From contig JAUVGH010000001.1 of assembly GCA_030593885.1 (NCBI GenBank), positions 40,463-104,462 on the forward strand: a stretch of 64,000 nucleotides of DNA, written 5' to 3'. Positions 1 to 64,000 of this stretch are shown in pieces. How positions within the stretch are numbered: position 1 is the stretch's first letter; the number at the start of each line of letters is the position of its first letter. The stretch comes from Methanomassiliicoccales archaeon (GTDB taxonomy: Archaea; Thermoplasmatota; Thermoplasmata; RBG-16-68-12; SOIM01). Below the pieces are notes generated by a model, which saw only the letters and a list, made by a program, of their open reading frames with translations, had not been told where the DNA came from and searched no databases. A program made the position numbers and the translations under genes.

Positions 1-3000
1 ACACAAGGTTGACCCCGGCCGAAAGGAACTTTGCGAACTTGCCTCCCTGATCCGTGGCCATCCCTCTGTTGGAGTTGGCGTCGATCGCTTCCACGGTGTA
101 GAAGTAATTGCTGGTGTCTCCGTCCCCGTCACCGATCGAGGTGAACGTGGTCTGACCTGCCGAGGCTTGGCCGAGGTAGGTGTAACCCACTCTTCCCTGG
201 TCGTAGACCGTTCCTTTGTAGATCTCATATGCCACAACATCAGCGGCCCCGCCCACTGAGGGATCGTCAGGAGAAAGCCCCCATATTATCCGAACACCCT
301 GGAAGAGACCCCCGACGAGCTCAGCAGAAACGAAGGTCGGTGGTGCAACAGATATGTCCGGGGGTGGTGGGGCGACCGTGAAATCGGCCCAATAGAAAGT
401 GCCCCAGTTCTCGTCACCCGAGGAGGGAACACCGTCCGGGTCGTCCCTTCCGTGGACCCAGAGGGTGTAGTTGCCCAGAGCCTCCCAAGCGCTGCCCGCG
501 ACCGGGCCTTGCCAGTCTACCGCTTCGGTCGGAGAATCGAAGTTGCCGTCCGATGCGACCATGGACACCCCAGTCCCGTAATCTCCGGGTACGGGCTCCG
601 CGGGCTGAACGAAGAACTCAGCCTCTCCCAGTAGGGAATTGCCTTTGAGGGTGTCATCCACTATCGCGCTGAATTGCACCAAGGATACGTTCGTCGTAGG
701 ATTGGAGGATATGACGACGCTTCCCGGTATGGTCATGGGGCCGAGCGTATCGCCGCCAGGTCTGAGGATCGTGAACGTGTTGTCCGAGATGTCGGTTCCG
801 TTGAGGGGCGGTGTGTCGCTGTCCTGAACCACCACCTTGACCATGTAGCGGTCCCCGTTGGGCATGGTCGATATGTCCCAAGTGTAGGAGATCTGTCCGG
901 CAGGGATCGCACCGTCAATAAGTGTCCAGGTCTGTCCTGTATCATGGCTGTAATAGGCCGCCTGCTGTGCAACCGCAGGAATCGCCGTCCTGTTCCAGTG
1001 AATGGTGGCCGTGTTCCCGCTGAACGTTTCGCCGCCGTTGGGATGAGTAAGGTCCACGACCGGGTGGTAATGGTCGTCAAGCAACCAGATTATCGTCTTG
1101 TTGAGCACATCTCCTCTGGTGGCTGAGTCAGATTGGGAGTAATCCATCCCAGTGAACTCGAAGAAGAAACCTGCTATCTTGGAAGGATATCCACCCCATA
1201 CGATGTTCGGGTCAGCCGTGCCGTTGGGAGCCGATGAGACCCATCTTATTCCAACGTTGTCCCTGTTCGCCAGCAGACCGTAGCTCTTCCATGAGTAGTA
1301 CACGTTACCTCCAGCATCAAGTCCCAGTATCTCATCACCGCTGGCACCTTGCCTGTGGTATGCATAGGATATCCTGCTGAACCCGGAGTATGAACCGCTG
1401 ATCGGGTCCCCGACGATACCCTCGACGGCTCCCCATGTATACGGATCCTCCTTCCAATCGACCTTCAGCGTTGATTTCAACCAGGAGTACCTCTCGGGGC
1501 TTGAGAATCCTGAACTGGATTGCGTGGACAAAGCCCAAGCAGTGTCGTGAGATGAGATGTAGAACCTTCCTCCTCCATCTATGTAGTTGGCGATCAAAGG
1601 TCTTTGCGAGTCCTCTATCGGAGGATACTGCTCCAGCCCGGTCTGCCACAGGACAGCCTTGTACTCCTGCAACAGCGCCAGGCTCGGGTCGCCGCTCCTG
1701 TCTATGTACCGGAGGTTGTACGACCATCCTCCCCATTCCAGCGCATCTCTGTAGCTCTGGACCCTGTTGGGCGGGAAGGTCTCATCGCCGATGACGAGCA
1801 ATATCTCGGCCTTCTCGGTTGTTGTGAACGTGTAATGGACTCCACCGAAGTCGTCCAAAGTGGTGTGTCCGAACCGATCGCTCGATTCGACATCGAAGTA
1901 ATACTTCGTTCCGGTCTCCAGCCCTATCAGGTCCACCTCGTGGTAGGTCTCCAGTGTGGGATCGTAATCGATCATCCCGAGGCCTGTTGTGTTGCCCCAG
2001 AACACCCTTGAGTCGCTGGACTCGTCCGTCTGCCAGGTCACCGTCGCGGCAGCGTTGGTGATGTCCTTGACCCGAACATTCGATATGATCGGACCCGCTG
2101 CGTCAACGCGCGCTGTCGCGGTCGAAACATGAACCGGAGAAACGTCGTTGTAAGTGACCGTTATGGTATCTAGGTCCGAGACCTCCAGCATCCCGTTGGG
2201 GAACGGTGCCCAGAAGGAGGTGTCGATCGAACCTCTGAATACCCCGCTTCCGACAGGCGTCAAAGCGACGACCTCTCCCGCAACCTCGGTGTCGCTCGTG
2301 GCTGTCACCGAGACCGATACCGCGTCCGAATCCTGGACCTCTATGTTGATCGTGTCGCTGTCCCCGTAGACGCCCTTGTCGATGTACACCTGACCGAACG
2401 ACCTGTCCAGGTCCCCTGAGATCACTAGGGCGAACGGCTGCGGGCCTGCCGGGATGCCGAATCCGGTGACCCTGACCTTCCAAATCCCCGTCGAAGGGTC
2501 GCCCAGTCTCACACCTTCCAGCGGGTTCTTGGCGTCGAAAAGACCGCCAGGCCTCGACTCACTGATGCCGAACGGTGTGCTGAACACATTACCTCTATAC
2601 ACGGTTCCTATCGGAGATACGACCTCAAGATTCAGGTCGTTGACCAATGCGGTCGGTGCTCCGAGCGTTCCGGGGAAGTCCGTCCATGCCAGCTGGACCC
2701 TGAGTTCCTGCCCCGAGTTGACGAAGTAACTGTACTCCACCCGGTCTCCCGTCAGGAGTCCTCCGGTGTGTTCCACTATCCCCATCTGCCTCGGGTCACC
2801 CGCGAGGTATAGGATCTTGTCCAGGTTGGGTCTGCCCCAACCCTGGGCGTTGTTGGGCCACTTCTGCTCGTTCTTGGAGTCTTTGTAGGACCCGGTCATC
2901 TTCTCCCCGCTTGCTGCCAGAACCGCCTTCATCAGCGCTGCAGATGGATCGAAGCTCTGCGCGAGATCACTTGCTCCCGTCGGGTACCATCCGTCCACGA

Positions 3001-4747
3001 AATACTGCCTTATGATCGCCACCGTGCCTGAAGCGGCCGGTGCGGCGTAGCTCGTCCCCAGCCAGCCGGTCGTTCTTCCCGGCAGGATGCTGGTCCACGG
3101 GTTGCCATCGCTCCTCGAAGAATATCCTTCTCCGACCATAGTGACCGTTGGCTTCAATCGACCGTCGGTCGTCGGTCCCCTGCTGCTGTAGCCCGCAACA
3201 TCGTTCTTGCCCCAGAAGGTCACCGGACTTACACTTCCGGCAGCCCCCGCAGACACGATAGACTTCGCCGTTGCTGGACTTCCCACGTCATACGGATCGC
3301 CAGATGCGGGTCCTCCGTTGCCGTTGGAGTATATGACAAGCATGTCCGGATAGTTCCACATGAACATATCTGTCATCCTTGCCTGAAGATCGTAATTGGA
3401 GTCATGCGTTCCCCAGCTGTTGCTGTGGATCCTTACCCCCGCGTTGTAGGGCTCTATATACATGTAGTAATAATCATCAGGGATGTATCTCAGGCAGTCG
3501 TCCCACGGGTCTCCCGGCTGCGGCCTGCAGACCGTTCCTATGTCCTGCATGAAGATCTGGGTTCCCTTTCCCTGTCCATCGTGAACGCTTGCCCCACCGA
3601 CATCATCGTCCCTGCCGGCGCCGGTTCCCGCCACCATGGTCCCGTGTCCGCTCGTGCCGCCCATGCCGGGTGCGCTGTCCTTGAGGGCCCATTCATCTCC
3701 CCCAGTGAAGGGATCGATTCCCACGTAACCGCTCATGGGGAGGTACCTGACCAGCTTCCTCCTTCCGAGGTCGGTGATATTGTAGATGTCCCCGGTGACT
3801 ATCAGTCCGGCCGATTGCCTGAAGAAGTTATGGTCGAAGTCCAGGCCGGTGTCGGCATATGCAATGATCTGACCGGTCCCGTCCAAACCCACATCCCACA
3901 TCTTCCTGTCGCCGTTCACGTTCGTCTGATGGATCCACTGCATGTTCTGGTTCTCGATCACCGGCTCATAATAGGGCTCGATGTATCTGACGAAATCCAG
4001 TGCAGCGATCTCTAGCAGTCGGTCGCCATCGATCTCCGCCTTCACCAACCCGAAGTCCGCGCCGATGGTCGAGCTGATGACCTGACCCGGTTCCAGCCTT
4101 GCCAGAACGGGATCCACTCCCCCGCCGTCATGTGTGATGATCTCCACTACGGTAGTGCCTTCCCTGTCCATCAGGTCTGGGCGTATCTTGTAGGCAGCGT
4201 GGAACAGTCCTGTCCACTGAACGAAATTGAGCCTTGAAATGCTCTCCTTCTCCTCTGAGTCCATCTTGACGATGAACGCGTTGTTGGGCACGTAATCGCC
4301 CAGTTCCGCTCCGAGGCTCTCGACACGGTTCTTCCATTCTTCCTTTGTCGGTCCAACGAACTGGATGATGTAATGGCCGGCGGCACCCCCTGGGTACTCG
4401 CCCGTCCTTAATTCCTCAGAGATCTTGGGTTCACCATCCCGCGTATCGAACTCATACCCGTTAAGGCCGATCACGTGGAGTCTCGGTTCCTTCTCAACAA
4501 GGTAACCACTGGATTCCAGAATCCCCTTCTCTCTATCTGTCAGCCTTCCAATGGCGAACGTGTCATACAGGCTGACGACCCTGAAACCGTTCAGACCTTC
4601 CTGACCATCTTGGCCGCTGAAGTAGATCCTGTAGTCGTTCCTTTCCGAGTTGTCATTCACAAAAGCATACACCGCCGAAAAAGCGGGTACAATCATAGCA
4701 ATCACTACCAACAAAGCAAGCATGCTCGATGTCTTTTTAGGTCCCAT
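1..4747 (-). CDS. Secreted multi-domain subtilisin-like (peptidase S8) serine protease; the C-terminus runs off the left edge of the window
   Basis: Absent from the supplied ORF track because there is no stop codon in the window. My own minus-strand translation from ATG 4747-4745 (GGAGGAGG at 4754-4761, 6-nt spacer) stays open down to position 2. N-terminus MGPKKTSSMLALLVVIAMIVPAFSAVYAF looks like a signal/anchor. Catalytic motifs: AYADTGLDFDH (Asp codon 3853-3851), GTSGHGTMVAG (His 3646-3644), GTSYAAPAASG (Ser 3052-3050). These are followed by a P-domain-like segment (LAWTDFPG..NDLNLEV) and an FN3-like segment (VTWQTDESSDSRVFWG..TKYYFDVES). None of the short minus-strand ORFs listed in 1-4750 uses this frame. 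Confidence 0.85.
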   Translation of the reverse strand, partial: MGPKKTSSMLALLVVIAMIVPAFSAVYAFVNDNSERNDYRIYFSGQDGQEGLNGFRVVSLYDTFAIGRLTDREKGILESSGYLVEKEPRLHVIGLNGYEFDTRDGEPKISEELRTGEYPGGAAGHYIIQFVGPTKEEWKNRVESLGAELGDYVPNNAFIVKMDSEEKESISRLNFVQWTGLFHAAYKIRPDLMDREGTTVVEIITHDGGGVDPVLARLEPGQVISSTIGADFGLVKAEIDGDRLLEIAALDFVRYIEPYYEPVIENQNMQWIHQTNVNGDRKMWDVGLDGTGQIIAYADTGLDFDHNFFRQSAGLIVTGDIYNITDLGRRKLVRYLPMSGYVGIDPFTGGDEWALKDSAPGMGGTSGHGTMVAGTGAGRDDDVGGASVHDGQGKGTQIFMQDIGTVCRPQPGDPWDDCLRYIPDDYYYMYIEPYNAGVRIHSNSWGTHDSNYDLQARMTDMFMWNYPDMLVIYSNGNGGPASGDPYDVGSPATAKSIVSAGAAGSVSPVTFWGKNDVAGYSSRGPTTDGRLKPTVTMVGEGYSSRSDGNPWTSILPGRTTGWLGTSYAAPAASGTVAIIRQYFVDGWYPTGASDLAQSFDPSAALMKAVLAASGEKMTGSYKDSKNEQKWPNNAQGWGRPNLDKILYLAGDPRQMGIVEHTGGLLTGDRVEYSYFVNSGQELRVQLAWTDFPGTLGAPTALVNDLNLEVVSPIGTVYRGNVFSTPFGISESRPGGLFDAKNPLEGVRLGDPSTGIWKVRVTGFGIPAGPQPFALVISGDLDRSFGQVYIDKGVYGDSDTINIEVQDSDAVSVSVTATSDTEVAGEVVALTPVGSGVFRGSIDTSFWAPFPNGMLEVSDLDTITVTYNDVSPVHVSTATARVDAAGPIISNVRVKDITNAAATVTWQTDESSDSRVFWGNTTGLGMIDYDPTLETYHEVDLIGLETGTKYYFDVESSDRFGHTTLDDFGGVHYTFTTTEKAEILLVIGDETFPPNRVQSYRDALEWGGWSYNLRYIDRSGDPSLALLQEYKAVLWQTGLEQYPPIEDSQRPLIANYIDGGGRFYISSHDTAWALSTQSSSGFSSPERYSWLKSTLKVDWKEDPYTWGAVEGIVGDPISGSYSGFSRISYAYHRQGASGDEILGLDAGGNVYYSWKSYGLLANRDNVGIRWVSSAPNGTADPNIVWGGYPSKIAGFFFEFTGMDYSQSDSATRGDVLNKTIIWLLDDHYHPVVDLTHPNGGETFSGNTATIHWNRTAIPAVAQQAAYYSHDTGQTWTLIDGAIPAGQISYTWDISTMPNGDRYMVKVVVQDSDTPPLNGTDISDNTFTILRPGGDTLGPMTIPGSVVISSNPTTNVSLVQFSAIVDDTLKGNSLLGEAEFFVQPAEPVPGDYGTGVSMVASDGNFDSPTEAVDWQGPVAGSAWEALGNYTLWVHGRDDPDGVPSSGDENWGTFYWADFTVAPPPPDISVAPPTFVSAELVGGLFQGVRIIWGLSPDDPSVGGAADVVAYEIYKGTVYDQGRVGYTYLGQASAGQTTFTSIGDGDGDTSNYFYTVEAIDANSNRGMATDQGGKFAKFLSAGVNLV

Positions 4748-4855
4748 ATCAGACCTCCTCCATTCTCCGATGCAATGTGTAAATATCGGTTCTGCCCACC
4801 AATGAATACACTCTGGACTATTGTATGAATTCTACGGTATAAAAGATTTGTCTAA

Positions 4856-5563
4856 TCATTTGGATAAGACCCTGGTCACCTGGAGGTCGCCCTTCTCAAC
4901 CAGGAGGGTGAAGAAGTCCGTGCTGTGGTCCGTACCCCTCATCTTGACGCACCGGATCCTCCTTTGGATGTTCTCGTCGTTCATCCTCTCCATCTTGGTG
5001 TGGATTATCCCGTCGGAGATGTAGTCCTCGCCGTATTCGCCGTAGTTGTCCGAATTCGCGGCCATCTCGCAGATTATGATGCAGGTCACGTCCAGCCCCC
5101 GAAGCCATTCGAAGAAGTAGAAAAGGTCCTCCCTTGGGTTCGTGAAGCTCGAGAGCACTTCCAGAACGGGCAATGAGTCTATGACCAGGATATCGTACTC
5201 AGTGTTCTTCTTGAGGTTCTCGGCGTACATCTTGAAGATGTCCAGCCAGTTCTTGCTTTCCATCCTCTCCAGGTTCCTTCTGATCAGGCCGAAATCGACT
5301 ATGCTGAGCTTGTCTCCAACCTCTTTCAGGTCCATTCCGAGCCCGGCCATCTGGTTGAGCAAGCTCTCTCGACCTTGTTCAAGGGAGAAGAACGTCCCTC
5401 TGACGTCATCCTCCTTGGCGCTATTGAAGAGTATGTTGTACGCCATCGTCGTCTTCATCGTACCCGGTGGTCCGCAGATCAGGACAAGGCTCCCTTTGGG
5501 GATACCTCCAGCCATGTGCTCGTCGAACCCCTTGATGTACGTCTTTATTCGCCCGTTATCCAT
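4856..5563 (-). CDS. Single-domain KaiC/RadA-like RecA-superfamily ATPase
   Basis: 235-aa ORF. KaiC-type N-terminus IKGFDEHMAGGIPKGSLVLICG, Walker A GPPGTMKTT, Walker B-like ILVIDSL. Confidence 0.8.
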   Translation of the reverse strand: MDNGRIKTYIKGFDEHMAGGIPKGSLVLICGPPGTMKTTMAYNILFNSAKEDDVRGTFFSLEQGRESLLNQMAGLGMDLKEVGDKLSIVDFGLIRRNLERMESKNWLDIFKMYAENLKKNTEYDILVIDSLPVLEVLSSFTNPREDLFYFFEWLRGLDVTCIIICEMAANSDNYGEYGEDYISDGIIHTKMERMNDENIQRRIRCVKMRGTDHSTDFFTLLVEKGDLQVTRVLSK

Positions 5564-5785
5564 ATGGGTTCGAGGGAACTATCTCGTCAGTGCGTCTTAT
5601 ATATTGTTGTTTAATTATCAAAAAATAAAAGGGGGAGTAATCGTGAATGTTAAATCTGTCACAACTCTCCTGAGCCCCGTGCCGTCGTGGTCATTCGACT
5701 GCTGGTTTATAGTCATTTTTGAACTGGGTCTGTTACCGAGAAAAGCTTATTTGTTATCAGGTTGTTTACCAGGTGGGGAGAGGAG

Positions 5786-6373
5786 ATGTTCGTTTCTGAC
5801 AAGAACATGAAGGATCTGATATTTCATTATTTGAAGGAGAAGGAGACATCCATCAGCGGTCTCTCAAGGATGCTGGAGAGGGACGGATACAAGGTTCACC
5901 GGCTGGTTCTCACGGGATACCTGAAAGCCCTGGCCGACGTTGGGATGTTGAAGCAGAAGGAGATACCGCCTTCAAAGGTCTACACGGTCACATCGAACAG
6001 CACCAAGAGCATCTATGATGTGGTGAGGGGGAAGTGCAGATCATTGGAGGTCGATGACAAGGAGGCAGCGACCATCGGCTGTTACATACTTCAGAACCTC
6101 TTCGGAAGACCGATCTTCTTGCAAGAGATCAGGCAGTTCGGTTTCGGGGACACGGTACTGGCAAAGAGGATAACAGGCGAGGAGAGGTCCGAGGCCAGGA
6201 AGAAGCTTACACAGAACGGGTTCAGGCTTCCGATCAACGATCCAGCGTACCTCGTTGACCCGGAAAAGGACTATGAGGAGGTCATGGACTGGGCCCTTCA
6301 CATGATCCTGATCGAGGAGTTCAAGGCTCAAGGACTTCTGATGGGTCCTAAGCAGACAAAACTCGAATTATGA
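5786..6373 (+). CDS. Winged-helix DNA-binding protein of unknown function
   Basis: ATG 5786 is preceded by GGGGAGAGGAG; the track ORF starts upstream at 5762. The N-terminal segment SISGLSRMLERDGYKVHRLVLTGYLKALADVGMLKQKE looks like a wHTH. Divergent from the KaiC-like gene. Confidence 0.55.
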   Translation: MFVSDKNMKDLIFHYLKEKETSISGLSRMLERDGYKVHRLVLTGYLKALADVGMLKQKEIPPSKVYTVTSNSTKSIYDVVRGKCRSLEVDDKEAATIGCYILQNLFGRPIFLQEIRQFGFGDTVLAKRITGEERSEARKKLTQNGFRLPINDPAYLVDPEKDYEEVMDWALHMILIEEFKAQGLLMGPKQTKLEL

Positions 6374-6696
6374 TAGGTCGGTGATAGGCCACCGGGGTAG
6401 CCGCTCAGAACTGGCAAGAGGGAATCCCGAAACATTCTCAACCCCGCTACCCCACGAGCGTTGGTAATACGCGGTAAGGCTGCTCACTTCCGTGCCTGAC
6501 CCGATTCCCGCGATCAAGGCGGTGGCCGTGACCCTCCGGCCAAACCATCCGCCACCTCCAGCCCCGCGGGACAGGATATCATCGTTGTCCCAGGGCCTAT
6601 CACCAGGCTGGTTACGTCGTCCCCGGCTGTCAGCGCCGCCATGACGATTTCGGCTAGTAGAGGACGCCAAGCCCTCCGCTCAAGCCTACCAAGCCC
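6368..6696 (-). ncRNA. ffs: Signal recognition particle RNA (archaeal 7S RNA)
   Basis: The minus-strand read contains the helix-8 signature GGGTCAGGCACGGAAGTGAGCAGCC (~6478-6503). Compare the universal GGUCAGGUCCGGAAGGAAGCAGCC; here the GGAA tetraloop is closed by CAC/GTG. There is a helix-6-like hairpin with a GNAR loop (GGCC-GGAG-GGTC) inside GGTGGCGG..CCACCGCC. An 11-bp long-range pairing joins GGTGATAGGCC (6594-6604) to GGCCTATCACC (6380-6390). The ends pair as TGGTAGG/CCTATCA. A TATA box lies upstream and an oligo-T run lies just past the 3' end. Ends are +/- 10 nt. Confidence 0.85.
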
Positions 6697-6710
6697 AACT
6701 ATGAGATAGA

Positions 6711-6720
6711 TGATATTTAA
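6711..6720 (-). promoter_or_regulatory. TATA-box-like element upstream of the SRP RNA
   Basis: Minus-strand TTAAATATCA lies ~20-25 nt upstream of the G-rich predicted RNA 5' end (GGGCTTGG). Confidence 0.5.
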
Positions 6721-6972
6721 ATCGTTTCGTCTGGTGGCTCGGACGGCAACCGTGTGCCTTCCCCCATCGTCTCGTTCTTGATATTGATAGTGATAACAGA
6801 ACGGTCGCTTTTGTGGAGTACTGGGCCGATCGATCTGCGATTGTGTGGCCTCAGGGAAAGTTTATAGTATCTCAAATGAATACAATCAATAGCACGCTCT
6901 GAAAGAGCAGTGGCATAGGAATACTATCTAGACGATAGAATACAGAGTATCAAGAAGGGGGATATCTCCTCT

Positions 6973-9900
6973 ATGTGGGTCCTGAAAAGGCGAGAGGGGT
7001 CAGTCAATTACATATTTTTCTGGGCAATAATAGCGCTTCTGCTGGCCATTGGTCTTCTCTGCCTGTTCCTGTCGTTTCCACTCGTCTTCGGGAATGCATC
7101 CGCTCTTGTTGTCGATGAGAACATCGCCGTCATCCTCCTCATACTTGGCCTACTCCTTATCACGGTCTCCGGGGCCCTATCCATTCGTCAGGCCCGGCTC
7201 CTTGCACGCTTGAGGCAGCTCACCATGATGAAGGACAACGCCCGGTCCGGCCTGCGTCTCGCCGAGAGCATGGGCATCGACACCCAGAGGGCAGATGTCC
7301 TGTACAAAAGCGCCCAGGCCAACGTTGGATTCAGGAAGATCAAGGAATCAGAAGCGGCCATGACCGACTGCACCGCGATCCTCGAATCACAGCTGACACT
7401 TCACACCGATAAGCTCCTGGAGAAGACCAAGTCCCGAATGGAGCTCAAGAGGGATTCCACCGGGATACTGTTCAAGGACGAGTCGCTCAGACCTATCGAG
7501 GAAGAGCTGGAGAACGGTGACTACTGGGAGGTTTCCCGCCTTCTGCGGGCCCACAGCATTTCATCGGACAGGATAGAAGGGCTCTGGTACACCTTGAAGA
7601 AAGCCAAGAGACTGGGCATCCCGATCGAAGAGGACCTGAAGGACTTGAAGGACATTCTCATAGAGTTCAACAAGGGCAACTTCTCCGATGCCAGGGTGGG
7701 ATCCATCAGAACCAGGGATTCATTGAATGTTCGCATGAAGAGATACGTCCAGCAGAACTACGTCACTCCGGTTTATCGGAAGATCAACTCACTTGGGAAC
7801 AGGGGCATCGTATCCGAGGATGCCCGGGAACTGATGGCCAAAGCGGGCACCAATCTTCTCGCGGCCAATATCGAGAACACGATCAAGATGGCCAGTCTCG
7901 GTGGGTCCAGCATAGATGAGGCTACGAAGGTGGCTATCAACGAGTCCTTCGAGAAGTTGGATGACATCGCAACCCGGGCCGAGAGATTGGGTGTCGACGT
8001 TTCCTCTTATCCCCACCGGACGGACATCGCTAAGAGCGACCTGGAGGAAGGAAGGCTGGAGAAGAGCCTGGACGTTCTCCGGAACGCCGAGATGTCCATG
8101 ACCAAGGAGATGAACTTCGTTGTCGTGGAGCAATTCGTTCCACTCAGGAAGAGCATCGATACCTTGTTCCTTGTACCCGAATCCAGGCTCGAACTTGTCG
8201 AGATCCTGGACGGGGCCGACGGGGAGAGGAAGAAAGGGAACTTCGAAGAAGCGGTCGAGATGGCAGAGAAGCTTGCGGACAAGATCCAGATCGAGAAGAA
8301 AGAGTCCCTCAGGGCGATCAAGAGCTCTGCCAAGAAACTGGGAACCAAGGTGGAAGAGCTCGAAGAGAAAGGCGTCCCCACCAAGAAGATAAAGAAGGCA
8401 ATGAAGATCTCAGAGGAAGCGGCATTGGAAGAGAACTTCGTTGGGGCGATGGAGATACTGCTCAATGTCACTGAGATCGTAAACAAGAACCTGGCTCTGC
8501 ACAAGGATTCTGTCAGGACAATGGAAGAGCTCGCAACCCTGCTTGACAGAACAAAGGACAAAGGGGTCAAGGTGGCCGACCTCAGGAAGAAGATGAAGGC
8601 CCTGGAGAAGGTCACGGACCTGGAGCAGGTGATTTCCAAGGCCAAAAGGATAGAGGAGGTCGCTCTCCAAAGGATGACCGACGCGACAGAGAGGACCACG
8701 GTCAAACTCATGAAGATGAGGGACCAGCTTCACTCGCTGCTGGAACTCGGTGTGGACGTGGGCGAGGTACCCAAGCTCATCGGGGAAGCGGAATCTTCGG
8801 TCGAGAAGCAGAACTTCAAGAAGGCCGAGAAGATCGCCAAGAAGGCCGAGCAACAGCTGGAGGTGGCCATCGATCTTTCCGAGATGTTCGATGATCTCTT
8901 GGGGCAGATCGCGGAGACCTTCACTCTACTGGACACCGCTGGGGTTCCCACAACAGTTTTCGAATCAGACTTGCAGAACATCACGACCGAGAGGAACGCA
9001 GATACCCTAGAAGAACTGACCAGGTTCCTGGACGAGGTTCGTGCGGAGAAGGACAGGATAAGGAGCCAGGCCAGGGACACTTTGGAAGAGGCAGGGACCT
9101 TGGTCCAAGAACACCGAGACATATCGTTCGACGACGAGAATGAGATCATTGCCAAGGCGACCGAGGCCTACGACGATGGAAGGTTCAGCCAGGCGTTCGA
9201 GGTGGCCGTCGAGGCCGTTGGCAGGACGAAGAAGAAGGTGGAGCTTTTCGAGAATTCCACCGAAGCCTGCGAGGCCTTGGGCGAGATCATAAGACGGCTG
9301 AGCGAGGGCGGTTTTGACGCTCATTCACTGGAATCGGACCTCCAGATATGCGAGATGGACAGCGACCCAAGCTCACGAATTGAGAAGATCAGGACCCTTG
9401 AGGCGGAGGTCAAGAGAACCGAGTCCAAGTTGGTTCAGAATATGGACTGGGCGGCGGTCGAGGCGCGGCACGGGATATCCCTCCTTAAGGGGAATGAAGT
9501 CTCATCGGACGACCTGTCCGAGATGCTGACCTCGGCGAATGAGCTCGCAGAGAAGCTCAAATACCGGGATGCTGAGAAGAAGGCGAGGAACGTTCGCGAC
9601 CTGGCCGAAGAGAGGATCCAGCAGTTCAGGGAGGCGAAGGATCGGATGTCATCTCTTGAACATATCGTGAACAGGGCGAAGGAGATGGGCGTGTCTCTGG
9701 ACGAGCTCGAGGAAGATATATCCTGGCTGGAGAGCTCGGATGACTATTCTCACATAATAGAGAAGTCGGGGCTTCTTTTCGATCGGATCAACAACCTGTT
9801 CGAGGGCAATCGGGACGATGTCCGCGATTCATTATCCAGACTGAGAGAGACGGCGGCCGAGATGGAACAAATCGGGATTCGGGCAAAGACCGTCCTTGAG

Positions 9901-11703
9901 TTGATCGAGAAGGCCGAGCTGGAGATGAGTGAAGATAACATCATCGATGCCATGGACACATGCGACCTGGCCGAAGAGAGGATCACGAAGCTCAGAAAGA
10001 TGCATGAAAGATGGACCGGTGTCAAGGTGTCAGTTGATGAGGCCCTTAATGAGGCAACCCGCTTCGGCATCGGGGTCAAGGATTTCGAGACCAGACTGGA
10101 GATGCTTGAAGAATCCCAGGACTACGAATCATCGATACCGGAAATGGACAAGATACTGGACGACCTCAACGCAAGGAAGACAACGATGAGCACCAGAACA
10201 CTGGAGGACATTCAAACCACCCGGGAAAAGCTCGAGGATCTCATCGAGGATGGTGCAGCTGGCGGCGATCTGATGGACCTTCTCAAGAAGGCCGAGAAGG
10301 ATGTTCAGGAAGAGGAATACCTGTCGGCCCGCAAGAACATCATAGAGGCGGGCAGGGCGACCGAGCAGCTCAAGAATGACCACGAGAGTTTCGTTGCAGT
10401 GGTGGAGCAGGTCAAATCCGGGGTCGAAGAGGCTGCCGAGGCAGGCATGGACGTCAACGATGTCCTGGCAGAACTGGAAGATATCAGGAACTCAGAGTAC
10501 GATTACAAATCAAGGATCCAATTGGTGCGCGATCTGGGAGAGAAGTCAGCCGGAACTGCCGAGAGCCTGAGCCAAGAAGCCTCCGAGGCCATCTCCGAAG
10601 CTCGGGACATTCTGGACGACCTGAAAGCCAAGGGATTGACCGTCGGCGATGCCGAAAGCCTCCTGCTGGGGGCCGAGGACATGATGGGCGAGGGAAACAC
10701 CTTCGAGGCGAAAAGACTGGCACTTGAGGCCAAGACCCTGGCAGAGGAATCGTCAAGTCTGGCCGAGGAGAAAGAGGCCGAGATCAAGCGCGCCAGGGAA
10801 GCCATCGAAAAGGCCGCTGTCTGGGGCGTCAGCGTGTCCAATCTGGCGGGCGACCTGCAAGATGCTCTGAGGACCTCTAACGGCGCAGAGGCAATCCGGA
10901 AACTGAGGATGGTTGCCGAGGAGGCGGACAGCCTCAGGATGTCCTTGAGCGAGGATGCTGACGCTGATCTCGATGGCATCCGAATGGAGATCCAGAAACT
11001 GAAAGGGAAAGGTGTCCAAGTATCCAACCTGGAGGCCGTGCTGGCTTCCGCCGAGGAACTTATGTCACACGGAAAGGTGGACGAGGCCAATGAACTCATC
11101 GAGGCTCTGAACAAGGAAAAGTCGGGGCTGGATGAACTGGATTCAGATTTAGCGGATTTGAATGAGTCTCTTGACGAAGAAATGAAGAACATGGAAGTGA
11201 GAAAGAACGACCTGGCATCCATCGAGAGGGAAAGGGCGGAGATACAATCTCTCGGTCTTACCAAGGAAGCGCTGGAGAGGACGGAGGCCTTGCTGACCAT
11301 GGTCGCCACCGTCAAGAGGGAGCTCAGAGAGAGCACCGAGACGAGGCTGGGAGAGGTCCGGGAATTTGTCAACGAGCTCAGCGAGAAGGGCGAAGACGTT
11401 GAAGATGCCGTTTCAGTCCTATATGAGGCCGAAGAGGCACTCGCGGACGACGGATATCTTAAGGCACTGGCCAAGATCAACAGAGCTGCCGAGGTCGGAG
11501 AAAGCATCGACAAGAAGCACACCTTCGACAACTCACTCATGGAGACGGAGGAACTCCTGAAGGTCGCCAACGAAGAGGGCGTGGACGTGAACGACCTGAT
11601 GGAGGATCTTGAGAACCTTCGAGACGGGGACGACTACGCTCAGATGACCGAGACCCTCAAGATAATAGAAGAAGAGACCAACAAGCGCCGGAACGGGACC
11701 TAG
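6973..11703 (+). CDS. Giant (1576 aa) membrane-anchored alpha-helical repeat protein, function unknown
   Basis: Single uninterrupted ORF. Two N-terminal hydrophobic helices (YIFFWAIIALLLAIGLLCLFLSFPLVF and IAVILLILGLLLITVSGAL) are flanked by K/R (KRRE before, RQARLLARLRQL after). The remaining ~1490 aa are E/K/L/A/D-rich with regularly spaced G-[VIL]-x-[VL] turns. No Walker or other catalytic motifs seen. Confidence 0.9.
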   Translation: MWVLKRREGSVNYIFFWAIIALLLAIGLLCLFLSFPLVFGNASALVVDENIAVILLILGLLLITVSGALSIRQARLLARLRQLTMMKDNARSGLRLAESMGIDTQRADVLYKSAQANVGFRKIKESEAAMTDCTAILESQLTLHTDKLLEKTKSRMELKRDSTGILFKDESLRPIEEELENGDYWEVSRLLRAHSISSDRIEGLWYTLKKAKRLGIPIEEDLKDLKDILIEFNKGNFSDARVGSIRTRDSLNVRMKRYVQQNYVTPVYRKINSLGNRGIVSEDARELMAKAGTNLLAANIENTIKMASLGGSSIDEATKVAINESFEKLDDIATRAERLGVDVSSYPHRTDIAKSDLEEGRLEKSLDVLRNAEMSMTKEMNFVVVEQFVPLRKSIDTLFLVPESRLELVEILDGADGERKKGNFEEAVEMAEKLADKIQIEKKESLRAIKSSAKKLGTKVEELEEKGVPTKKIKKAMKISEEAALEENFVGAMEILLNVTEIVNKNLALHKDSVRTMEELATLLDRTKDKGVKVADLRKKMKALEKVTDLEQVISKAKRIEEVALQRMTDATERTTVKLMKMRDQLHSLLELGVDVGEVPKLIGEAESSVEKQNFKKAEKIAKKAEQQLEVAIDLSEMFDDLLGQIAETFTLLDTAGVPTTVFESDLQNITTERNADTLEELTRFLDEVRAEKDRIRSQARDTLEEAGTLVQEHRDISFDDENEIIAKATEAYDDGRFSQAFEVAVEAVGRTKKKVELFENSTEACEALGEIIRRLSEGGFDAHSLESDLQICEMDSDPSSRIEKIRTLEAEVKRTESKLVQNMDWAAVEARHGISLLKGNEVSSDDLSEMLTSANELAEKLKYRDAEKKARNVRDLAEERIQQFREAKDRMSSLEHIVNRAKEMGVSLDELEEDISWLESSDDYSHIIEKSGLLFDRINNLFEGNRDDVRDSLSRLRETAAEMEQIGIRAKTVLELIEKAELEMSEDNIIDAMDTCDLAEERITKLRKMHERWTGVKVSVDEALNEATRFGIGVKDFETRLEMLEESQDYESSIPEMDKILDDLNARKTTMSTRTLEDIQTTREKLEDLIEDGAAGGDLMDLLKKAEKDVQEEEYLSARKNIIEAGRATEQLKNDHESFVAVVEQVKSGVEEAAEAGMDVNDVLAELEDIRNSEYDYKSRIQLVRDLGEKSAGTAESLSQEASEAISEARDILDDLKAKGLTVGDAESLLLGAEDMMGEGNTFEAKRLALEAKTLAEESSSLAEEKEAEIKRAREAIEKAAVWGVSVSNLAGDLQDALRTSNGAEAIRKLRMVAEEADSLRMSLSEDADADLDGIRMEIQKLKGKGVQVSNLEAVLASAEELMSHGKVDEANELIEALNKEKSGLDELDSDLADLNESLDEEMKNMEVRKNDLASIERERAEIQSLGLTKEALERTEALLTMVATVKRELRESTETRLGEVREFVNELSEKGEDVEDAVSVLYEAEEALADDGYLKALAKINRAAEVGESIDKKHTFDNSLMETEELLKVANEEGVDVNDLMEDLENLRDGDDYAQMTETLKIIEEETNKRRNGT

Positions 11704-11807
11704 GAACAGTACTGGCTATCTGATTCTCGATACGGATTCTAACCACAAAACTTTTTAGAACAGAGCTACATATGACTACCCTACACACGCACCATAGGGG
11801 GTAAAAG

Positions 11808-14800
11808 TTGGGCAGAATAATCGGTAAAATGGCTCCCCTTCTCATCGCTGCCCTTTTCCTCGTGGGTTCGTTATCGCCTTTGTTGACACCCGGAAAAGGA
11901 AGCGTCCAGAGCCAACAAACAGAAGAGGCGTTGCAGGAACCGCTTCCTCGGGGTGAATATCTCTTTGGTCCGGTCTCGGGTCAGAGGTATCTCATCGTCA
12001 AGGACATGGTCGAGGAGAGGACCAGCTACCTTGGGGAAAGCATTCTTTTCGAGGACCTTGAATCACTGGCAGAGTATGAACTGGGCCTTGCGGATGGGTC
12101 TTCGTATAAGATCGATGCCAAACTTCTGGAGGCCATGGGTGACGAGAGCTTGCAGAACGAGATCGTTTCCATCGTGGTGGAGATGAGGGAACAGCCTTCC
12201 CACGAGATCAGCCTGAAGACCAGGGCGGAGCACAAGCCTGCGCTCCAGGCACTGATGGACGAGAGGACTGCGATATATCAGGGTGCAAAGGCCAGGATAC
12301 CCGTTGATGCAGTTTCCATCATAGGACTGATCGAGAACACCATGACGTCATCCGAGGTCAGCCACCTGGAGCAGACCAACCTGAAGATCGACCTTAAGAC
12401 GTACGAGATCCGAAAGGAGATATTGGACATCACCGAGGTCGAGAACGCCCTTATCCAGGAAGATCTGTACAGCCGCCTTGGATCATTGGGCTACCGAATG
12501 GGCTATCAGGGGCATCTCTTCAATTCCTTCTCAGCCTGGGTCCCGGTCCACTCGATCGAAGCGATTGCTGATAGACAGGATGTAGGATTCGTCCACGCCA
12601 GTTTCAAGATGTACCCCCACCTGGACCACAGTCCTAACGCGATATACGCCAACGTCATGTGGAACAGCGGAATCGCCGGAGGACCCTGGGACCTAGTTGT
12701 TACCGATACTGGAATCAACGGAACACACCCCAACCTCCGCGAGGAATTCGAGAAGGTCGTTCACGACAACGGCCAGTTCGACCCAAGGTACATAGATAAT
12801 CCACTATCAACAGATGATTTCCACGGCCACGGGACTCACATCGCAGGCATCATCCTGAGCAACGACACCACCTACCAGGGCGTTGCATACGGCATGCGCA
12901 ACCTTATCGACGGCAAGTTCGGATATGACACGAGCGACGGACTGGGCGGAGGAGACTGGGGAGACTTCATGAAGATCACCGATTGGGCGGTCCAGACGGC
13001 CGGCGCTGATATCCTGAGCCTCAGCTACGGAGGCGGAGGCCTTACCAACGGCAACAGCGGACCCTCCAGATTCCTGGACGCGGTAATAGACGACCTCGGC
13101 ATCCCGATCGCCGTTTCAGCCGGCAACTCAGGTCCGGGCTCAGGTACGGTTGGCATTCCTGGTGATGCATTCAACATATTCAGCGTTGGGAGCATGAACG
13201 ATGCCAATTCCGACTCAAGGGTCGGGGACTCCCTCAGCGGTTTCAGCAGCCGGGGTCCTCTGGACGACGGAAGGATCGCACCGACCGTTGTGGCACCTGG
13301 ACAGAACATCATGTCCACAAACAACAAGTGGGCGACCGCGAACGATTTCATCTCCATGTCCGGGACGAGCATGGCAGCACCCCATGTCGCAGCCGCCACC
13401 CTTCTGATGCTGAACTACACCAACGATTCATCTCTTTTCCCCGCCGTGTACAGGGCACTCATGATCAACCATGCCGAGGACTGGGGGGTCGCAGGCGTGG
13501 ACAACGTTACCGGATGGGGCTACATCGACATGGACAAGACGCTCACCTGGATGGACTACCACATCGAAGGATTCGTCAACGATTCCCTCAGGTACAGGTT
13601 CTACAGGGGTTCTGTGGCCGCCGACGACAAGGCGACCCTGGCCTGGCAGAAGCATTCCATCTACATCGGCACCAGCTATCCCTTCCAGCACTGGCCGCCC
13701 AACGATCTCGATCTGTTCGTGTACGAGATGCCCACCAGGAACGAACTGGGACACTCCAGCTACTCTCTGAGCAATGTCGAACAGCTGAATTTCAATTCCG
13801 CCAGGGGAGACATTCTATTCAAGGTGAGGGCCTTCGGGACCATCATGGGTCCTGCGGACGAACCCTTCTCGCTCGCGCACATGGGAAGCTACACCGAGGT
13901 CATCCCTCCATATTACACAGTCGATGTCAGCGCTCCTTCCAACGTTCTCTTCGGGAGCCAGTTCACCGTGTTCGCCAATATCACCAACTTGGGACAGCTC
14001 GAGGGTTGGAACGTGAACGGACGCATCAACCTTCCCGGGGGACTCACCTTGCTCGGAGGTTCGAACCCCTCTCTGATAGGGAATCTTGTCAACGGGGCCA
14101 CCGGCATGGTCTCCTGGCAGGTTAGGGCCGACGCGGTCGGAGCACAGGCGTTCAATGTGGACGGTTATTCCACTTCCCTCGGCGAGACCTTCCTCAACAA
14201 CAGCGGGAACATCATCGTGGATGTCATAGATGTCGAGCTGCCCTTGATCCTGGACGTGAACGCACAGCCCAATCCGCAGGAGGTCTACGGGCTCGTGAAC
14301 ATCTCCTCACTCGTACTGGACAACACAGGCGTGAACAGGGTGGACGTGACCATCACAAAACCCGACCTGACTCCCTTCGGGAACTTCACCATGGGCTTCG
14401 ATGTAGGTTCCGGGAAGTACTTCTATTACGATACATACCCCGACCTGGGGGATTACACGTTCGACATCTGGGCCGAGGACATCAACAGCAACTGGAACAC
14501 ATCAGGTGGGATGTTCACGATACAGGACACCACCCCTCCGGAGTTGAGCAACCTTCTGGCCGTGCCGTCTCCTCAGGAGGTTTTTGGATTTGTCAATATC
14601 TCTTTGGACGTGACGGACAATTTCCTCTTATCCAATGTATGGGTGGAGATCACCGACCCGTTATCGGCCGTGACCAACTTCAGCATGAACAGCGGGTTCT
14701 TCGACAGTTTCTATCATGATGACGCTTACAATGTCCTCGGAACGTTCAACTTCATAGCTTGGGCTGTCGACAGTCTGGGGTTATGGAACTCCACCGGGGG

Positions 14801-17102
14801 GCAGTTCGTCGTTCAGGATTCGACCTTCCCCATTGCCGATGCGGGACCTGATCAATTCAATGTACTTATCGGGACATTGGTCAACTTCGACGGTACTGGA
14901 TCCAGCGACAACTACCAGATCGCATCCTATGTGTGGACCTTCTTCGATGGGGCTCCACAGACCATGATGGGGGTGACTCCCCAATACACATTCCTGACAG
15001 CATTCTGCTATGATGTCGATCTGAACGTTACAGATACAGCCGGCAACTATGCGCTAGACACCATGCGGGTGTGCACCATAGAACGCAATCCGCCTCTCAT
15101 TCAGAACGTGGCCGCTACACCGAACCCGCAGGAGATCTTCGGCTTCGTGAACATCTCAGCAGACGTGTGGGATGATTACGGGTTGGTCGGTGTGTGGATC
15201 AAGGTCGTTGCACCAGACATGACAACCACCAACGTGTCCATGACATCCGGGCCTGGTGACCTCTACTACTACCGCAGGATGTACACCGAGCTGGGAACGT
15301 ATGATTTCACCATCTGGACAATTGATGTATACGACAACTGGAACTCCTCACAGGGTTCGTTCATCATCGACGATTGGACGCCTCCCGAGATGAACAACGT
15401 TGGTATCAATCCAGCAACCCAGCAAATACATGGATCCGTGAACATCACCCTGTTCGTGACCGATAACCATCAGGTGGACCAGGTCCTCATCGACATCACC
15501 GACCCCGACGGCCTTACTCTAACCAACACCTCAATGAGCTTCTTCATCTTGGCACTTCAGCACTTCTACAAGGACTTCTACGACAAACTGGGCACGTACA
15601 ACCTCACCATCTGGGCGAGCGATTTCAGCGGCAACTGGAACAGCTCCAGTGAGTCTTTCGTCATACATGACACCCTTTTCCCGATATTCATCAGCATCGG
15701 TGCCGATCCCAACCCGCAGGAGGTGTTCTTCGAGGTCAACATAACCACGTCCGTTTCGGACAACCACATGGTCATCGGAGCGTGGGTCAACGTCAGCGAC
15801 CCGAGCGGCGGTTTCGTGGGGAACTACTCCATGAACGAGGAAAGCCCTGGGAATTACTGGCTCTCAAGGAGTTACGATCTTCTTGGACGGTTCGACTTCA
15901 TGATATGGGCGTCCGACCTCGTGGGCAACTGGAACTCGCTGGGCAGGCCCTTCAGGATAGAGGACGGTACCAGACCCTCGGTGACGCCGCTTCAAAGCAA
16001 TCCGCAGGTCGAAGTGTACAGCGACCTCAATCTCACCGCGAACGCAACGGACAACTTCGAGCTCGCAGGAGTCTGGGTGATCATCTACACTCCCGCAGGC
16101 AGTCCGATGGGCAACTTCACCATGGTCGAGAATCCGGGAGTCGTGGCCAACTATTATTATGAGCAGCTGTCATTCGGCTCTCTCGGCGAGTTCTCCTACT
16201 TCATGGCCGTCAAGGACACAAGCGGTAACTGGAACGCCTCGTGGGAGACGTTCACTGTGGTTGACCAGACGCCGCCTGTCGCGGATGCGGGTCCGGGACG
16301 AGCTGTCGTGCAGGGGACGGTCGTTTCCTTGGACGGAGGGGGAAGCAGCGACAATTTCGGCAACGTGGATGAGTTCAACTGGACGTTCGATCATGATGGA
16401 AGCCCTGTATTGCTGACGGGGTCCAACCCATTGTATACCTTTGATATTCCTGGCAACTACACAATAACCCTCGAAGTGACCGATTCATCCGGTAACAAGG
16501 ACACGGACACAACATGGGTCGACGTCACCGCCAAGGACAGCGACGGTGACGGTCTGACGGACGATTACGAGAACCAGATAGGGACAGACCCGCTCAAAAG
16601 GGACTCGGACGACGACGGTCTGGATGATGGGGAAGAGATCGCCATCGGGACCGACCCGCTTGACAACGACACCGACGACGACGGGATACTTGACGGACAG
16701 GACGACCTTCCGCTAATACCCAACGAGGATGACGGAACCACTGGGGGGAACTTCCTAGCAGAGTACTGGTGGATTATATTGCTGATGATCCTCTTGATCG
16801 CCATCGCACTTCCAATAATCTTCGCCAGCGGCAGGAAACGGAAGAAGGAAGAGAAAGAGAAACTCAGGGAGAAGAAGAGGAGACAGGCGAGGCTCAGGAA
16901 GAAGAGGGCCGCCCGGAGGGCCAGGATGGAAGCTGAAATGCTCCCACCACCGATGGAAGAAGATTTGGTGCCCGAACCTGACGAACCGCCTCCGCCGCCG
17001 GACAAAGAGGCTCCACCGCCTCCGGATGAGACGCCTGCGCCGCCCGACAAGGAGACGCCCCCGCCTCCTGACGACGAAGCACCGCCGCCACCGACTGATT
17101 AG
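11808..17102 (+). CDS. Giant (1764 aa) secreted, membrane-anchored subtilisin-like (S8) protease with repeat, PKD-like and TSP3-like modules
   Basis: Signal/anchor [15 protein letters not shown]. Triad motifs [14 protein letters not shown] (Asp), [11 protein letters not shown] (His), [13 protein letters not shown] (Ser). Six ~97-aa repeats (..[29 protein letters not shown]). Two PKD-like modules ([15 protein letters not shown] and [15 protein letters not shown]). DxDxDG calcium-type repeats ([30 protein letters not shown]). TM helix [20 protein letters not shown], then a K/R/E-rich stretch and a PPPPD-repeat tail. The start could be TTG 11808 or ATG 11829. Confidence 0.9.
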
Positions 17103-17121
17103 TTCTGAAGAAGACCGAGTT

Positions 17122-17472
17122 CTACCCGCTCATCAACTTAACGATAGCCTCAGCAGGTTCTCCATCGCATTCTTCCAGGGCCTTCTTGGCTTCCTCTTCA
17201 GAGACATTTGCCTTCTCCGCGACCAGCTTTATGTCCTCTAAAGGGATGCTCACGTCCCCGTCCCTCTCGGCCACATCCGCGGTCCCGACTATCTGCCAGG
17301 TCTCCTGCCCTTGAACGGTCGTCCTGGTCACATCCGGGTTCCTGAAAACATACTCATTTGAAACAGTTCTGATGATGACCTCCTCAACTCCCTCTATCTC
17401 CTCGGTCTCGATCCCCATCTGTTTCATCATTCTCTTCATCTGTCTCGGATTCATCCGTCCGCCTGGAATCAT
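17122..17472 (-). CDS. nac: Nascent polypeptide-associated complex protein (archaeal NAC)
   Basis: The 116-aa product starts MIPGGRMNPRQMKRMMKQMGIETEEI.., the typical NAC N-terminus. It has a NAC beta-barrel segment and a UBA-like C-terminus (SEEEAKKALEECDGEPAEAIVKL). The 93-aa upstream extension in the track ORF overlaps the ABCE1 start and is not NAC-like. Confidence 0.85.
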   Translation of the reverse strand: MIPGGRMNPRQMKRMMKQMGIETEEIEGVEEVIIRTVSNEYVFRNPDVTRTTVQGQETWQIVGTADVAERDGDVSIPLEDIKLVAEKANVSEEEAKKALEECDGEPAEAIVKLMSG

Positions 17473-17520
17473 ACGAATCACTTTGGTAATCTGACTCTCT
17501 CTAAAAAAGCGTTGGGATTG

Positions 17521-17528
17521 TTTAAATA
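17521..17528 (+). promoter_or_regulatory. TATA-box-like element for ABCE1 (probably a leaderless transcript)
   Basis: TTTAAATA lies ~24 nt upstream of the GTG at 17552 that yields the canonical ABCE1 N-terminus. Confidence 0.45.
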
Positions 17529-17551
17529 GATTGGTCCTATTGAAAGGGTTC

Positions 17552-19321
17552 GTGAGAATCGCGGTACTTCTGAGGGATAGGTGCCAGTCCAAGAGATGTT
17601 CCCTCGAATGCATCAGATATTGCCCTCCGGTGAGAACGGGTAGCGAAGCGATCGTCTTGGGGGAGGACGGTAGAGCTGTCATATCCGAGGAGCTGTGCGT
17701 CGGGTGCGGCATCTGCGTCAACAAGTGCCCTTTCGACGCCATCAGGATCATAGGCCTTCCCGAGGAATTGGAGGGGGAATTGGTACATCAGTACGGTGAG
17801 AACGGCTTTCAGCTCTACAGACTGCCCTGTCCGAAGAGCGGTATGGTGGTGGGTCTGCTGGGCCCAAACGGGATTGGAAAGACAACCGTCATCTCCATAC
17901 TTTCAGGAAGACTTGTGCCAAATCTGGGGGAATATGACGAGGAACCCGACTGGGAGCCGGTGCTCGAGCATTTCGCCGGGACGGAACTTCACGATTATCT
18001 CGAGAAGATCGCTGAAGGAGAATGGGGGGCGGCAATGAAGCCGCAGTACGTGGACCAGCTCGGAAAGGTGTACAAAGGAGTCGTCTCCGACCTTCTCAAG
18101 AAGGCAGATCACAACGACAAGCTCTCGGATGTTCAGGATGAACTGGAGCTTGCCAGCTTCATGAACAAGGATGTGAAGAAGCTCTCGGGAGGGGAGATGC
18201 AGCGACTGGCCATCGCTGCCACACTGCTCAAAGAGGCGGATGTCTACTTCTTCGACGAGCCTTCATCGTACCTGGATATCTACCAGCGCCTCCAGGTCGC
18301 AAAATCCATCCAGAAGCTCGCCGAGAACAAACCCGCGGTGGTGGTGGAGCACGATCTGGCCGTCTTCGATTTCCTCGCTACCAACGTCTATCTCATGTAC
18401 GGGTCAGAGGGGGCATTCGGCGTTCTTTCCCATCCGCGCCAGGTGAGGTCGGCCATCAACGTCTACCTTGGAGGCTACATGAAGGAGGAGAACGTCCGGT
18501 TCAGGGACACCGAGATCAAGTTCGAGTCCCACCCGCCCAGGAAGGAATGGTCGAAGGTTCCGTTGCTGCACTTTGAGCCGCTTAAGAAGAGGTTCAAGAA
18601 CTTCACCTTGAGCACTGGTGAGGGTAGTATCGGCATTGGAGAGGTCGTTGGGGTGGTCGGTCCCAACGCCACAGGAAAGACCACCTTCGTCAAGATGCTG
18701 GCGGGCGAGTTCAAGCCCACTGCGGGGACGGTTAGCACCGAGGTGAAGGTCAGCTACAAGCCTCAATACCTGGAGACCAAGTTCGCGGGTTCGGTGAAGG
18801 AGCTCTTCATGACAGAGATGTACGAGGAGTTCCAGGAGGACTTCTTCCAGGGCCAGATACTTCAGCCGCTGGGGGTCGCCCCACACCTTGAGAGGGAGTT
18901 GAAGAGTCTATCCGGAGGCGAACTGCAGAGGGTCGCCATCGCTCTGTGTCTCGGAAGGACGGCGGACCTGTACCTCATTGACGAACCTTCTGCCTACCTG
19001 GACTCCAACCAGAGGATGCAGGCGGCCAAGACTATCAGAAGGACCATGGAGAAGAAAGGGCTGAGCGGGCTCATTGTGGACCACGACGTCTATTTCCTGG
19101 ATCTCGTATCGGATTCTCTGATGGTCTTCGGCGGAGAGCCGGGGATTAGTGGCATTGGTGAAGGCCCATTCGGAATGAGGGACGGGATGAACAAGTTCCT
19201 GAAGATGGTGGAGATAACTTTCAGAAGGGACAGCGAGACCAACAGGCCCAGGATCAACAAGTTCGGATCTTCAAAGGACAGGGACCAGAAGGCAAAAGGC
19301 GAATACTACTACTCTTCCTGA
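17552..19321 (+). CDS. abce1: ABCE1 / RNase L inhibitor-type ribosome recycling ATPase
   Basis: From GTG 17552 the product begins (M)RIAVLLRDRCQSKRCSLECIRYCPPVRTG.., which is the N-terminal 2x[4Fe-4S] domain (CVGCGICVNKCP). Two ABC cassettes follow (GLLGPNGIGKTT and GVVGPNATGKTT, each with LSGGE signatures). Confidence 0.92.
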   Translation: MRIAVLLRDRCQSKRCSLECIRYCPPVRTGSEAIVLGEDGRAVISEELCVGCGICVNKCPFDAIRIIGLPEELEGELVHQYGENGFQLYRLPCPKSGMVVGLLGPNGIGKTTVISILSGRLVPNLGEYDEEPDWEPVLEHFAGTELHDYLEKIAEGEWGAAMKPQYVDQLGKVYKGVVSDLLKKADHNDKLSDVQDELELASFMNKDVKKLSGGEMQRLAIAATLLKEADVYFFDEPSSYLDIYQRLQVAKSIQKLAENKPAVVVEHDLAVFDFLATNVYLMYGSEGAFGVLSHPRQVRSAINVYLGGYMKEENVRFRDTEIKFESHPPRKEWSKVPLLHFEPLKKRFKNFTLSTGEGSIGIGEVVGVVGPNATGKTTFVKMLAGEFKPTAGTVSTEVKVSYKPQYLETKFAGSVKELFMTEMYEEFQEDFFQGQILQPLGVAPHLERELKSLSGGELQRVAIALCLGRTADLYLIDEPSAYLDSNQRMQAAKTIRRTMEKKGLSGLIVDHDVYFLDLVSDSLMVFGGEPGISGIGEGPFGMRDGMNKFLKMVEITFRRDSETNRPRINKFGSSKDRDQKAKGEYYYSS

Positions 19322-19935
19322 TTCTTCTTTCTTTTCCAGAGGAAATATGCTACCAGCACCAGCAACAAGCTCAGAAGTACGGCCATATCGAAGTACTCGA
19401 AGGTCTCTGCCAGGCCAAACACCGCATCGCCAAGGAAATAGCCCAGTAGGGCCAGCACCGTGTTCCAGACCATCGCTCCGGCGAACGTGAATATCAGGAA
19501 ATTGCGGAGCTTCATCTTACCTATTCCAGCTGGGAATGAGATGAACGACCTGGTTCCAGGCAGGGAATGCCCGATGAAAATTGCAGCATCACCGTACTTC
19601 TCGAACCAATCCTCAGCTTTGACGATGTGCTCTTCTTTGAGACGGAAGTACTTGCCGTACTTACGGATGAAAGGTCTCCCCAGACTGTAGCCAATGTAAT
19701 ACGCTCCAGTGGAACCAATGACCGCTCCAAGAGAACCCACCAGGATGACGAGGACTATGTTGAACTGGCCCTGGGCCGCCAGGTAACCGGCGAACGGCAT
19801 GATTATCTCGCTGGGAATGGGTGTTACTATGCCCTCGACCAACATCGCCAGGAAGATACCGGGATAGCCGACCGCCTGGATAACTTCCTTGAACCAGGTC
19901 GCAATCGGAAGCAGGAATGAAGCCATTGAGTTCAC
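19309..19935 (-). CDS. DedA/VTT-family membrane protein
   Basis: Typical DedA pattern: GYPGIFLAMLVEGIVTPIPSEII..RPFIRKYGKYF..KAEDWFEKYGDAAIFIGHSLPGTRSFISFPAGIGKM. Its 3' end converges on and overlaps ABCE1 by 13 nt. Confidence 0.8.
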   Translation of the reverse strand: MNSMASFLLPIATWFKEVIQAVGYPGIFLAMLVEGIVTPIPSEIIMPFAGYLAAQGQFNIVLVILVGSLGAVIGSTGAYYIGYSLGRPFIRKYGKYFRLKEEHIVKAEDWFEKYGDAAIFIGHSLPGTRSFISFPAGIGKMKLRNFLIFTFAGAMVWNTVLALLGYFLGDAVFGLAETFEYFDMAVLLSLLLVLVAYFLWKRKKNQEE

Positions 19936-19955
19936 TACGCATACGACAAAAACAG

Positions 19956-21209
19956 TTAAGGTTTTTCATCTCCGAGGACCAGCTTCCCTCTTCCGGTCTC
20001 CTGCGTCTCCCTGTCCTTGGCCACCAGCCTCCCCCTCAGGAACGTGGCCAGTGGAAAGATGCCTTCCCAATTCTCGAAGGGTGTCCATCCGCATTTGGAG
20101 TGAAGGTCATCTCCCCTTATCTTGGTGATGTTGTGCATGTCCACTGCTATGAGGTCCGCGTCCATACCAACCTCGATCCTCCCCTTGTTCAGGCCCATGA
20201 TCTCTGCCGGTCTCTCCATCATCGCGTTTATCAGCCTTTCAATCGTGATGTTCCCTTTCTTCACATATGCCAGCATCACCGGGATCGAGGTCTCGACGCC
20301 TGGGACTCCTGAGGGTGCTGCTTCGAACGACCGCTCCTTCTCCTCCATCGTGTGAGGCGCGTGGTCTGATGCAATGACGTCGATCTTCCCGGACATCAAT
20401 GCCTCCCACATCGCCATCTGGTCGCTCTTGGTTCTGAGAGGCGGATTGGTCTTGCCAAAGCCTTCCAGATCAGAGTTCATGTTGAGCAGAAGATGATGGG
20501 GCGTGACCTCCGAGGTCAGTCTTGGGTTCTCCAGGAGAGGAATGCTCTCCTTGGCGCTCACGTGGCAGATATGGATCTTCCTGTCTGTCGATTTGATGAC
20601 CCTCTTGATGGCGGCTACCTCGGCCTCGCTGGGCCTCACTTTCAGAAAATCCTCCAGGTCCCTCTCACCGGATCCCACCAGGTTCTTGTCCTCGCAGTGG
20701 ATGCCCACGTGCCGGTCCTCTCCCACACCTTCGCATATCTCACCCAGCCTGTCGTACTCGCCGAATCCCAGTCCCGCAGCCGTTCCGGTCATGTAGACCT
20801 TGAACGGGCATCCCAGTTTGGACAGTTCGTCGGTGTGGCTGTTCTCCTTGAGAGCCGTATAGAGGCCGAAGTCAGCGTTCGCCTTGCTTCCCACAATCCT
20901 TCGCTTCTCTTGGTAGGTCCGGGCATCTACTATCGAGGGGTCATTGTTGGGCATGTCGAAGATGGTGGTCACCCCTCCGCACACAGCCCCCGCAGACCCT
21001 GAACGAAAATCCTCCTTGTGCGTCCTGCCAGGCTCCCTGAAATGGACGTGAATGTCAATTCCCGCAGGAAGGATGTAATTGCTCCCGAAATTGTGGCGCT
21101 CATCCCCCTTCAGTATCTTCTTGATATCGGCGATCTTCCCGTTCTCTATGCCGATGCAACACTCCTCAAACCTTCCCCGGAAAAATGCTCTCCCCTCGAC
21201 AACCCGCAT
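19956..21209 (-). CDS. pyrC: Dihydroorotase
   Basis: Amidohydrolase motifs GIDIHVHFREPG, HCED, ASDHAPH. Start chosen at ATG 21209 (MRVVEGRAFFRG..), 1 nt downstream of the AMMECR1 stop codon. The longer track ORF would overlap AMMECR1. Confidence 0.85.
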   Translation of the reverse strand: MRVVEGRAFFRGRFEECCIGIENGKIADIKKILKGDERHNFGSNYILPAGIDIHVHFREPGRTHKEDFRSGSAGAVCGGVTTIFDMPNNDPSIVDARTYQEKRRIVGSKANADFGLYTALKENSHTDELSKLGCPFKVYMTGTAAGLGFGEYDRLGEICEGVGEDRHVGIHCEDKNLVGSGERDLEDFLKVRPSEAEVAAIKRVIKSTDRKIHICHVSAKESIPLLENPRLTSEVTPHHLLLNMNSDLEGFGKTNPPLRTKSDQMAMWEALMSGKIDVIASDHAPHTMEEKERSFEAAPSGVPGVETSIPVMLAYVKKGNITIERLINAMMERPAEIMGLNKGRIEVGMDADLIAVDMHNITKIRGDDLHSKCGWTPFENWEGIFPLATFLRGRLVAKDRETQETGRGKLVLGDEKP

Positions 21210-21210
21210 C

Positions 21211-21810
21211 TCAGCCACCAAGGGTCTTCTCTTCCACCTCGCCCCCAGGGGAGACCTCTCCAAATATCCTTGAATTGAACTTGAAGATCTTGATGTCCTT
21301 GTCGAACCACGCATCCGGAGGAAGACCGGCTTTCATACACGTCTGCGAGAGGAACTCCTCCTCGTTCCAATTCCACTCCACGGCGACTTGGGGCAGGAGA
21401 AGGCCGCGGTAGGGCCCTTTCTCTACAATGAGCCCATCGTTCCCGACATCTATTCTCTTGGGATATTCCGTCGCTTTGCTGACCTCTATCTGCTCCGGAG
21501 AGGTCAGGATGCTGACTTCAACCGTGACCCTCTCCAGCTCTTCGGAAGACAGGCGGGGAAACCTCGGGTCCTCGGTGGAACCTTCGGCAGCTTTCACAAG
21601 CGCTCTCTTGAGCGAGAATATGGGTGATGGGTAGCCAATGCAGCCCCGCAGTTGATCCTCTGGATGGGTGTTGATGGTGACGAAGACTCCGGACTCGGCC
21701 TCGAAACTCTCTGGAAAGTTGAAGTCTGGATACGGCTTCCCCTCCACAAAGCACTCGATGACCTTTCGGGCTATCCTAACTGCAAGGGTTCCCTCCTCAA
21801 GAGAGTACAT
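21211..21810 (-). CDS. AMMECR1-domain protein
   Basis: 199-aa ORF with the AMMECR1 signature LRGCIGYPSP and ..GLLLPQVA.. Confidence 0.8.
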   Translation of the reverse strand: MYSLEEGTLAVRIARKVIECFVEGKPYPDFNFPESFEAESGVFVTINTHPEDQLRGCIGYPSPIFSLKRALVKAAEGSTEDPRFPRLSSEELERVTVEVSILTSPEQIEVSKATEYPKRIDVGNDGLIVEKGPYRGLLLPQVAVEWNWNEEEFLSQTCMKAGLPPDAWFDKDIKIFKFNSRIFGEVSPGGEVEEKTLGG

Positions 21811-21876
21811 CGACCCATTAAATGTGTTCGCTATCTTAAACCCTACGATTCCAATTGTCGGTTCTGAAGAAGAATA

Positions 21877-22143
21877 TCATGTTGGTATCTGATCCGATCC
21901 CATTGTCCTTATGTCGTAATCCAGTTCCAGTTTCCTGAGCGTCAAGCGCACATTCTCTACGCGCGCCATGAGCTCACTGACGTCCTTCCCGTTCGCCTTC
22001 AGAATCCTCTCCCAGGGAAGGACGAATATCGAGTTCTTCCTGACCATCATCCATCCGTGCTTCTTCAGGACTTCCATTAGGTCTGCTGGGATCTTCGCGT
22101 TCTGATCCATGTTGATGACTATGAATGTGGCCAAGTCGTTCAT
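21877..22143 (-). CDS. Small hypothetical protein (88 aa)
   Basis: It is the only sizeable ORF in an otherwise ~480-nt gap and has a protein-like composition. No motif recognised. Confidence 0.4.
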   Translation of the reverse strand: MNDLATFIVINMDQNAKIPADLMEVLKKHGWMMVRKNSIFVLPWERILKANGKDVSELMARVENVRLTLRKLELDYDIRTMGSDQIPT

Positions 22144-22293
22144 ATGGACTACTTACTACGTCTATTCCTGTACGGCGTAAAATCCGTTCCCTTGGGATTA
22201 TCAAATGTGATTTTCATATTGAGTCAGCCACCGATCTGTGAGGGAGAAAAGATTTATCTTCAAAACCTGTTTACTATACGAACGGTGAACTCA

Positions 22294-22827
22294 ATGTACA
22301 GAAAGGTGCCAGTCATGGAGGTTATGACCCGGAATCCGGCGACCATTACGCGAGGCGAGACCGTCTCGGAAGCCGCAACTTTGATGAAGAAAGAGGACGT
22401 CAGCGCTTTGGTCGTTGTTGAGGGGAACAAAGCCATCGGGATAATGACCGACTACGACGTTGTGCAGAAGGTGGTCGCCCAGGATATGCTACCCTCCAAG
22501 CTGAAGGTCTCAGACATAATGACCTCCCCGGTCATATCCGTACATCCGCATGTGAAGGTGGAGGAGGCCGCTCGGAAGATGTCCGAGAAAGGCGTCCGGA
22601 GGCTCGTCGTGACGGAGGACTCGGAACTGCACGGACTGGTGACCGAGAACGACATCCTCAAGCTGTGGCCAGGCCTCATTGAGGTTACCCGGGAGTACCA
22701 GAAGATCGGGATGACCGACGCGGGGATGGAGATAGAAAGCGGATACTGCGAGAGCTGCCGTGCTTTTTCAACATCGTTGGCGGAGCTGGACGGGCAACTT
22801 TTGTGCCCTGAGTGTCGCGAGAGATAA
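22294..22827 (+). CDS. CBS-pair protein with C-terminal zinc ribbon
   Basis: From ATG 22294: MYRKVPVMEVMTRNPATI.. There are two CBS repeats (..VSALVVVEGNKAIGIMTDYDV.., ..VRRLVVTEDSELHGLVTENDI..) and a C-terminal CESC..x16..CPEC. The upstream part of the track ORF is AT-rich and promoter-like. Confidence 0.8.
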   Translation: MYRKVPVMEVMTRNPATITRGETVSEAATLMKKEDVSALVVVEGNKAIGIMTDYDVVQKVVAQDMLPSKLKVSDIMTSPVISVHPHVKVEEAARKMSEKGVRRLVVTEDSELHGLVTENDILKLWPGLIEVTREYQKIGMTDAGMEIESGYCESCRAFSTSLAELDGQLLCPECRER

Positions 22828-22872
22828 TCGGCTCAAAAGGATTATAAATACTGACCCGACTGGCACGAAGGA

Positions 22873-23286
22873 ATGAGATTCGTAAAGGTATCTCAGGATG
22901 AAATAGCGAAGATCAGGAACCTGTACGAAGGCGTCATGTCCTACGCTTCGCACGGGCTATTCTACCGCGAGGGTCTTTTTCTGGGTGAGGAGATGGCCAA
23001 GATAGCGGAGAAGACTCCCGACGAGTTCATCCACGTCATATCGAACGTGCTTGTGGGCAGGGGCTGGGTGGACAGCATTTCATTCGAGAACGACCGAATC
23101 ATCGTCAAGGGCTGCATCGAGGTCTCCAAGGATGACGGCACCGGACTGGAAACATGTCACAGGCTGAGAGGGATCCTCAGCAAGGTGCTGGAGATATTCA
23201 TGCAGCAACAGGTCAGAATCGTCGAGACGGAGTGCGAGACTCTCGGCGCTGAGAACTGCGTGTTCAAGATCGAGAAAGAGGGATAA
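22873..23286 (+). CDS. V4R (4-vinyl reductase-like) domain protein
   Basis: 137-aa ORF with a V4R-like C-terminus: CHRLRGILSKVLEIF..IVETECETLGAENCVFKIEK. Confidence 0.6.
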   Translation: MRFVKVSQDEIAKIRNLYEGVMSYASHGLFYREGLFLGEEMAKIAEKTPDEFIHVISNVLVGRGWVDSISFENDRIIVKGCIEVSKDDGTGLETCHRLRGILSKVLEIFMQQQVRIVETECETLGAENCVFKIEKEG

Positions 23287-23288
23287 TA

Positions 23289-23636
23289 ATGTCATACAAG
23301 GGCTTACTGGCGACTTTGAAGAACGACTGCAATGCGATGGCATCTGCGATTATCAGCAAGGATGGAGCTGTAGTGGACAGTGATATACCCGAGGACGTCT
23401 CCAGAGAGACTTTTGCGATAATGAGTGCAACGATCATGGGCGCTGGCGTTACCGCTGCCATAGAACTCAAGAAGAGCGCTCCGGAGAGGATAGTATTGGA
23501 CTCATCTGATGTAAGGACGGTCATTATGAACGCGGGAAGGAAGAGGATACTTGTTGTCGTTGTACCTCCGGAGACCGATCCCTCTTTGGTCGTGGATTCT
23601 TCCAGAATCTTGCTTGAGTCTTTGAAGGACTCCTGA
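23289..23636 (+). CDS. Roadblock/LC7 (MglB-like) domain protein
   Basis: 115-aa ORF. The pattern ..ASAIISKDGAVVDSDIPEDVSRETFAIMSATIMGAG.. is typical of Roadblock/LC7. The stop of the V4R gene lies 2 nt upstream. Confidence 0.65.
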   Translation: MSYKGLLATLKNDCNAMASAIISKDGAVVDSDIPEDVSRETFAIMSATIMGAGVTAAIELKKSAPERIVLDSSDVRTVIMNAGRKRILVVVVPPETDPSLVVDSSRILLESLKDS

Positions 23637-25475
23637 TCAGAAATCTATGCCAAGCTCATTCAGTTTTTCTCTAGTGGGAACAGAGTTCGGACCCCACCCT
23701 CTGGCGATAAAATAATCCTCCAGCATTCTGTTCATCTCTTCCACCGTCACCAGGTGCCCTTTCGACTCTCCTTCCGGTATGGGTACGCTCGTAATCTTCT
23801 CTGGTAGAACATAATCCTGCCTGGTCATACCCTCCCGCAGGTTGTACAGCTGTTTCAGGTTGTTTATCCTCTCACCCGTCCTGAGCAGCTCTTCTTCGCT
23901 GATCTCCGCTCCAGTCACCGCCTTCAGAACATCCGTGAACCCCTCTGCAAAGAAGTATCCCCTGGAGAACTTGCACACGCCCAAAACGTCGTACAGAACC
24001 ACCAGGTCCTCCATGTCGGTTATCTCTTCGCCCTTTCCCTCGGATGAGAACCTGTCCACATCCTTGAACTTCCAGAACTTCCCGGTGAGCTCGAGCGCAT
24101 ATGCGCACGTCCTCAGATGGCATGCACCCCGTGTCGAGGTCATGAAGGCCAGGGCCATTCCCTTGATCCCCCTTACATCGTAGGCCGGTGGCTCCATTCC
24201 CTTCACGTGGACCGCATACTTGTCGGCGCCCTTTCCGATCCTCTCGGCGGCCCTTTTGACTCCGTCGGCCAGAATGTCACCCAGACCTTCTCTCTTGGCG
24301 ATCATCTCCAGCAACCTAAGCTCAGCATCCGAGTTCCCAAAGTTAAGGTCCAGCCCGCCTGTTTCTTCTCTTGTCAGTATCCCGTTCTCATACAGGTCCA
24401 TGGCGAACCCGATCGCATCTCCGGCCGATATCGTGTCCATGCCTTCGTAGTCGCAGATCTCGTTCCCCTTGGCGACCGTCTCAATGTCACCCGTCCCGCA
24501 CACTCCCCCCAGGGAGTACAAGGTCTCATATTCGATTCCGTCGATTGCCAGTCCCGCGAATCTCCCTTCGTCGATGGTGAACAATCTGCCGCAGGGCTTA
24601 GAACACGAAAAGCAGGCCTTGTTCTTCTTCATGTATATGGGCGCCCAGTGGTAAGGGTCGATCTCCTTTCTCTCGTCGAACATCCCCTCTTTCCAGTTCC
24701 GCGTTGGGAAGACGCCTCGGTCGGCATTGATCCACTCCAAGAACTCCCCAGTCCCGTACTTGGTGTCCGACTCGTATGCGGAGCTCTCGGTCATCTTGTT
24801 GACGTATTCCAGGTTAAGGTCCAGCAAGGCCTTCGGGTCATGCGGAACGAGGTCCTTTGTGCCCCGAACGGCTATCGCCTTGAGATTCTTGGATCCCATC
24901 ACCGCGCCCACACCGGCCCTGCCCGCCTGCCTATCATCACAGTCAACGCATGCGTATCTCACCAGGTTCTCTCCGGCTGGTCCAATGGATGCTACCTTGA
25001 CGTCGCCCTCCTTCTCCTTGACCATCTCGGCCGTAACCGGTACCGTCGACCCCCATAGATCCGATGCATCCTTGATCTCCACATTGTCGTTGTCTATGAG
25101 CAGATATGAGGGCTCCTTGGCTCTGCCAGTGATGACCACCGCGTCATATCCAGCATGTTTGAGCTCCGACCCTATGCTCCCGCCCATGACCGAATCCCCT
25201 ATCAGACCTGTGAGCGGTGATTTTGTGCAGAAGACGACCTTTCCACCCGTTGGCACCCCGAACCCGTCGAAGAGCCCCGGTGTCACTATGAGCGGGTTTG
25301 ATGGGTCGAAGGCGTCATGCTTAGGCCGCGACCTGTCGTAAAGAAGCCTAACAGCGAATCCGGCCCCGCCCAGGTACTTCTGGACCATCTCATCTAACAG
25401 AGCCTCTTTGGAAATCGTGCTCGTGCCCAGGTCCACATGCAGGATGCTTCCACCGTAGCCCTTCAATTCAATCAC
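23637..25475 (-). CDS. aor: Aldehyde:ferredoxin oxidoreductase family (tungstopterin) enzyme
   Basis: AOR N-terminus ..KGYGGSILHVDLGTSTISKE.., a long AOR-like body and ..YDVLGVCKFSRG.. Start is GTG 25475 or TTG 25466, directly after GGGAGG. The track ORF extends upstream into the ferredoxin gene. Confidence 0.85.
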   Translation of the reverse strand: MIELKGYGGSILHVDLGTSTISKEALLDEMVQKYLGGAGFAVRLLYDRSRPKHDAFDPSNPLIVTPGLFDGFGVPTGGKVVFCTKSPLTGLIGDSVMGGSIGSELKHAGYDAVVITGRAKEPSYLLIDNDNVEIKDASDLWGSTVPVTAEMVKEKEGDVKVASIGPAGENLVRYACVDCDDRQAGRAGVGAVMGSKNLKAIAVRGTKDLVPHDPKALLDLNLEYVNKMTESSAYESDTKYGTGEFLEWINADRGVFPTRNWKEGMFDERKEIDPYHWAPIYMKKNKACFSCSKPCGRLFTIDEGRFAGLAIDGIEYETLYSLGGVCGTGDIETVAKGNEICDYEGMDTISAGDAIGFAMDLYENGILTREETGGLDLNFGNSDAELRLLEMIAKREGLGDILADGVKRAAERIGKGADKYAVHVKGMEPPAYDVRGIKGMALAFMTSTRGACHLRTCAYALELTGKFWKFKDVDRFSSEGKGEEITDMEDLVVLYDVLGVCKFSRGYFFAEGFTDVLKAVTGAEISEEELLRTGERINNLKQLYNLREGMTRQDYVLPEKITSVPIPEGESKGHLVTVEEMNRMLEDYFIARGWGPNSVPTREKLNELGIDF

Positions 25476-25929
25476 CTCCCGAGAGGCTTCTGGCCTCTGT
25501 CCATTTCTCGCTCGCTCCCCCTTCCGAACCGTCCAGGTACTGCACAGCTTGTATCGGGCAGAACTTGACGCACATCGGGTCGCCGTGGCACAGGTCGCAC
25601 TTGGTCGCAAAATCGTCCTTCATCCAGATGCAGTCGAAAGGACATGCTTCGATGCACGCCTCGCAGCCGGTGCACTCATCCTCCACCACTTCGATGGCGG
25701 TTCCCTCGACCACTCTGATGCACTCGACCGGACAGACCGCGGCGCATTCCTGCTCACATGCATTCCCCTGGGTGCAGACGATGGGCACGTCCAACCTGAC
25801 CCCCTTCTTAGTGATTCTTATCCTGGATTTCTCCGTATTGAACACGTCCTCATGCCACAGAGAACAGACCATCTCGCACAATCTACAACCCGTACACACT
25901 TCCGGAAAGGGAACAATCGCATGCGCCAT
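25468..25929 (-). CDS. Poly-[4Fe-4S] ferredoxin-like protein, co-transcribed with AOR
   Basis: Motifs CTGCRLCEMVC, C..CEQECAAVCP, CTGCEACIEACP, CDLCHGDPMCVKFCP. Start at ATG 25929 (MAHAIVPF..) or upstream at 25977. Confidence 0.8.
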   Translation of the reverse strand: MAHAIVPFPEVCTGCRLCEMVCSLWHEDVFNTEKSRIRITKKGVRLDVPIVCTQGNACEQECAAVCPVECIRVVEGTAIEVVEDECTGCEACIEACPFDCIWMKDDFATKCDLCHGDPMCVKFCPIQAVQYLDGSEGGASEKWTEARSLSGGD

Positions 25930-25983
25930 CGGAAACCCGGTTAGTGAAACGGAATGGAATAGAAAAGACTTGCTCAACCGGCT

Positions 25984-26607
25984 TCAGAGGTAGTCCCCGA
26001 CCTCCACCTTCCAGGCGTCATGCATCATGCGGGATTTATCCGCATTGGCCGAACTGCGTATGGAGAACTTGATCGCATTTCTGTATTCACCCTTCTCCAT
26101 CTCGGCCCTGGCCTTCTCCAAGAGTTCCAGTGCCTCTTCCACGTTTCCCCCGTGTTCGCTCGCAAGGTTGATCTTCCTCTCGGCTCTCCCCAGTCGAAGG
26201 AGCAAAGCATCGAACTGCCTCGCGATGACCTCGGCTTCTTGACCGCAACGGGAGGCTATCTCCAGCGCCACCGGGTACTCATTCTCCGAAAGCGCGACCT
26301 TTGCCCTCGCCAATAGGGCCTCCGCGGCGGGGAACATGGCACCGTTCCTCTTACCGTTGCCAATGATGGTCATGGCATATGCCATCGCGCCCTCGACTAT
26401 CAGCCTGTACTCACGCGTACGGGGATCCTTCTCCTTGGAAAACTTGGCGGCCTCTTTGACCTTCGAGCCGCACCATGGGCACACGACATCGAGATCTTCG
26501 AGCTGTTCGCTGCAACCCGGACAATGAACAACAGTAATGTAGTGCTCTTTCAAAGCTTCCCACCTATCTCCTCCGTCGAGGCCGTCAACCTCCATCATAT
26601 CTGTCAT
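25984..26607 (-). CDS. Zinc-ribbon protein with helical-repeat C-terminus, function unknown
   Basis: One ribbon (CPGC..x12..CPWC), then helical units PAAEALLARAKVALSENEYPVALEIAS and GGNVEEALELLEKARAEMEKGEYRNAIKFSI. Confidence 0.75.
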   Translation of the reverse strand: MTDMMEVDGLDGGDRWEALKEHYITVVHCPGCSEQLEDLDVVCPWCGSKVKEAAKFSKEKDPRTREYRLIVEGAMAYAMTIIGNGKRNGAMFPAAEALLARAKVALSENEYPVALEIASRCGQEAEVIARQFDALLLRLGRAERKINLASEHGGNVEEALELLEKARAEMEKGEYRNAIKFSIRSSANADKSRMMHDAWKVEVGDYL

Positions 26608-26706
26608 TCAATCAATAAGTATTTTTTGGAACAATTCAATATGATTTTGTCCGATTGAGGGCGATCTCACATTTCTATTAACAAATATCTATCATGGGGT
26701 GATATT

Positions 26707-27702
26707 TCATTCAAGACTGTCAGCATCTATCATTAGAACCGCTTCTTGACCGATAGTTGACTCAGCGAGCACCTTTCCCCTTATGGCCATCTTCAGCGCC
26801 TTTCTGTAGTTGCCTTTCCGGACCTCGTCCTTGGAGCTCTCCAGAAGTTCCATCGCCTTGACCACGTCCCCGCCCTTTTTGTTGACCAGGGTCACTGTAT
26901 TCTCCGCTCTCTGCAGCGCATCAACCAGCAATCTCTTTTGGAACCCCGCGGACCTGGCAAGGTCCAGGCTGAGGGAGGCGCACCTTGATGCTCTTCCGTA
27001 GTCATTCAAGTCCATCGCCTCCCGTGCGACCACCAGGAACTTTATGGCCTTCGAGAGGTCGGAACCAGTCTCTTCCTTCTCGATCTTGATCTGGGTTACC
27101 GCCTCCTCCAACTTGGAAGTGGCCTCCTCTTTGAGGGCGTCCTCATCTCGCATCCATATGTCCGCGCCGCACTTGGCGCATTTCTCGGAATCCTCTTGCG
27201 CAACCTCATCGCACATCGGACACCGGTATTCTTCGATCCTGCGGACCTCTTCCTCCAGGTCCAGCCATATCTTTGCCCCGCATTTCTTACATTGATGATC
27301 GTCGATCTGCATTGTCTCCTGACAGGCTGGACACCTGTAGCTCATCTCCTTCTTCTCTTCCTCCTTTCCTTGAAGGTCGATTTCGCAGAAGGGGCAGACC
27401 GAGGCGTCCTGCTCGATGGGATTCTCACACACCGGACATCGGAACTCAGGTTCGTTCTCCTCTTCTGAAAGAACTGGGCTGTTGCACATGGGGCAGGTGG
27501 CAGAATCATCGTCCTTTATGTGGCCGCACACCTTGCAGCCGCTCTCATCTGTGATCATCATTGTCGGCAGTTGCGATCTGACGGGGATCGGAGTGGTCCC
27601 GGTCTTGGACACACCGTAGAACTCGCCGCACAGAGGACAGGTCGAAGTCTCATCGAGCTCCACGCCGCAATGCCTGCAGGTGTTTTGCCGTTCAATATCC
27701 AT
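26707..27702 (-). CDS. Protein with five tandem zinc ribbons and a helical-repeat C-terminus, function unknown
   Basis: Five CxxC..CxxC pairs (CRHC..CPLC, CKVC..CPMC, CPVC..CPFC, CPAC..CKKC, CPMC..CAKC), then GSDLSKAIKFLVVAREAMDLNDYGRAS and GGDVVKAMELLESSKDEVRKGNYRKALKMAI. Confidence 0.8.
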   Translation of the reverse strand: MDIERQNTCRHCGVELDETSTCPLCGEFYGVSKTGTTPIPVRSQLPTMMITDESGCKVCGHIKDDDSATCPMCNSPVLSEEENEPEFRCPVCENPIEQDASVCPFCEIDLQGKEEEKKEMSYRCPACQETMQIDDHQCKKCGAKIWLDLEEEVRRIEEYRCPMCDEVAQEDSEKCAKCGADIWMRDEDALKEEATSKLEEAVTQIKIEKEETGSDLSKAIKFLVVAREAMDLNDYGRASRCASLSLDLARSAGFQKRLLVDALQRAENTVTLVNKKGGDVVKAMELLESSKDEVRKGNYRKALKMAIRGKVLAESTIGQEAVLMIDADSLE

Positions 27703-27890
27703 CTAGAATCTGCACCCGCCTTCAAATCGTGTACTGGGTACTAATAGATTTGGCTGAGATCTATTTCGACGATGTTCACGCAAAGGCATGGGCCAGCGGA
27801 TTCCTGATGCGTTATAGGAAAGGCTATATATTCTCAAACGTGATTTGAGATTTGCTGTGACCTAAGGAGGTTGTCACGGAGGGAAGAATA

Positions 27891-30800
27891 ATGGGTAGAA
27901 CAAGTGGCCGGCGCCTTCTCGTCTCGGTTCTGAGCTTCTTCATGCTATTCGGCAGTTTCGCCGTGCTCAACTCAGATGAAGTTATTGCCCAAGGAGACGC
28001 CGTATTGGACGTCGGATGCCTAGACGAACCCAAGACCAGGAACATACTCGCTGCAAATGACGTGTGGACCCACAATGTTCTTGATCCAGTTTACGACTCC
28101 GTAACCAAGCCAGATCCCAAGACAGAAGAGGTGAAACCCTACATATTGAAAGGAACGGATGCGGACGGGGACGGCGTTTTCGGTGACAACGAGTACGGAG
28201 TCTTCACGAGCATTCCTGGCAAACCTCTGGAAGTTACGGCCTTCTACGACTTCAACGGCGTCCTGTTCCATGACGGATATCAGGCGACCGTTGAGGATCT
28301 TTTATTCACGTACCACATGGTCGCACTTGACCCAAGGACCATCTCACTGGACGTATTGAAGGACAAGAACAACCTGCCCGGATCGAACTACAGCATCACA
28401 AGATGGCTGCATCTCAATGAGCTGAAAGGGTTCGATCCACTTGACACTCTCAATAATGGGGATTGGGGCATTACGACCAAGGACTACTCTGACCCCGGCT
28501 ACAATACGAGTTTGAGAGCCGCTGTGCATATCAAACAGCAAGCCCCATACTGGGATTTCTTCCGATCTACCCTGTCTCGGACCTTCCTACCCGCCTATCT
28601 CTGGCAGGGAACTGGATGCATCTATGAGAAGGACACCTCAACCTTCAAGTGCGGCATTCACAAGAACAGGGATGGATCCGCCATGGATTCTTTCGGCATT
28701 GCATACGATCCCGATACCGGGAATGGCGTGCCCCAGAGCGACGGCAGGAAGTTCGACTACAGTCTTGCCGAGAGCTGGGACATTCCTGATGAATATGTGA
28801 TCGGAACCGGACCTTTCACATTTGACAGATGGGTGCCAGGACAGTTCGCAAGTCTAGACAGAAACGACGACTATTTCGTTGGCGAATCCTATCTCCACAA
28901 GCCATACATCGAGGGAATGCTCTTCAAGGTGTTCAAGACCACCCAGACAGCCGTCTTCGCCCTCAGGAGCGGGGACATTGACTACATCGCAATGTCGATC
29001 CCACCTGCATTCGTTCCAGAACTTCTCAATGATCACAGCATCAGTATTGTCTCAACGTCACCCAAAGGGTTCTCTTATCTATCTTACAATATGAGAGGTG
29101 AGCCTTTCGGATACCAAGGCGGAGATCCAAGGAATCCTGACGTGGGCAAGAACTTCCGACAGGCTGTTGCCCACCTCATCGACAAGAAGACCATCGTCAC
29201 CAGCCTGCTTCAGAACTACGGTATCGTCGCTGACGGTCCTGTGAGCCCAACGCTGGCCAGATGGTACAACAGCTCACTGCCCCAGCTCCCGTACGACCCA
29301 GGGGCGGCCGACGCTCTTCTTGACACTTATGATGCGTGGGACTCCTCAGACGGTCCATGCACCAACGCTAACCCGAGTGGGTGCAGGACATTCCCGGTGG
29401 TGGGGAACAGCGAGATTGAGATATTGACCCCTAACGCCGACTACGACCCCATCAGGGCTGCCGCAGGTACTCTCATCGCACAAGCAATGAACGAAGCTGG
29501 AATAAACGCCAGATCGGTTCCAACAGCCTTTGGTGAGATCGTAATGAGAATTGACGCGCGAGACTTCCAGATGTTCATCCTCGGATGGAGGATAGGTTCG
29601 GATCCGCCGGACTACTTCCATGCCTTCTTCTACTCAAGGAACGCGGCCCAGGGTCAGAACTATCCCGGATATCAGAGCGACGAGTTCGACGTGCTAAGTC
29701 TTCAGACTCGTCAAGAACTGGACGGGCCCACGCAGGTATCTCTTGTTAAGAAAGCACAAGGTGTTCTAGCCTTCGATAGGCCATATGATGTTCTGTACTT
29801 CAGGACAATCATCGAGGTATACAGATCGGACAGATTTGTCAACTGGACGGTAGGCGCCGCGGGAACCATCTTCAGCTACTGGTCATGGCTGGGCATTCAT
29901 GAACCACCGTCCGACCCCCTTCGAATCACGACTTCAATTCAGACCGATGTGGCGACGGACAGCACAGCTGCTTTCAAAGCAACCGTCACCGACCCCAATG
30001 GGAACGCCCTTTGGGGTGCAACGGTCAGTGTCTATGTTGATCCTTTTTATGGGGAATTCGTGCTTGGTCCTCAGAGGTCGAACCTGGTGAGTGGACAGAC
30101 GGATACGAACGGGGACTTGGTTGTGACCTACGTCCCGCCCACTCTTGCAGCCAACGACACAGCAAGAACAATCTTCGTCTATGCTTGGGCCACTCATCCC
30201 GGACATAATGAATCAAGAAATGCCACAGAGACCATTGTGGTTCATCCAGTTGGCGAGAACTTTCTCTCTTTGTTGATCGATTTGCCCGATGGAGACCTGG
30301 TGCCCGAGGGGAGTTCAGCCTCTATTGAGATTCAGGTTGTTGACCAAGACCAGAACCCGGCCAGTGGTGCGAATGTTTACATTGTTTCAACACCACCGGC
30401 GACGATCAATCCCAGTAACGGGACCACGGACGCAAACGGCTACATCAGTGGCCTGCCGGGCGTTATTTTCTTCTCTCCCAATGTTACCGGTGATACTCAA
30501 CATCTTATATCGATTATCGCCCAGAAGCTAGGCTATGATAGCGCAGTCGAGAGTCTGTTTCTGACCGTCAAGGACAATCGAAAGCCAAATGTGTCAATTA
30601 CTTCCATCTCCCCAGGTCAGGAACTATCTGGAGAGGTTAACATCACAGGGGATGCCAGCGATGAGGATGGGGATGACGATATCATCAGGGTTGAAGTTCG
30701 AATCGATGGTGGCAGTTGGCAGAACGCAACCGGCACATCACGCTGGAGTTTCTTGTTGGACACGTCAGATCTCTCCAACGGAGACCACATGCTCAGCTTC

Positions 30801-31079
30801 AGGGCGTACGATGGCACTGACTATTCGACAACTGTTGAGGTTCCAATCACCGTGGACAATGAAGTTCTTACAGATTGTCCAGATGGGACCGAGTGTGGAG
30901 GAATATTGCCTATCATTGGTTGGCTGGGCTTGATCGCTGTCATCGCAGTCCTGTTGGTCGCTTCTGTTATTTTGTTGGCAAAGGCAAGAAAGAAAACCGA
31001 ATCCGGTGAATCAACTGAAGAGCCAGAATCTTCCGAAGAACCCACAATCTCAACCCCAGAGGAAGAGCACAAGGATTAA
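27891..31079 (+). CDS. ABC transporter substrate-binding protein (family 5, Opp/Dpp type) with C-terminal Ig-like domains and TM anchor; paralog 1
   Basis: 1062 aa. Signal/anchor LLVSVLSFFMLFGSFAV. SBP_bac_5-like core (..FHDGYQATVEDLLFTY.., ..GTGPFTFDRWVPGQ.., ..DFQMFILGWRIGSDPPDYF..). About 300 aa of beta-rich C-terminal domains, then TM ILPIIGWLGLIAVIAVLLVASVILL and an acidic tail. Confidence 0.88.
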   Translation: MGRTSGRRLLVSVLSFFMLFGSFAVLNSDEVIAQGDAVLDVGCLDEPKTRNILAANDVWTHNVLDPVYDSVTKPDPKTEEVKPYILKGTDADGDGVFGDNEYGVFTSIPGKPLEVTAFYDFNGVLFHDGYQATVEDLLFTYHMVALDPRTISLDVLKDKNNLPGSNYSITRWLHLNELKGFDPLDTLNNGDWGITTKDYSDPGYNTSLRAAVHIKQQAPYWDFFRSTLSRTFLPAYLWQGTGCIYEKDTSTFKCGIHKNRDGSAMDSFGIAYDPDTGNGVPQSDGRKFDYSLAESWDIPDEYVIGTGPFTFDRWVPGQFASLDRNDDYFVGESYLHKPYIEGMLFKVFKTTQTAVFALRSGDIDYIAMSIPPAFVPELLNDHSISIVSTSPKGFSYLSYNMRGEPFGYQGGDPRNPDVGKNFRQAVAHLIDKKTIVTSLLQNYGIVADGPVSPTLARWYNSSLPQLPYDPGAADALLDTYDAWDSSDGPCTNANPSGCRTFPVVGNSEIEILTPNADYDPIRAAAGTLIAQAMNEAGINARSVPTAFGEIVMRIDARDFQMFILGWRIGSDPPDYFHAFFYSRNAAQGQNYPGYQSDEFDVLSLQTRQELDGPTQVSLVKKAQGVLAFDRPYDVLYFRTIIEVYRSDRFVNWTVGAAGTIFSYWSWLGIHEPPSDPLRITTSIQTDVATDSTAAFKATVTDPNGNALWGATVSVYVDPFYGEFVLGPQRSNLVSGQTDTNGDLVVTYVPPTLAANDTARTIFVYAWATHPGHNESRNATETIVVHPVGENFLSLLIDLPDGDLVPEGSSASIEIQVVDQDQNPASGANVYIVSTPPATINPSNGTTDANGYISGLPGVIFFSPNVTGDTQHLISIIAQKLGYDSAVESLFLTVKDNRKPNVSITSISPGQELSGEVNITGDASDEDGDDDIIRVEVRIDGGSWQNATGTSRWSFLLDTSDLSNGDHMLSFRAYDGTDYSTTVEVPITVDNEVLTDCPDGTECGGILPIIGWLGLIAVIAVLLVASVILLAKARKKTESGESTEEPESSEEPTISTPEEEHKD
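28245..28432 (+). repeat. Near-identical 188-nt tract shared with the paralogous binding-protein gene (partner at 32821-33008)
   Basis: Hand alignment gives 2 mismatches in 188 nt (28304 a/g, 28422 c/t). The flanks on both sides are clearly more diverged. Confidence 0.85.
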
Positions 31080-31085
31080 ATATCA

Positions 31086-31115
31086 CACAAAAGCACCTAC
31101 AAATGAGCTTATATA
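31086..31115 (+). promoter_or_regulatory. Promoter-like element with TATA box, shared with 32306-32336
   Basis: CACAAAAGCACCTACAAATGAGCTTATATA lies ~36 nt upstream of ATG 31151. The second copy reads CACAAAACCGCTTACAAATTTCCTTATATAT. Confidence 0.4.
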
Positions 31116-31150
31116 GTTCGTAGGACCAATATGTTCTCAGAGAGGAAATA

Positions 31151-32182
31151 ATGCGACCCAACGCGGTCATTCTCACTGTTAGTGTTGCCTTTGTTCTAGC
31201 CCTCTCGCTTTTCTTCATTCCTCAAGAATCCAGTGCTTCCTCGCCTGGATTCATCTCACCCCCCACTCCCGACATCGCCGGAAGCCCGCAAGATTTCTAC
31301 ACCGTGACATTCCTCTCCAATGGTGGAACATTTGAGGCTGGATCGGTCTTCTATCTTGAAGGCCAGGTAGATGGGAACTCCGTTGATGGGCTGCACATAA
31401 CAGTCCTGATGGAAGATCCCTACGGGGCTCAGTATCGCAATCTGACGCGGGCTGAATCCGACGGTATCTGGGTAGCCATGTTCCAGCCGGCCGAAGACGT
31501 TGGTGGCAACTTCACCGTTACCGCCTCTGCCGATGCGATCGATGTGAGCAAGGAGGACGACACCATACAGATTGACGTCGTTGTTCCGCCGCCAGAGGAA
31601 GAAGAAGAGGGAATTCCAGTCGTTTACTTCCAGCTGGGAGCGCTTTTTGCCGCCTTCGCGTCCATGGCCGTCGCGAGCACCGAATCCGCCGGCTTCTCGC
31701 TCTTCAACATCTTCGCCTTCCCGTTGTACTCGAGGATAAAGAAGGACGAGGTCCTGGACCATTTCGTTCGGGGTCAGATCTACGGATACATCGTTTCCAA
31801 CCCGGGCAAGCATTACAATTCGATCAGGCAGAAATTGCAGGTCACCAACGGTACCTTATCCTATCATCTGCGGACATTGGAGGTCCAGGGATTCATCAAA
31901 TCAAGGAAGGAGAGCATCTACAGGCGTTTCTATCCCATAGAGATGAAGTTCCCTCGTGACAAGGGTGTCAAACTGAGCGACATGCAGATAACCATTCTTG
32001 CGGCTCTTAGGCGCAGGCCGGCCCCGACCCAGAAAGACATCGCGTCTGATCTCGGAATAAGTCAGCAGGTGGCCAGTTACAACCTCAGGATACTGACCCA
32101 AAAGGGATTCGTGCTGGTTCGCAAAGAGGGCCGCAAGAGGATCTACTACCAGGATGATTCGGGATCGCCGACCGGATTGTGA
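31151..32182 (+). CDS. Membrane-tethered transcription regulator: extracellular domain, TM segment and two cytoplasmic wHTH domains
   Basis: N-terminal signal/anchor ILTVSVAFVLALSLFFI. About 170-aa beta-rich segment, an acidic linker PPPEEEEEG, and a hydrophobic segment VVYFQLGALFAAFASMAVA..FSLFNIFAFPL. Two ArsR/MarR-like wHTH units follow: GQIYGYIVSNPGKHYNSIRQKLQVTNGTLSYHLRTLEVQGFIKSRKE and ITILAALRRRPAPTQKDIASDLGISQQVASYNLRILTQKGFVLVRKEG. Confidence 0.75.
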   Translation: MRPNAVILTVSVAFVLALSLFFIPQESSASSPGFISPPTPDIAGSPQDFYTVTFLSNGGTFEAGSVFYLEGQVDGNSVDGLHITVLMEDPYGAQYRNLTRAESDGIWVAMFQPAEDVGGNFTVTASADAIDVSKEDDTIQIDVVVPPPEEEEEGIPVVYFQLGALFAAFASMAVASTESAGFSLFNIFAFPLYSRIKKDEVLDHFVRGQIYGYIVSNPGKHYNSIRQKLQVTNGTLSYHLRTLEVQGFIKSRKESIYRRFYPIEMKFPRDKGVKLSDMQITILAALRRRPAPTQKDIASDLGISQQVASYNLRILTQKGFVLVRKEGRKRIYYQDDSGSPTGL

Positions 32183-32305
32183 CCTTTCAGATATGTTCTC
32201 AGGCACAGGCTTATCCTCAAGAGCCTATGCTTCCCAAAGACCGTCACCAACTTCAACAGATACCCAGAAATCCACAAAACCCACAACCACAATGGTTATA
32301 TAATA

Positions 32306-32336
32306 CACAAAACCGCTTACAAATTTCCTTATATAT
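32306..32336 (+). promoter_or_regulatory. Second copy of the shared promoter-like element
   Basis: CACAAAACCGCTTACAAATTTCCTTATATAT lies upstream of the second binding-protein gene. Confidence 0.4.
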
Positions 32337-32451
32337 CCCACCCAGCATAAACAGAAACAGTATATTCAGTTGACAAGAAAAAGTATTTAATGTCAACCCA
32401 ATATGCCACTCTCACTCTGCCTTCTTGGCGGTCAGGAGAGGAGGAATGGAA

Positions 32452-35298
32452 ATGGGCGGAAGAAACAGCCGAAGAGGAATAGCCTCTATTGTGAGCGTAA
32501 TACTTGTGTTCTCCATGTTGCTCGGTTCGTTTCCCCTGTATGTCGCTGGGGACAACACGAGAGGGGACGAAGACGTGATTCTGAGAATAGGAGCACAGGA
32601 CGAACCCAAGACCAGGAACATACTCGCATCTGGCGACGTATGGACCCAGAACGTTCTGGGACCGGTATACGATTCTGTGACCCAGATGAATCCGGAGACC
32701 GAGGAATTGATGCCGTACATCCTGAAAGGTACTGATCTCAACGGAGACGGGATATTCCAGGACAATGAGTACGGGGAATTCAGAAGCATAGAGGGAAAAC
32801 CTAAGGAAGTGACTGCCTTTTACGACTTCAACGGCGTCCTGTTCCATGACGGATATCAGGCGACCGTTGAGGATCTTTTGTTCACGTACCACATGGTCGC
32901 ACTTGACCCAAGGACCATCTCACTGGACGTATTGAAGGACAAGAACAACCTGCCCGGATCGAACTACAGCATCACAAGATGGCTGCATCTCAATGAGTTG
33001 AAAGGGTTTGACACACTTGATGCTCCCATTGGCGATTGGGGCATTACGACCAGGGACTACACTGACCCCAGCTACGACACGAGCCTGAGAGCTGCCGTTC
33101 ATTTCAAGCAACAGGCCCCTTATGCCAACTTCTACAGAGCCACAATGTCTTGGAGTGCATATCCCAGACATATCTGGGAGGGTACTGGTTGCATCTATGA
33201 GAAGGACACCTCGACCTTCAAGTGTGACATTCACAAGAACCCAGACGGATCCGCCATGGACTCCTTCGGCATTGCCTATGATTCCCTTACCGGGAACGGC
33301 GTGCCTGACACCGATTCCAGGAAGTTCGAGTACAGTCTGGCCGAGAGCTGGGACATTCCGGACGAATACGTGATTGGAACCGGCGCGTTCATGTTCGACA
33401 AGTGGGTCCCCGGTCAGTTCTCCAGTCTTACCAGGTTCGAAGATTTCTACACAGGTGAAGGATACATCCACAAGCCGTACATCAACGGGATGCTCTTCAA
33501 GGTGTTCAAGACCACCCAGACAGCGGTCTTCGCCCTCAGGAGCGGGGACGTTGACTACATCGCATGGTCGATCCCACCTGCATTCGTTCCCGAACTGCTC
33601 AACGACGCCAACATCGGCATCACAAGCACGGCCGAAAAGGGTTTCTTCTATCTATCTTACAATATGAGAGAGGAGCCTTTCGGATATCCAGGTGGAGATA
33701 CGACGAACGACCTGGGCAAGAACTTCCGACAGGCCGTTGCGCACTTGATCGACAAGAAGACCATTGTCACGAGCTTGTTGCAGAACTATGGCATCGTCGC
33801 TGACGGTCCTGTGAGCCCGACATTGGCCCGTTGGTACAATAGCTCATTGCCGCAGTTCCCGTTCGATCCAGTCAAAGCTGACACGTTGCTGGATACGTAC
33901 GATCCTTGGGATTCTTCGGACGGTCCATGCAACAAAGATAACCCCGGCCGATGTAGGTCCTTCCCTGTCATTGGGAACAGCCAGATCGAGATTTTGACTC
34001 CGAATGCGGAGTATGATCCAATCAGGGCTGCTGCCGGAACTCTAATCGCGCAGGCAATGAACGATGCGGGGATAAATGCCTACTCTGAGCCTACCGCCTT
34101 CGGTAAGATCGTTACGAGAATTGACGCACGAGACTTCCAGATGTTCATTCTCGGATGGAGGATAGGTTCGGATCCACCGGATTACTTCCACGCTTTCTTC
34201 TACTCAAGGAATGCGGCTCAGGGTCAGAACTATCCTGGATATCAAAGCGACGAGTTCGACCAGCTGATACTTGATGCTAGAGAAGAGCTCAATCCACAGA
34301 AACAAGTCGACCTCATCAAGACGGCACAGGGTGTGCTGGCCTATGACCGACCATACGACGTTCTGTACTTCAGGACCAACATCGAGGCCTACAGGTCTGA
34401 CAAGTTCACCAACTGGACGGTAGGCGCCGCGGGAACCATCTTCAGCTACTGGTCATGGCTGGGCATTCACCGGCCTCCGCCGGATCCGTTGCGAATCACA
34501 TCATCGATCCAGACCGCTGTCAAGACGGACAAGACGGCCAAGCTCATTGCGACCGTTAGGGAACCGGACGGCGATGTTCTTCAAGGGGCCACAGTTGAGG
34601 CATACGTTGCTTCCACGGATGGAGATTTCGTGCTGGGAACGACAGTATCGAACTATGTAACTGGCACCACCGACTTGAATGGGCAATTCAAGGTGACCTA
34701 TCAACCGCCGATCTTAGCGAAAAACGACACTCAACGAACGATGTTCATTTATACAAAGGCAACGCACGTGGACTATCCTGAATCAAGGAACGCTACGATT
34801 ACAATCGTAGTGCATCCGCCCGGCGGTAAGTTCCTATCCATGCTGGTGAACTTGTTGGGTGGAGATTTGGTGGAAGAAGGAAGACCGACGCTGATGAGCG
34901 TCAAGATCACCGATCAGGACGAGAATCCGGTCTATGGCGCGAGCGTTGTCATCAGTTCAGATCCTCCGGCGGAGATCACTCCCAGCAGTGGAACCACCGA
35001 TACGAACGGTTTCATCAACAGCGTCGAGAACATCGAATTCATAGCTCCGGCAGTGGATGACAATCAAGACCATTTGATCACCATTACCGCCACTTTAGCC
35101 GACCACGAACCTACTGACAGGAACTTCACCATGACCGTGGCGGCCGAGCCCCCCCCTCCGGGCGGTGACTTCCCCTGGCTCATTGTCGGAGCGGGGATTG
35201 CCGTTGCTGGCGTGGTGGCGGGCATTGTCGCCTTCATGATGATGAAAGGTGGAAAGAGGAAGAGAAGGCGCAAGATCCAGAAGCTGAAGGAAGGGTAG
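32452..35298 (+). CDS. ABC transporter substrate-binding protein (family 5) with C-terminal Ig-like domains and TM anchor; paralog 2
   Basis: Collinear with paralog 1. ATG 32452 gives MGGRNSRRGIASIV.., matching MGRTSGRRLLVSV.. of paralog 1, and follows GGAGAGGAGG. The track uses TTG 32425. C-terminal TM WLIVGAGIAVAGVVAGIVAFMMM plus a K/R tail. Confidence 0.88.
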   Translation: MGGRNSRRGIASIVSVILVFSMLLGSFPLYVAGDNTRGDEDVILRIGAQDEPKTRNILASGDVWTQNVLGPVYDSVTQMNPETEELMPYILKGTDLNGDGIFQDNEYGEFRSIEGKPKEVTAFYDFNGVLFHDGYQATVEDLLFTYHMVALDPRTISLDVLKDKNNLPGSNYSITRWLHLNELKGFDTLDAPIGDWGITTRDYTDPSYDTSLRAAVHFKQQAPYANFYRATMSWSAYPRHIWEGTGCIYEKDTSTFKCDIHKNPDGSAMDSFGIAYDSLTGNGVPDTDSRKFEYSLAESWDIPDEYVIGTGAFMFDKWVPGQFSSLTRFEDFYTGEGYIHKPYINGMLFKVFKTTQTAVFALRSGDVDYIAWSIPPAFVPELLNDANIGITSTAEKGFFYLSYNMREEPFGYPGGDTTNDLGKNFRQAVAHLIDKKTIVTSLLQNYGIVADGPVSPTLARWYNSSLPQFPFDPVKADTLLDTYDPWDSSDGPCNKDNPGRCRSFPVIGNSQIEILTPNAEYDPIRAAAGTLIAQAMNDAGINAYSEPTAFGKIVTRIDARDFQMFILGWRIGSDPPDYFHAFFYSRNAAQGQNYPGYQSDEFDQLILDAREELNPQKQVDLIKTAQGVLAYDRPYDVLYFRTNIEAYRSDKFTNWTVGAAGTIFSYWSWLGIHRPPPDPLRITSSIQTAVKTDKTAKLIATVREPDGDVLQGATVEAYVASTDGDFVLGTTVSNYVTGTTDLNGQFKVTYQPPILAKNDTQRTMFIYTKATHVDYPESRNATITIVVHPPGGKFLSMLVNLLGGDLVEEGRPTLMSVKITDQDENPVYGASVVISSDPPAEITPSSGTTDTNGFINSVENIEFIAPAVDDNQDHLITITATLADHEPTDRNFTMTVAAEPPPPGGDFPWLIVGAGIAVAGVVAGIVAFMMMKGGKRKRRRKIQKLKEG
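32821..33008 (+). repeat. Partner of the near-identical 188-nt tract at 28245-28432
   Basis: See 28245-28432. Confidence 0.85.
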
Positions 35299-35337
35299 GT
35301 ACTCCCCTTCTCTCAGAAGTAGGCCGGAGATGAACAA

Positions 35338-37068
35338 TTGAGGTTGCGCACATTCCTCTTCAAGAGAGCCATACACACCATAATCACACTGCTGGTCGTA
35401 CTTGTTCTGCTCTTCATAATCTTCCGACTGATGCCCGGAGACCCGACAAGGTTCTTCATCGAGCCCGGTCAGACCCAGGATACGCGAGATAGGCTCCTGG
35501 TGAAGTTCGGTTTCAGGCACTGGGTGGACGCCCCTGGCGATTACCGGGAGGCCTCCATATCTGAGGCAGACCTCCCCGGCGCATATCTGATCACAATCAA
35601 CGTGGTAGATGAAGACGGGAACACTGCCGAGCTTTATGCGACCTACAACGTGCGGTGGCAATATGCCTCAATCAAAGACGATCCTCTCCAGGTCCATGGC
35701 TCTGTTGACCCCTTGCTGGTGAACTTCCTTGAAGACGGAGGTTTGGAGTTCTTCAACGAACCCATGGAGAGGCTTGGGACTGCTGTTGTCGGCGACACTG
35801 TAACGGTCTACGCCAACCTCGATGGCTCACCTCCATCCAATGTGGAAGTTCGGGCGAATGTGACCTACATAAGCCCGACCGGAGCGACCGAGGATTTCAT
35901 GCCTGACGTTCTTTTCACTGCATCTGGGCAGAGGTACTCTTCCGGTCCGATAACACCCGACAAGGCCGGCCACTATGATGTAGCCATCACAGCACGGGAT
36001 CTGGACGGAATTGAATCAATGACGATTCATTACGCATTCGCAGCAAACCTTCCGAATTCTCAGCTTCTACCTTTCTCCTTGATCGCCGATGAAGGCGGGA
36101 TCTTCACCTACCCGGACGAATTCAACGTGGCCTCGGGAAGGGTCAGCATAGCCATTGTGTCCGATGACGCCAAGATCCTGAACACCAACAAAACGGTCGT
36201 CGCAACTGTCGTTCGACCTGACGCAAAGGTGAATGTCGTTGATTTGTATCACCCCGAGGTAACCGCCGAGAGGAACATCTTCGAACAGTTCTGGGTGTAC
36301 TTCACGTCCATGTTGCAGCTGGACTTTGGCAAGTCGTTTTTCTCTCAAAGACCGGTGTGGACCGAAATCCAGGAGAAGGCCCCGCCCACCATCTTGCTCT
36401 TCGGCTCTGCACTGATACTTCAGGCCGTGTTCGGCGTACTGATAGGCGTCCTCCTTGCCTGGAGAAGGGGGACAAGGATGGAGCTGAGTGCCGTCGTTAT
36501 CTCTCTTTTCTTCTACTCGATACCCCTGTTCTGGTTCGGGATTATTCTGATATGGGCCTTCGCTTTCCAGCTGGGCTGGTTCCCGTTCGGAGGCATGGTA
36601 ACCCCGGAGTTAGCGTCTCAAGGATATCCGGACATATGGGCAGAGATTACAGACATAGGCGCTCACATGGTGCTTCCATTAATCACCTTGATGATGGTCG
36701 GTCTCGCTTTCACCATTCTTCTGATGAGGAACTCAATGCTCGAGGTCCTCGGGGAGGATTATATCACCACCGCCAAGGCAAAGGGATTGAGCGAAAGGAA
36801 GGTGATGTACAAACACGCCGGCAGGAACGCGATGCTTCCGGTCGTGACCGTGATTGCGATGTCGGTGGGCAGCGTTGTCAGTGGCGGCGTTCTCACAGAG
36901 ACCATATTCTCCTGGCCGGGCATGGGATTCTACCTCGTCCAATCAACCCTGCAACAGGACTATCCCGCCGTTCAAGGAGTCTTCTTTCTTCTGGCGGTTA
37001 TGACTATTCTTGCTAACGTGGTTGCGGACGTGCTGTACGCCTTTATGGACCCAAGGGTGAGGTTGTAG
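35338..37068 (+). CDS. ABC permease, OppB/DppB type, with a large extracytoplasmic insertion
   Basis: TTG start. OppB-like N-terminus RAIHTIITLLVVLVLLFIIFRLMPGDP. Canonical ..LQLDFGKSFFSQRPVWTEI.. and EAA-loop region (ITTAKAKGLSERKVMYKHAGRNAMLP). About 250 extra residues lie between TM1 and the DFGKS motif. Confidence 0.88.
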   Translation: MRLRTFLFKRAIHTIITLLVVLVLLFIIFRLMPGDPTRFFIEPGQTQDTRDRLLVKFGFRHWVDAPGDYREASISEADLPGAYLITINVVDEDGNTAELYATYNVRWQYASIKDDPLQVHGSVDPLLVNFLEDGGLEFFNEPMERLGTAVVGDTVTVYANLDGSPPSNVEVRANVTYISPTGATEDFMPDVLFTASGQRYSSGPITPDKAGHYDVAITARDLDGIESMTIHYAFAANLPNSQLLPFSLIADEGGIFTYPDEFNVASGRVSIAIVSDDAKILNTNKTVVATVVRPDAKVNVVDLYHPEVTAERNIFEQFWVYFTSMLQLDFGKSFFSQRPVWTEIQEKAPPTILLFGSALILQAVFGVLIGVLLAWRRGTRMELSAVVISLFFYSIPLFWFGIILIWAFAFQLGWFPFGGMVTPELASQGYPDIWAEITDIGAHMVLPLITLMMVGLAFTILLMRNSMLEVLGEDYITTAKAKGLSERKVMYKHAGRNAMLPVVTVIAMSVGSVVSGGVLTETIFSWPGMGFYLVQSTLQQDYPAVQGVFFLLAVMTILANVVADVLYAFMDPRVRL

Positions 37069-40000
37069 ATGGTAGATACTGCCAGGCTCAAAGAGAAGAT
37101 CCGAGCGTATCGGAAGGTCTTCAAGCAGAACTGGGACCTGTTCAAGGCAAGCAAGATCGGCGTGATAGGAGTCATCATCGTGTTCTTCTTCCTCGGAATG
37201 GCCATCATCGCTCCTTTCATGAACCTCAGGGACCCCATCAACTGGAGGGCACCAGATGCAGACATAATCCGGGTGAACTCTTGGTGGGGCGTTGGAAGGA
37301 ACGTTTCACAAACACAATGGAATGCGGGCGAACCTATCAACAAGACCGTGTCCTTCCGGGTAAAACCCGCAGGCGCCCAGGCGCTGGAATCTGACAGGGT
37401 GTACTTCACTTCAGGGAATCGATTATTCTCTTTAAAACCGGGCGATGCTGGATCCTATTGGACCGATTGGGACACTCCTGAGAACTTTGATTTCAGGCAC
37501 ATCACCGATGCCCACTTTTCCACTGACGTCGTGGTGGCCAACTTTGGGAACCAGTACGATTCGGCCGAGGTGGATTACCTCCTCGGAGTGGGTACAAACG
37601 ACGGTTACATCTACATAATAGAGGACTACGATGGCGGCCCGACCATTCTCAAGGAATCGACTCCGTCGGTGGCGAACGGACGCGTGTACTACGAGCAGCT
37701 GGACAGTGCGATAACATCTACGGCCCTCTACAGCAATCCGGGGTCTGGAAGGAGCCCCGTGGAGAAGTACTTCTTTGGGACCGAGGGCGGATGGCTTTAT
37801 GCATATTCGGTGACCAAGTTCGACAATGAGAATTGGGTTTTCGGCTCGGGAAACTGGTCCACGATGCCTCTGGGAGAAGGTGAGATCAGGCCGTCCCCGA
37901 GGACCAACTTCAGCATGGTCTACGATTCCATCAATGACAAGATGGTGCTGTTCGGAGGTAACGATGGGCTCCTCAACGATGAGACCTGGATATACGATCC
38001 GGTGACACAGGTTTGGACCAGGATTGAGACAGACTGGCATCCCTCGGCCAGATACGGTCACTCCATGGCCTTTGATTCCAGCACCGAGAAGGTCGTACTG
38101 TTCGGAGGCGTCATCGACAACTCGGCCAATCCATGGAGCAATGAAACCTGGATTTTCGACGTGGATGCAAGCAATTGGACCCAGGTGAGCATCCCACCAG
38201 GTCTTTGGGGAAGGGCCTTCTCCGCAATGGCCTTCGACGAGGGTACTGGTATGACGGTGATGTACGGTGGAGATCATTGGTCCAATGAGACATGGACTTA
38301 TTCTGACGGACTGGGATGGATAAACAGAACGTCGGGCATTTTCCCCACTGGCAGATATGGACACGCAATGACATATGACAGCATCAGCGGTCGAGTTGTC
38401 ATGGTCGGTGGAAGCGACGGCGGCAACGAGACCTGGACTTACAATTCATCTACTCACGTATGGTCAGACCTGATCCCGCCCGCTGGACCGTCCCCGAGGA
38501 TGTTCCACGACATTGTTTTCGACGTTGCCAACAACCGCACTCTGATGTTCGGTGGGGATACTGGTTGGGATGAGACCTGGGCCTTTGATGGTGGTGCCTG
38601 GACCGAAATCACTCCTATATCAAACCTCTCGGGAAGGACCGGGCACTCGATGGTCTACGACTCGAACAGGAGTGAGATATTTCTCTTCGGCGGCGACGAC
38701 CGGACCTTCAGCATGCTGTGGTACCGGCAGTTGAGCACAGAGGATCCCATATTGATGGCGGGTTTCCCTCTTAGCACACCCACAGACCCCAATTACTCCC
38801 CATCACTGAACGCCAATGGGACCATGATCTTTGTCAACGATGGAGGACTTCATGCGATCAACGCATTCGACGGTACTGATGCATGGGGCACACCATCCCT
38901 TGACATGGGTCCGGAATGGACCAACACCCCGGTAGTGGCTGTCCCAGGTCTGATAGGAACCGATTTCACGGAGGCCGTTTACGCGACGACCGATCACGGC
39001 TGGATATATGCCCGGTATGCGGACAACGGCAGTTCCCTTGCATCTTGGGAGGATCGGGGACTGGACGACAATATGACCGCCACCGATGGAGGAATCCCGG
39101 TAATGATCGACCTGGTGACGTTCGACGGTGGCGTCCTCACAACACCGGACTTCTTTGGGGACCTCATTTATCTGGGCTCGAGCTCAGGTCATCTTTACGC
39201 GATCCGCAGGGACCCGTTGCCAGGCTTTCCCGCTGGGTCCACGGTTTGGATCTACTCCGATAGGATTTTTATCAACGCCGGCTTCGCCTACACCGGGGGT
39301 GTGAGATTCGTAAGAGAATCGCGGTTACTGTTCGCCGTTGGCTATGAGGGATATACCACTCCAGGGAATTTGGATGATGATATAGGGACTCTGTTCATCC
39401 TCGGAGAGGACGGTAGCCTCTCCTGGAGGAAGACCGTCGATGGCAGGATCGGAGGTACGCCCACGATCTGGAAGGACAATGTGGGAACCCATCCGACACC
39501 CAGCGTCTGGTTCGGAACGAGTAAGGGCATCGCAAACGCATATTCTTCCACTGGCGAGAACATGGCGCCTCTTCCGCCAGGATGTTACGATTCCGGTAAT
39601 TGCTACACACTTGGGACGGACTCACAAGGCAGGGACATCTTCAGCCAGTTGATGTGGGGGTCGCAGGTCGCTCTCACGGTCGGACTTCTGGCAGCTGGAG
39701 GCTCCATAGGTATCGGCACGATCATTGGTTTGGTATCCGGATACTCGGGCGGTAGGATCGATTCGGTTCTGATGAGGTTCACTGATGTCATTCTGGTTCT
39801 ACCCGGTTTGCCCTTCCTCATCATTCTCGCCGCAGTGCTCGGTCCGAGCTACTGGAACATCATCTTCGTGCTGACCATCATTGGGTGGCCAGGTACTGCA
39901 AGGGTCATTCGTTCGGAGGTCCTTTCTTTGAAGGAAAGGCCTTTCATCGATTCCGCAAGGGTCACGGGTGCAAGCAACATCCGCATAATGTTCAAACATC

Positions 40001-40275
40001 TGGCACCCAACGTGATGCCCCTGGCCTTCCTGTACATGACTCTCGCGGTGAGCGGATCCATCCTCGCGGAGGCGGCGCTGAGCTTCCTTGGTCTTGGAGA
40101 TGTGAACACCGCCAGCTGGGGCCTGATGCTCCAGGCGGTCCAGACCGAGAACGTGCTTGCAGCGTGGTGGTGGTTGATGCCGCCCGGTATCGCTATCACA
40201 TTCATCTCATTGGCATTCTATCTCATCGGCAGGGCATTCGAACAGATCGTCAACCCGCGTCTGAGGAAGAGGTGA
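37069..40275 (+). CDS. ABC permease, OppC/DppC type, with a ~790-aa Kelch/PQQ-like beta-propeller ectodomain inserted after TM1
   Basis: ATG immediately follows the OppB stop. TM1 is IGVIGVIIVFFFLGMAIIAPF. Six Kelch-like blades (e.g. RYGHSMAFDSSTEKVVLFGG, GRYGHAMTYDSISGRVVMVGG, GRTGHSMVYDSNRSEIFLFGG). The canonical OppC core starts at LGTDSQGRDIFSQLMWG (39610 onward), with the EAA region SARVTGASNIRIMFKHLAPNV. Confidence 0.88.
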   Translation: MVDTARLKEKIRAYRKVFKQNWDLFKASKIGVIGVIIVFFFLGMAIIAPFMNLRDPINWRAPDADIIRVNSWWGVGRNVSQTQWNAGEPINKTVSFRVKPAGAQALESDRVYFTSGNRLFSLKPGDAGSYWTDWDTPENFDFRHITDAHFSTDVVVANFGNQYDSAEVDYLLGVGTNDGYIYIIEDYDGGPTILKESTPSVANGRVYYEQLDSAITSTALYSNPGSGRSPVEKYFFGTEGGWLYAYSVTKFDNENWVFGSGNWSTMPLGEGEIRPSPRTNFSMVYDSINDKMVLFGGNDGLLNDETWIYDPVTQVWTRIETDWHPSARYGHSMAFDSSTEKVVLFGGVIDNSANPWSNETWIFDVDASNWTQVSIPPGLWGRAFSAMAFDEGTGMTVMYGGDHWSNETWTYSDGLGWINRTSGIFPTGRYGHAMTYDSISGRVVMVGGSDGGNETWTYNSSTHVWSDLIPPAGPSPRMFHDIVFDVANNRTLMFGGDTGWDETWAFDGGAWTEITPISNLSGRTGHSMVYDSNRSEIFLFGGDDRTFSMLWYRQLSTEDPILMAGFPLSTPTDPNYSPSLNANGTMIFVNDGGLHAINAFDGTDAWGTPSLDMGPEWTNTPVVAVPGLIGTDFTEAVYATTDHGWIYARYADNGSSLASWEDRGLDDNMTATDGGIPVMIDLVTFDGGVLTTPDFFGDLIYLGSSSGHLYAIRRDPLPGFPAGSTVWIYSDRIFINAGFAYTGGVRFVRESRLLFAVGYEGYTTPGNLDDDIGTLFILGEDGSLSWRKTVDGRIGGTPTIWKDNVGTHPTPSVWFGTSKGIANAYSSTGENMAPLPPGCYDSGNCYTLGTDSQGRDIFSQLMWGSQVALTVGLLAAGGSIGIGTIIGLVSGYSGGRIDSVLMRFTDVILVLPGLPFLIILAAVLGPSYWNIIFVLTIIGWPGTARVIRSEVLSLKERPFIDSARVTGASNIRIMFKHLAPNVMPLAFLYMTLAVSGSILAEAALSFLGLGDVNTASWGLMLQAVQTENVLAAWWWLMPPGIAITFISLAFYLIGRAFEQIVNPRLRKR

Positions 40276-40284
40276 TCAGAGAAT

Positions 40285-41568
40285 ATGGTGATGCTGGACA
40301 TAAGGAACCTGAGAGTTTACTTCGAGATCCTGAAGGGCAAGGTGAAGGCCGTTGACGGAGTCTCGTTCCAGTTGGACCGAGGTGAGACGATGGGCCTGGT
40401 CGGCGAGAGCGGGTGCGGGAAGACGACCACAGCATTCGCAATCACCCGGCTGCTCCCCTTCAACGGACATGTCGTCGGTGGAGAGATATTGTTCAACGAC
40501 ATGGTGCTGGCAAGGGCGGACATGGCCACCGAGATGCTGGAGCTCTTGGAGCGCGAGAGATGGCTGCCCCGGGTCGAGACCCTCTTCGAGAGAAGGCAGA
40601 ACGCAATGCAGGTCCTCAAGGAGAAGGGACTCGGCGAGATGCCGGGGGAATCAGAGATCCTCCTTGCCGAGGAAGAGATTTTCCTGGAGGAGGTCGGTGA
40701 TATCCTAGCTATTAAGGATAGGGTTGCACCTGAAGAGCTAAAAGAGATGCTCTCTAAGGCCGGCAAGGCCGAGACAACCGGGTTCTTCGCCGATAGGAGA
40801 AAGAGGAAGATAGAGAAGGAGATTGAGGCAAAAATGACCGCCATCAGGTGGTCAGAGATTTCCATGATTTTCCAGAGTGCTATGAATGCGTTCAATCCTG
40901 TTTACCGCGTCGGTGATCAGATCGCGGAAGCACTTCTCACTCACGAGGACATGTCAAAGGACGAGGCCCACCAGAAGGTACTTGAACTGTTCGATCTCGT
41001 TGGACTTAAGCCCGACAGGGTCACTGGATACCCGCACGAGTTCAGCGGAGGAATGAGGCAAAGAGCCATCATCGCCATGGCACTGGCACTGAACCCACAG
41101 TTGATAATCGCCGATGAGCCCACAACTGCTCTGGACGTAATTATGCAGGACCGAATACTCGCCGAGATACGCGACCTGCAGAAGGAGATGCACATGGCCA
41201 TGATAATCATCACTCACGACATATCCGTGGTCGCGGAGGTCTCTGAGAAGATCGCAATCATGTACGGCGGGAAGTTGTTCGAGCAGGGGGACATAGTCTC
41301 AATATTCGAGAACCCGGCCAATCCTTACACCATCGGCCTCACTGGCGCCTTCCCGAGCATCAAGGGGAAGAAGAAGAGACTGAAGTCTATACCAGGTTCC
41401 CCTCCGGACCTTGCGAATCCCCCGCTTGGATGCGTGTTCCACCCCCGGTGCAAGCTGGCGCAGGACATCTGCAAGGAGAAGATGCCCCCGACCATCGAGG
41501 TCGCAAAGAATCACAGATCATATTGTCATTTCGCAGAGGAGATATACACTGGAAAGATGAAGGTCTAG
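40285..41568 (+). CDS. ABC ATPase, OppD/DppD type, with a ~100-aa helical insertion
   Basis: Walker A GESGCGKTT, signature FSGGMRQR, Walker B LIIADEPTTALD, and the oligopeptide-ATPase C-terminal motif CVFHPRC..C. The extra charged segment is ARADMATEMLELLERERW..RRKRKIEKEIEAKMTA. Confidence 0.88.
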   Translation: MVMLDIRNLRVYFEILKGKVKAVDGVSFQLDRGETMGLVGESGCGKTTTAFAITRLLPFNGHVVGGEILFNDMVLARADMATEMLELLERERWLPRVETLFERRQNAMQVLKEKGLGEMPGESEILLAEEEIFLEEVGDILAIKDRVAPEELKEMLSKAGKAETTGFFADRRKRKIEKEIEAKMTAIRWSEISMIFQSAMNAFNPVYRVGDQIAEALLTHEDMSKDEAHQKVLELFDLVGLKPDRVTGYPHEFSGGMRQRAIIAMALALNPQLIIADEPTTALDVIMQDRILAEIRDLQKEMHMAMIIITHDISVVAEVSEKIAIMYGGKLFEQGDIVSIFENPANPYTIGLTGAFPSIKGKKKRLKSIPGSPPDLANPPLGCVFHPRCKLAQDICKEKMPPTIEVAKNHRSYCHFAEEIYTGKMKV

Positions 41569-41570
41569 AC

Positions 41571-42773
41571 ATGGAAGCAGAAGTCACGGATGCTACAACC
41601 GAGGAAGTCGAGAAGGAACCCGGAGTAGTCTGGGAGGTGAAGAACCTCACCAAACTGTTCCCCATAAAGGCAGGCTTCATCGCATCCCTTATGGGCAAGG
41701 AGGTGCACGTCCACGCGGTCAACGACGTGGAATTCAAGATCTATGACAGGGAGATCCTTGGCATCGTGGGTGAGAGCGGGTGCGGCAAGACGACGTGCGG
41801 AAGGCTTTTGGTCCGTCTCGAGACACCTACAAGGGGCACCATGCAGTTCAACGGTCAGGAGATCGGCGGGCTCAAGGGGAGGGAGCTGAAGAGATTCAGA
41901 AGGAGCGTCCAGATGATCTTCCAGGACCCGTATGAATCCCTCAACCCCAGGCTCTCTGTCTTTGCCACCATCGCAGAGCCTCTAATAGTCCACGGCGTCG
42001 GCGACACCATCGAGGATAGGGAGGAGCTCGTTCGGAAGGCGCTTGAATATGCGGAGCTCAAACCCCCGGAGGAGTTCATGTACAGGTTTCCGCACGAACT
42101 CAGCGGCGGCCAGAGACAGCGCGTTGCCATTGCCCGAACACTGGTGCTGAGGCCCCAGTTCATAGTCGCGGACGAACCGGTCAGCATGCTTGATGTTTCC
42201 ATCAGGGCCGGGATCATGAACCTCATGCTCAACCTTCGGGAGGAGTACGGTATCCCCTTCATGTTCATCAGCCACGACGTCTCGGTGACGAGATACATGA
42301 GCGACAGGATAGGCGTCATGTATCTGGGAGATTTCGCGGAACTGGCCGGGTCAGAAGATATCATCAAGAACCCGATGCATCCGTATACCGAGGCGCTCCT
42401 ATCCGCCGTTCCCGTTCCCGACCCGACCGCAAAGCATGGTAGAGTGAAGATCAAAGGAGACCTGCCCAGTCCTATCAACCTGCCACCCGGCTGCACCTTC
42501 CATCCGAGATGCTTGTACAAGAAGGACATCTGCAAGTCCCAGGCCCCTGAGTTCAAGGAGGTCGAACCGGGCCATTTCGTTCACTGTCACTTTGCCGGTG
42601 AGCTGCCCATTGTGAAGCCTGACGACGAGTACGTTACCGAGGAGTTATGCAAGTACTGCAACGCCACCATAAAGAAAGGCATGGCCTCGGTACAGCATCC
42701 TTGTGGAGCCAACTATCATGAGGAATGTGCGGACCGGGTGAAGGCATGCACGGTCTGCGGTAAGAAATTCTAG
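41571..42773 (+). CDS. ABC ATPase, OppF/DppF type, with a C-terminal Cys/His-rich extension
   Basis: ATG 41571 lies 2 nt after the OppD stop; the track start at 41430 overlaps OppD. Walker A GESGCGKTT, LSGGQRQR, FIVADEPVSMLD, CTFHPRC..C..HFVHC. The extra C-terminus is CKYC..x13..C..H..EC..x6..CTVC. Confidence 0.88.
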   Translation: MEAEVTDATTEEVEKEPGVVWEVKNLTKLFPIKAGFIASLMGKEVHVHAVNDVEFKIYDREILGIVGESGCGKTTCGRLLVRLETPTRGTMQFNGQEIGGLKGRELKRFRRSVQMIFQDPYESLNPRLSVFATIAEPLIVHGVGDTIEDREELVRKALEYAELKPPEEFMYRFPHELSGGQRQRVAIARTLVLRPQFIVADEPVSMLDVSIRAGIMNLMLNLREEYGIPFMFISHDVSVTRYMSDRIGVMYLGDFAELAGSEDIIKNPMHPYTEALLSAVPVPDPTAKHGRVKIKGDLPSPINLPPGCTFHPRCLYKKDICKSQAPEFKEVEPGHFVHCHFAGELPIVKPDDEYVTEELCKYCNATIKKGMASVQHPCGANYHEECADRVKACTVCGKKF

Positions 42774-42781
42774 GTGTTCGC

Positions 42782-43348
42782 GTGAACAAACTCGTTCGTT
42801 TAATCGGCATCTCCTTCATAATCATCTCATTGCTCTCATTCGGGCTTCTATACGTCACTTCGGTCAACTACCTGAACTACACCGAGACCGCTTCAGAGAT
42901 CCCGCAGAACATAGAGATATCCGAGGTCCGCATTCCGCTCATCACTGACGAGTTGCAGGACCAGATCGTGGAGGTCCTTTTTACAGTCTCTAATCCGTCC
43001 AGTCTGACCATTTACGTTACCAGCATCGAGGCATATGTCTACATGGACAACTATTCCGATATCCGCCCCTTCCTGGAGAAGATGAATGAGATACTCGTTG
43101 GCATAGGCCAGTTCAGTTTCCAGAAGGCCGATTCCCACATCATCCGTCCGGGAGAGTCGATGACCATTCCCGTCCGCATGACTGTCAGCGGTGGCTCAGT
43201 CTTCATGTCGATTCTCAACACCACTTCTGACGGGAAATACTATCCATATGTCTTCGGGACCATGTGGTACACATTTGAGTACATAGATCTGATCGAAGTA
43301 GTAAGAGGAGTGTCATTCCTTGGAAGAGCTGGAGTCGAGCCCTATTGA
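42782..43348 (+). CDS. TM-anchored beta-sandwich protein, possibly LEA14/WHy-like; function unknown
   Basis: GTG start. N-terminal TM LIGISFIIISLLSFGLLYV, then a beta-rich body (VEVLFTVSNPSSLTIYVTSIEAYVYMDN). The family call is tentative. Confidence 0.5.
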   Translation: MNKLVRLIGISFIIISLLSFGLLYVTSVNYLNYTETASEIPQNIEISEVRIPLITDELQDQIVEVLFTVSNPSSLTIYVTSIEAYVYMDNYSDIRPFLEKMNEILVGIGQFSFQKADSHIIRPGESMTIPVRMTVSGGSVFMSILNTTSDGKYYPYVFGTMWYTFEYIDLIEVVRGVSFLGRAGVEPY

Positions 43349-43382
43349 ATTGAAACCCGTTAAGAGGTCCTACGTTGTCCTC

Positions 43383-43922
43383 ATGGTCCTGGGTTGGACC
43401 CTAGCTTCAGCTGTGATCATAACGTACTTCTTCTTCTCCACCTTCTTCCCAGAGTTCTCGCCCATCGACCCGGGAGATGCCGGCCTTGCCTTCCTTGTCG
43501 TTCCAGGTTTCTGCGGCTTCGTTACAGGGGCGATGCTCAGCGAGTTTGATGAGAAGGTCGCCGTTTACGGCTCGTTCATCCTTACTGGCATGGCAATTGG
43601 CCTGATATTCGTCGTACTGTTCCTCCCTCTGATCACTGGCACTGTCCAGGATATGACCCAGCTGGGATCCACTGACGAGGAGAGGCAATCGATCGTCCTT
43701 TCCTCAATCTTCCTCCTTCCAATATCCCTCATTGGCACCATTGCAGGGAAGGCATTCGGAGAGGTGTACCTGCCTAGCGAAGAGGAGAAGATCACGAGAG
43801 AGCTTCTGATCAAGGACACCAAGAGATGGCATGACATGCTCCAGTCCTACGTTCGCGAGAAGATGAGGAAAGATGAAGAAGAGATCAAGGAGCCAGAAGA
43901 GGAACCCAAGGAAGAGGACTAG
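43383..43922 (+). CDS. Small polytopic membrane protein with a charged C-terminal tail, function unknown
   Basis: About four hydrophobic helices, then ..KMRKDEEEIKEPEEEPKEED. The start is uncertain: ATG 43383, TTG 43350 or TTG 43320. Confidence 0.5.
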   Translation: MVLGWTLASAVIITYFFFSTFFPEFSPIDPGDAGLAFLVVPGFCGFVTGAMLSEFDEKVAVYGSFILTGMAIGLIFVVLFLPLITGTVQDMTQLGSTDEERQSIVLSSIFLLPISLIGTIAGKAFGEVYLPSEEEKITRELLIKDTKRWHDMLQSYVREKMRKDEEEIKEPEEEPKEED

Positions 43923-44923
43923 TTCTCTTCGAGCGTCACGTGGTTGATCGCTATCTCGCAGATATTGGTCGAGTAGGACGCCACTCTTTCTATGCTGTCG
44001 CTGATGAAAGCCAGGGCCACGGCAACTGTGGAATCCGCCTTGGGTATGTTCCTAGCCAGTTTCTTTCTGAATGTTGCTCCCTCTTCCGCAACGTCCATGG
44101 TTTCGTTGGCAAGCTTGAGGTCCTTCCCGTAGAAGGATTTCATCGATTTGTCGAACAGGTCGGCCGAGAAGGACGAGTACTCATCGATGAGCTTCAACGT
44201 CTTCGGTGCGACATCCTCCTTCTTGAGTTCTGCGGAGTTGGCCGCGATCTTGCACGCGTGGTCCGCTATCCTCTCTATCGTCCTGGCGACCGCTCTGAAG
44301 TTCATGCACTGGGGGCTCGTCAGGCCCATCTTTGATGCAAGTATGGGGTCGTTGAGGACCATGTTGAACTGCTTTGAGACCAGCCAGTATAGACGATCTA
44401 CCTCATCATCTCTCGACTGCACGTCCTTTGCCAGGTCTATGTTGTTGTCCATGACCGATATGATGCTGTCCGTGAACATGGATGATGCCATGACGACCAT
44501 CCGGCGAACCGTCTTATCCAACGGAAGATCGCTTGGGTCCAGGAAATCCTGTATCAGGACGAAATCGCTGGACTCCTCTATGATCTCCGTGCCGACGGCT
44601 CGTTTTGTGAGCTCCTTTATCGCTTTCCGGGTCTTCTGGCTCATCCTGTTCTCGGTCCTCAGCTTCATCTGGCGGTGGCCCGCCATGTAGAGTCCTATGA
44701 GCCTTCTGAGCAGGTGTGTCGGCGGCTCTTCTGAGAGTATTATCTCTTCCGTCTTCTTCTTCGAAATGGTCCTGGGTTCAACAATGAGATGACCATCGTC
44801 CCTGGGCCAGAGCGTCAGGCTGTCCCCCTTCTGTATCTTGCTGCTCTCCGCCCAGCTCTTGGGGAGTGAGATGATGTAGGTCGATCCTCCGGTGACTTGC
44901 ACTTTCCTCGTTTCCGGGTTCAT
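43919..44923 (-). CDS. phoU: PhoU-family regulator with an N-terminal AbrB/SpoVT-like domain
   Basis: N-terminus VQVTGGSTYIISLPKSWAESSKIQKGDSLTLWPRDDGHLIVEP is an AbrB-like swapped hairpin. Two PhoU-like helical repeats follow (..DDEVDRLYWLV.., ..ARTIERIADHACKIA.., ..ISDSIERVASYSTNICE..). Confidence 0.8.
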   Translation of the reverse strand: MNPETRKVQVTGGSTYIISLPKSWAESSKIQKGDSLTLWPRDDGHLIVEPRTISKKKTEEIILSEEPPTHLLRRLIGLYMAGHRQMKLRTENRMSQKTRKAIKELTKRAVGTEIIEESSDFVLIQDFLDPSDLPLDKTVRRMVVMASSMFTDSIISVMDNNIDLAKDVQSRDDEVDRLYWLVSKQFNMVLNDPILASKMGLTSPQCMNFRAVARTIERIADHACKIAANSAELKKEDVAPKTLKLIDEYSSFSADLFDKSMKSFYGKDLKLANETMDVAEEGATFRKKLARNIPKADSTVAVALAFISDSIERVASYSTNICEIAINHVTLEEN

Positions 44924-45113
44924 GGGTGCCTCAATTCGTGCTTTCTATATAGTGTTTTCTTACTGTGCCTTCAATGAAGCCAGACTACAGAATTTATTCA
45001 ATCTCCGATGGCTACTCTGAATCTCTATTTAGATGTATAGAGAACCTGTCGCTTGTAGCTCGATACCCGCTGAGCAAGCTTTAATAAACTGGGGACTTTA
45101 GCAGAGAGAACCG

Positions 45114-46343
45114 ATGAACAAAGAAATGAGAACCGTGCTGGTACTTTCCATCATCATTTATCTGGTTATGACCGGCGTTACAATCATATCTCCCATCCTG
45201 CCGGCATATGCTGGGGATTTTGGCGCCGACTGGGTGATGATTGGAGCTCTGATGGGCAGTTTCGCCGCTGCCAGGGTTTTCCTCTCATTGCCCGCAGGAA
45301 TCATCGGGGATCGAATCGGAAACAAGACCGCAATGTCGATCGGACTCGTCATAATCATCGTGGCCTCCATCATCGCATACTTCGCATACGACATTCACGA
45401 GGTCTTTGGCAATGGATACCAGGTCCTGCTCTTGGCCAGGATATTTGAGGGCATCGGATCGGCTTTCTATTCGACCATGTCCACCTCCTACCTGGCGAAG
45501 AACACCCAGATCCGGAGAAGAGGCTTCTATATGAGCATCTTCGTGGGTGCGCTGCTCCTGGGAATGGTCACAGGACCTGGGATTGGAGGGGTCGTTGCGG
45601 TGAACTTCGGGAACGCTGCACCGTTCCTTGCCTATGCCATCATGACCTCCATCGGATTCGGGATCCATGTCGCTCTGATCAAGAAAGATGAAGGTGTCCC
45701 AAAGGAGGAACTCGCCCAGAGGGACGTGAAGGCCGAGGTCAAGAAGGTCATGTCCAATCGTTCCTTCCTCATCGTGAATTCTGGCACCCTGGCCGCTTTC
45801 TTTGCCAGGGGAGGGATCATTGGAACCATCTTCCCCATCATGGCCTTCCAGAACTTCGGATATGACGCTGGCATCATAGGTCTTGTTTTGACCGGTGTCG
45901 CACTGACCTCTCTTATGACGATCGTGCCTGCGGGGATAATAGCGGACAAATACGGAAGGAAGTTACCATTCACGACAAGCTTGATATTGGGTGGCGTGTC
46001 CTGTCTCTTCATACCTTTGGCCCGGGATCTCACCGGCCTGGTCGCCGCCATGCTCGTCTTCGGCCTAAGCCTGGGACTTACTGGCCCAATGGCCGCTTGG
46101 GCGGCGGATCTTTCTGACCAAAAGACCATGGGAACCGCCATGGGGTTGTACCGCACAATTGGAGATGCAGGTTTTGTCCTTGGACCCCTTATTCTGACCG
46201 CTGTCGCTACGTTCGCCGATCCCGATAGGATAACCGCGTTGCCGTTCGTGGTCTGCTTTTTCTGGCTGGTCATAACAGGGCTCTTTTTGCTCAAGGCTGA
46301 GGATCCGGCCGGTAGGAAACATGGCGTTGGTCCTGTAGTTTAG
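45114..46343 (+). CDS. MFS transporter
   Basis: 409 aa with ~12 hydrophobic helices. MFS motif-A-like GIIGDRIGNK and GIIADKYGRK. Confidence 0.8.
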   Translation: MNKEMRTVLVLSIIIYLVMTGVTIISPILPAYAGDFGADWVMIGALMGSFAAARVFLSLPAGIIGDRIGNKTAMSIGLVIIIVASIIAYFAYDIHEVFGNGYQVLLLARIFEGIGSAFYSTMSTSYLAKNTQIRRRGFYMSIFVGALLLGMVTGPGIGGVVAVNFGNAAPFLAYAIMTSIGFGIHVALIKKDEGVPKEELAQRDVKAEVKKVMSNRSFLIVNSGTLAAFFARGGIIGTIFPIMAFQNFGYDAGIIGLVLTGVALTSLMTIVPAGIIADKYGRKLPFTTSLILGGVSCLFIPLARDLTGLVAAMLVFGLSLGLTGPMAAWAADLSDQKTMGTAMGLYRTIGDAGFVLGPLILTAVATFADPDRITALPFVVCFFWLVITGLFLLKAEDPAGRKHGVGPVV

Positions 46344-46397
46344 GATCGGAGAATGATTCGAGACTATCCAAGACTACTGTAAGGGGCACGTGTTCTT

Positions 46398-47825
46398 TCA
46401 CAACACTTCTTCAACATCCCCAACCTTGGGTGGCTTGTCTATCACCGCCTTCTTCCATCTGCCCAAGGATACCCATGCCAGGGCCGCCGCTGCGCTAGTG
46501 ACGTTGCTTAACGCCATCCCCCACCAAAGACCTTCAATCCCATATCCAAATTGGAACGCCAGCAGGAAAGAGAGGGGAATCCTCATCAACCAGAGCCTGA
46601 CGAACCCAAGGATCATCGTCGGTACTGTCTGGCCGGACCCCTGAAATGCCGAGAGTGAACTTGCATAGACGCCAAAGAATACCGTGGACAGGCCGAATAT
46701 AGTGAGATACGTCCCTCCTTGTTCTATCACCACTGCGTCATCAATGAAGACTCCATATATCTCCGCGCGGAAGACGAAGAACGTTAAGGTGCACACGAAG
46801 AGTATCAGCATGGCCGATAAGATCGTCATGCGCAGGGTCTTCGCTGCTCTATCCGGTTTACCAGCTCCCAGGTTCTGCCCGATCATGGTTATGGCAGCGC
46901 CGGTGAGGCCCCCGATTATGACGAAAATGATGTTGATTATCCTGGTTCCGATGCCGTAGGCAGCGATTATCTCCTTCCCCATCATCGCGTCTGCTCCCGC
47001 CCTGGCAACGAACCCGACCATGACCACGAAACCGAATGCGACCAGCGCCTGCCCAATGGATGCCGGGATCCCTATCTTGAATATCTGTTTCGCCTTCTCC
47101 TTCTCGACCTTGAGGTCGGATCTGGATATGCTCAGGGTCTTCTTTGCGTTGAACAGCAGATAAAGGGCCAGCAGACCTCCCACTGTTCGGGAAATGAATG
47201 TCGCGACCGCCGCTCCGGTCACGCCCATGGACGGTATCAGACCCGGAACTCCAAATATCATAACAGGGTCCAGGATGATGTTCAAACCCACACTCAGAGC
47301 AGAGATGTACATGGGCGTCCTCGTGTCTCCCCAACCACGGAGAATGAAGGAATAGGACATTATGACGAACATCCAGGGCATGCTGGCGAAGATTATCTTG
47401 ATGTACGGTGACGCGAGGTCCATGACCTCCTGTTCTGCTCCGATGAATTGAAGGATAGAGTCGCTTGCCAGTATTCCCAGCATAGACACGATCACACCGA
47501 CAATTGTGAGTAGCGTGATCACCTGACCAGCTGACTTCTTGACCTCCTTCTCGTCGTTGGCACCAACGTACTGCGAGACAAGCGCCACGCCGGCGACCGA
47601 TAGTCCTCCGGCGACAGATATCAACAGGAATACCATCGGCCATGCGAGCGTTGGTGCCGCAACCGCTTCAACGCTGACCCTTCCAAGCCAATAGGTGTCT
47701 ATCAGGTTGTAGGCTATCTGGAAGAAATGCATCGCCATGATGGGCCAGCTGAGCATGAAGAGGGTCTTTAGAATGGGACCGCTGACAATCTTCTTCTGCA
47801 TCTCTTCAGTCACTTTGTTCTTCAT
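46398..47825 (-). CDS. MATE-family efflux transporter
   Basis: 475 aa with 12 TM segments. MATE-like N-terminus ILKTLFMLSWPIMAMHFFQIAYNLIDTYWLGR and an internal repeat ..IFKIGIPASIGQALVAFGF.. Confidence 0.85.
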   Translation of the reverse strand: MKNKVTEEMQKKIVSGPILKTLFMLSWPIMAMHFFQIAYNLIDTYWLGRVSVEAVAAPTLAWPMVFLLISVAGGLSVAGVALVSQYVGANDEKEVKKSAGQVITLLTIVGVIVSMLGILASDSILQFIGAEQEVMDLASPYIKIIFASMPWMFVIMSYSFILRGWGDTRTPMYISALSVGLNIILDPVMIFGVPGLIPSMGVTGAAVATFISRTVGGLLALYLLFNAKKTLSISRSDLKVEKEKAKQIFKIGIPASIGQALVAFGFVVMVGFVARAGADAMMGKEIIAAYGIGTRIINIIFVIIGGLTGAAITMIGQNLGAGKPDRAAKTLRMTILSAMLILFVCTLTFFVFRAEIYGVFIDDAVVIEQGGTYLTIFGLSTVFFGVYASSLSAFQGSGQTVPTMILGFVRLWLMRIPLSFLLAFQFGYGIEGLWWGMALSNVTSAAAALAWVSLGRWKKAVIDKPPKVGDVEEVL

Positions 47826-47880
47826 TTGTTCCGCCTGATCAAAATCTCTAATCGTTTAAAAGACGAGCCTTCAAAATGGC

Positions 47881-48444
47881 TCACTTCGGCTGAAGGAACA
47901 TTCCCTTCTTCTCTTTCTTTATCTTCTCCCTCAGCTGGATGAAACCGTCTATTAGGGCTTCAGGCCTTACCGGGCACCCTGGTATGTAGACGTCGACTGG
48001 CACCACTTTTTCCACGCCTTCCAGTATGTTGTAGGAATCGTAGTACGGGCCTCCGCATATGGCGCACTCTCCCATGGCGATCACCCATTTAGGCTCGGGA
48101 ATCTGCTCGTACAATCTTCTTATTGACGGAGCCACCTTGCGGCTCACCGGGCCGTTAACCAGGAGGATGTCAACCTGTCTAGGTGTCGACCTGAACAAAA
48201 CTCCAAACCTCTCAATATCATACCTGGGAGAGAAAGCAGCCGCCATCTCTATGGAACAGCACATCAACCCCCAGTGCAACGGCCACAGGCTGTTCCTCCG
48301 GCTCCAGTTCCACAGCCTCTCCGTCAGGAAGTTAACGAAATCCTTCAGTCTTGTCTTCTCCATCGCCTTCCCGAAACCGTTCCCAATCCATTCCATGAGC
48401 TCTTCGGAGTTGATCCCGGCGATGCCCGTCTTCTCCTCGTTCAA
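47881..48444 (-). CDS. nuoB: NADH-quinone oxidoreductase / Fpo-like complex subunit B
   Basis: SLWPLHWGLMCCSIEM.., ..VIAMGECAICGGPY.., ..VYIPGCPVRPEAL carry the N2 cluster cysteines. The TTG start overlaps the nuoA stop (TTGA). A downstream ATG start is possible. Confidence 0.9.
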   Translation of the reverse strand: MNEEKTGIAGINSEELMEWIGNGFGKAMEKTRLKDFVNFLTERLWNWSRRNSLWPLHWGLMCCSIEMAAAFSPRYDIERFGVLFRSTPRQVDILLVNGPVSRKVAPSIRRLYEQIPEPKWVIAMGECAICGGPYYDSYNILEGVEKVVPVDVYIPGCPVRPEALIDGFIQLREKIKKEKKGMFLQPK

Positions 48445-48803
48445 ATCAAGACCTCTTTCTCTTTCTTGAGGGAGACTCCCACTGCCGTTCCGACCAGGAG
48501 GACGAAGAGGGCCACCGATGCGAGCGCCACGTAGCTCATGCTACTGTCGAACACCAGCGCCCAGAGAACAAGGAAGACGACCACGACATCAAATGCCACG
48601 AAGAGTATCGCGTACATGTAGTACTGGAAGGTGAATTGGATGTGCGCCGTCCCTATCGGGACCTCCCCGCATTCGTAGGTGGAGTCCTTCAAAGGAGTCT
48701 TCTTCGTCGGACGGAACAGTCTGTTTAGAAAATACGTTACCGGTGGAAAGATGATGCATATTACCGCGAAGATAAGTACGGGCAGATAGTCTTCCAGGAG
48801 CAT
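48441..48803 (-). CDS. nuoA: Nuo/Fpo-like complex subunit A
   Basis: 120 aa with 3 TM segments and the YECGEVPIG motif. Confidence 0.88.
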   Translation of the reverse strand: MLLEDYLPVLIFAVICIIFPPVTYFLNRLFRPTKKTPLKDSTYECGEVPIGTAHIQFTFQYYMYAILFVAFDVVVVFLVLWALVFDSSMSYVALASVALFVLLVGTAVGVSLKKEKEVLI

Positions 48804-48996
48804 CGGAGGAGGAATCAGAAGATAGTTATAAAAAGTATTCTACCCCTCAAGAATCACCGAATTGCATGCGAATGTCAGATTATGGGAAAATAGTGTGCCA
48901 GACTTACGAAAATCGCCCCTGGGATTATGTGAAACGCCACGTAATTTCATTACAATTATATAGAACCGGTTTGCTAGAGTATAACGTCGTGTTACC

Positions 48997-49320
48997 ATGA
49001 CACAACCATGCGAGATTGACTCGCACAAAGTTCTCCCGACCATCAGGAGAGGTCTCACAAAGATATTGATGGAAGAAGCAGGGAAGAACCAGACAGAGGT
49101 CTCGGAGATTCTTGGGATAAGCCAAGCCGCGGTGAGTCATTATTTCAGTGACAAGCGAGGTGACGCAACCATCGTTGATCGACATCCCGACATCGAGAAG
49201 AAGATTCGGGCTCTGGGGGAGGATATGACCAACGGGATTTCCACCTCGGCCAGAATCGATAGAATGTGCGTCATCTGCAAGCAGCTCCGGGCCCATGTCC
49301 TAGACGAACAAGATCGTTAG
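48997..49320 (+). CDS. Small HTH (Cro/XRE-like) regulator with a C-terminal CxxC
   Basis: The HTH is NQTEVSEILGISQAAVSHYFSDKRG, and the C-terminal part contains MCVICKQL. It lies in the gap between the divergent nuoAB and nuoC-N genes. Confidence 0.65.
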   Translation: MTQPCEIDSHKVLPTIRRGLTKILMEEAGKNQTEVSEILGISQAAVSHYFSDKRGDATIVDRHPDIEKKIRALGEDMTNGISTSARIDRMCVICKQLRAHVLDEQDR

Positions 49321-49555
49321 TCCTAGCCGTGTTATCGGGGCCGTCCCGGCAATCCGGCATATTTCTTGGACTCTCTTACATTACTCTATGCATTGAGGTT
49401 TGGCGTCGATAGCCAGTCTTTAGATGTCGATAATCGGACACGAGGCATTATTACATCGACATATTCAGCATCCAAACTCCCCACGACAGACAAAATGAAC
49501 ATATATCAAAACGAATATCCATCGAACCTTTCCGAGCGGACAATCATCGGGGCTA

Positions 49556-50011
49556 GTGAGGATGAAGGGGACTGAAGTTGCGGGAGCGCTCAGGGAACAT
49601 TTCGGAGACCTGGTCAGCGACATCGTGTTCCCAAGAGAGGATCTTGTCAGGGTCTCGGTCCCCAGGGATTCCATCTTTCCGTTCTGTAAGTTCTTGAGGG
49701 ACGAGCTTCACTGCGAACACCTCAATCTTGTGTCCGCTCTTGACTGGCCCGAGAATTTTGAGTGCGTCTACCACCTCACATCATATCTCGAGGAATACAT
49801 GGTCGAGCTGCACGTCAAGGTCCCCAAGGATGACCCCAAGATCGCTTCCCTGAGCGAAATCTGGAGAGCGGCCGACTTCCCCGAGAGAGAGGCCTACGAC
49901 ATGATGGGCATCACATTCGAAGGTCATCCAGATCTCAGGCGCATTCTACTGCCAGATGATGTTGACTATTATCCGTTGAGAAAGGACTTCGAGGGTCAAT
50001 CCGATGAGTGA
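49556..50011 (+). CDS. nuoC: Nuo/Fpo-like complex subunit C
   Basis: ..IWRAADFPEREAYDMMGITFEGHPDLRRILLPDD.. Start at GTG 49556 or ATG 49562. Confidence 0.88.
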   Translation: MRMKGTEVAGALREHFGDLVSDIVFPREDLVRVSVPRDSIFPFCKFLRDELHCEHLNLVSALDWPENFECVYHLTSYLEEYMVELHVKVPKDDPKIASLSEIWRAADFPEREAYDMMGITFEGHPDLRRILLPDDVDYYPLRKDFEGQSDE

Positions 50012-51083
50012 TATGTGGATAAATATGGGTCCGCAACATCCCATGAACCATGGGCTCTGGAACCTGAAGGTGCGTGTGGATGGTGAGATCGTGGTTGAAT
50101 CCATACCCGTTCTGGGATACTTGCACAGAGGTGTGGAGAAGCTGTGCGAGAAGAGGGACTACAACCAGATAATCCCGCTGATGGACAGGCTCTGCTACGT
50201 TTCTTCCTTAACTTGGTCACATGCTTACTGCATCTCCGCCGAGGAGATGATGGGGCTCGAGATTCCAGATAGGGCGAAGTATCTCAGGGTCATAGCACTG
50301 GAACTCCAGAGGGTCGCTTCCCACCTCATGTGGCTGGCGGCCTTCGCCCCGGACCTGGGTATGTTCTCGGCATACCTGTACTCGATGAGGGAGAGGGAGC
50401 ACTTCCTTGATATGCTTCAATGGCTGACCGGCGCAAGGATGAATCAGAACTACCCCCGGATCGGCGGTGTCAGGAACGACATGCCCGCTGGGTTCCCGGA
50501 CAGGTGCATCAAGGAACTGGACTACTTCGAGAAGAAGCTGGAGCAGTACAAGCAGCTGTTTGACGATAACAAGCTCTTCCGGATGAGGACGGAGGGAGTG
50601 GGTGTCCTGAGCAAGAAGGACGCTTTGGACCTTGGCGTTACCGGACCCGCCCTGAGGGGGAGCAACTGCCCGATCGACATGAGGACGCACGACCCCTACG
50701 AGGTATACGGCGAGCTGGACTGGGAGGTTCAGGTGGGGAAGGGAGGTGACGTCTTCTCGCGCTATGCCGTGAGAATGGGAGAGATGAGGGAGAGCTGCAG
50801 GATAATTCGTGACGCCCTCAAGAAGATCCCCGATGGCCCGGTGAGGGTCAAGGCTCCCTTGAGACCAACTGGACAAGGCTTCAGAAGGACCGAGGACTCC
50901 CGGGGAGAGGCGCTGATATACGTCGTCGGTCAAGGCGAGGAGTCCCCGTACAGGCTGAAGATCAGAAGCCCCATATTCGCCATCATGAGGGCGTTGCCAG
51001 TAATGTTGAAAGGCACCTCGATTGCCGACCTGCTCGCGATAATGGGAAGCGTGGATATTTGCATAGGAGACACTGACAAATGA
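50004..51083 (+). CDS. nuoD: Nuo/Fpo-like complex subunit D
   Basis: MGPQHPMNHGLWNLKVRVDGEIV.., ..GYLHRGVEKL.., C-terminus ..MGSVDICIGDTDK. Overlaps nuoC by 8 nt. Confidence 0.9.
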   Translation: MSDMWINMGPQHPMNHGLWNLKVRVDGEIVVESIPVLGYLHRGVEKLCEKRDYNQIIPLMDRLCYVSSLTWSHAYCISAEEMMGLEIPDRAKYLRVIALELQRVASHLMWLAAFAPDLGMFSAYLYSMREREHFLDMLQWLTGARMNQNYPRIGGVRNDMPAGFPDRCIKELDYFEKKLEQYKQLFDDNKLFRMRTEGVGVLSKKDALDLGVTGPALRGSNCPIDMRTHDPYEVYGELDWEVQVGKGGDVFSRYAVRMGEMRESCRIIRDALKKIPDGPVRVKAPLRPTGQGFRRTEDSRGEALIYVVGQGEESPYRLKIRSPIFAIMRALPVMLKGTSIADLLAIMGSVDICIGDTDK

Positions 51084-52222
51084 GCTCGTGGATAAACCTG
51101 TACAACATCAGCTACGCGATCGGCGAGTTCCTGATGGGTATAGTAGCAGCCATCCTCAACTTCTTCGGTCAGTGGATCGGTCCTCTTTCTGATTTCGCCG
51201 ACTGGCTGATGTCTGTCAACGTGCTGAACCTTGTTGCCATACTCATTGGTGGAGTGGTGGTGATGGTCTTTGTTTCCATAATCAACCTCTTCATCATCAT
51301 GTGGATCGAGAGGAAGATGTACGGCAGGATCCACGACCGCCGTGGCATCATGCTTCCAGGACCGTGGAAGAAGACCCACAAGGGCACCGGATTCCTGCAG
51401 AACCTGGCCGACGGTATGAAGCTCATTCAGAAAGAGCTGATCGTCCCGAAGAACGCGGACAAGTGGATGTACGACATTGCACCGGCCATAATCGCCACCA
51501 CCTCGATACTGGCCTTCGTTGCCATTCCTTTCAGCGAGACGTTCTATGTCGCCAACATCAACGGCGGTCTCATATTCATTCTGGCAATATTGGCCATCGC
51601 ACCCTTCGCGGTCGTGCTGGCTGGCTGGTCCAGTAATAACAAGTTCACTCTGATTGGCGGATTGCGCGGTGCGGCATTGATGTTGAGCTACGAGATCCCG
51701 CTGATTCTGTCCGTCATCGGCGTCATACTCCTTTCCGGCTCTCTGAATCCCATTGAGATAGTGCAGGCCCAGCAGCAGACATCGGTCCTTGGCGTTGAGA
51801 ACTGGTACATCATTCCCCTGTTCCCTGCCGTTATCGTGTTCATGGTGGCTCTGTTCGCGGAGCTTGAAAGGCTGCCCTTCGACCTCCCCGAGGCTGAGGC
51901 CGAGCTCGTTGAGGGCTGGCTCACCGAATACTCAGGGATGAGGTTCGGACTGGTTTTTGTGTCCAAGTGGGTTAGGACATACGCGGGGGCGGCATTGATT
52001 ACGATATTATTCTTAGGTGGCTGGTCCGGCCCTGTGTTGCCAGGAGAGCTGTGGTTCATCATCAAATCCTACATCGTCTTCGTCATCATCGTTTGGGCGA
52101 CCTGGTCCTTCCCGAGGTCACGTATCGATCAGATCGTGAGGATCGGCTGGAACTGGTTGATCCCCATCGCCATAATCTCTATTGTGATCGCGGCTGCTTT
52201 CAAATGGGTGGGGTGGTTCTGA
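51080..52222 (+). CDS. nuoH: Nuo/Fpo-like complex subunit H
   Basis: ..ERLPFDLPEAEAELVEGWLTEYSGMRFGLVF..LFLGGW.. ATGA overlap with nuoD. Confidence 0.9.
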   Translation: MSSWINLYNISYAIGEFLMGIVAAILNFFGQWIGPLSDFADWLMSVNVLNLVAILIGGVVVMVFVSIINLFIIMWIERKMYGRIHDRRGIMLPGPWKKTHKGTGFLQNLADGMKLIQKELIVPKNADKWMYDIAPAIIATTSILAFVAIPFSETFYVANINGGLIFILAILAIAPFAVVLAGWSSNNKFTLIGGLRGAALMLSYEIPLILSVIGVILLSGSLNPIEIVQAQQQTSVLGVENWYIIPLFPAVIVFMVALFAELERLPFDLPEAEAELVEGWLTEYSGMRFGLVFVSKWVRTYAGAALITILFLGGWSGPVLPGELWFIIKSYIVFVIIVWATWSFPRSRIDQIVRIGWNWLIPIAIISIVIAAAFKWVGWF

Positions 52223-52929
52223 TGGCCAAGAAGAAGAGAGGTTTCAAGGGATGGATCATCCAGCCCATGAGGTTCACAGCACGTGAGTTGCGTGGTGCCC
52301 TGCTCAAACCGTCCACCATCCTCTATCCCCTTGAGAAGGAGAGGGACAAATGGGAAGCTCTGCGGGAGAACTTCCGCGGTCATCACGAGATCGATTGGCT
52401 GAAATGCATCGGCTGCAGGCTGTGTTCCAGGGTGTGCCCCAACCAGTGCATCACTATGGAGGACATCGAGGTCGACGAGAAGTACAAGGGACCACGCCGA
52501 TCCCACATGTCGGAAAGAAAGAAGATCATTCACCGACCCGGCGTGGACATTGGAAGATGCCTATTCTGCGGGAACTGCGGCGAGTACTGCCCCACCGATG
52601 CCTGGACCCAGACCATATTGGTCGAACTCACAACTTTCGAGAGGGAAGCATTGGTCTATTCCGCCGAGCAGGTCAAGACCGAAGGAGAACCCAGCAAGAA
52701 GCTCGTAAACAAGATACTGGAGAATCCCAAGCTGGATGTGGAGACCTGCATCGGATGCAAGCGTTGCTTCAACGAGTGTCCTACCCAGTGCATTACCATG
52801 ATCCCAGGGCCCAAGATGAGGAAGGACAAGCCGATCGAGATCCCGGAATTCGACTACTCGAAGTGCATCGGATGCAGCACATGTTGCGATGTCTGCAAGC
52901 CTGAATCGCTGACAATGGAGGAGATCTGA
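52222..52929 (+). CDS. nuoI: Nuo/Fpo-like complex subunit I, extended form with four [4Fe-4S]-type motifs
   Basis: ATG 52222 overlaps the nuoH TGA by 1 nt (TGATG) and gives MAKKKRGFKG.. Motifs: CIGCRLCSRVCP, CLFCGNCGEYCP, CIGCKRCFNECP, CIGCSTCCDVCKP. Confidence 0.88.
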   Translation: MAKKKRGFKGWIIQPMRFTARELRGALLKPSTILYPLEKERDKWEALRENFRGHHEIDWLKCIGCRLCSRVCPNQCITMEDIEVDEKYKGPRRSHMSERKKIIHRPGVDIGRCLFCGNCGEYCPTDAWTQTILVELTTFEREALVYSAEQVKTEGEPSKKLVNKILENPKLDVETCIGCKRCFNECPTQCITMIPGPKMRKDKPIEIPEFDYSKCIGCSTCCDVCKPESLTMEEI

Positions 52930-53202
52930 ATGGTTGAATGGGACCTTGTGATGTTCATTACGCTTTCCGTCGTTGAGATTGTCGCCAGCATCTTGGTCGT
53001 CACATCAAAGAAGCTCGTTCACAGCGCATTCTGGCTGGCTATTACCCTGATCACCATGGGTGGAATCTACATACTTCTGCGGTCCGAGTTCGTGGCCGTT
53101 GTCCAGATCCTTGTTTATGCGGGTGCGGTGCCCGTGCTGTTCGTCTTCGGCATCGTTCTCACTAGAAGGCGAATCATGGAGGAGCCAGATGAAGGAGAAT
53201 AG
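52930..53202 (+). CDS. nuoJ: Nuo/Fpo-like complex subunit J, N-terminal part (split J)
   Basis: 90 aa with 3 TM segments (..AVVQILVYAGAVPVLFVFGI..). A stop at 53200-53202 separates it from the following part. Confidence 0.8.
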   Translation: MVEWDLVMFITLSVVEIVASILVVTSKKLVHSAFWLAITLITMGGIYILLRSEFVAVVQILVYAGAVPVLFVFGIVLTRRRIMEEPDEGE

Positions 53203-53437
53203 TGAGGCAACGTTGGTCATAGTGGTGACGGCCGCCGTCCTTCTAGGCTACATGATGGCTTTGTCCCTGATCTCTTCAGAAGCATGGGAGACGACCGATA
53301 TCAACGAGGTCCCTATGGAAGATGTGGCCCACTCCCTGTTTGACGATTACTCGTTCGCTTTGGTCATCCTCGGTATGCTGCTGTCCGCTTCTGTGCTGGG
53401 CGGCATCTACCTGGCGAGGAAGGAGGTGAAGGATTGA
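53189..53437 (+). CDS. nuoJ: Nuo/Fpo-like complex subunit J, C-terminal part (split J)
   Basis: ATG 53189 gives MKENSEATLVIVVTAAVLLGYMM..FALVILGMLLSASVLGGIYLARKE. It overlaps the first J part by 14 nt. As I recall, the Methanosarcina fpo operon is written fpoABCDHIJJKLMNO, i.e. with J in two genes. Confidence 0.75.
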   Translation: MKENSEATLVIVVTAAVLLGYMMALSLISSEAWETTDINEVPMEDVAHSLFDDYSFALVILGMLLSASVLGGIYLARKEVKD

Positions 53438-53745
53438 TAGCCCTCGAATATGAGCTGGTCCTTTCGGCCGTCCTGTTCGCCATTGGCATCTACGGCATCC
53501 TGAGGAGGAAGAACGCCATCGTCGTGCTGATGTCCGTGGAGATAATCCTGAACGCAGCCGTGATGAACTTCGTGGCATTCTCGTCCTACGCCGAGAACGG
53601 TGGGAATGCTGCCGGCCAGGTCTTCGCCCTGTTCGCCATTGCGGTTGCCGCTGCTGAGGCGGCTATAGGACTTGCGATGTTCATCGTCTTCTACCGGACG
53701 TTCAACACGATCGATCTGGACAAAGGGAAGATGCTGAGGTGGTAA
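53434..53745 (+). CDS. nuoK: Nuo/Fpo-like complex subunit K
   Basis: TTG start. ..LFAIGIYGILRRKNAIVVLMSVEIILNA..AAAEAAIGLA.. Confidence 0.88.
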   Translation: MIALEYELVLSAVLFAIGIYGILRRKNAIVVLMSVEIILNAAVMNFVAFSSYAENGGNAAGQVFALFAIAVAAAEAAIGLAMFIVFYRTFNTIDLDKGKMLRW

Positions 53746-53785
53746 TCTGTACGAGTATGCTTGGCTGATCATCATCTCGCCCCTG

Positions 53786-55753
53786 GTGGCGTTCCTCTTA
53801 TCCATACTGTTCGGCAAGAAGGTGTGGGAGGGTGGTGCGCCTTTCACCATTGGTGCTATCGGGTTCTCGTTTGTCGTTTCCCTTTATCTGTTCATCGACG
53901 TCCTGGGTCAGGGTGCTTTGGGCGGCGGAGTGCAAGTAGAGATCATCGCGTTCGAGTGGATACCCGGCATCGAGATCGGACTGCTGATAGACAACCTCAG
54001 CGCATTATTGCTCCTGCTGGTCTCTTTCCTGTGTCTTCTGATAGCCATCTATTCGGCGGGTTACATGCACGATGAGGATGGGAAGCCCCGCTACTATGCC
54101 GAGATAGCCCTCTTCACCGCTGGAATGCTTGGAACCGTCAGCGCTAACAACTTCTTCCAGCTGCTGATCTTCTGGGAGGTAATGGGCGTCTGTTCATACC
54201 TTCTCATCGGATTCTGGTACAAGAAGCCCGAGGCGGCCAGTGCCGCGAAGAAGGCGTTTCTGGTCACCAGGATCGGGGACATCCTGTTCTTGATTGGCAT
54301 CATCGTTCTCTTCGTCACGTTCAACACATTCAACATACTGGAGATCCAGGAGAGCGCAGATCAGATACCCGTTCACTTGGTTGCGATTGTGCCTTTGCTG
54401 CTGTTTGGCGGGGCCGTCGGCAAATCCGCTCAGTTCCCGTTACACGTATGGCTGCCGGATGCCATGGAAGGTCCCACTACGGTGAGTGCTCTCATTCACG
54501 CAGCGACGATGGTCAAGGCCGGGGTCTACCTCACAGCTCGCAGCTTCCCTCTGATCGCTAATTCGCCAGATGCTACATTAGTTGTTGCCGTCATCGGCGG
54601 CTTCACGGCCTTCTTTGCCGCCACCATGGCCCTGGTTGCGATGGACATCAAACGGGTTCTTGCATATTCCACCATCAGCCAGATAGGCTACATGATGCTC
54701 GGATTAGGCGCGGGTGCGTACCTGTACCACCACGGACATGAGGCTCTGGGCTACACCTTTGCCATCTTCCACCTGGTAAATCATGCATTCTTCAAGGCCT
54801 TATTGTTCCTGGGTAGCGGTAGCGTTATTCACTCGGTCGGCACCAACGACATGCGGCAAATGGGAGGCCTTCACAAACACATGAAGATAACCTCGTTCAC
54901 AATGCTCATAGGTGCTCTCTCCATCGCCGGCATTCCACCATTAAGCGGGTTCTGGAGCAAGGATGGTATTCTTGAAGTCGCATTCGAAGCAGGAATGAAT
55001 GACCCCTCCTTCCTCATCATCTGGATACTCGGCATCATCACCGCGTTCATGACCGCATTCTACATGTTCAGGCTGTGGTTCTTCACCTTCACTGGAGAGA
55101 AAAGATCGCCCGGCGAGCCTCACAAATCCCCCAAATCCATGACAATTCCGCTGATTATCCTCGCTGCGTTCGCACTCATATCCGGGATCCTCACCTTCTT
55201 CATGGACGGGTTCGGTCAGCTGGTTTTCTTTGAGCAGGCGCATGGACACGCCGTGGAGGAGATCATCCACGTGTTCACCAATCCGTTGACCTTCCTCTCC
55301 ATCGGCATGGCCGGTCTGGGTATCGGGCTTGCATACTTGATTTACAGTAAGCGAAGCATCTCGTCAAACGTTTTCGTCTCATCCAAGGGAACGAAGGCCA
55401 TCCACAACATGCTCGTGAAGAGATACGGAATGGACTGGGCCTACAGGATGTTCGGACTGAAGATCGCCTATGGGTTCGCCAAGGTCGCGGACTTCTTCGA
55501 CCGAAAGGTCATCGACGGTGTTGTGAACGGAACCGCCAAAGGCGGTTTGCTTGTGGGCAAGGCTAGCGGGTTCTTCGACCAGAAGGGGATAGACGGCGCA
55601 GTCAACGGAATCAGTCGTGGGATCGTGGGAGGCGGCAGAAGTCTCAGGAGGAGCCAAACCGGGAACATACAGGGTTACCTGGCGGCTGTCGTGCTCGGCA
55701 TATGCTTCGTGATCGCCTTCGCCTGGATCTACATCAAGATTACGGGAGGATAG
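53786..55753 (+). CDS. nuoL: Nuo/Fpo-like complex subunit L (antiporter-like, with a duplicated C-terminal repeat)
   Basis: LLIFWEVMGVCSYLLIGFW, HAATMVKAGVYL, and a C-terminal amphipathic region followed by the last TM. The first canonical start is GTG 53786, but the open frame continues upstream with NuoL-like sequence (YEYAWLIIISPL), so the true start may be non-canonical near 53747. Confidence 0.88.
   Translation: MAFLLSILFGKKVWEGGAPFTIGAIGFSFVVSLYLFIDVLGQGALGGGVQVEIIAFEWIPGIEIGLLIDNLSALLLLLVSFLCLLIAIYSAGYMHDEDGKPRYYAEIALFTAGMLGTVSANNFFQLLIFWEVMGVCSYLLIGFWYKKPEAASAAKKAFLVTRIGDILFLIGIIVLFVTFNTFNILEIQESADQIPVHLVAIVPLLLFGGAVGKSAQFPLHVWLPDAMEGPTTVSALIHAATMVKAGVYLTARSFPLIANSPDATLVVAVIGGFTAFFAATMALVAMDIKRVLAYSTISQIGYMMLGLGAGAYLYHHGHEALGYTFAIFHLVNHAFFKALLFLGSGSVIHSVGTNDMRQMGGLHKHMKITSFTMLIGALSIAGIPPLSGFWSKDGILEVAFEAGMNDPSFLIIWILGIITAFMTAFYMFRLWFFTFTGEKRSPGEPHKSPKSMTIPLIILAAFALISGILTFFMDGFGQLVFFEQAHGHAVEEIIHVFTNPLTFLSIGMAGLGIGLAYLIYSKRSISSNVFVSSKGTKAIHNMLVKRYGMDWAYRMFGLKIAYGFAKVADFFDRKVIDGVVNGTAKGGLLVGKASGFFDQKGIDGAVNGISRGIVGGGRSLRRSQTGNIQGYLAAVVLGICFVIAFAWIYIKITGG
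55493..55648 (+). repeat. In-frame tandem duplication (2 x 78 nt = 2 x 26 codons) in the C-terminal region of nuoL
   Basis: Copy 1 (55493-55570) encodes FFDRKVIDGVVNGTAKGGLLVGKASG. Copy 2 (55571-55648) encodes FFDQKGIDGAVNGISRGIVGGGRSLR. Both begin with the identical ttcttcgacc. Confidence 0.8.
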
Positions 55754-55754
55754 A

Positions 55755-57281
55755 ATGGACGTGCCTTTGCTTTCCCTGATGTTGGTCATCCCACTGGTCG
55801 GGACGGTTATCACATTCCTTCTCCCCAGGGACAGCACCAAGGCGAAGTGGATATGTCTCATCGCATCGCTGGCTAACCTCATCGTCTCGTTCATTCTGGT
55901 CTTTGCTTATGTCTGGGAGGTACCCTTTGCTCTCGTCGGAGATCCTGTCACTGGCAGTTTCAAGGCGTATGAGAACGCTGACTGGGTGCCAACTCTGGGC
56001 ATGAGCTACACCCTGGGCGTTGACGGGCTTTCTATTCCACTTATCCTGCTCACTCATCTTCTGGTGGCTTTGGGGATAGTCTTCTCATGGAAGGAAGGGA
56101 AGAGGACCAAGGAGTTCTTCGCTCTGTTGCTCCTGATGGACCTGGCGATCACCGGAGTCTTCGTCTCGCTGGACCTTTTCCTCTTCTTCATCTTCTGGGA
56201 GTTTGTGCTGATACCCATGTACTTCCTCATCGGGATATGGGGGGGCCCGAACAAACACTATGCCGCGATCAAGTTCCTCATCTACACCCACGTGGGCAGC
56301 ATCATAATGTTGCTGGGAATATTCGCCTTGTACTTCACAGCGTCCCCCGCCCTCACTGGTGGGAACACCTTCAACCTGATCGTGCTCGCCAACGAGGCCG
56401 GGCAGGACCCGACATATCTGGGCGCTGCATTCCAAATGCCGGTCTTCATTGCCATGTTCTTCGGATTCGGGGTCAAGATGCCCATGGTGCCGTTCCACAC
56501 CTGGCTCCCTGATGCTCACGTCGAGGCCCCGACCGCTGGTTCGGTCATACTTGCCGGCCTGCTGCTGAAGATGGGCGGTTACGGGTTGTTCCGAGTTGGA
56601 TTGACCATGTTCCCGTTAGCTGCCGTTGAACTGTGGTGGGTCCTCGCTTCGTTCGGGATCGTGAGCATGGTGTACGCCGCGTTCGTGTGTTTAGCTCAGA
56701 CGGACCTGAAGAGATTGATAGCATATTCCAGCGTGAGCCATATGGGATTCGTTCTGCTGGGGGCCGCCAGCCTTTCGACCATCGGTATCATGGGCGGCAT
56801 ATACCAGATGTTCACCCATGGGCTGATAACCGCAGTGTTGTTCATGTTGGCCGGGGTCGCCAAAAGGGCCTGTCACACGAGGGAAATACCAAAGCTCACA
56901 GGTCTCATCAATAAGATGCCCAAGTTCTCCCTGATACTCATGCTGGGCTTCTTCGCCTCCTTAGGACTTCCGGGGCTGGCATCCTTCGTCAGCGAGTTCA
57001 TGGTCTTCGTGGGGGCGTTCGGGACCTTCGGGAAGTATCTCATCATTCCCTTGCTGGCCATCATCATTACGGGGGCTTACTACATCTGGACGATGCACAA
57101 GGTCTTATTCGGGAAGTTCAACGAATCCTTAGGTAAGGTGAGGGACCTGACCAGGTATGAACTGATTCCTCTTGCCATACTCATCTTCTTCATCATATTC
57201 TTCGGATTGTACCCGGCTCCGGTGGTGCAGTTCATCGAACCTTATGCCGAGGGGCTGTCAACATTATTGGGAGGTATCTGA
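55755..57281 (+). CDS. nuoM: Nuo/Fpo-like complex subunit M, copy 1
   Basis: FFIFWEFVLIPMYFLIGIWGGPNKHYAAIKF, HTWLPDAHVEAPTAGSVILAGLLLKMGGYGL. Confidence 0.9.
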   Translation: MDVPLLSLMLVIPLVGTVITFLLPRDSTKAKWICLIASLANLIVSFILVFAYVWEVPFALVGDPVTGSFKAYENADWVPTLGMSYTLGVDGLSIPLILLTHLLVALGIVFSWKEGKRTKEFFALLLLMDLAITGVFVSLDLFLFFIFWEFVLIPMYFLIGIWGGPNKHYAAIKFLIYTHVGSIIMLLGIFALYFTASPALTGGNTFNLIVLANEAGQDPTYLGAAFQMPVFIAMFFGFGVKMPMVPFHTWLPDAHVEAPTAGSVILAGLLLKMGGYGLFRVGLTMFPLAAVELWWVLASFGIVSMVYAAFVCLAQTDLKRLIAYSSVSHMGFVLLGAASLSTIGIMGGIYQMFTHGLITAVLFMLAGVAKRACHTREIPKLTGLINKMPKFSLILMLGFFASLGLPGLASFVSEFMVFVGAFGTFGKYLIIPLLAIIITGAYYIWTMHKVLFGKFNESLGKVRDLTRYELIPLAILIFFIIFFGLYPAPVVQFIEPYAEGLSTLLGGI

Positions 57282-57284
57282 TAA

Positions 57285-58766
57285 ATGGCGCTTGAGATCC
57301 ACCTGATATCGCTCATCCTCGTCTTCCCGATAGTCGGCGCGTTGCTGACCTACATCCTCCCGCTCAAGAACAGGGACACGAAGATAGTGGCCGTGGTCAT
57401 GTCCATCATACCCCTGATACTGTCCACGATGCTCATTCTGGGCGTTCTAACTGACTTCGTCGATCTTACCCAGGAAGGCGATTTCTTTGCGGTCGAGAAG
57501 GCTGAATGGATACCCCAGGTGGGCATAAACTACCACATCGGTGCGGACGCCCTTTCTGCAGTACTGGTATTCCTGACATCTCTTTTGGTCACACTGGCAC
57601 TGATTCATTCTTGGGATGAGACCCATCGCCACAGGGAATTCAACGCGATGCTGCTGTTCATGCAAACCACAATCATCGGGGTGTTCGTCTCTCTCGATTC
57701 CTTCCTCTTCTTCATGTTCTGGGAGGTCGGTCTTGTACCGATGTACTTCCTGATCGCCATCTGGGGCGGTCCCAACAAGAAGTATGCGGCCATCAAGTTC
57801 TTCCTGTTCACTCAAGCGGCCAGCATTTTGGTGCTGATAGGGATCTTCGCGTTCTGGTTCTCCTCCGACCCGCACACGTTCAGCATGGTCGCTTTCATCG
57901 AGAACAATCCGATAGGAGCTGCTTCTCAGGACCTGCTGTTCATCGTCATGATGTTCGGGTTCGGAACCAAGTTACCCATGGTGCCAGTGCATACGTGGTT
58001 ACCTGATGCGCATGTCGAAGCGCCTACCGCTGGGTCTGTACTTCTTGCCGGCGTTTTGCTGAAGATGGGCGGCTACGGTCTCATTAGGTTCAACGTCCAG
58101 ATGTTCGATTCGGTGTCCGACTGGGTCTGGGTGATGTTCGGTGCCATTGGTGTAATAAGCATGGTGTACGGCGCGTTCGTCTGCCTCGCTCAGGACGACC
58201 TGAAGAGGATGATCGCCTTCTCCAGCATCAGCCACATGGGCATAGTGATGTTGGGGATATCAACCTGGGCTTTGGGCGGAAGCCAAATCGGAATGGCGGG
58301 CGCGATATTCCAGCTGTTTGCACACGGCCTCATCTCAGCGGCGTTGTTCATGATCGCAGGTTCTGTTGGACACAACCTTGGAACCAGGAACATATCTGAG
58401 TTAGGGGGGATTGCTCCAAAGGTTCCAAAGACAGCAGGGTTCATGATGGTGGCGTTCCTGGCGTCTTTAGGCTTACCTGGTCTGGTAGGGTTCGTAGCGG
58501 AGCTGAGCGTCTTCGTGGGAACCTGGGAGGCGTTCGGCCTGTGGATATTCTTCCCGATAATCTCTATCGCATTGACGGCTGGATACTACCTCTTCGCCAT
58601 GCAAAGGGCCATCTTCGGTCCGTACAATGAGACGTTGGAGGATCCAAAGGACCTCAGGACCTTCGAGACCGTTCCGTTGGCCGTGCTGACATTCACATTC
58701 GTCCTCTTCGGCATCCTTCCGATTCTGCTCATGGATAAGATATTCGAGTGGGTGGCCGCCTTATGA
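57285..58766 (+). CDS. nuoM: Nuo/Fpo-like complex subunit M, copy 2 (tandem paralog)
   Basis: FFMFWEVGLVPMYFLIAIWGGPNKKYAAIKF, HTWLPDAHVEAPTAGSVLLAGVLLKMGGYGL. Confidence 0.9.
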   Translation: MALEIHLISLILVFPIVGALLTYILPLKNRDTKIVAVVMSIIPLILSTMLILGVLTDFVDLTQEGDFFAVEKAEWIPQVGINYHIGADALSAVLVFLTSLLVTLALIHSWDETHRHREFNAMLLFMQTTIIGVFVSLDSFLFFMFWEVGLVPMYFLIAIWGGPNKKYAAIKFFLFTQAASILVLIGIFAFWFSSDPHTFSMVAFIENNPIGAASQDLLFIVMMFGFGTKLPMVPVHTWLPDAHVEAPTAGSVLLAGVLLKMGGYGLIRFNVQMFDSVSDWVWVMFGAIGVISMVYGAFVCLAQDDLKRMIAFSSISHMGIVMLGISTWALGGSQIGMAGAIFQLFAHGLISAALFMIAGSVGHNLGTRNISELGGIAPKVPKTAGFMMVAFLASLGLPGLVGFVAELSVFVGTWEAFGLWIFFPIISIALTAGYYLFAMQRAIFGPYNETLEDPKDLRTFETVPLAVLTFTFVLFGILPILLMDKIFEWVAAL

Positions 58767-60295
58767 CCTACTCAGTTCTGTCCCCGATATTCATCCTCCT
58801 GGCGTTCTCCTTTGCGATAATGATCTTGAGCGTCTTCGTGAAGAGCCAGCGGAGATACTTCGCCTACATGACGCTTGTCGGGTTGATAGTTGCGCTGTTC
58901 TTGGTCTTGGACATGGCGGGACTTTCTTTCACGAGCGCGATGGGTCTGGATCTTTGGTCTGCCCCCGTTGACGTGTACTTCTCGGATCTGAAGATCAAGG
59001 TGGATTCGTTCTCTCTGTTCCTGTACATGATATTCATCTTCGTTGGGATCCTGGTCACGATCGGGTCCATCTCGTACATCGATAAGGAGGAGAAATACAG
59101 GGCGGAATACTTCTCTTTGATGCTGCTGGCCTTGGTCGGCATGATGCTCATTGCATCTGCGACGGATTTGTTCGTGTTATATCTCTCGTTCGAGTTAGCT
59201 AGCATTTCCACATATGCCTTGGCGGCGTTCCAGAGGAAGGACAAGGCATCCGCGGAGGCTGGATTGAAGTTCTTCTTGATGGGTGCGGTTTCGTCTGCGA
59301 TCGCTCTGTTCGGCATCTCGATCATCTATGGTGTAACGGCATTTGCAGGTGGAGCTACCACCGACCTCGCTGGGATCTCTGATGCGCTGGCCGTTGGCCT
59401 GACCATGGAAGGAATGACCATCCCGATTATCTTGGGGATTGTTCTTCTGATCGCTGGCTTTGGATTCAAGATAGCAGTGGTCCCGTTCCATATGTGGGCG
59501 CCCGACGTTTATCAAGGCAGTCCCACGACGATATCTGCCCTCCTTGCAGCTGGTTCGAAGAAAGGCGGTTTCGCGGCGTTCTTCAAGATATTCCTGTTAG
59601 GGCTGATCGCAGCCAGAATGGAATGGGTGTTCCTTGTCGCGGTCCTCGCAGTTGTCACCATGGTGGTTGGTAATGTTTTAGCGATTGTCCAGACCGACCT
59701 GAAGAGGATGTTGGCATATTCCAGCATTGCGCATGCGGGTTACATTCTAATCGCCGTTTGCGTAGGCACGTTGGCGGCGGACCCGGCGACTCTCAGTATC
59801 GCCCAATACGGTCTTGCTGGCGGTCTTTACCACATGCTTACCCACGCTTTGATGACGGGCGGGGCGTTCTTGGTCGTTGCTTTGACCGCGATGGCGAAGA
59901 TAGGTGACAATCTCAATGACTACAAAGGACTGTACAAACGGATGCCTATTGTCGCGTTCTGCATGATGGTGCTACTTCTGGCGCTGGCCGGTATTCCACC
60001 GTTGGGAGGATTCTTCAGCAAGTTCGTTCTGTTCTCTTCTGCGGTGAACGCCGGGGATTGGTTCGTCTGGTTGGCGGTCGCCGGTGTGTTGAACAGTGCT
60101 ATCTCCTTGTACTATTACGCCCGGGTGATCAAGTACATGTACATACTGGAAGGACCGGACGAGACGAAGGTGAAGGCACCAACTGGTCTTTACATCGCTG
60201 TGATACTCGCGACGGTTGGGATCGTGATCACTGGTCTACTTGCAGAGCCAATAATCAGGTTCGCTCAGGATGCGGCGGCTGCCTTGCTCGGTTAG
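58763..60295 (+). CDS. nuoN: Nuo/Fpo-like complex subunit N
   Basis: ATG 58763 forms an ATGA overlap with the nuoM2 stop; the track uses GTG 58748. ..LYLSFELASISTYALA.., ..PFHMWAPDVYQGSPT.., ..KRMLAYSSIAHAGY.. Confidence 0.9.
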   Translation: MTYSVLSPIFILLAFSFAIMILSVFVKSQRRYFAYMTLVGLIVALFLVLDMAGLSFTSAMGLDLWSAPVDVYFSDLKIKVDSFSLFLYMIFIFVGILVTIGSISYIDKEEKYRAEYFSLMLLALVGMMLIASATDLFVLYLSFELASISTYALAAFQRKDKASAEAGLKFFLMGAVSSAIALFGISIIYGVTAFAGGATTDLAGISDALAVGLTMEGMTIPIILGIVLLIAGFGFKIAVVPFHMWAPDVYQGSPTTISALLAAGSKKGGFAAFFKIFLLGLIAARMEWVFLVAVLAVVTMVVGNVLAIVQTDLKRMLAYSSIAHAGYILIAVCVGTLAADPATLSIAQYGLAGGLYHMLTHALMTGGAFLVVALTAMAKIGDNLNDYKGLYKRMPIVAFCMMVLLLALAGIPPLGGFFSKFVLFSSAVNAGDWFVWLAVAGVLNSAISLYYYARVIKYMYILEGPDETKVKAPTGLYIAVILATVGIVITGLLAEPIIRFAQDAAAALLG

Positions 60296-60349
60296 TTCTT
60301 GTGGGTGGACAGAAAGGTTTTTTTGGGCTGTCGTTGATTGCTGACGAAA

Positions 60350-60438
60350 GGGCCTGTGGTCTAGTGGCCTATGACGTCACCCTTACAATCTCCGGATGAG
60401 AAAGGTGAATATCGGCGGTTCAAATCCGCCCAGGCCCA
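60350..60438 (+). tRNA. tRNA-Val (anticodon TAC) with a ~15-nt intron at the canonical 37/38 position
   Basis: Hand fold, in order:
- acceptor stem GGGCCTG/CAGGCCC with discriminator A
- D arm GTCT-AGTGGCCTA-TGAC
- anticodon stem TCACC/GGTGA, interrupted after CTTACA(A) by ATCTCCGGATGAGAA (~60388-60402); anticodon TAC at 60384-60386
- variable loop ATATC
- T arm GGCGG-TTCAAAT-CCGCC
No encoded CCA. Confidence 0.85.
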
Positions 60439-60551
60439 TCTACTACGTCTTCCCAGACAATCGAACGAAGAAACCTACTTATATCCTCGAATTGATTTGA
60501 CTTCCGTCCAGTTGAGGGATCTTACAGCATCTTTCAGGCAGAGGGATTGTA

Positions 60552-62999
60552 TTGGACGTTGGAACAGGGATTGAGCCTTCACAGGAGAAGCCTCCACCGC
60601 ATCCAAACCGAAAGTTCATGTACGGTCTTGGAGGTCTTGTCGCAGGGCTTGTCGCAGTGACTCTCATTCTATCTGTCGTATTGTCTCCGTTAGTCCCGGG
60701 ACCAAAGGAAGACAAAGGAGAAGACATTGGAGAGGCCACCATGTATTGGTCTCTCGACACGGAACTTCCCAACATAGGCGCAGGAGATCCGATCAAGCAC
60801 AACATCGCATTTCGGGTTAAGGCCGCAGGCGCTCAGGCTCTAGTATCCGACAGGATTTACGTTCCGTCCGGAAACAAGCTCTTGGCGCTCAGATCCTCAG
60901 ATGGCCAACCCGCGTGGTATGTGGGCTCCGGGCAAATCCCTGCCCCTTACTTTGAGACCGCATCCGAGATCAGTGCAGACCCGATATCGGTCAATCTCGG
61001 CAATCAATACGATCCCCACGATTCAGAATTCATGGTTTACGTAGGAACAAACGATGGAACGGTGTACTTCATCCGCGAGTCTCAGGAGATTCACCCGATA
61101 CAAATGACCTCGCCGTTTCCCGAAGATGTCATCGAAGTTCTTGGACAGGGTTCCATAACCTCGCTGGCGGTTTACACCGACGCATCATATGGAAATCACC
61201 CATCTGAGAGAGTCTTCTTCGGCACATCCGATGGATGGTTGTACGCATATCCCGCTGAGATCGACTTCGTCTCCCGAAATGACGATACCTGGTTCTATGA
61301 TTTTGCCAGTGATGAATGGGTAAAGGGCTCTTCCGATGAAAACCCCTTCAGGAGGATTGGCCATTCTCTGGTTTATGATTCTGCCAGAGACCGAGTCCTA
61401 CTCTTTGGTGGCGAAGGATCTGGCACGAACACAGAGATGTGGTTTCTCGATCCAGCTTCGAATTGGAGGACAGTGGAAGCCCCTTTCGATACTGTCCCCA
61501 TCCCAGTGGACAATCCAGCCGCAGTCTATTATGAGGCAACTGATTCCATTCTCCTTTTCGGAGGAGAGAGCGCTCTTGGCGACAGCTATCAACCTCTTAT
61601 GTTGAACCTCACTCTAATGGAATTGGTACGCCTCTCACCCAGTCCCCCGCCATCGGGAAGACACGGTCATCAGATGGTATACAACTCTCAAGATCACATC
61701 GCCTTCCTATTTGGGGGGTTCAGTAACACTCCGTCCTCGGATTTCACCAAACTTTACAGCATGGATAATGATACTTGGTGGCTGTCGGATGCTCCTGACC
61801 CAGACCGGAGGTTCGATCATTCTATGACTTATGATTCCAGCAATAATAGAGCGGTTCTTTTTGGCGGCTCGGACGAGAGCCAACTGTTCAACGACACCTG
61901 GGTGTACAATTTCCAGAATTACTCTTGGGATCAGATAATCACCGATCCCTCCCCTTCAGCTAGAAAGAACCATTCCATGGCGTTTGATCCCTCGTCCGGT
62001 TCCGTGCTCTTGTTCGGTGGTGAGGGCGACGCTAGCCGATATGACGACACATGGATCTTCGATGTCTCGACTCAAGAATGGCAGAAGATGAATCCCTCCA
62101 CAACGCCCTCCGCAAGGTTTGGACACAGTATCACCGTGGATGAATCTACAGGCAAAGCCGTTCTTTTCGGTGGGGACGATGGAATATCTGGCGAGATCTG
62201 GAAGCGAAAACTGGGGAACTCACCAATCAGAATGGCCGGAGTCCCACTCGAATCCCCGACCGACCCGAACTTCTCCCCCGCGGTAAACAACAATGGAACC
62301 ATCCTTGTTGTCAATGTTGGGAGTCTCCGAGCAGTGTGGACGCAGAATGGCTTGGATGCATGGGGTGAACGGTCGGACGCCCCTCACATACAATCCGGCG
62401 CAGTGAACATCGGTGGGAACTGGAGCTCCGAGCCTGCTATAATCCCCCCAAGTATGTACGAGGGTCAATTCCTCGATCTGACACTTGTCGGATCCGGGGA
62501 TGGTTGGCTTTATGCTTTCTCGACCTGGGACGGAACCGTTCTCAACCATTGGAAGAGAATGGGGAAGCTGAATCCCGACACCTACATCCACGGAATTCAC
62601 CTGAGAAAAATGTCAGGCAAATATGATGATGGCGCTCTCGGTAGACCCGTGGCGTTTGGAGACTGGATCTTTGTCAGCTCCGCATCTAAATTGGTCTACT
62701 GCTTGAATGTTGGCGAGTCTGAGTTCGGCAAGATTGTCTGGAAAGTGGACACATTCGGGGCGGTCTCTGGCAACATTTACTTTGTCCGCCAGCAAAGGGC
62801 GCTTCATTTTGTCGACCAAACGGGCAGGCTTTACGGTATAACGGATGATGGCACGATTGTTTACAGGGTGTTTCTCGGAACCACTGTATCAAGCGGAGTC
62901 TCGGTTTGGAAAGACAATGATAGTTCTCGTCCCACGCCAGCGGTGTGGGTTGGGGGCGATGATGGATTGATCCATAGCTATTCTTCTCCACCCTATTGA
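60552..62999 (+). CDS. TM-anchored Kelch/PQQ-like beta-propeller ectodomain protein, paralog of the OppC-like permease insertion
   Basis: TTG 60552, or ATG 60618 giving MYGLGGLVAGLVAVTLILSVVL (TM). Six Kelch-like blades (RRIGHSLVYDSARDRVLLFGG, GRHGHQMVYNSQDHIAFLFGG, RRFDHSMTYDSSNNRAVLFGG, ARKNHSMAFDPSSGSVLLFGG, ARFGHSITVDESTGKAVLFGG and others). Collinear motif matches to 37069-39600. Confidence 0.85.
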   Translation: MDVGTGIEPSQEKPPPHPNRKFMYGLGGLVAGLVAVTLILSVVLSPLVPGPKEDKGEDIGEATMYWSLDTELPNIGAGDPIKHNIAFRVKAAGAQALVSDRIYVPSGNKLLALRSSDGQPAWYVGSGQIPAPYFETASEISADPISVNLGNQYDPHDSEFMVYVGTNDGTVYFIRESQEIHPIQMTSPFPEDVIEVLGQGSITSLAVYTDASYGNHPSERVFFGTSDGWLYAYPAEIDFVSRNDDTWFYDFASDEWVKGSSDENPFRRIGHSLVYDSARDRVLLFGGEGSGTNTEMWFLDPASNWRTVEAPFDTVPIPVDNPAAVYYEATDSILLFGGESALGDSYQPLMLNLTLMELVRLSPSPPPSGRHGHQMVYNSQDHIAFLFGGFSNTPSSDFTKLYSMDNDTWWLSDAPDPDRRFDHSMTYDSSNNRAVLFGGSDESQLFNDTWVYNFQNYSWDQIITDPSPSARKNHSMAFDPSSGSVLLFGGEGDASRYDDTWIFDVSTQEWQKMNPSTTPSARFGHSITVDESTGKAVLFGGDDGISGEIWKRKLGNSPIRMAGVPLESPTDPNFSPAVNNNGTILVVNVGSLRAVWTQNGLDAWGERSDAPHIQSGAVNIGGNWSSEPAIIPPSMYEGQFLDLTLVGSGDGWLYAFSTWDGTVLNHWKRMGKLNPDTYIHGIHLRKMSGKYDDGALGRPVAFGDWIFVSSASKLVYCLNVGESEFGKIVWKVDTFGAVSGNIYFVRQQRALHFVDQTGRLYGITDDGTIVYRVFLGTTVSSGVSVWKDNDSSRPTPAVWVGGDDGLIHSYSSPPY

Positions 63000-63120
63000 T
63001 GTCGATGGTTTGGATGAGCGCTTTCGGCCATAGCCAAATTCCCATCATCCAAATCATGTGAAGGTTCTACAGAGTTCCCACTGAACGGTCTTGAATCCAA
63101 CCTGCCAACAACAAACGGTT

Positions 63121-64000
63121 CTAGACAGCTTCCATCGTGCTCGGTGGCTTGGGCGTGATATTGTAAGTGACGCTCACGACATCAGGCACTTCGTTGACCA
63201 ATCTCTCCGCGATCCTTTCCAGATTCTCATGCGGAACCCTCGTCGGAGTGGCAACTCTCGCATCCACGCTGTCCCAGCATCGAACCTCGATCTGCTGACC
63301 GTACTCCCTCTTCCCGTCTCTCATTCCCGGCACCCTGCTGTCGTGCAGGATCGCCATGTACTGGAACGCCCCGGAGTCAGCCAGTTCCTCTTCAACTATC
63401 ACCGTCGCCTTCTTGATGGTCGCCACTTTCTCCGGTGTAACTTCACCGATTATCCTCCCGGCCAATGCAGGTCCCAAGAAAGGCATCCTGTTGTAGATCT
63501 CTTCCGGCAGGCCCAAAGCGGCGGCCAACTTCCTGACCCCGTCCTTCCTGAGATGTATCAGCGGCTCCACGACGTTGTAACCGAACTCCTGCTCTGTATC
63601 GATGCCCACCTGAGTGAGGATGTTATGCTGCCTCTTGATGCCAGCGACCGTCTCGTCCACGTCCGTCAGGATCGTCCCTTGCATCAGGTGCTTTGCACCA
63701 CTGTCCCTCACCAGCTTCCCGAAGACATCCTTGTAGAACGTCCTGGTTATGGCCTCTCTCTTCTCCTCCGGGTCAGTAAGACCCTTCAAAGCTCCGTAGA
63801 ACTCCGCCTTCGCATCTATGATCTGGACATCCACGCCGAGGTTCTTGAAAACATCCCGTACGTGCTCCGGCTCCCCTTCCCTCATCATTCCGTGGTCTAT
63901 GAAGACCGTTTTGAGGTTGTCGCCCATGGCTCTGTGCCCGATCAAGGTGACAGCCGATGAATCGACCCCGCCTGAAAGGGCATTGATGCCTATTCCTTCT
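63121..64000 (-). CDS. guaA: GMP synthase, ATP-pyrophosphatase/dimerisation part; the N-terminus runs off the right edge
   Basis: The minus-strand frame is open to the window edge: ..GINALSGGVDSSAVTLIGHRAMGDNLKTVFIDHGMMREGE.. contains the SGGVDS P-loop. The C-terminus is ..VTYNITPKPPSTMEAV. The track lists only the part from an internal Met (63945). Confidence 0.88.
   Translation of the reverse strand, partial: EGIGINALSGGVDSSAVTLIGHRAMGDNLKTVFIDHGMMREGEPEHVRDVFKNLGVDVQIIDAKAEFYGALKGLTDPEEKREAITRTFYKDVFGKLVRDSGAKHLMQGTILTDVDETVAGIKRQHNILTQVGIDTEQEFGYNVVEPLIHLRKDGVRKLAAALGLPEEIYNRMPFLGPALAGRIIGEVTPEKVATIKKATVIVEEELADSGAFQYMAILHDSRVPGMRDGKREYGQQIEVRCWDSVDARVATPTRVPHENLERIAERLVNEVPDVVSVTYNITPKPPSTMEAV

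Follow-up and report, generated by a model that had tools for sequence, protein, structure and literature searches.

The window analysed here, a 64,000-nt stretch of contig JAUVGH010000001.1, carries two nuoM genes in tandem behind a nuoL gene whose product contains a repeated segment in its C-terminal helix region. The question raised by this locus was whether the second NuoM and the lengthened NuoL belong together as parts of a complex I with an additional pump. The genes of this region probably specify the membrane arm of a complex I of the 2M type, with four pumps and no NuoEFG in its operon, in which the lateral helix (HL) of NuoL is longer by one duplicated module.

Gene layout of the cluster and the two nuoM genes

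The cluster consisted of nuoB and nuoA on the reverse strand, divergent from the main operon, followed by C, D, H, I, J (split), K, L, M1, M2, and N on the forward strand. The divergent pair was formed by nuoB (20-kDa subunit; 47881..48444; Pfam Oxidored_q6, E 1.9e-30) and nuoA (48441..48803; Oxidored_q4, E 3.3e-23), an arrangement that could likewise be seen in the close relative L002. The forward genes began with nuoC (30-kDa subunit; 49556..50011; Complex1_30kDa, E 5.2e-41), nuoD (49-kDa subunit; 50004..51083; Complex1_49kDa, E 1.5e-84), and nuoH (51080..52222; NADHdh, E 8.3e-105). A long form of nuoI was found at 52222..52929 with Fer4-family matches in two separate regions, and four CxxCxxCxxxC motifs could be read from its translation. 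Its start is probably the ATG at 52222 (MAKKKRGF...), the mechanical ORF running from 52051. The nuoJ gene (52930..53437) was split into two ORFs (52930-53202 and approximately 53189-53437), between which positions 2-68 and 73-146 of Pfam Oxidored_q3 were divided; the same split was present in L002, L003, L088, L090, and L092. The nuoK gene (53434..53745; Oxidored_q2, E 9.8e-28) preceded nuoL. Neither nuoEFG-like genes nor an fpoF-like gene, for the F420H2-oxidising input subunit that accompanies the 11-subunit core of F420H2 dehydrogenase (Fpo), were revealed by the Pfam scan of the operon and the examined flanks.

Two complete nuoM genes could be confirmed between nuoL and nuoN at exactly the positions given by an earlier sequence-only reading, namely nuoM1 (508 aa; 55755..57281; Proton_antipo_M, E 1.7e-75) and nuoM2 (493 aa; 57285..58766; Proton_antipo_M, E 5.7e-73), both on the forward strand. 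Their proteins were 48% identical over 491 aa. For both copies E. coli NuoM far outscored E. coli NuoL or NuoN, and the best PDB matches of NuoM1 were NuoM/ND4 chains. A three-way alignment revealed E144, K234, K265, E407, H241, H248, H322, and H348 (E. coli NuoM numbering) to be invariant in both copies, the charged and histidine residues of the channel thus being kept in each. Both copies look functional, as had been proposed; the full alignment, suggested as a test for lost essential Lys or Glu residues, showed neither copy to lack any of the E. coli NuoM channel residues examined.

The downstream nuoN gene (58763..60295, forward strand; Proton_antipo_M) had NuoN as its best phmmer reference, and its ATG at 58763 overlapped the nuoM2 stop codon (ATGA), the mechanical ORF starting at GTG 58748. 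The junctions were tight throughout, with gaps of 1 nt between L and M1 and 3 nt between M1 and M2 before the M2/N overlap, which suggests that L, M1, M2, and N are co-translated. This bears on the alternative that M1 and M2 are mutually exclusive isoforms of a single NuoM position, swapped for example by condition, in a three-pump complex whose longer HL is unrelated to the number of NuoM subunits. Genes that abut or overlap argue against such swapping, which is considered improbable also on the distribution of the genes described below. An Mrp-type antiporter cluster (MrpA/MrpD) could be excluded, since NuoA, B, C, D, H, I, J, and K all surround L, M, M, and N; in the PDB comparison, MrpA and MrpD chains scored well under NuoL and NuoM chains.

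The repeated module in the lateral helix of NuoL

The nuoL gene (53786..55753, forward strand; Proton_antipo_N, PF00662, and Proton_antipo_M, PF00361) encodes a protein of 655 aa with NdhF, Nqo12, and NuoL as its best PDB matches. A Foldseek search with the AlphaFold2 (AF2) model placed NdhF/NuoL/ND5 chains on top with TM-scores of 0.72-0.78. The architecture was that of NuoL/ND5/NdhF proteins, in which TM15, the lateral helix, and TM16 come after the 14 TM helices of the antiporter-like core, and AF2 predicted helices at residues 500-521 (TM15), 546-601, and 628-653 (TM16).

Self-comparison of NuoL revealed an in-frame repeat of 78 nt, in which module A (aa 570-595, FFDRKVIDGVVNGTAKGGLLVGKASG; 55493..55570, forward strand) is followed directly by module B (aa 596-621, FFDQKGIDGAVNGISRGIVGGGRSLR; 55571..55648, forward strand) with 12 of 26 amino acids and 45 of 78 nucleotides identical. 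Short-helix relatives showed an alignment gap of exactly 26 aa, the length of one module; a conserved RxxQTG..Y motif and then TM16 followed module B. The core of the repeat, FFDxKxIDGxVNG, was identical at 10 of 14 positions between the copies, and among 200 shuffled versions of NuoL a best 14-mer self-match of 9 was seen once and one of 10 never. The tandem duplication of 26 codons described in the sequence-only reading could thus be upheld with shuffle support. Tandem Repeats Finder (TRF) at a score of 30 did not call a repeat with a period of 78 nt in nuoL, which indicates that the copies have diverged and form a repeat of the protein, not one that arose recently in the DNA; the repeat was therefore demonstrated by the protein-level self-comparison and the shuffles. 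Two adjacent, in-frame copies with an exact 78-nt period might raise the suspicion that the duplications are recent or were produced during assembly, for instance by the collapse or expansion of a repeat. This could be refuted with hardly any doubt left, since the copies were only 58% identical in nucleotides with no TRF call, M1 and M2 shared 48% protein identity, and both features recurred in independent assemblies (NCBI, JGI, ENA, and Logan).

Alignment and the AF2 model both placed the duplicated segment between TM15 and TM16, which identifies it as part of the lateral helix HL, as the sequence-only reading had it. The span from TM15 to TM16 was 111 aa, compared to 82 in E. coli NuoL, as measured between the alignment anchors Y520 and Y631; hydropathy limits for TM15 were too noisy. 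Module A lay inside the continuous predicted helix 546-601, and the AF2 pLDDT of the single chain fell below 50 at residues 591-629, covering most of module B. Residue D598 of module B aligned with K561 of E. coli NuoL, two residues ahead of D563. The modules were rich in glycine (6-7 per 26 residues), and their helical hydrophobic moment compared to shuffles gave p values from 0.02 to 0.33. Compared for signs of concerted evolution, modules A and B were identical at 8.97 of 14 positions within proteins against 8.61 between proteins, a slight difference that is confounded by relatedness.

As a rule, the lateral helix of NuoL acts as a strap that holds L together with M and N. In the favoured 2M-type arrangement, L, M1, M2, and N would be four antiporter-like subunits lined up in the membrane, and an HL longer by one 26-residue module, approximately 39 Å if helical, could reach over the extra subunit to the TM16 anchor. 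We infer that both NuoM proteins would be physically incorporated and that module B would take up helical geometry. The extra module would have arisen by in-frame tandem duplication of the HL segment bearing FDxxVIDGxVN. Following Chadwick et al. 2018, such a complex may pump one additional proton per reaction cycle, 5 instead of 4, and this proton could be of use when the donor has a low potential, as ferredoxin does, or when electrons flow in reverse.

Distribution in Thermoplasmata and comparison with known complexes

Both modules, with a spacing of exactly 26 residues, were present in all of the 120 closest NuoL homologues, which were from Thermoplasmata with 55-97% identity; the closest named relatives were MAGs labelled 'Thermoplasmata archaeon' and 'Methanomassiliicoccales archaeon'. 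The order L-M1-M2-N could be observed in all seven clade loci with usable downstream sequence (the window, L002, L003, L009, L090, L091, and L092), the nuoN of L091, cut by the contig end, being counted as fitting. NuoM1 orthologues occurred at the matching position in each of the six other loci (L002, L003, L009, L090, L091, and L092), and the orthology of M1 and M2 was kept across the clade loci. The NuoL duplication is thus old and clade-wide, not special to the DNA of the window. The earlier proposal of a simple tandem duplication holds with respect to the exact in-frame copy of 26 residues; however, the event is ancient and shared by all 120 closest homologues. That M1 and M2 have been kept apart as two orthologous groups, with an unvarying L-M1-M2-N order in a clade extending down to 55% NuoL identity, also argues against condition-swapped isoforms.

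The nearest short-helix archaeal relatives (L004, L088, and L089) had the order L-M-N with one nuoM. Aligned with the NuoL of the window, their NuoL proteins showed an exact gap of 26 aa, equal to one module, and the TM15-TM16 span in the nearest one-nuoM archaeal relatives was 82-92 aa. By alignment, the extra NuoL length over these relatives is exactly one motif-bearing module of 26 residues. The duplication of the HL module and that of M1/M2 can probably both be placed at the base of the Thermoplasmata clade. The expectation that one-nuoM relatives lack the 26-aa repeat was borne out by L004, L088, and L089, but distant one-nuoM lineages carry an HL extended by 26 residues and, in two cases, by 52, an observation that the sequence-only reading had named as a refutation.

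The definition of 2M complexes, including an insertion of approximately 26 aa in the NuoL HL, is attributed to Chadwick et al. 2018 in two citing papers (PMC6606698, PMC9040806), and these corroborate what the sequence-only reading had stated on that work. The window combines two nuoM paralogues between nuoL and nuoN in one nuo cluster with a NuoL HL approximately 26 aa longer than in one-nuoM relatives and with conserved channel residues in both NuoM. Its complex can be assigned on sequence grounds to the published 2M type, which has already been documented in Thermoplasmata. 2M complex I occurs in Ca. Angelarchaeales (Thermoplasmata) and in ammonia-oxidising Nitrososphaerales (Diamond et al. 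2022, PMC9038741), and the archaeal 2M form is the 'clade 2' of Chadwick et al. 2018 (PMC7300363). As described there, these complexes share with the window their archaeal origin, the absence of NuoE, F, and G (in the window, from the operon), and the duplicated subunit M. One more proton and ferredoxin as a possible donor have been proposed for them (PMC9038741, PMC7300363); in the accessible text of both papers the NuoL insertion is not presented as arising from a tandem FDxxVIDGxVN copy.

Nitrospira 2M complex I, represented by CI_1 of N. moscoviensis, is the 'clade 3' of Chadwick et al. 2018 (PMC6606698). Like the window, the Nitrospira loci L012 and L019 had the order L-M-M-N, a TM15-TM16 span of 109-111 residues, and an added NuoL segment placed 26 residues, exactly, beyond the first motif. 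Their second module was degenerate (TEKHVIYGGLNV), whereas that of the window is a clear FD..IDG.VN copy; the M1 and M2 of Nitrospira showed no close relationship to their archaeal counterparts, and NuoL was approximately 41% identical between the two. Together these differences are consistent with an independent origin of the Nitrospira 2M form. In Complex_I_3 of Ca. Manganitrophus, the amphipathic C-terminal helix carries an insertion of 26 aa that has been tied to extra pumping subunits (Yu et al. 2022, PMC9040806); unlike the window, this complex is described there as bacterial, with the helix on MrpD2 instead of NuoL and with five pumping subunits. Canonical complex I (E. coli NuoL/M/N, 3RKO; T. 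thermophilus Nqo12-14, 4HE8) shares the folds, the channel residues, and the TM15-HL-TM16 arrangement, but has one NuoM, a span of 82 residues, a single module, and NuoEFG. A solved structure or a stoichiometry measurement of any 2M complex was not found in the literature searched.

The locus may accordingly be annotated, from its genes, as a putative high-stoichiometry (2M) complex I of a Thermoplasmata archaeon without NuoEFG in the operon. This bears on energy conservation from low-potential donors in uncultured Thermoplasmata archaea.

Helix length and nuoM number among prokaryotic NuoL proteins

A broad sample was drawn from the prokaryotic NuoLs among the matches listed by a genome scan, as distinct from the close relatives. 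Across at least 226 NuoLs the TM15-TM16 span was quantised at approximately 84, 110, or 136 residues, corresponding to one, two, or three modules of 26. The span was used in place of a regex module count, which misses degenerate copies such as those of Nitrospira. The FD..IDG.VNG motif, given in the sequence-only reading as occurring once, was single in solved NuoL/NdhF structures, but doubled in approximately 40% of the prokaryotic NuoLs among the matches listed and tripled in a few. This quantisation and the long-helix operons with one nuoM, both among the matches listed, go beyond the observation followed up here.

Among the matches listed, two nuoM genes were present in 8 of 23 long-helix operons and in none of 36 short-helix operons (Fisher p = 2e-4, uncorrected for kinship), so that all 2M operons of the broad sample fell in the long-HL class. 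The absence of two nuoM genes from the short-HL operons listed is not predicted if M1 and M2 are swapped isoforms. On the other side, one nuoM was found despite the longer helix in at least 13 two-module and at least 2 three-module operons; the extension by 26 residues with one nuoM could be observed in Ignavibacteria, Planctomycetes, Acidobacteria, NC10, Zixibacteria, Actinomycetota, and Njordarchaeales. Examples of one-nuoM operons with 26 or 52 extra residues include those of Melioribacter sp. OK-6-Me (L018), of MAGs from Ignavibacteria (L010), Planctomycetota (L056), and Terriglobia (L038), and of the organisms behind P0303 and P0306. Such operons with HL extended by 26 or even 52 residues favour the isoform alternative in that the extension clearly serves some role without an adjacent second nuoM. 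The longer helix thus looks necessary for 2M but not diagnostic of it, and by itself a longer HL is no proof of a bound fourth pump. The equation of 26 extra residues with one extra NuoM therefore stands in the lineage of the window and fails as a general rule, given the operons of at least 13 such cases with one nuoM and the two with 52 additional residues. Published work has taken the HL insertion as support for a second NuoM built into the complex; in view of the quantised insertion in many one-nuoM operons, it should count as evidence that is necessary but does not suffice by itself.

The same operons bear on the order of events. The lengthening of HL may possibly have been the earlier step, a pre-adaptation that was neutral or selected for other reasons and that made room for the second NuoM only afterwards, the two duplications of this lineage being sequential and not one coupled event. 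The wide occurrence of long HL with one nuoM, scattered over a rough NuoL tree, indicates that a state with two modules and one M is viable, and all 2M operons among the matches listed belonged to the long-HL class. The archaeal neighbourhood, however, offered no intermediate, as the sampled long-HL clade was entirely 2M and the near outgroups were all short-HL with one M. This sequence of events concerns the history only and is compatible with the mechanism favoured here, a lengthened HL spanning four pumps.

Tentatively, the NuoL HL might be regarded as a modular 'ruler' with a 26-residue unit (FDxxVIDGxVN plus linker) in one to three copies, repeatedly changed by in-frame duplication or deletion. 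A longer ruler could then be a prerequisite for added pumps, and the one-nuoM operons with two or three modules could represent cryptic complexes that recruit an antiporter-like subunit from another locus, or point to a further function of the extended helix. Mapping of the module number on a neighbour-joining tree of NuoL gave approximately 30 parsimony changes, a figure that, on a rough p-distance tree, shows no more than that changes recurred and should not be read as an estimate. The one-nuoM complexes with a long helix deserve structural study. Yu et al. 2022 (PMC9040806) also noted similar HL insertions in the NuoL of complexes with one NuoM, which agrees with the broad survey.

NuoL repeat and tandem nuoM genes

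The in-frame repeat of NuoL recognised in the sequence-only reading was confirmed at residues 570–595 (module A, nt 55493–55570) and 596–621 (module B, nt 55571–55648), with a period of 78 nt. The copies were identical at 45 of 78 nt and 12 of 26 amino acids. Their core, FFDxKxIDGxVNG, was identical at 10 of 14 positions, and none of 200 shuffled NuoL sequences gave a 14-mer self-match of 10 or more. The repeat was not called by TRF, which indicates that it is an old, protein-level repeat. Solved NdhF chains carry the motif once, at the equivalent place. The AF2 model of NuoL (mean pLDDT 78.6), whose Foldseek matches were NdhF, NuoL, and ND5 chains, contained helices at residues 500–521 (TM15) and 628–653 (TM16) with a long helix (546–601) between them. 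Module A was located within this long helix, while residues 591–629, including most of module B, had pLDDT below 50. Since no element other than the lateral amphipathic helix (HL) separates TM15 from TM16 in the established NuoL architecture, the duplicated segment, which lies between these two helices, maps to HL, as had been proposed. Residue D598 aligned with K561 of E. coli NuoL, two residues from D563.

The tandem nuoM genes, M1 (55755–57281; 508 aa) and M2 (57285–58766; 493 aa), were recovered as ORFs at exactly the positions first read. The best PDB matches of NuoM1 were NuoM/ND4 chains, and in phmmer both copies matched E. coli NuoM with scores far above those for E. coli NuoL or NuoN. 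M1 and M2 were 48% identical over 491 residues. In a three-way alignment with E. coli NuoM, E144, K234, K265, E407, H241, H248, H322, and H348 were invariant in both copies. With all eight residues compared kept and neither copy looking degenerate, both look functional, as was first suggested. The gap between nuoL and M1 was 1 nt and that between M1 and M2 was 3 nt, and the nuoN ATG overlapped the M2 stop as ATGA.

Age and recurrence of the duplications

Both modules, with a spacing of exactly 26 residues, were present in 120 of the 120 best NuoL homologues (55–97% identity), the closest of which (up to 97%) came from MAGs named Thermoplasmata or Methanomassiliicoccales archaeon. Together with an archaeal SRP RNA in the window, these homologues identify the source as an uncultured Thermoplasmata archaeon. 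The gene order L-M1-M2-N was found in every readable locus of the clade (the window, L002, L003, L009, L090, and L092), and L091 also fits, its nuoN being cut by the contig end; the orthologues of M1 and M2 always occurred in the same order. The NuoLs closest to the clade from outside, as judged by core-domain distance, uniformly had a short, one-module helix, and short-helix NuoLs showed an exact 26-residue gap when aligned with long ones. All three of the nearest short-helix relatives with context read (L004, a Thermoplasmata MAG, L088, and L089) were arranged as L-M-N, so the expectation that one-nuoM relatives lack the repeat held among close relatives. The HL and nuoM duplications therefore go together in this lineage, both dating from the base of the clade.

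Two of these short-helix relatives carried a large Fer4_20/Pyr_redox_2 (GltD-like, NAD(P)H-binding) protein, fused at the NuoI position in L089 (2133–4289; 718 aa) and directly upstream of nuoA in L088 (1–1214); this protein may be an alternative module for electron input.

M1 and M2 of the archaea resembled one another and the single NuoMs of archaea more closely than they did Nitrospira M1 and M2, consistent with independent origins in the two groups. A rough NuoL tree nested the window's clade among short-helix archaeal NuoLs and required about 30 changes of helix class, a figure that demonstrates recurrence but should not be taken as an estimate. The added segment of Nitrospira NuoL was degenerate; like that of the window, it was offset from the first motif by exactly 26 residues. 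Given this shared offset and the recurrent class changes, tandem duplication of the same module appears to be the recurrent route to a longer HL.

Helix length and nuoM number across prokaryotes

A broader sample consisted of the bacterial and archaeal nuoL loci among the matches listed in a genome scan. The HL span was measured from the conserved Tyr ending TM15 (Y520) to the conserved Tyr starting TM16 (Y631). Among the matches listed, spans of 226 NuoLs were quantised, with peaks at 82–86, 108–114, and 135–139 residues, matching HLs of one, two, or three modules of 26 residues each. The nuoM genes were counted in operons readable through to nuoN, again among the matches listed. Short-helix operons had one nuoM in at least 36 cases and two in none; two-module (+26) operons had one in at least 13 and two in at least 8, including Nitrospira (L012, L019) and Bacillota (L015); three-module (+52) operons had one in at least 2 and two in none. 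The one-nuoM operons of the +26 class included Ignavibacteria/Melioribacter, Planctomycetes, Acidobacteria, NC10, Zixibacteria, Actinomycetota, and Njordarchaeales. Helix class and nuoM number were significantly associated among these operons (Fisher p = 2e-4, uncorrected for phylogeny). The association looks one-way, a longer HL being necessary for an operon with a second nuoM (2M) but not sufficient. Thus, the proposal that single-nuoM relatives lack the duplication stood for close relatives but not for distant lineages, where at least 13 one-nuoM operons had the +26 helix and at least 2 had the +52 helix. Similar HL insertions are described in NuoL of one-NuoM Manganitrophus complexes (Yu et al. 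2022, PMC9040806).

These counts also bear on the main rival explanation, in which M1 and M2 would be alternative isoforms. This is disfavoured by the strict co-retention and fixed gene order of the two copies and by the lack of any short-helix 2M operon (0 of 36 among the matches listed).

Several individual loci could be distinguished. In the Bacillota MAG locus L015 (9818–16155), the order was nuoL-M-N-M, the second nuoM following nuoN, with a two-module HL of span 109. The bacterial and Njordarchaeales nuoL genes of L006, L010, L011, L018, L030, L038, L042, L056, L064, L078, L079, and L087 had the +26 helix, yet only nuoM and nuoN within 10 kb on either side. The NuoL proteins P0303 (L085, 9006–11057) and P0306 (L086, 1027–3150) had three modules, a span of 135 aa, and L-M-N operons with one nuoM; the nuoM of L085 was unusually short (419 aa), and an ATP synthase operon directly followed the L-M-N operon of L086. 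The Njordarchaeales cluster of L087 (4784–7474) contained fused nuoA-nuoB and fused nuoC-nuoD and adjoined hypA, hypD, and hypF (hydrogenase maturation).

Gene content and the putative complex

The window's cluster (47.9–60.3 kb) contained a complete complex I gene set except for nuoE, F, and G. The genes nuoB (47881–48444) and nuoA (48441–48803) were on the minus strand, followed by a small HTH_3-type regulator gene on the plus strand (48997–49320) and then, also on the plus strand, by nuoC, D, H, I, J (two ORFs), K, L, M, M, and N. Canonical NuoI has two Cys-cluster motifs, while the window's NuoI (52222–52929) was of a long form in which the CxxCxxCxxxC motif occurs four times, pointing to an additional 2x[4Fe-4S] ferredoxin-like domain where electrons would enter a complex that has no NuoEFG. 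The NuoI of L002 was likewise long (240 aa).

The published 2M complex I is defined by a lengthened NuoL and by two nuoM genes in one cluster (PMC6606698, PMC9040806), and the window has both. Such complexes have been described from Thermoplasmata (Ca. Angelarchaeales), Nitrososphaerales, Nitrospira, Acidobacterium, and others (PMC9038741, PMC6606698, PMC7300363). The window's complex is therefore a further case of a known type. The present analysis adds that the insertion can be seen to be the HL module with the motif, copied in tandem, that the length of HL changes in steps of 26 residues across prokaryotes, and that a longer HL commonly occurs with no second nuoM next to it; each of these may already stand in Chadwick et al. 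2018.

In the best-supported reading, the complex would have four pumps (L, M1, M2, and N), and an HL one module longer (26 × 1.5 Å, about 39 Å if helical) would strap the additional NuoM. Each cycle would then move five protons, as has been proposed for complexes of the 2M type (PMC9040806, PMC6606698). The electron donor would be other than NADH; ferredoxin, for example, fits an operon without NuoEFG and a NuoI with four Cys-cluster motifs, and has been suggested for archaeal 2M complexes (Diamond et al. 2022, PMC9038741).

Further features of the cluster could be observed. The divergent nuoB and nuoA layout (47881–49320) also occurred in L002, and the clade members L003, L090, and L092 had a co-directional nuoA in a cluster without nuoB. 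The two short ORFs of nuoJ (52930–53437) overlapped, one matching the N-terminal and the other the C-terminal half of Pfam Oxidored_q3; as nuoJ is divided likewise in L002, L003, L088, L090, and L092, the split is a conserved feature and no frameshift error. Directly after nuoN, Rfam called a tRNA spanning 89 nt (60350–60438; 56 bits) where ARAGORN found no tRNA, and this may be an intron-containing archaeal tRNA. Directly 3' of the operon, 60552–62999 encoded a protein of 815 aa that had a hydrophobic segment at its N terminus as well as Kelch and PQQ-like beta-propeller repeats. An archaeal SRP RNA on the minus strand (6382–6691; 179 bits) confirmed the archaeal origin of the window.

Follow-up and report, generated by a model that had tools for sequence, protein, structure and literature searches.

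To our knowledge, folded ectodomains on the permeases of ABC importers are rare, and the P2 domain of MalF is the only one that has been studied in depth. In the GlnPQ- and OpuA-type ABC importers, extracytoplasmic modules either have genes of their own or form part of the translocator polypeptide; these modules are the binding proteins themselves, whereas the module described here is a predicted pair of propellers unrelated to binding-protein folds. In the E. coli maltose importer, P2 is the extracytoplasmic loop domain that recruits MalE, and the isolated P2 domain binds MalE with a Kd of 7-22 uM (PMC6906923). [quoted passage not shown] They differ in fold, size, and location: P2, with an Ig-like fold and ~180 aa, sits between TM3 and TM4 of MalF, whereas the present domain is predicted to be a double propeller of 770 aa in the TM1-TM2 loop of an OppC-type subunit, and its binding to SBPs is putative. 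No description of a propeller-in-propeller architecture for a permease ectodomain was found in the open-access literature.

The analyzed window, a 64,000-nt stretch of DNA from an uncultured Thermoplasmata archaeon, encodes this domain twice, once within an OppC-type permease and once in a free-standing gene, with 20.3 kb between the end of the former gene and the start of the latter. The features of both genes and of the surrounding region are collected in Table 1.

Table 1. Features of the free-standing ectodomain gene, its surroundings, and the paralogous permease gene (positions in the window)
Feature	Position	Strand	Description and basis
Free-standing ectodomain gene	60552..62999	+	815 aa; TTG start, TGA stop; ORF list and translation
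Short cytoplasmic N-tail, residues 1-23	60552..60620	+	Kept in close orthologs (alignment)
Single TM anchor, ~residues 24-45	60621..60686	+	Aligned with permease TM1
N flank, residues 55-240	60714..61271	+	~First 3.5 blades of the predicted outer BamB/PQQ-like propeller; matches the N flank of the permease (37% identity, E=4e-34)
Nested six-blade Kelch propeller, residues 241-548	61272..62195	+	Pfam PF24681; six ..FGG.. blades
C flank, residues 549-815	62196..62996	+	Remaining ~4.5 predicted outer-propeller blades; matches the C flank of the permease (31% identity, E=1e-41); PQQ_2
GAGG, possible ribosome-binding site	60541..60544	+	7 nt 5' of TTG; read from sequence
TTATAT, possible TATA box	60479-60484	+	Read from sequence
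tRNA gene with 16-nt intron	60350..60438	+	Left border of the variable segment; Rfam RF00005, 56.4 bits
Variable segment, 2.68 kb	60440..63119	.	Free gene is its only gene; blastn of 58000-64000 against syntenic G003 and G002
guaA, GMP-synthase (ATP-pyrophosphatase subunit) type gene	63121..63999	-	Right border; ORF; 96-97% identical in G002 and G003
OppC-type ABC permease (paralog)	37069..40275	+	1068 aa; same ectodomain (~37231-39558) in the TM1-TM2 loop; domains and BLASTP

The free protein and the permease ectodomain

The reading frame of the free gene has no internal stop. We preferred the TTG start over the ATG at 60618, the start used by one database entry (P0003, 793 aa), because the N-tail is conserved in orthologs and the GAGG sequence lies 7 nt upstream of the TTG. 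The N-tail motif LD.GTG.EP.QEKPPPH.NRK is kept in the orthologs P0005 and P0006, the latter of which has no internal Met. A scan for sigma-70 promoters and terminators at the free gene, which is ill-suited to archaea, gave nothing above chance. The protein has one hydrophobic peak only (Kyte-Doolittle 2.6), located at the anchor where the AlphaFold model places a helix at residues 20-44, in agreement with the N-terminal anchor proposed in the first-pass annotation. The NRK directly before the helix and the acidic stretch after it fit an N-in, C-out topology. The gene product is predicted to be a type-II-like membrane protein with a cytoplasmic tail, one TM helix, and an extracellular propeller-in-propeller of ~770 aa. 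It contains nine N-glycosylation sequons versus 5.6 expected, a mild enrichment that we do not count as evidence.

The first-pass annotation described the free protein as collinear with the insertion in the permease, listed pairs of corresponding motifs, and suggested a pairwise alignment. That alignment bears the description out: residues 30-812 of the free protein and 32-827 of the permease form one collinear BLASTP HSP (31% identity and 47% positives over 836 columns, E=7e-108), which begins within the TM anchor of the free protein and includes every listed motif pair in its aligned columns. The same annotation would have abandoned the relationship if the similarity had been confined to Kelch repeats. 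Taken separately, the N flank (185 aa, E=4e-34), the Kelch part (31% identity, E=7e-39), and the C flank (287 aa, E=1e-41) of the free protein each match their counterparts, whereas comparisons between non-corresponding pieces are non-significant or at most marginal (best E=1.8e-4, for the N flank versus the C flank, at the level of PQQ repeats). The similarity is therefore more than repeat-level, and, because both non-Kelch flanks match independently, a purely Kelch-based resemblance does not hold. The two proteins are the sole full-length paralog pair in the 2.14-Mb genome, the remaining matches being to Kelch only; several further large Kelch surface proteins are encoded in the same genome.

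OppC_N spans residues 19-52 of the permease and BPD_transp_1 spans residues 883-1067; in NCBIfam, the permease scores best against Opp4C and NikC, always under the equivalog cut-offs. The free protein ends 3 residues past ...HSYSS, at the point where, as noted earlier, the permease runs on (...YSSTGENMAPLPPGCYDSGNCYTLGTDSQGRD) into its core; Pfam and NCBIfam searches of the free protein gave no match to a permease domain, including the PF00528 and PF12911 pair of OppC/DppC permeases. The free form shares the domain order and the nesting point with the family of permease ectodomains (37069-40275; P0016, P0018, P0019, P0033, P0124; Kelch-less members, e.g., P0127), and its homology to them (31-36% identity) extends from TM1 through the last blade. 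It differs from the fused permeases in several features: (i) it lacks the BPD_transp_1 membrane core with its EAA loop and the OppC_N cytoplasmic segment and, unlike the fused members, is not placed between TM1 and TM2; (ii) it has lost two elements present in all fused forms, the juxtamembrane RDPINWRAP motif and the APLPPG..GN.Y.LGTD linker that leads to TM2; and (iii) it is encoded at a separate locus with its own start. Owing to the loss of the juxtamembrane motif and the linker, any contact of the free form with a transporter must differ from that of the fused domain.

Conservation of the ectodomain is about equal in the free and the fused groups. Among 13 family members, 85 columns are invariant and are spread over both flanks and the Kelch part; the polar residues R88, D100, R101, N148, D692, and D755 are invariant in free and fused forms alike. 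Conservation of the TM and juxtamembrane regions is lower in the free forms (0.56 and 0.67) than in the fused forms (0.81 and 0.88).

Predicted architecture and comparison with known propellers

The ectodomain was initially described as a module with six Kelch blades. The Kelch blades are borne out, and the flanks are themselves a propeller enclosing the Kelch part: according to the structural models, the N and C flanks jointly form an eight-blade BamB/PQQ-like propeller, one of whose blade hairpins houses the six-blade Kelch propeller. In all Kelch-bearing members, both free and fused, the insertion point lies inside a PQQ-type hairpin, G.LYA[YF] / ..LW. The two flanks are contiguous in the Kelch-less permeases P0126 and P0127, and P0125 carries a different insert at the point where Kelch sits in the others. 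The Kelch part of the free protein (P0001) scores far above the Pfam cut-offs (PF24681, 158.5 bits versus 50; Kelch_4, 133 versus 21.6; Kelch_3, 102.6 versus 22), with Kelch_6 also above. Its C flank exceeds the cut-off of PQQ_2 (PF13360) marginally (34.0 versus 27.6 bits), and P0125 and P0127 are also above it. Among 1.84 billion entries, the C flank retrieved no more than 8 cluster representatives at E<1e-10, and when the flank sequences were compared with PDB, the matches were limited to PQQ-type propellers of designed origin and, marginally, BamB.

The first-pass annotation also proposed structure prediction, which revealed both propellers. The AlphaFold model of the free protein (pLDDT 80) has 14 beta strands in the N flank, 33 across the flanks, and 24-25 in residues 241-553; by Foldseek, its Kelch part superimposes on KLHDC2 (PDB 6do4) with TM 0.78, rmsd 2.2 A, and 24% identity. 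Because Kelch and tandem-propeller matches dominate the fold search with the whole model, a Kelch-less homolog, P0127, was modelled to expose the outer propeller. This model (pLDDT 85 overall and >90 for the ectodomain) resembles eight-blade BamB with TM 0.70-0.76, BamB and Cake8 together with TM 0.70-0.78, and, in its core, DppC and OppC. The eight-blade fold is thus modelled on P0127 and carried to the free protein via the alignment and the 33 flank strands.

The closest structural relatives of the outer propeller are BamB and other eight-blade PQQ-like propellers (8orr, 3q7m, 4xga; YxaL 7dxn), to which the TM range of the Kelch-less homolog refers. BamB-type propellers and the free protein have the repeat motif G.LYA..G...W in common, and BamB is a non-enzymatic scaffold. 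The free protein, with 13-16% identity, no lipoprotein signal, and a nested Kelch propeller, is no ortholog of BamB, and the BAM machinery is absent in archaea. Identity with BamB was likewise rejected on the NCBIfam BamB models (19-20 bits versus cut-offs of 285-423) in view of the archaeal host. The inner propeller has the same fold and repeat signature as six-blade Kelch propellers such as KLHDC2; here, it is predicted to be extracellular and nested in a second propeller. Two enzymatic assignments were considered and rejected. The fold matches to PQQ-dependent dehydrogenases are weak (TM 0.34-0.44 to 8gy2, 1kv9, and 2d0v), and no enzyme family is matched in Pfam or NCBIfam. Since the NCBIfam scores for NanM/YjhT are far under the cut-offs (29.3 versus 256 and 28.1 versus 416 bits), the protein was not assigned as a mutarotase.

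Origin of the free form and sequence exchange

At least 55 clusters of OppC-type permeases from Thermoplasmata possess the outer propeller without Kelch, and all of these Kelch-less clusters (55/55) are fused to BPD_transp_1. The free and the fused states noticed in the window are both found in several lineages. Genome contigs searched with the free protein alone yielded no related locus, and two loci were found with alignment A3. A 756-aa frame in G005 was considered as a Kelch-less member of the Kelch clade and discarded, its gene being cut by an assembly gap (a run of N).

The first-pass annotation left it open whether a fusion or a fission had occurred and pointed to a phylogeny of stand-alone and fused forms, which favours fission. 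When the Kelch-less clade serves as a broad fused outgroup, the trees of the flanks and of the full ectodomain both show the free forms nested in the fused forms. For the core, a tree rooted on canonical OppC outgroups with very long branches places the root among the Kelch-less permeases, away from the fused group of the window. The lower conservation of the TM and juxtamembrane region in the free forms also speaks for fission. As the free forms nest within the fused forms in the rooted trees, the free protein probably arose from a permease by gene fission, in which the gene was duplicated and the transport core was lost; the direction depends on rooting, the window-type free clade being one side of a branch in the unrooted tree. 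The opposite direction, with an ancestral free TM-anchored double propeller that was fused before a 5'-truncated OppC gene, would be permitted by a root on the free branch of the unrooted tree and fits the lack of an OppC_N signature in the free N-tail. We consider it very unlikely, as it requires at least two precise excisions of Kelch (in the 43-member Kelch-less clade and in P0126) and one replacement (in P0125), and it is at odds with the exclusive occurrence of Kelch-less clusters as permeases and with the root of the core tree. Moreover, TM1 followed by a loop is universal in OppC and the insert sits in that loop, and, for the central region, the free forms of a sister family nest beside a permease of the fused type.

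The free form of this sister family is 54% identical to the permease of G017. In the whole-ectodomain tree, the sister-family free forms join this permease with support of 100/100, and a single free clade is rejected by the AU test for the whole ectodomain (p=0.006) and for its centre (p=1.3e-7). The termini (145 columns), however, unite all 12 free forms in one clade (100/98) and reject the grouping of free_f2 with G017 (AU p=0.0008), as do the C-terminal 103 columns alone (p=0.013); the segment borders behind these values were picked after inspecting the identity profile. Furthermore, the 12-residue motif GP.ED.GEDIGE after the anchor is common to the free forms and absent from all fused forms. 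A centre closest to the fused paralog combined with free-type ends, with apparent borders near residues 95 and 700-750, indicates gene conversion, by which the free and fused paralogs of the sister family still exchange sequence. This mosaic gives direct support to the earlier notion of a mobile module. The whole-ectodomain grouping, the AU rejection of one free clade, and the post hoc choice of borders would also suit two independent fissions, with the free termini becoming alike by convergence after release from the membrane core; given the tree of the termini and the motif confined to free forms, we regard this scenario as unlikely.

Selection, gene neighbourhood, and possible function

Orthologs of the free gene on independent metagenome contigs are 54-88% identical to it. 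Judged by a dN/dS of ~0.2 (0.14-0.29 in the N flank, Kelch part, and C flank, versus three orthologs), the free gene is under purifying selection. The 2.68-kb segment is absent from the syntenic tRNA/guaA junction of G003, a genome of the same genus where homology stops at 60439, and a gene for a 291-aa membrane protein occupies the junction in G002; the fused permease is present in G002-G005. On this comparison of genomes, the free gene is accessory and easily lost, whereas the fused permease is conserved. Since no att-like direct repeats were found flanking the segment, integration of a mobile element is unsupported, and the site looks like one of plain gain and loss. The tRNA at the left border was picked up by Rfam, and ARAGORN reported no tRNA within 60200-60600.

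Absence from same-genus genomes could also mean that the gene is a decaying, non-functional remnant of a truncated permease duplicate. This is extremely improbable: intact ORFs of 790-823 aa occur in at least five diverged orthologs and two further subtypes, the low dN/dS extends to every region, and no remnant of the core sequence is found downstream.

In the lineage of the window, the free gene lies between nuoN/tRNA and guaA, and no transporter or binding-protein gene adjoins it; a GMP_synt_C gene adjoins the orthologs P0004 and P0006. Its other neighbours in close relatives encode surface proteins (Kelch proteins of 1453-1517 aa, NosD beta-helix, PKD). A different context was observed in the sister-family genomes G012, G025, and G021, where an SBP_bac_5 gene, whose product has a C-terminal anchor, lies directly downstream of the free form in the same orientation, with no permease or ATPase gene adjacent. 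This orphan binding protein is 44-45% identical to both binding proteins of the Opp-type cassette in the window (27.9-43.9 kb), which are encoded at about 27969-30044 and 32425-35298; the genome of the window has a further, orphan OppA-type binding protein on contig C11, and its OppB carries an Ig-like insert. From this neighbourhood and by analogy with MalF P2, we infer that the free double propeller may serve as a surface co-receptor or docking platform for OppA-type binding proteins.

A neofunctionalised surface adhesin or lectin, recognizing a glycan or polymer or mediating cell-cell contact and retaining no link to ABC transport, is a less probable but appreciable alternative. Such a role would suit a gene that never adjoins transporter genes in the window and close orthologs, is dispensable within the genus, has typical surface proteins as neighbours, and coexists with the other large Kelch proteins of the genome, as well as the loss of the membrane-proximal motifs of the fused form. 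In addition, fn3 domains, Ig-like domains, and an anchor at the C terminus have been acquired by one sister subtype, as in many archaeal surface proteins. The pairing with an orphan OppA-type binding-protein gene in three genomes, the six polar residues retained across fused and free forms, and the equal conservation of their ectodomains argue against it.

The observed homology, architecture, selection, presence/absence pattern, and mosaic of the free gene can be joined in a reading that we hold to be rather probable, namely that of a functional free double propeller that split from an OppC-type permease, is maintained as a selected accessory gene, and acts with OppA-type binding proteins. Its origin would have included the following steps: (i) a Kelch propeller was inserted into the ectodomain of a Thermoplasmata OppC-type permease; (ii) the permease gene was then duplicated, and the five-helix transport core was lost, giving an ancient free paralog; and (iii) the free gene was thereafter kept by purifying selection as an easily lost accessory. 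The tethered double propeller would carry out no transport itself and would function in trans with OppA-type binding proteins as a co-receptor or as a docking and hand-over platform. More tentatively, it could represent a new type of accessory component of archaeal ABC importers, a tethered co-receptor that acts in trans with orphan OppA-type proteins, captures or presents them or polymeric substrates, and is kept interchangeable with the permease copy by gene conversion; this extension is rather doubtful.

Genes of this kind are annotated merely as 'hypothetical' or 'Kelch repeat protein' and are now tied to an Opp-type cassette. The occurrence of the 770-aa domain both on a permease and on its own anchor is a natural experiment on its role, and the free form is a convenient starting point for producing the domain in soluble form for binding assays and structure determination. 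The trees trace the probable fission of a permease into a surface protein and later exchange of sequence, and archaeal surface proteins may arise in this way.

Free protein and its paralog in the permease

The free gene is a genuine open reading frame of 815 codons, as seen in the ORF list and the translation; it starts at TTG and contains no internal stops. A database entry (P0003, 793 aa) begins at ATG 60618 instead. We retain TTG 60552 as the probable start because the N-tail LD.GTG.EP.QEKPPPH.NRK is kept in the aligned orthologs, one of which (P0006) lacks a Met where the free gene has its internal ATG, and because GAGG lies 7 nt upstream of the TTG. A single hydrophobic segment (residues ~24-45) with NRK before it and an acidic stretch after it, together with a helix at residues 20-44 of the AlphaFold model, fits an N-in, C-out topology with ~770 residues outside.

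The fused OppC-type permease (1068 codons) holds ~780 residues between its OppC_N (residues 19-52) and BPD_transp_1 (883-1067) domains. BLASTP aligned the two proteins in one collinear segment (residues 30-812 of the free and 32-827 of the fused protein; 31% identity, 47% positives, E=7e-108). Three pieces of the free protein also matched their counterparts separately: (i) the N flank (residues 55-240), with 37% identity over 185 residues (E=4e-34), (ii) the Kelch part (241-548), with 31% identity (E=7e-39), and (iii) the C flank (549-815), with 31% identity over 287 residues (E=1e-41). Unlike pieces gave marginal or non-significant matches. Thus, the similarity extends beyond the Kelch repeats, and the collinearity claimed in the first-pass annotation is borne out. 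That annotation had also rightly placed the end of the free protein where the permease enters its core: the free protein ends 3 residues past ...HSYSS, and the permease goes on via ...STGENMAPLPPGCYDSGNCYTLGTDSQGRD into the core. The fused permease is the sole full-length paralog in the 2.14-Mb, 86%-complete genome, the remaining matches covering Kelch only.

The genome encodes a second OppC-type permease (at least 738 aa; 59% identical in the core), which has an ortholog in the same-genus genome G003. Its TM1-TM2 loop also holds an ectodomain, but a different one of ~480 aa in which no similarity to the flanks of the propeller could be detected. Two small membrane proteins encoded after the second ATPase gene probably belong to the cassette; their position is kept in the operon of a distant relative (P0018 contig).

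Coordinates of the genes and segments discussed (window unless a locus or contig is named)
Feature	Location	Strand
Free gene	60552-62999	+
Fused permease	37069-40275	+
Variable segment	60440-63119	
tRNA gene	60350-60438	+
Small membrane protein 1	42782-43348	+
Small membrane protein 2	43320-43922	+
Small membrane proteins, distant relative	L015 8636-9782	
Second OppC-type permease	L030, C32:1313-3529	-
Membrane protein, 291-312 aa	L028 6922-7797	+
Membrane protein, 291-312 aa	L012 8792-9703	
Membrane protein, 291-312 aa	L019 6640-7578	
Orphan binding protein	L042 4937-6844	+
Orphan binding protein	L043 492-3137	-
Orphan binding protein	L048 3-380	-
RelE-like toxin and RHH antitoxin, further sequence	L048 ~384-876	-
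Ras/Roc-type GTPase	L013 13652-14620	-
Ras/Roc-type GTPase	L014 7082-8008	-
Broken fused permease, G005	L041, C1:464500-469200	

Architecture of the ectodomain

The C flank as sole query retrieved only 8 proteins at E<1e-10 in a phmmer search of 1.84 billion cluster representatives. Among these, P0126 and P0127 are permeases of OppC type (764-766 aa) in which the N flank is joined straight to the C flank without Kelch. The joint alignment places the Kelch block precisely within a single PQQ-type hairpin, after G.LYA[FY] and before ..LW. In the AlphaFold model of P0127 (pLDDT 85, and >90 across the ectodomain), the outer domain matches BamB, with its eight blades (TM 0.70-0.76), as well as the designed Cake8 (0.78), and the membrane part matches DppC and OppC of E. 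coli and OppC of M. tuberculosis. The model of the free protein (pLDDT 80) is all-beta, with 33 strands in the flanks and 24-25 in the insert, which matches KLHDC2 (TM 0.78). From the Kelch-less relatives, the joint alignment and the two models, the ectodomain is a BamB/PQQ-like propeller of eight blades, one of which houses a nested Kelch propeller of six blades; counting strands makes the host blade approximately the fourth. P0125, a metagenome permease of the family, has an unrelated, weakly GH43-like insert, probably another propeller, at the Kelch nesting point (residues ~215-560), and the blade hairpin is therefore a hot spot for nested domains. No entry covering the flanks as a family was found in Pfam, NCBIfam or PDB, and no description of this architecture in open-access literature.

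Origin of the free form and probable exchange with the permease

The Kelch-less ectodomain as query yielded 55 clusters, a few of them shorter, partial entries; near-full-length members are permeases of ~690-777 aa, and clusters that bear names are called 'Thermoplasmata archaeon'. Full-length relatives of the free protein form three groups. The first consists of free forms 790-823 aa long that are 54-88% identical to it; the second, at 44-45% identity, is also free but carries additional Ig/fn3 domains plus a C-terminal anchor; the third comprises the Kelch-bearing permeases (31-34%). The fused permease of G005, seen as a 712-756-aa protein, was set aside as a gene broken by a run of N at an assembly gap. 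Two independent contigs each carry a Ras/Roc-type small GTPase gene in convergent orientation to the free form P0011, which is of the fn3 type.

In the flank tree (464 columns, rooted on 43 Kelch-less permeases), the free forms are nested in a clade otherwise composed of permeases. In the membrane-core tree rooted on canonical OppC paralogs, an outgroup with long branches, the root falls among the Kelch-less permeases, not at the fused group of the window. Fusion of an originally free form is disfavoured, since it requires exact excision of the Kelch insert several times. For these reasons we favour the order in which a permease carrying a plain propeller would have acquired the Kelch insertion and then been duplicated, with loss of the core giving the free protein. 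The much lower conservation of TM and juxtamembrane columns in free than in fused forms is consistent with this fission order; ectodomain conservation is about equal.

The free forms of the sister family are 55-70% identical to the ectodomain of the G017 permease over residues ~91-690. At residues 751-810 they are 44-45% identical to the window-type free forms versus 31% to the permease, and in both kinds of free form the anchor is followed by the motif GP.ED.GEDIGE. The central-region tree groups the sister-family free forms with G017 at 100/100 and rejects a single free clade (AU p=1.3e-7), whereas the termini tree unites 12/12 free forms at 100/98 and rejects the grouping with G017 (AU p=0.0008); these p-values are optimistic because the borders were picked after the identity profile was seen. 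Over the whole ectodomain, a single free clade is also rejected (AU p=0.006). Given the strong conflict between central and terminal trees, the simplest reading is a single fission, after which the central body was converted by sequence from the fused paralog. The free gene of the window has no such mosaic, so that the exchangeable module suggested by the first-pass annotation finds its support in relatives.

Accessory status and candidate function

Comparison with three orthologs gave dN/dS of 0.14-0.29 in the N flank, Kelch part and C flank. Ortholog neighbourhoods are partly kept (upstream nuoL/M/N in one, a downstream GMP-synthase-type gene in two) and never adjoin transporter genes. The free gene is absent from two genomes of the same genus, G002 and G003, both of which encode the fused permease. 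At the syntenic site of G003, only ~5 bp separate the tRNA 3' end from the guaA stop, and the variable segment of the window is therefore extra; no flanking repeats were found around it. In G002 the free gene is replaced by a gene for a 291-aa membrane protein, hydrophobic at both ends; such proteins, with no family match, occur at the same site beside the tRNA, and two metagenome contigs carry both genes there. The free gene thus appears, from sequence comparison, to be functional yet accessory. The tRNA gene at the left edge of the segment (Rfam 56.4 bits; 16-nt intron in the anticodon loop) has the anticodon UAC (Val), the loop being read by eye, and was not detected by ARAGORN.

In three sister-family genomes, an orphan gene for an OppA-type binding protein (SBP_bac_5), which has a C-terminal TM and an acidic tail, lies downstream of the free gene. 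In G012 and G025, where the free form has ~831 aa and ends in ...YCYSSI, it is the direct neighbour (16-48 bp, same strand), its product has a C-terminal anchor, and no permease or ATPase gene adjoins the pair; in G021 a RelE/RHH-type cassette splits the pair. A plain adhesin or lectin role is a serious rival to the binding-protein link proposed below, because in the lineage of the window no binding-protein gene neighbours the free gene, and the free form has lost RDPINWRAP and APLPPG...LGTD, the motifs that lie close to the membrane in the fused form.

Surface proteins built on propellers and ABC permeases with added domains are known kinds to which the free protein relates; new are the verified free paralog with three subtypes, the probable direction of fission, the accessory status, the binding-protein adjacency and the mosaic. 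Because of this adjacency, the 44-45% identity of the sister-family binding protein to both binding proteins of the window's cassette, and the precedent of the MalF P2 loop, a permease ectodomain that in isolation still binds the corresponding binding protein (PMC6906923), we propose that the free double propeller may be a surface partner of OppA-type binding proteins.
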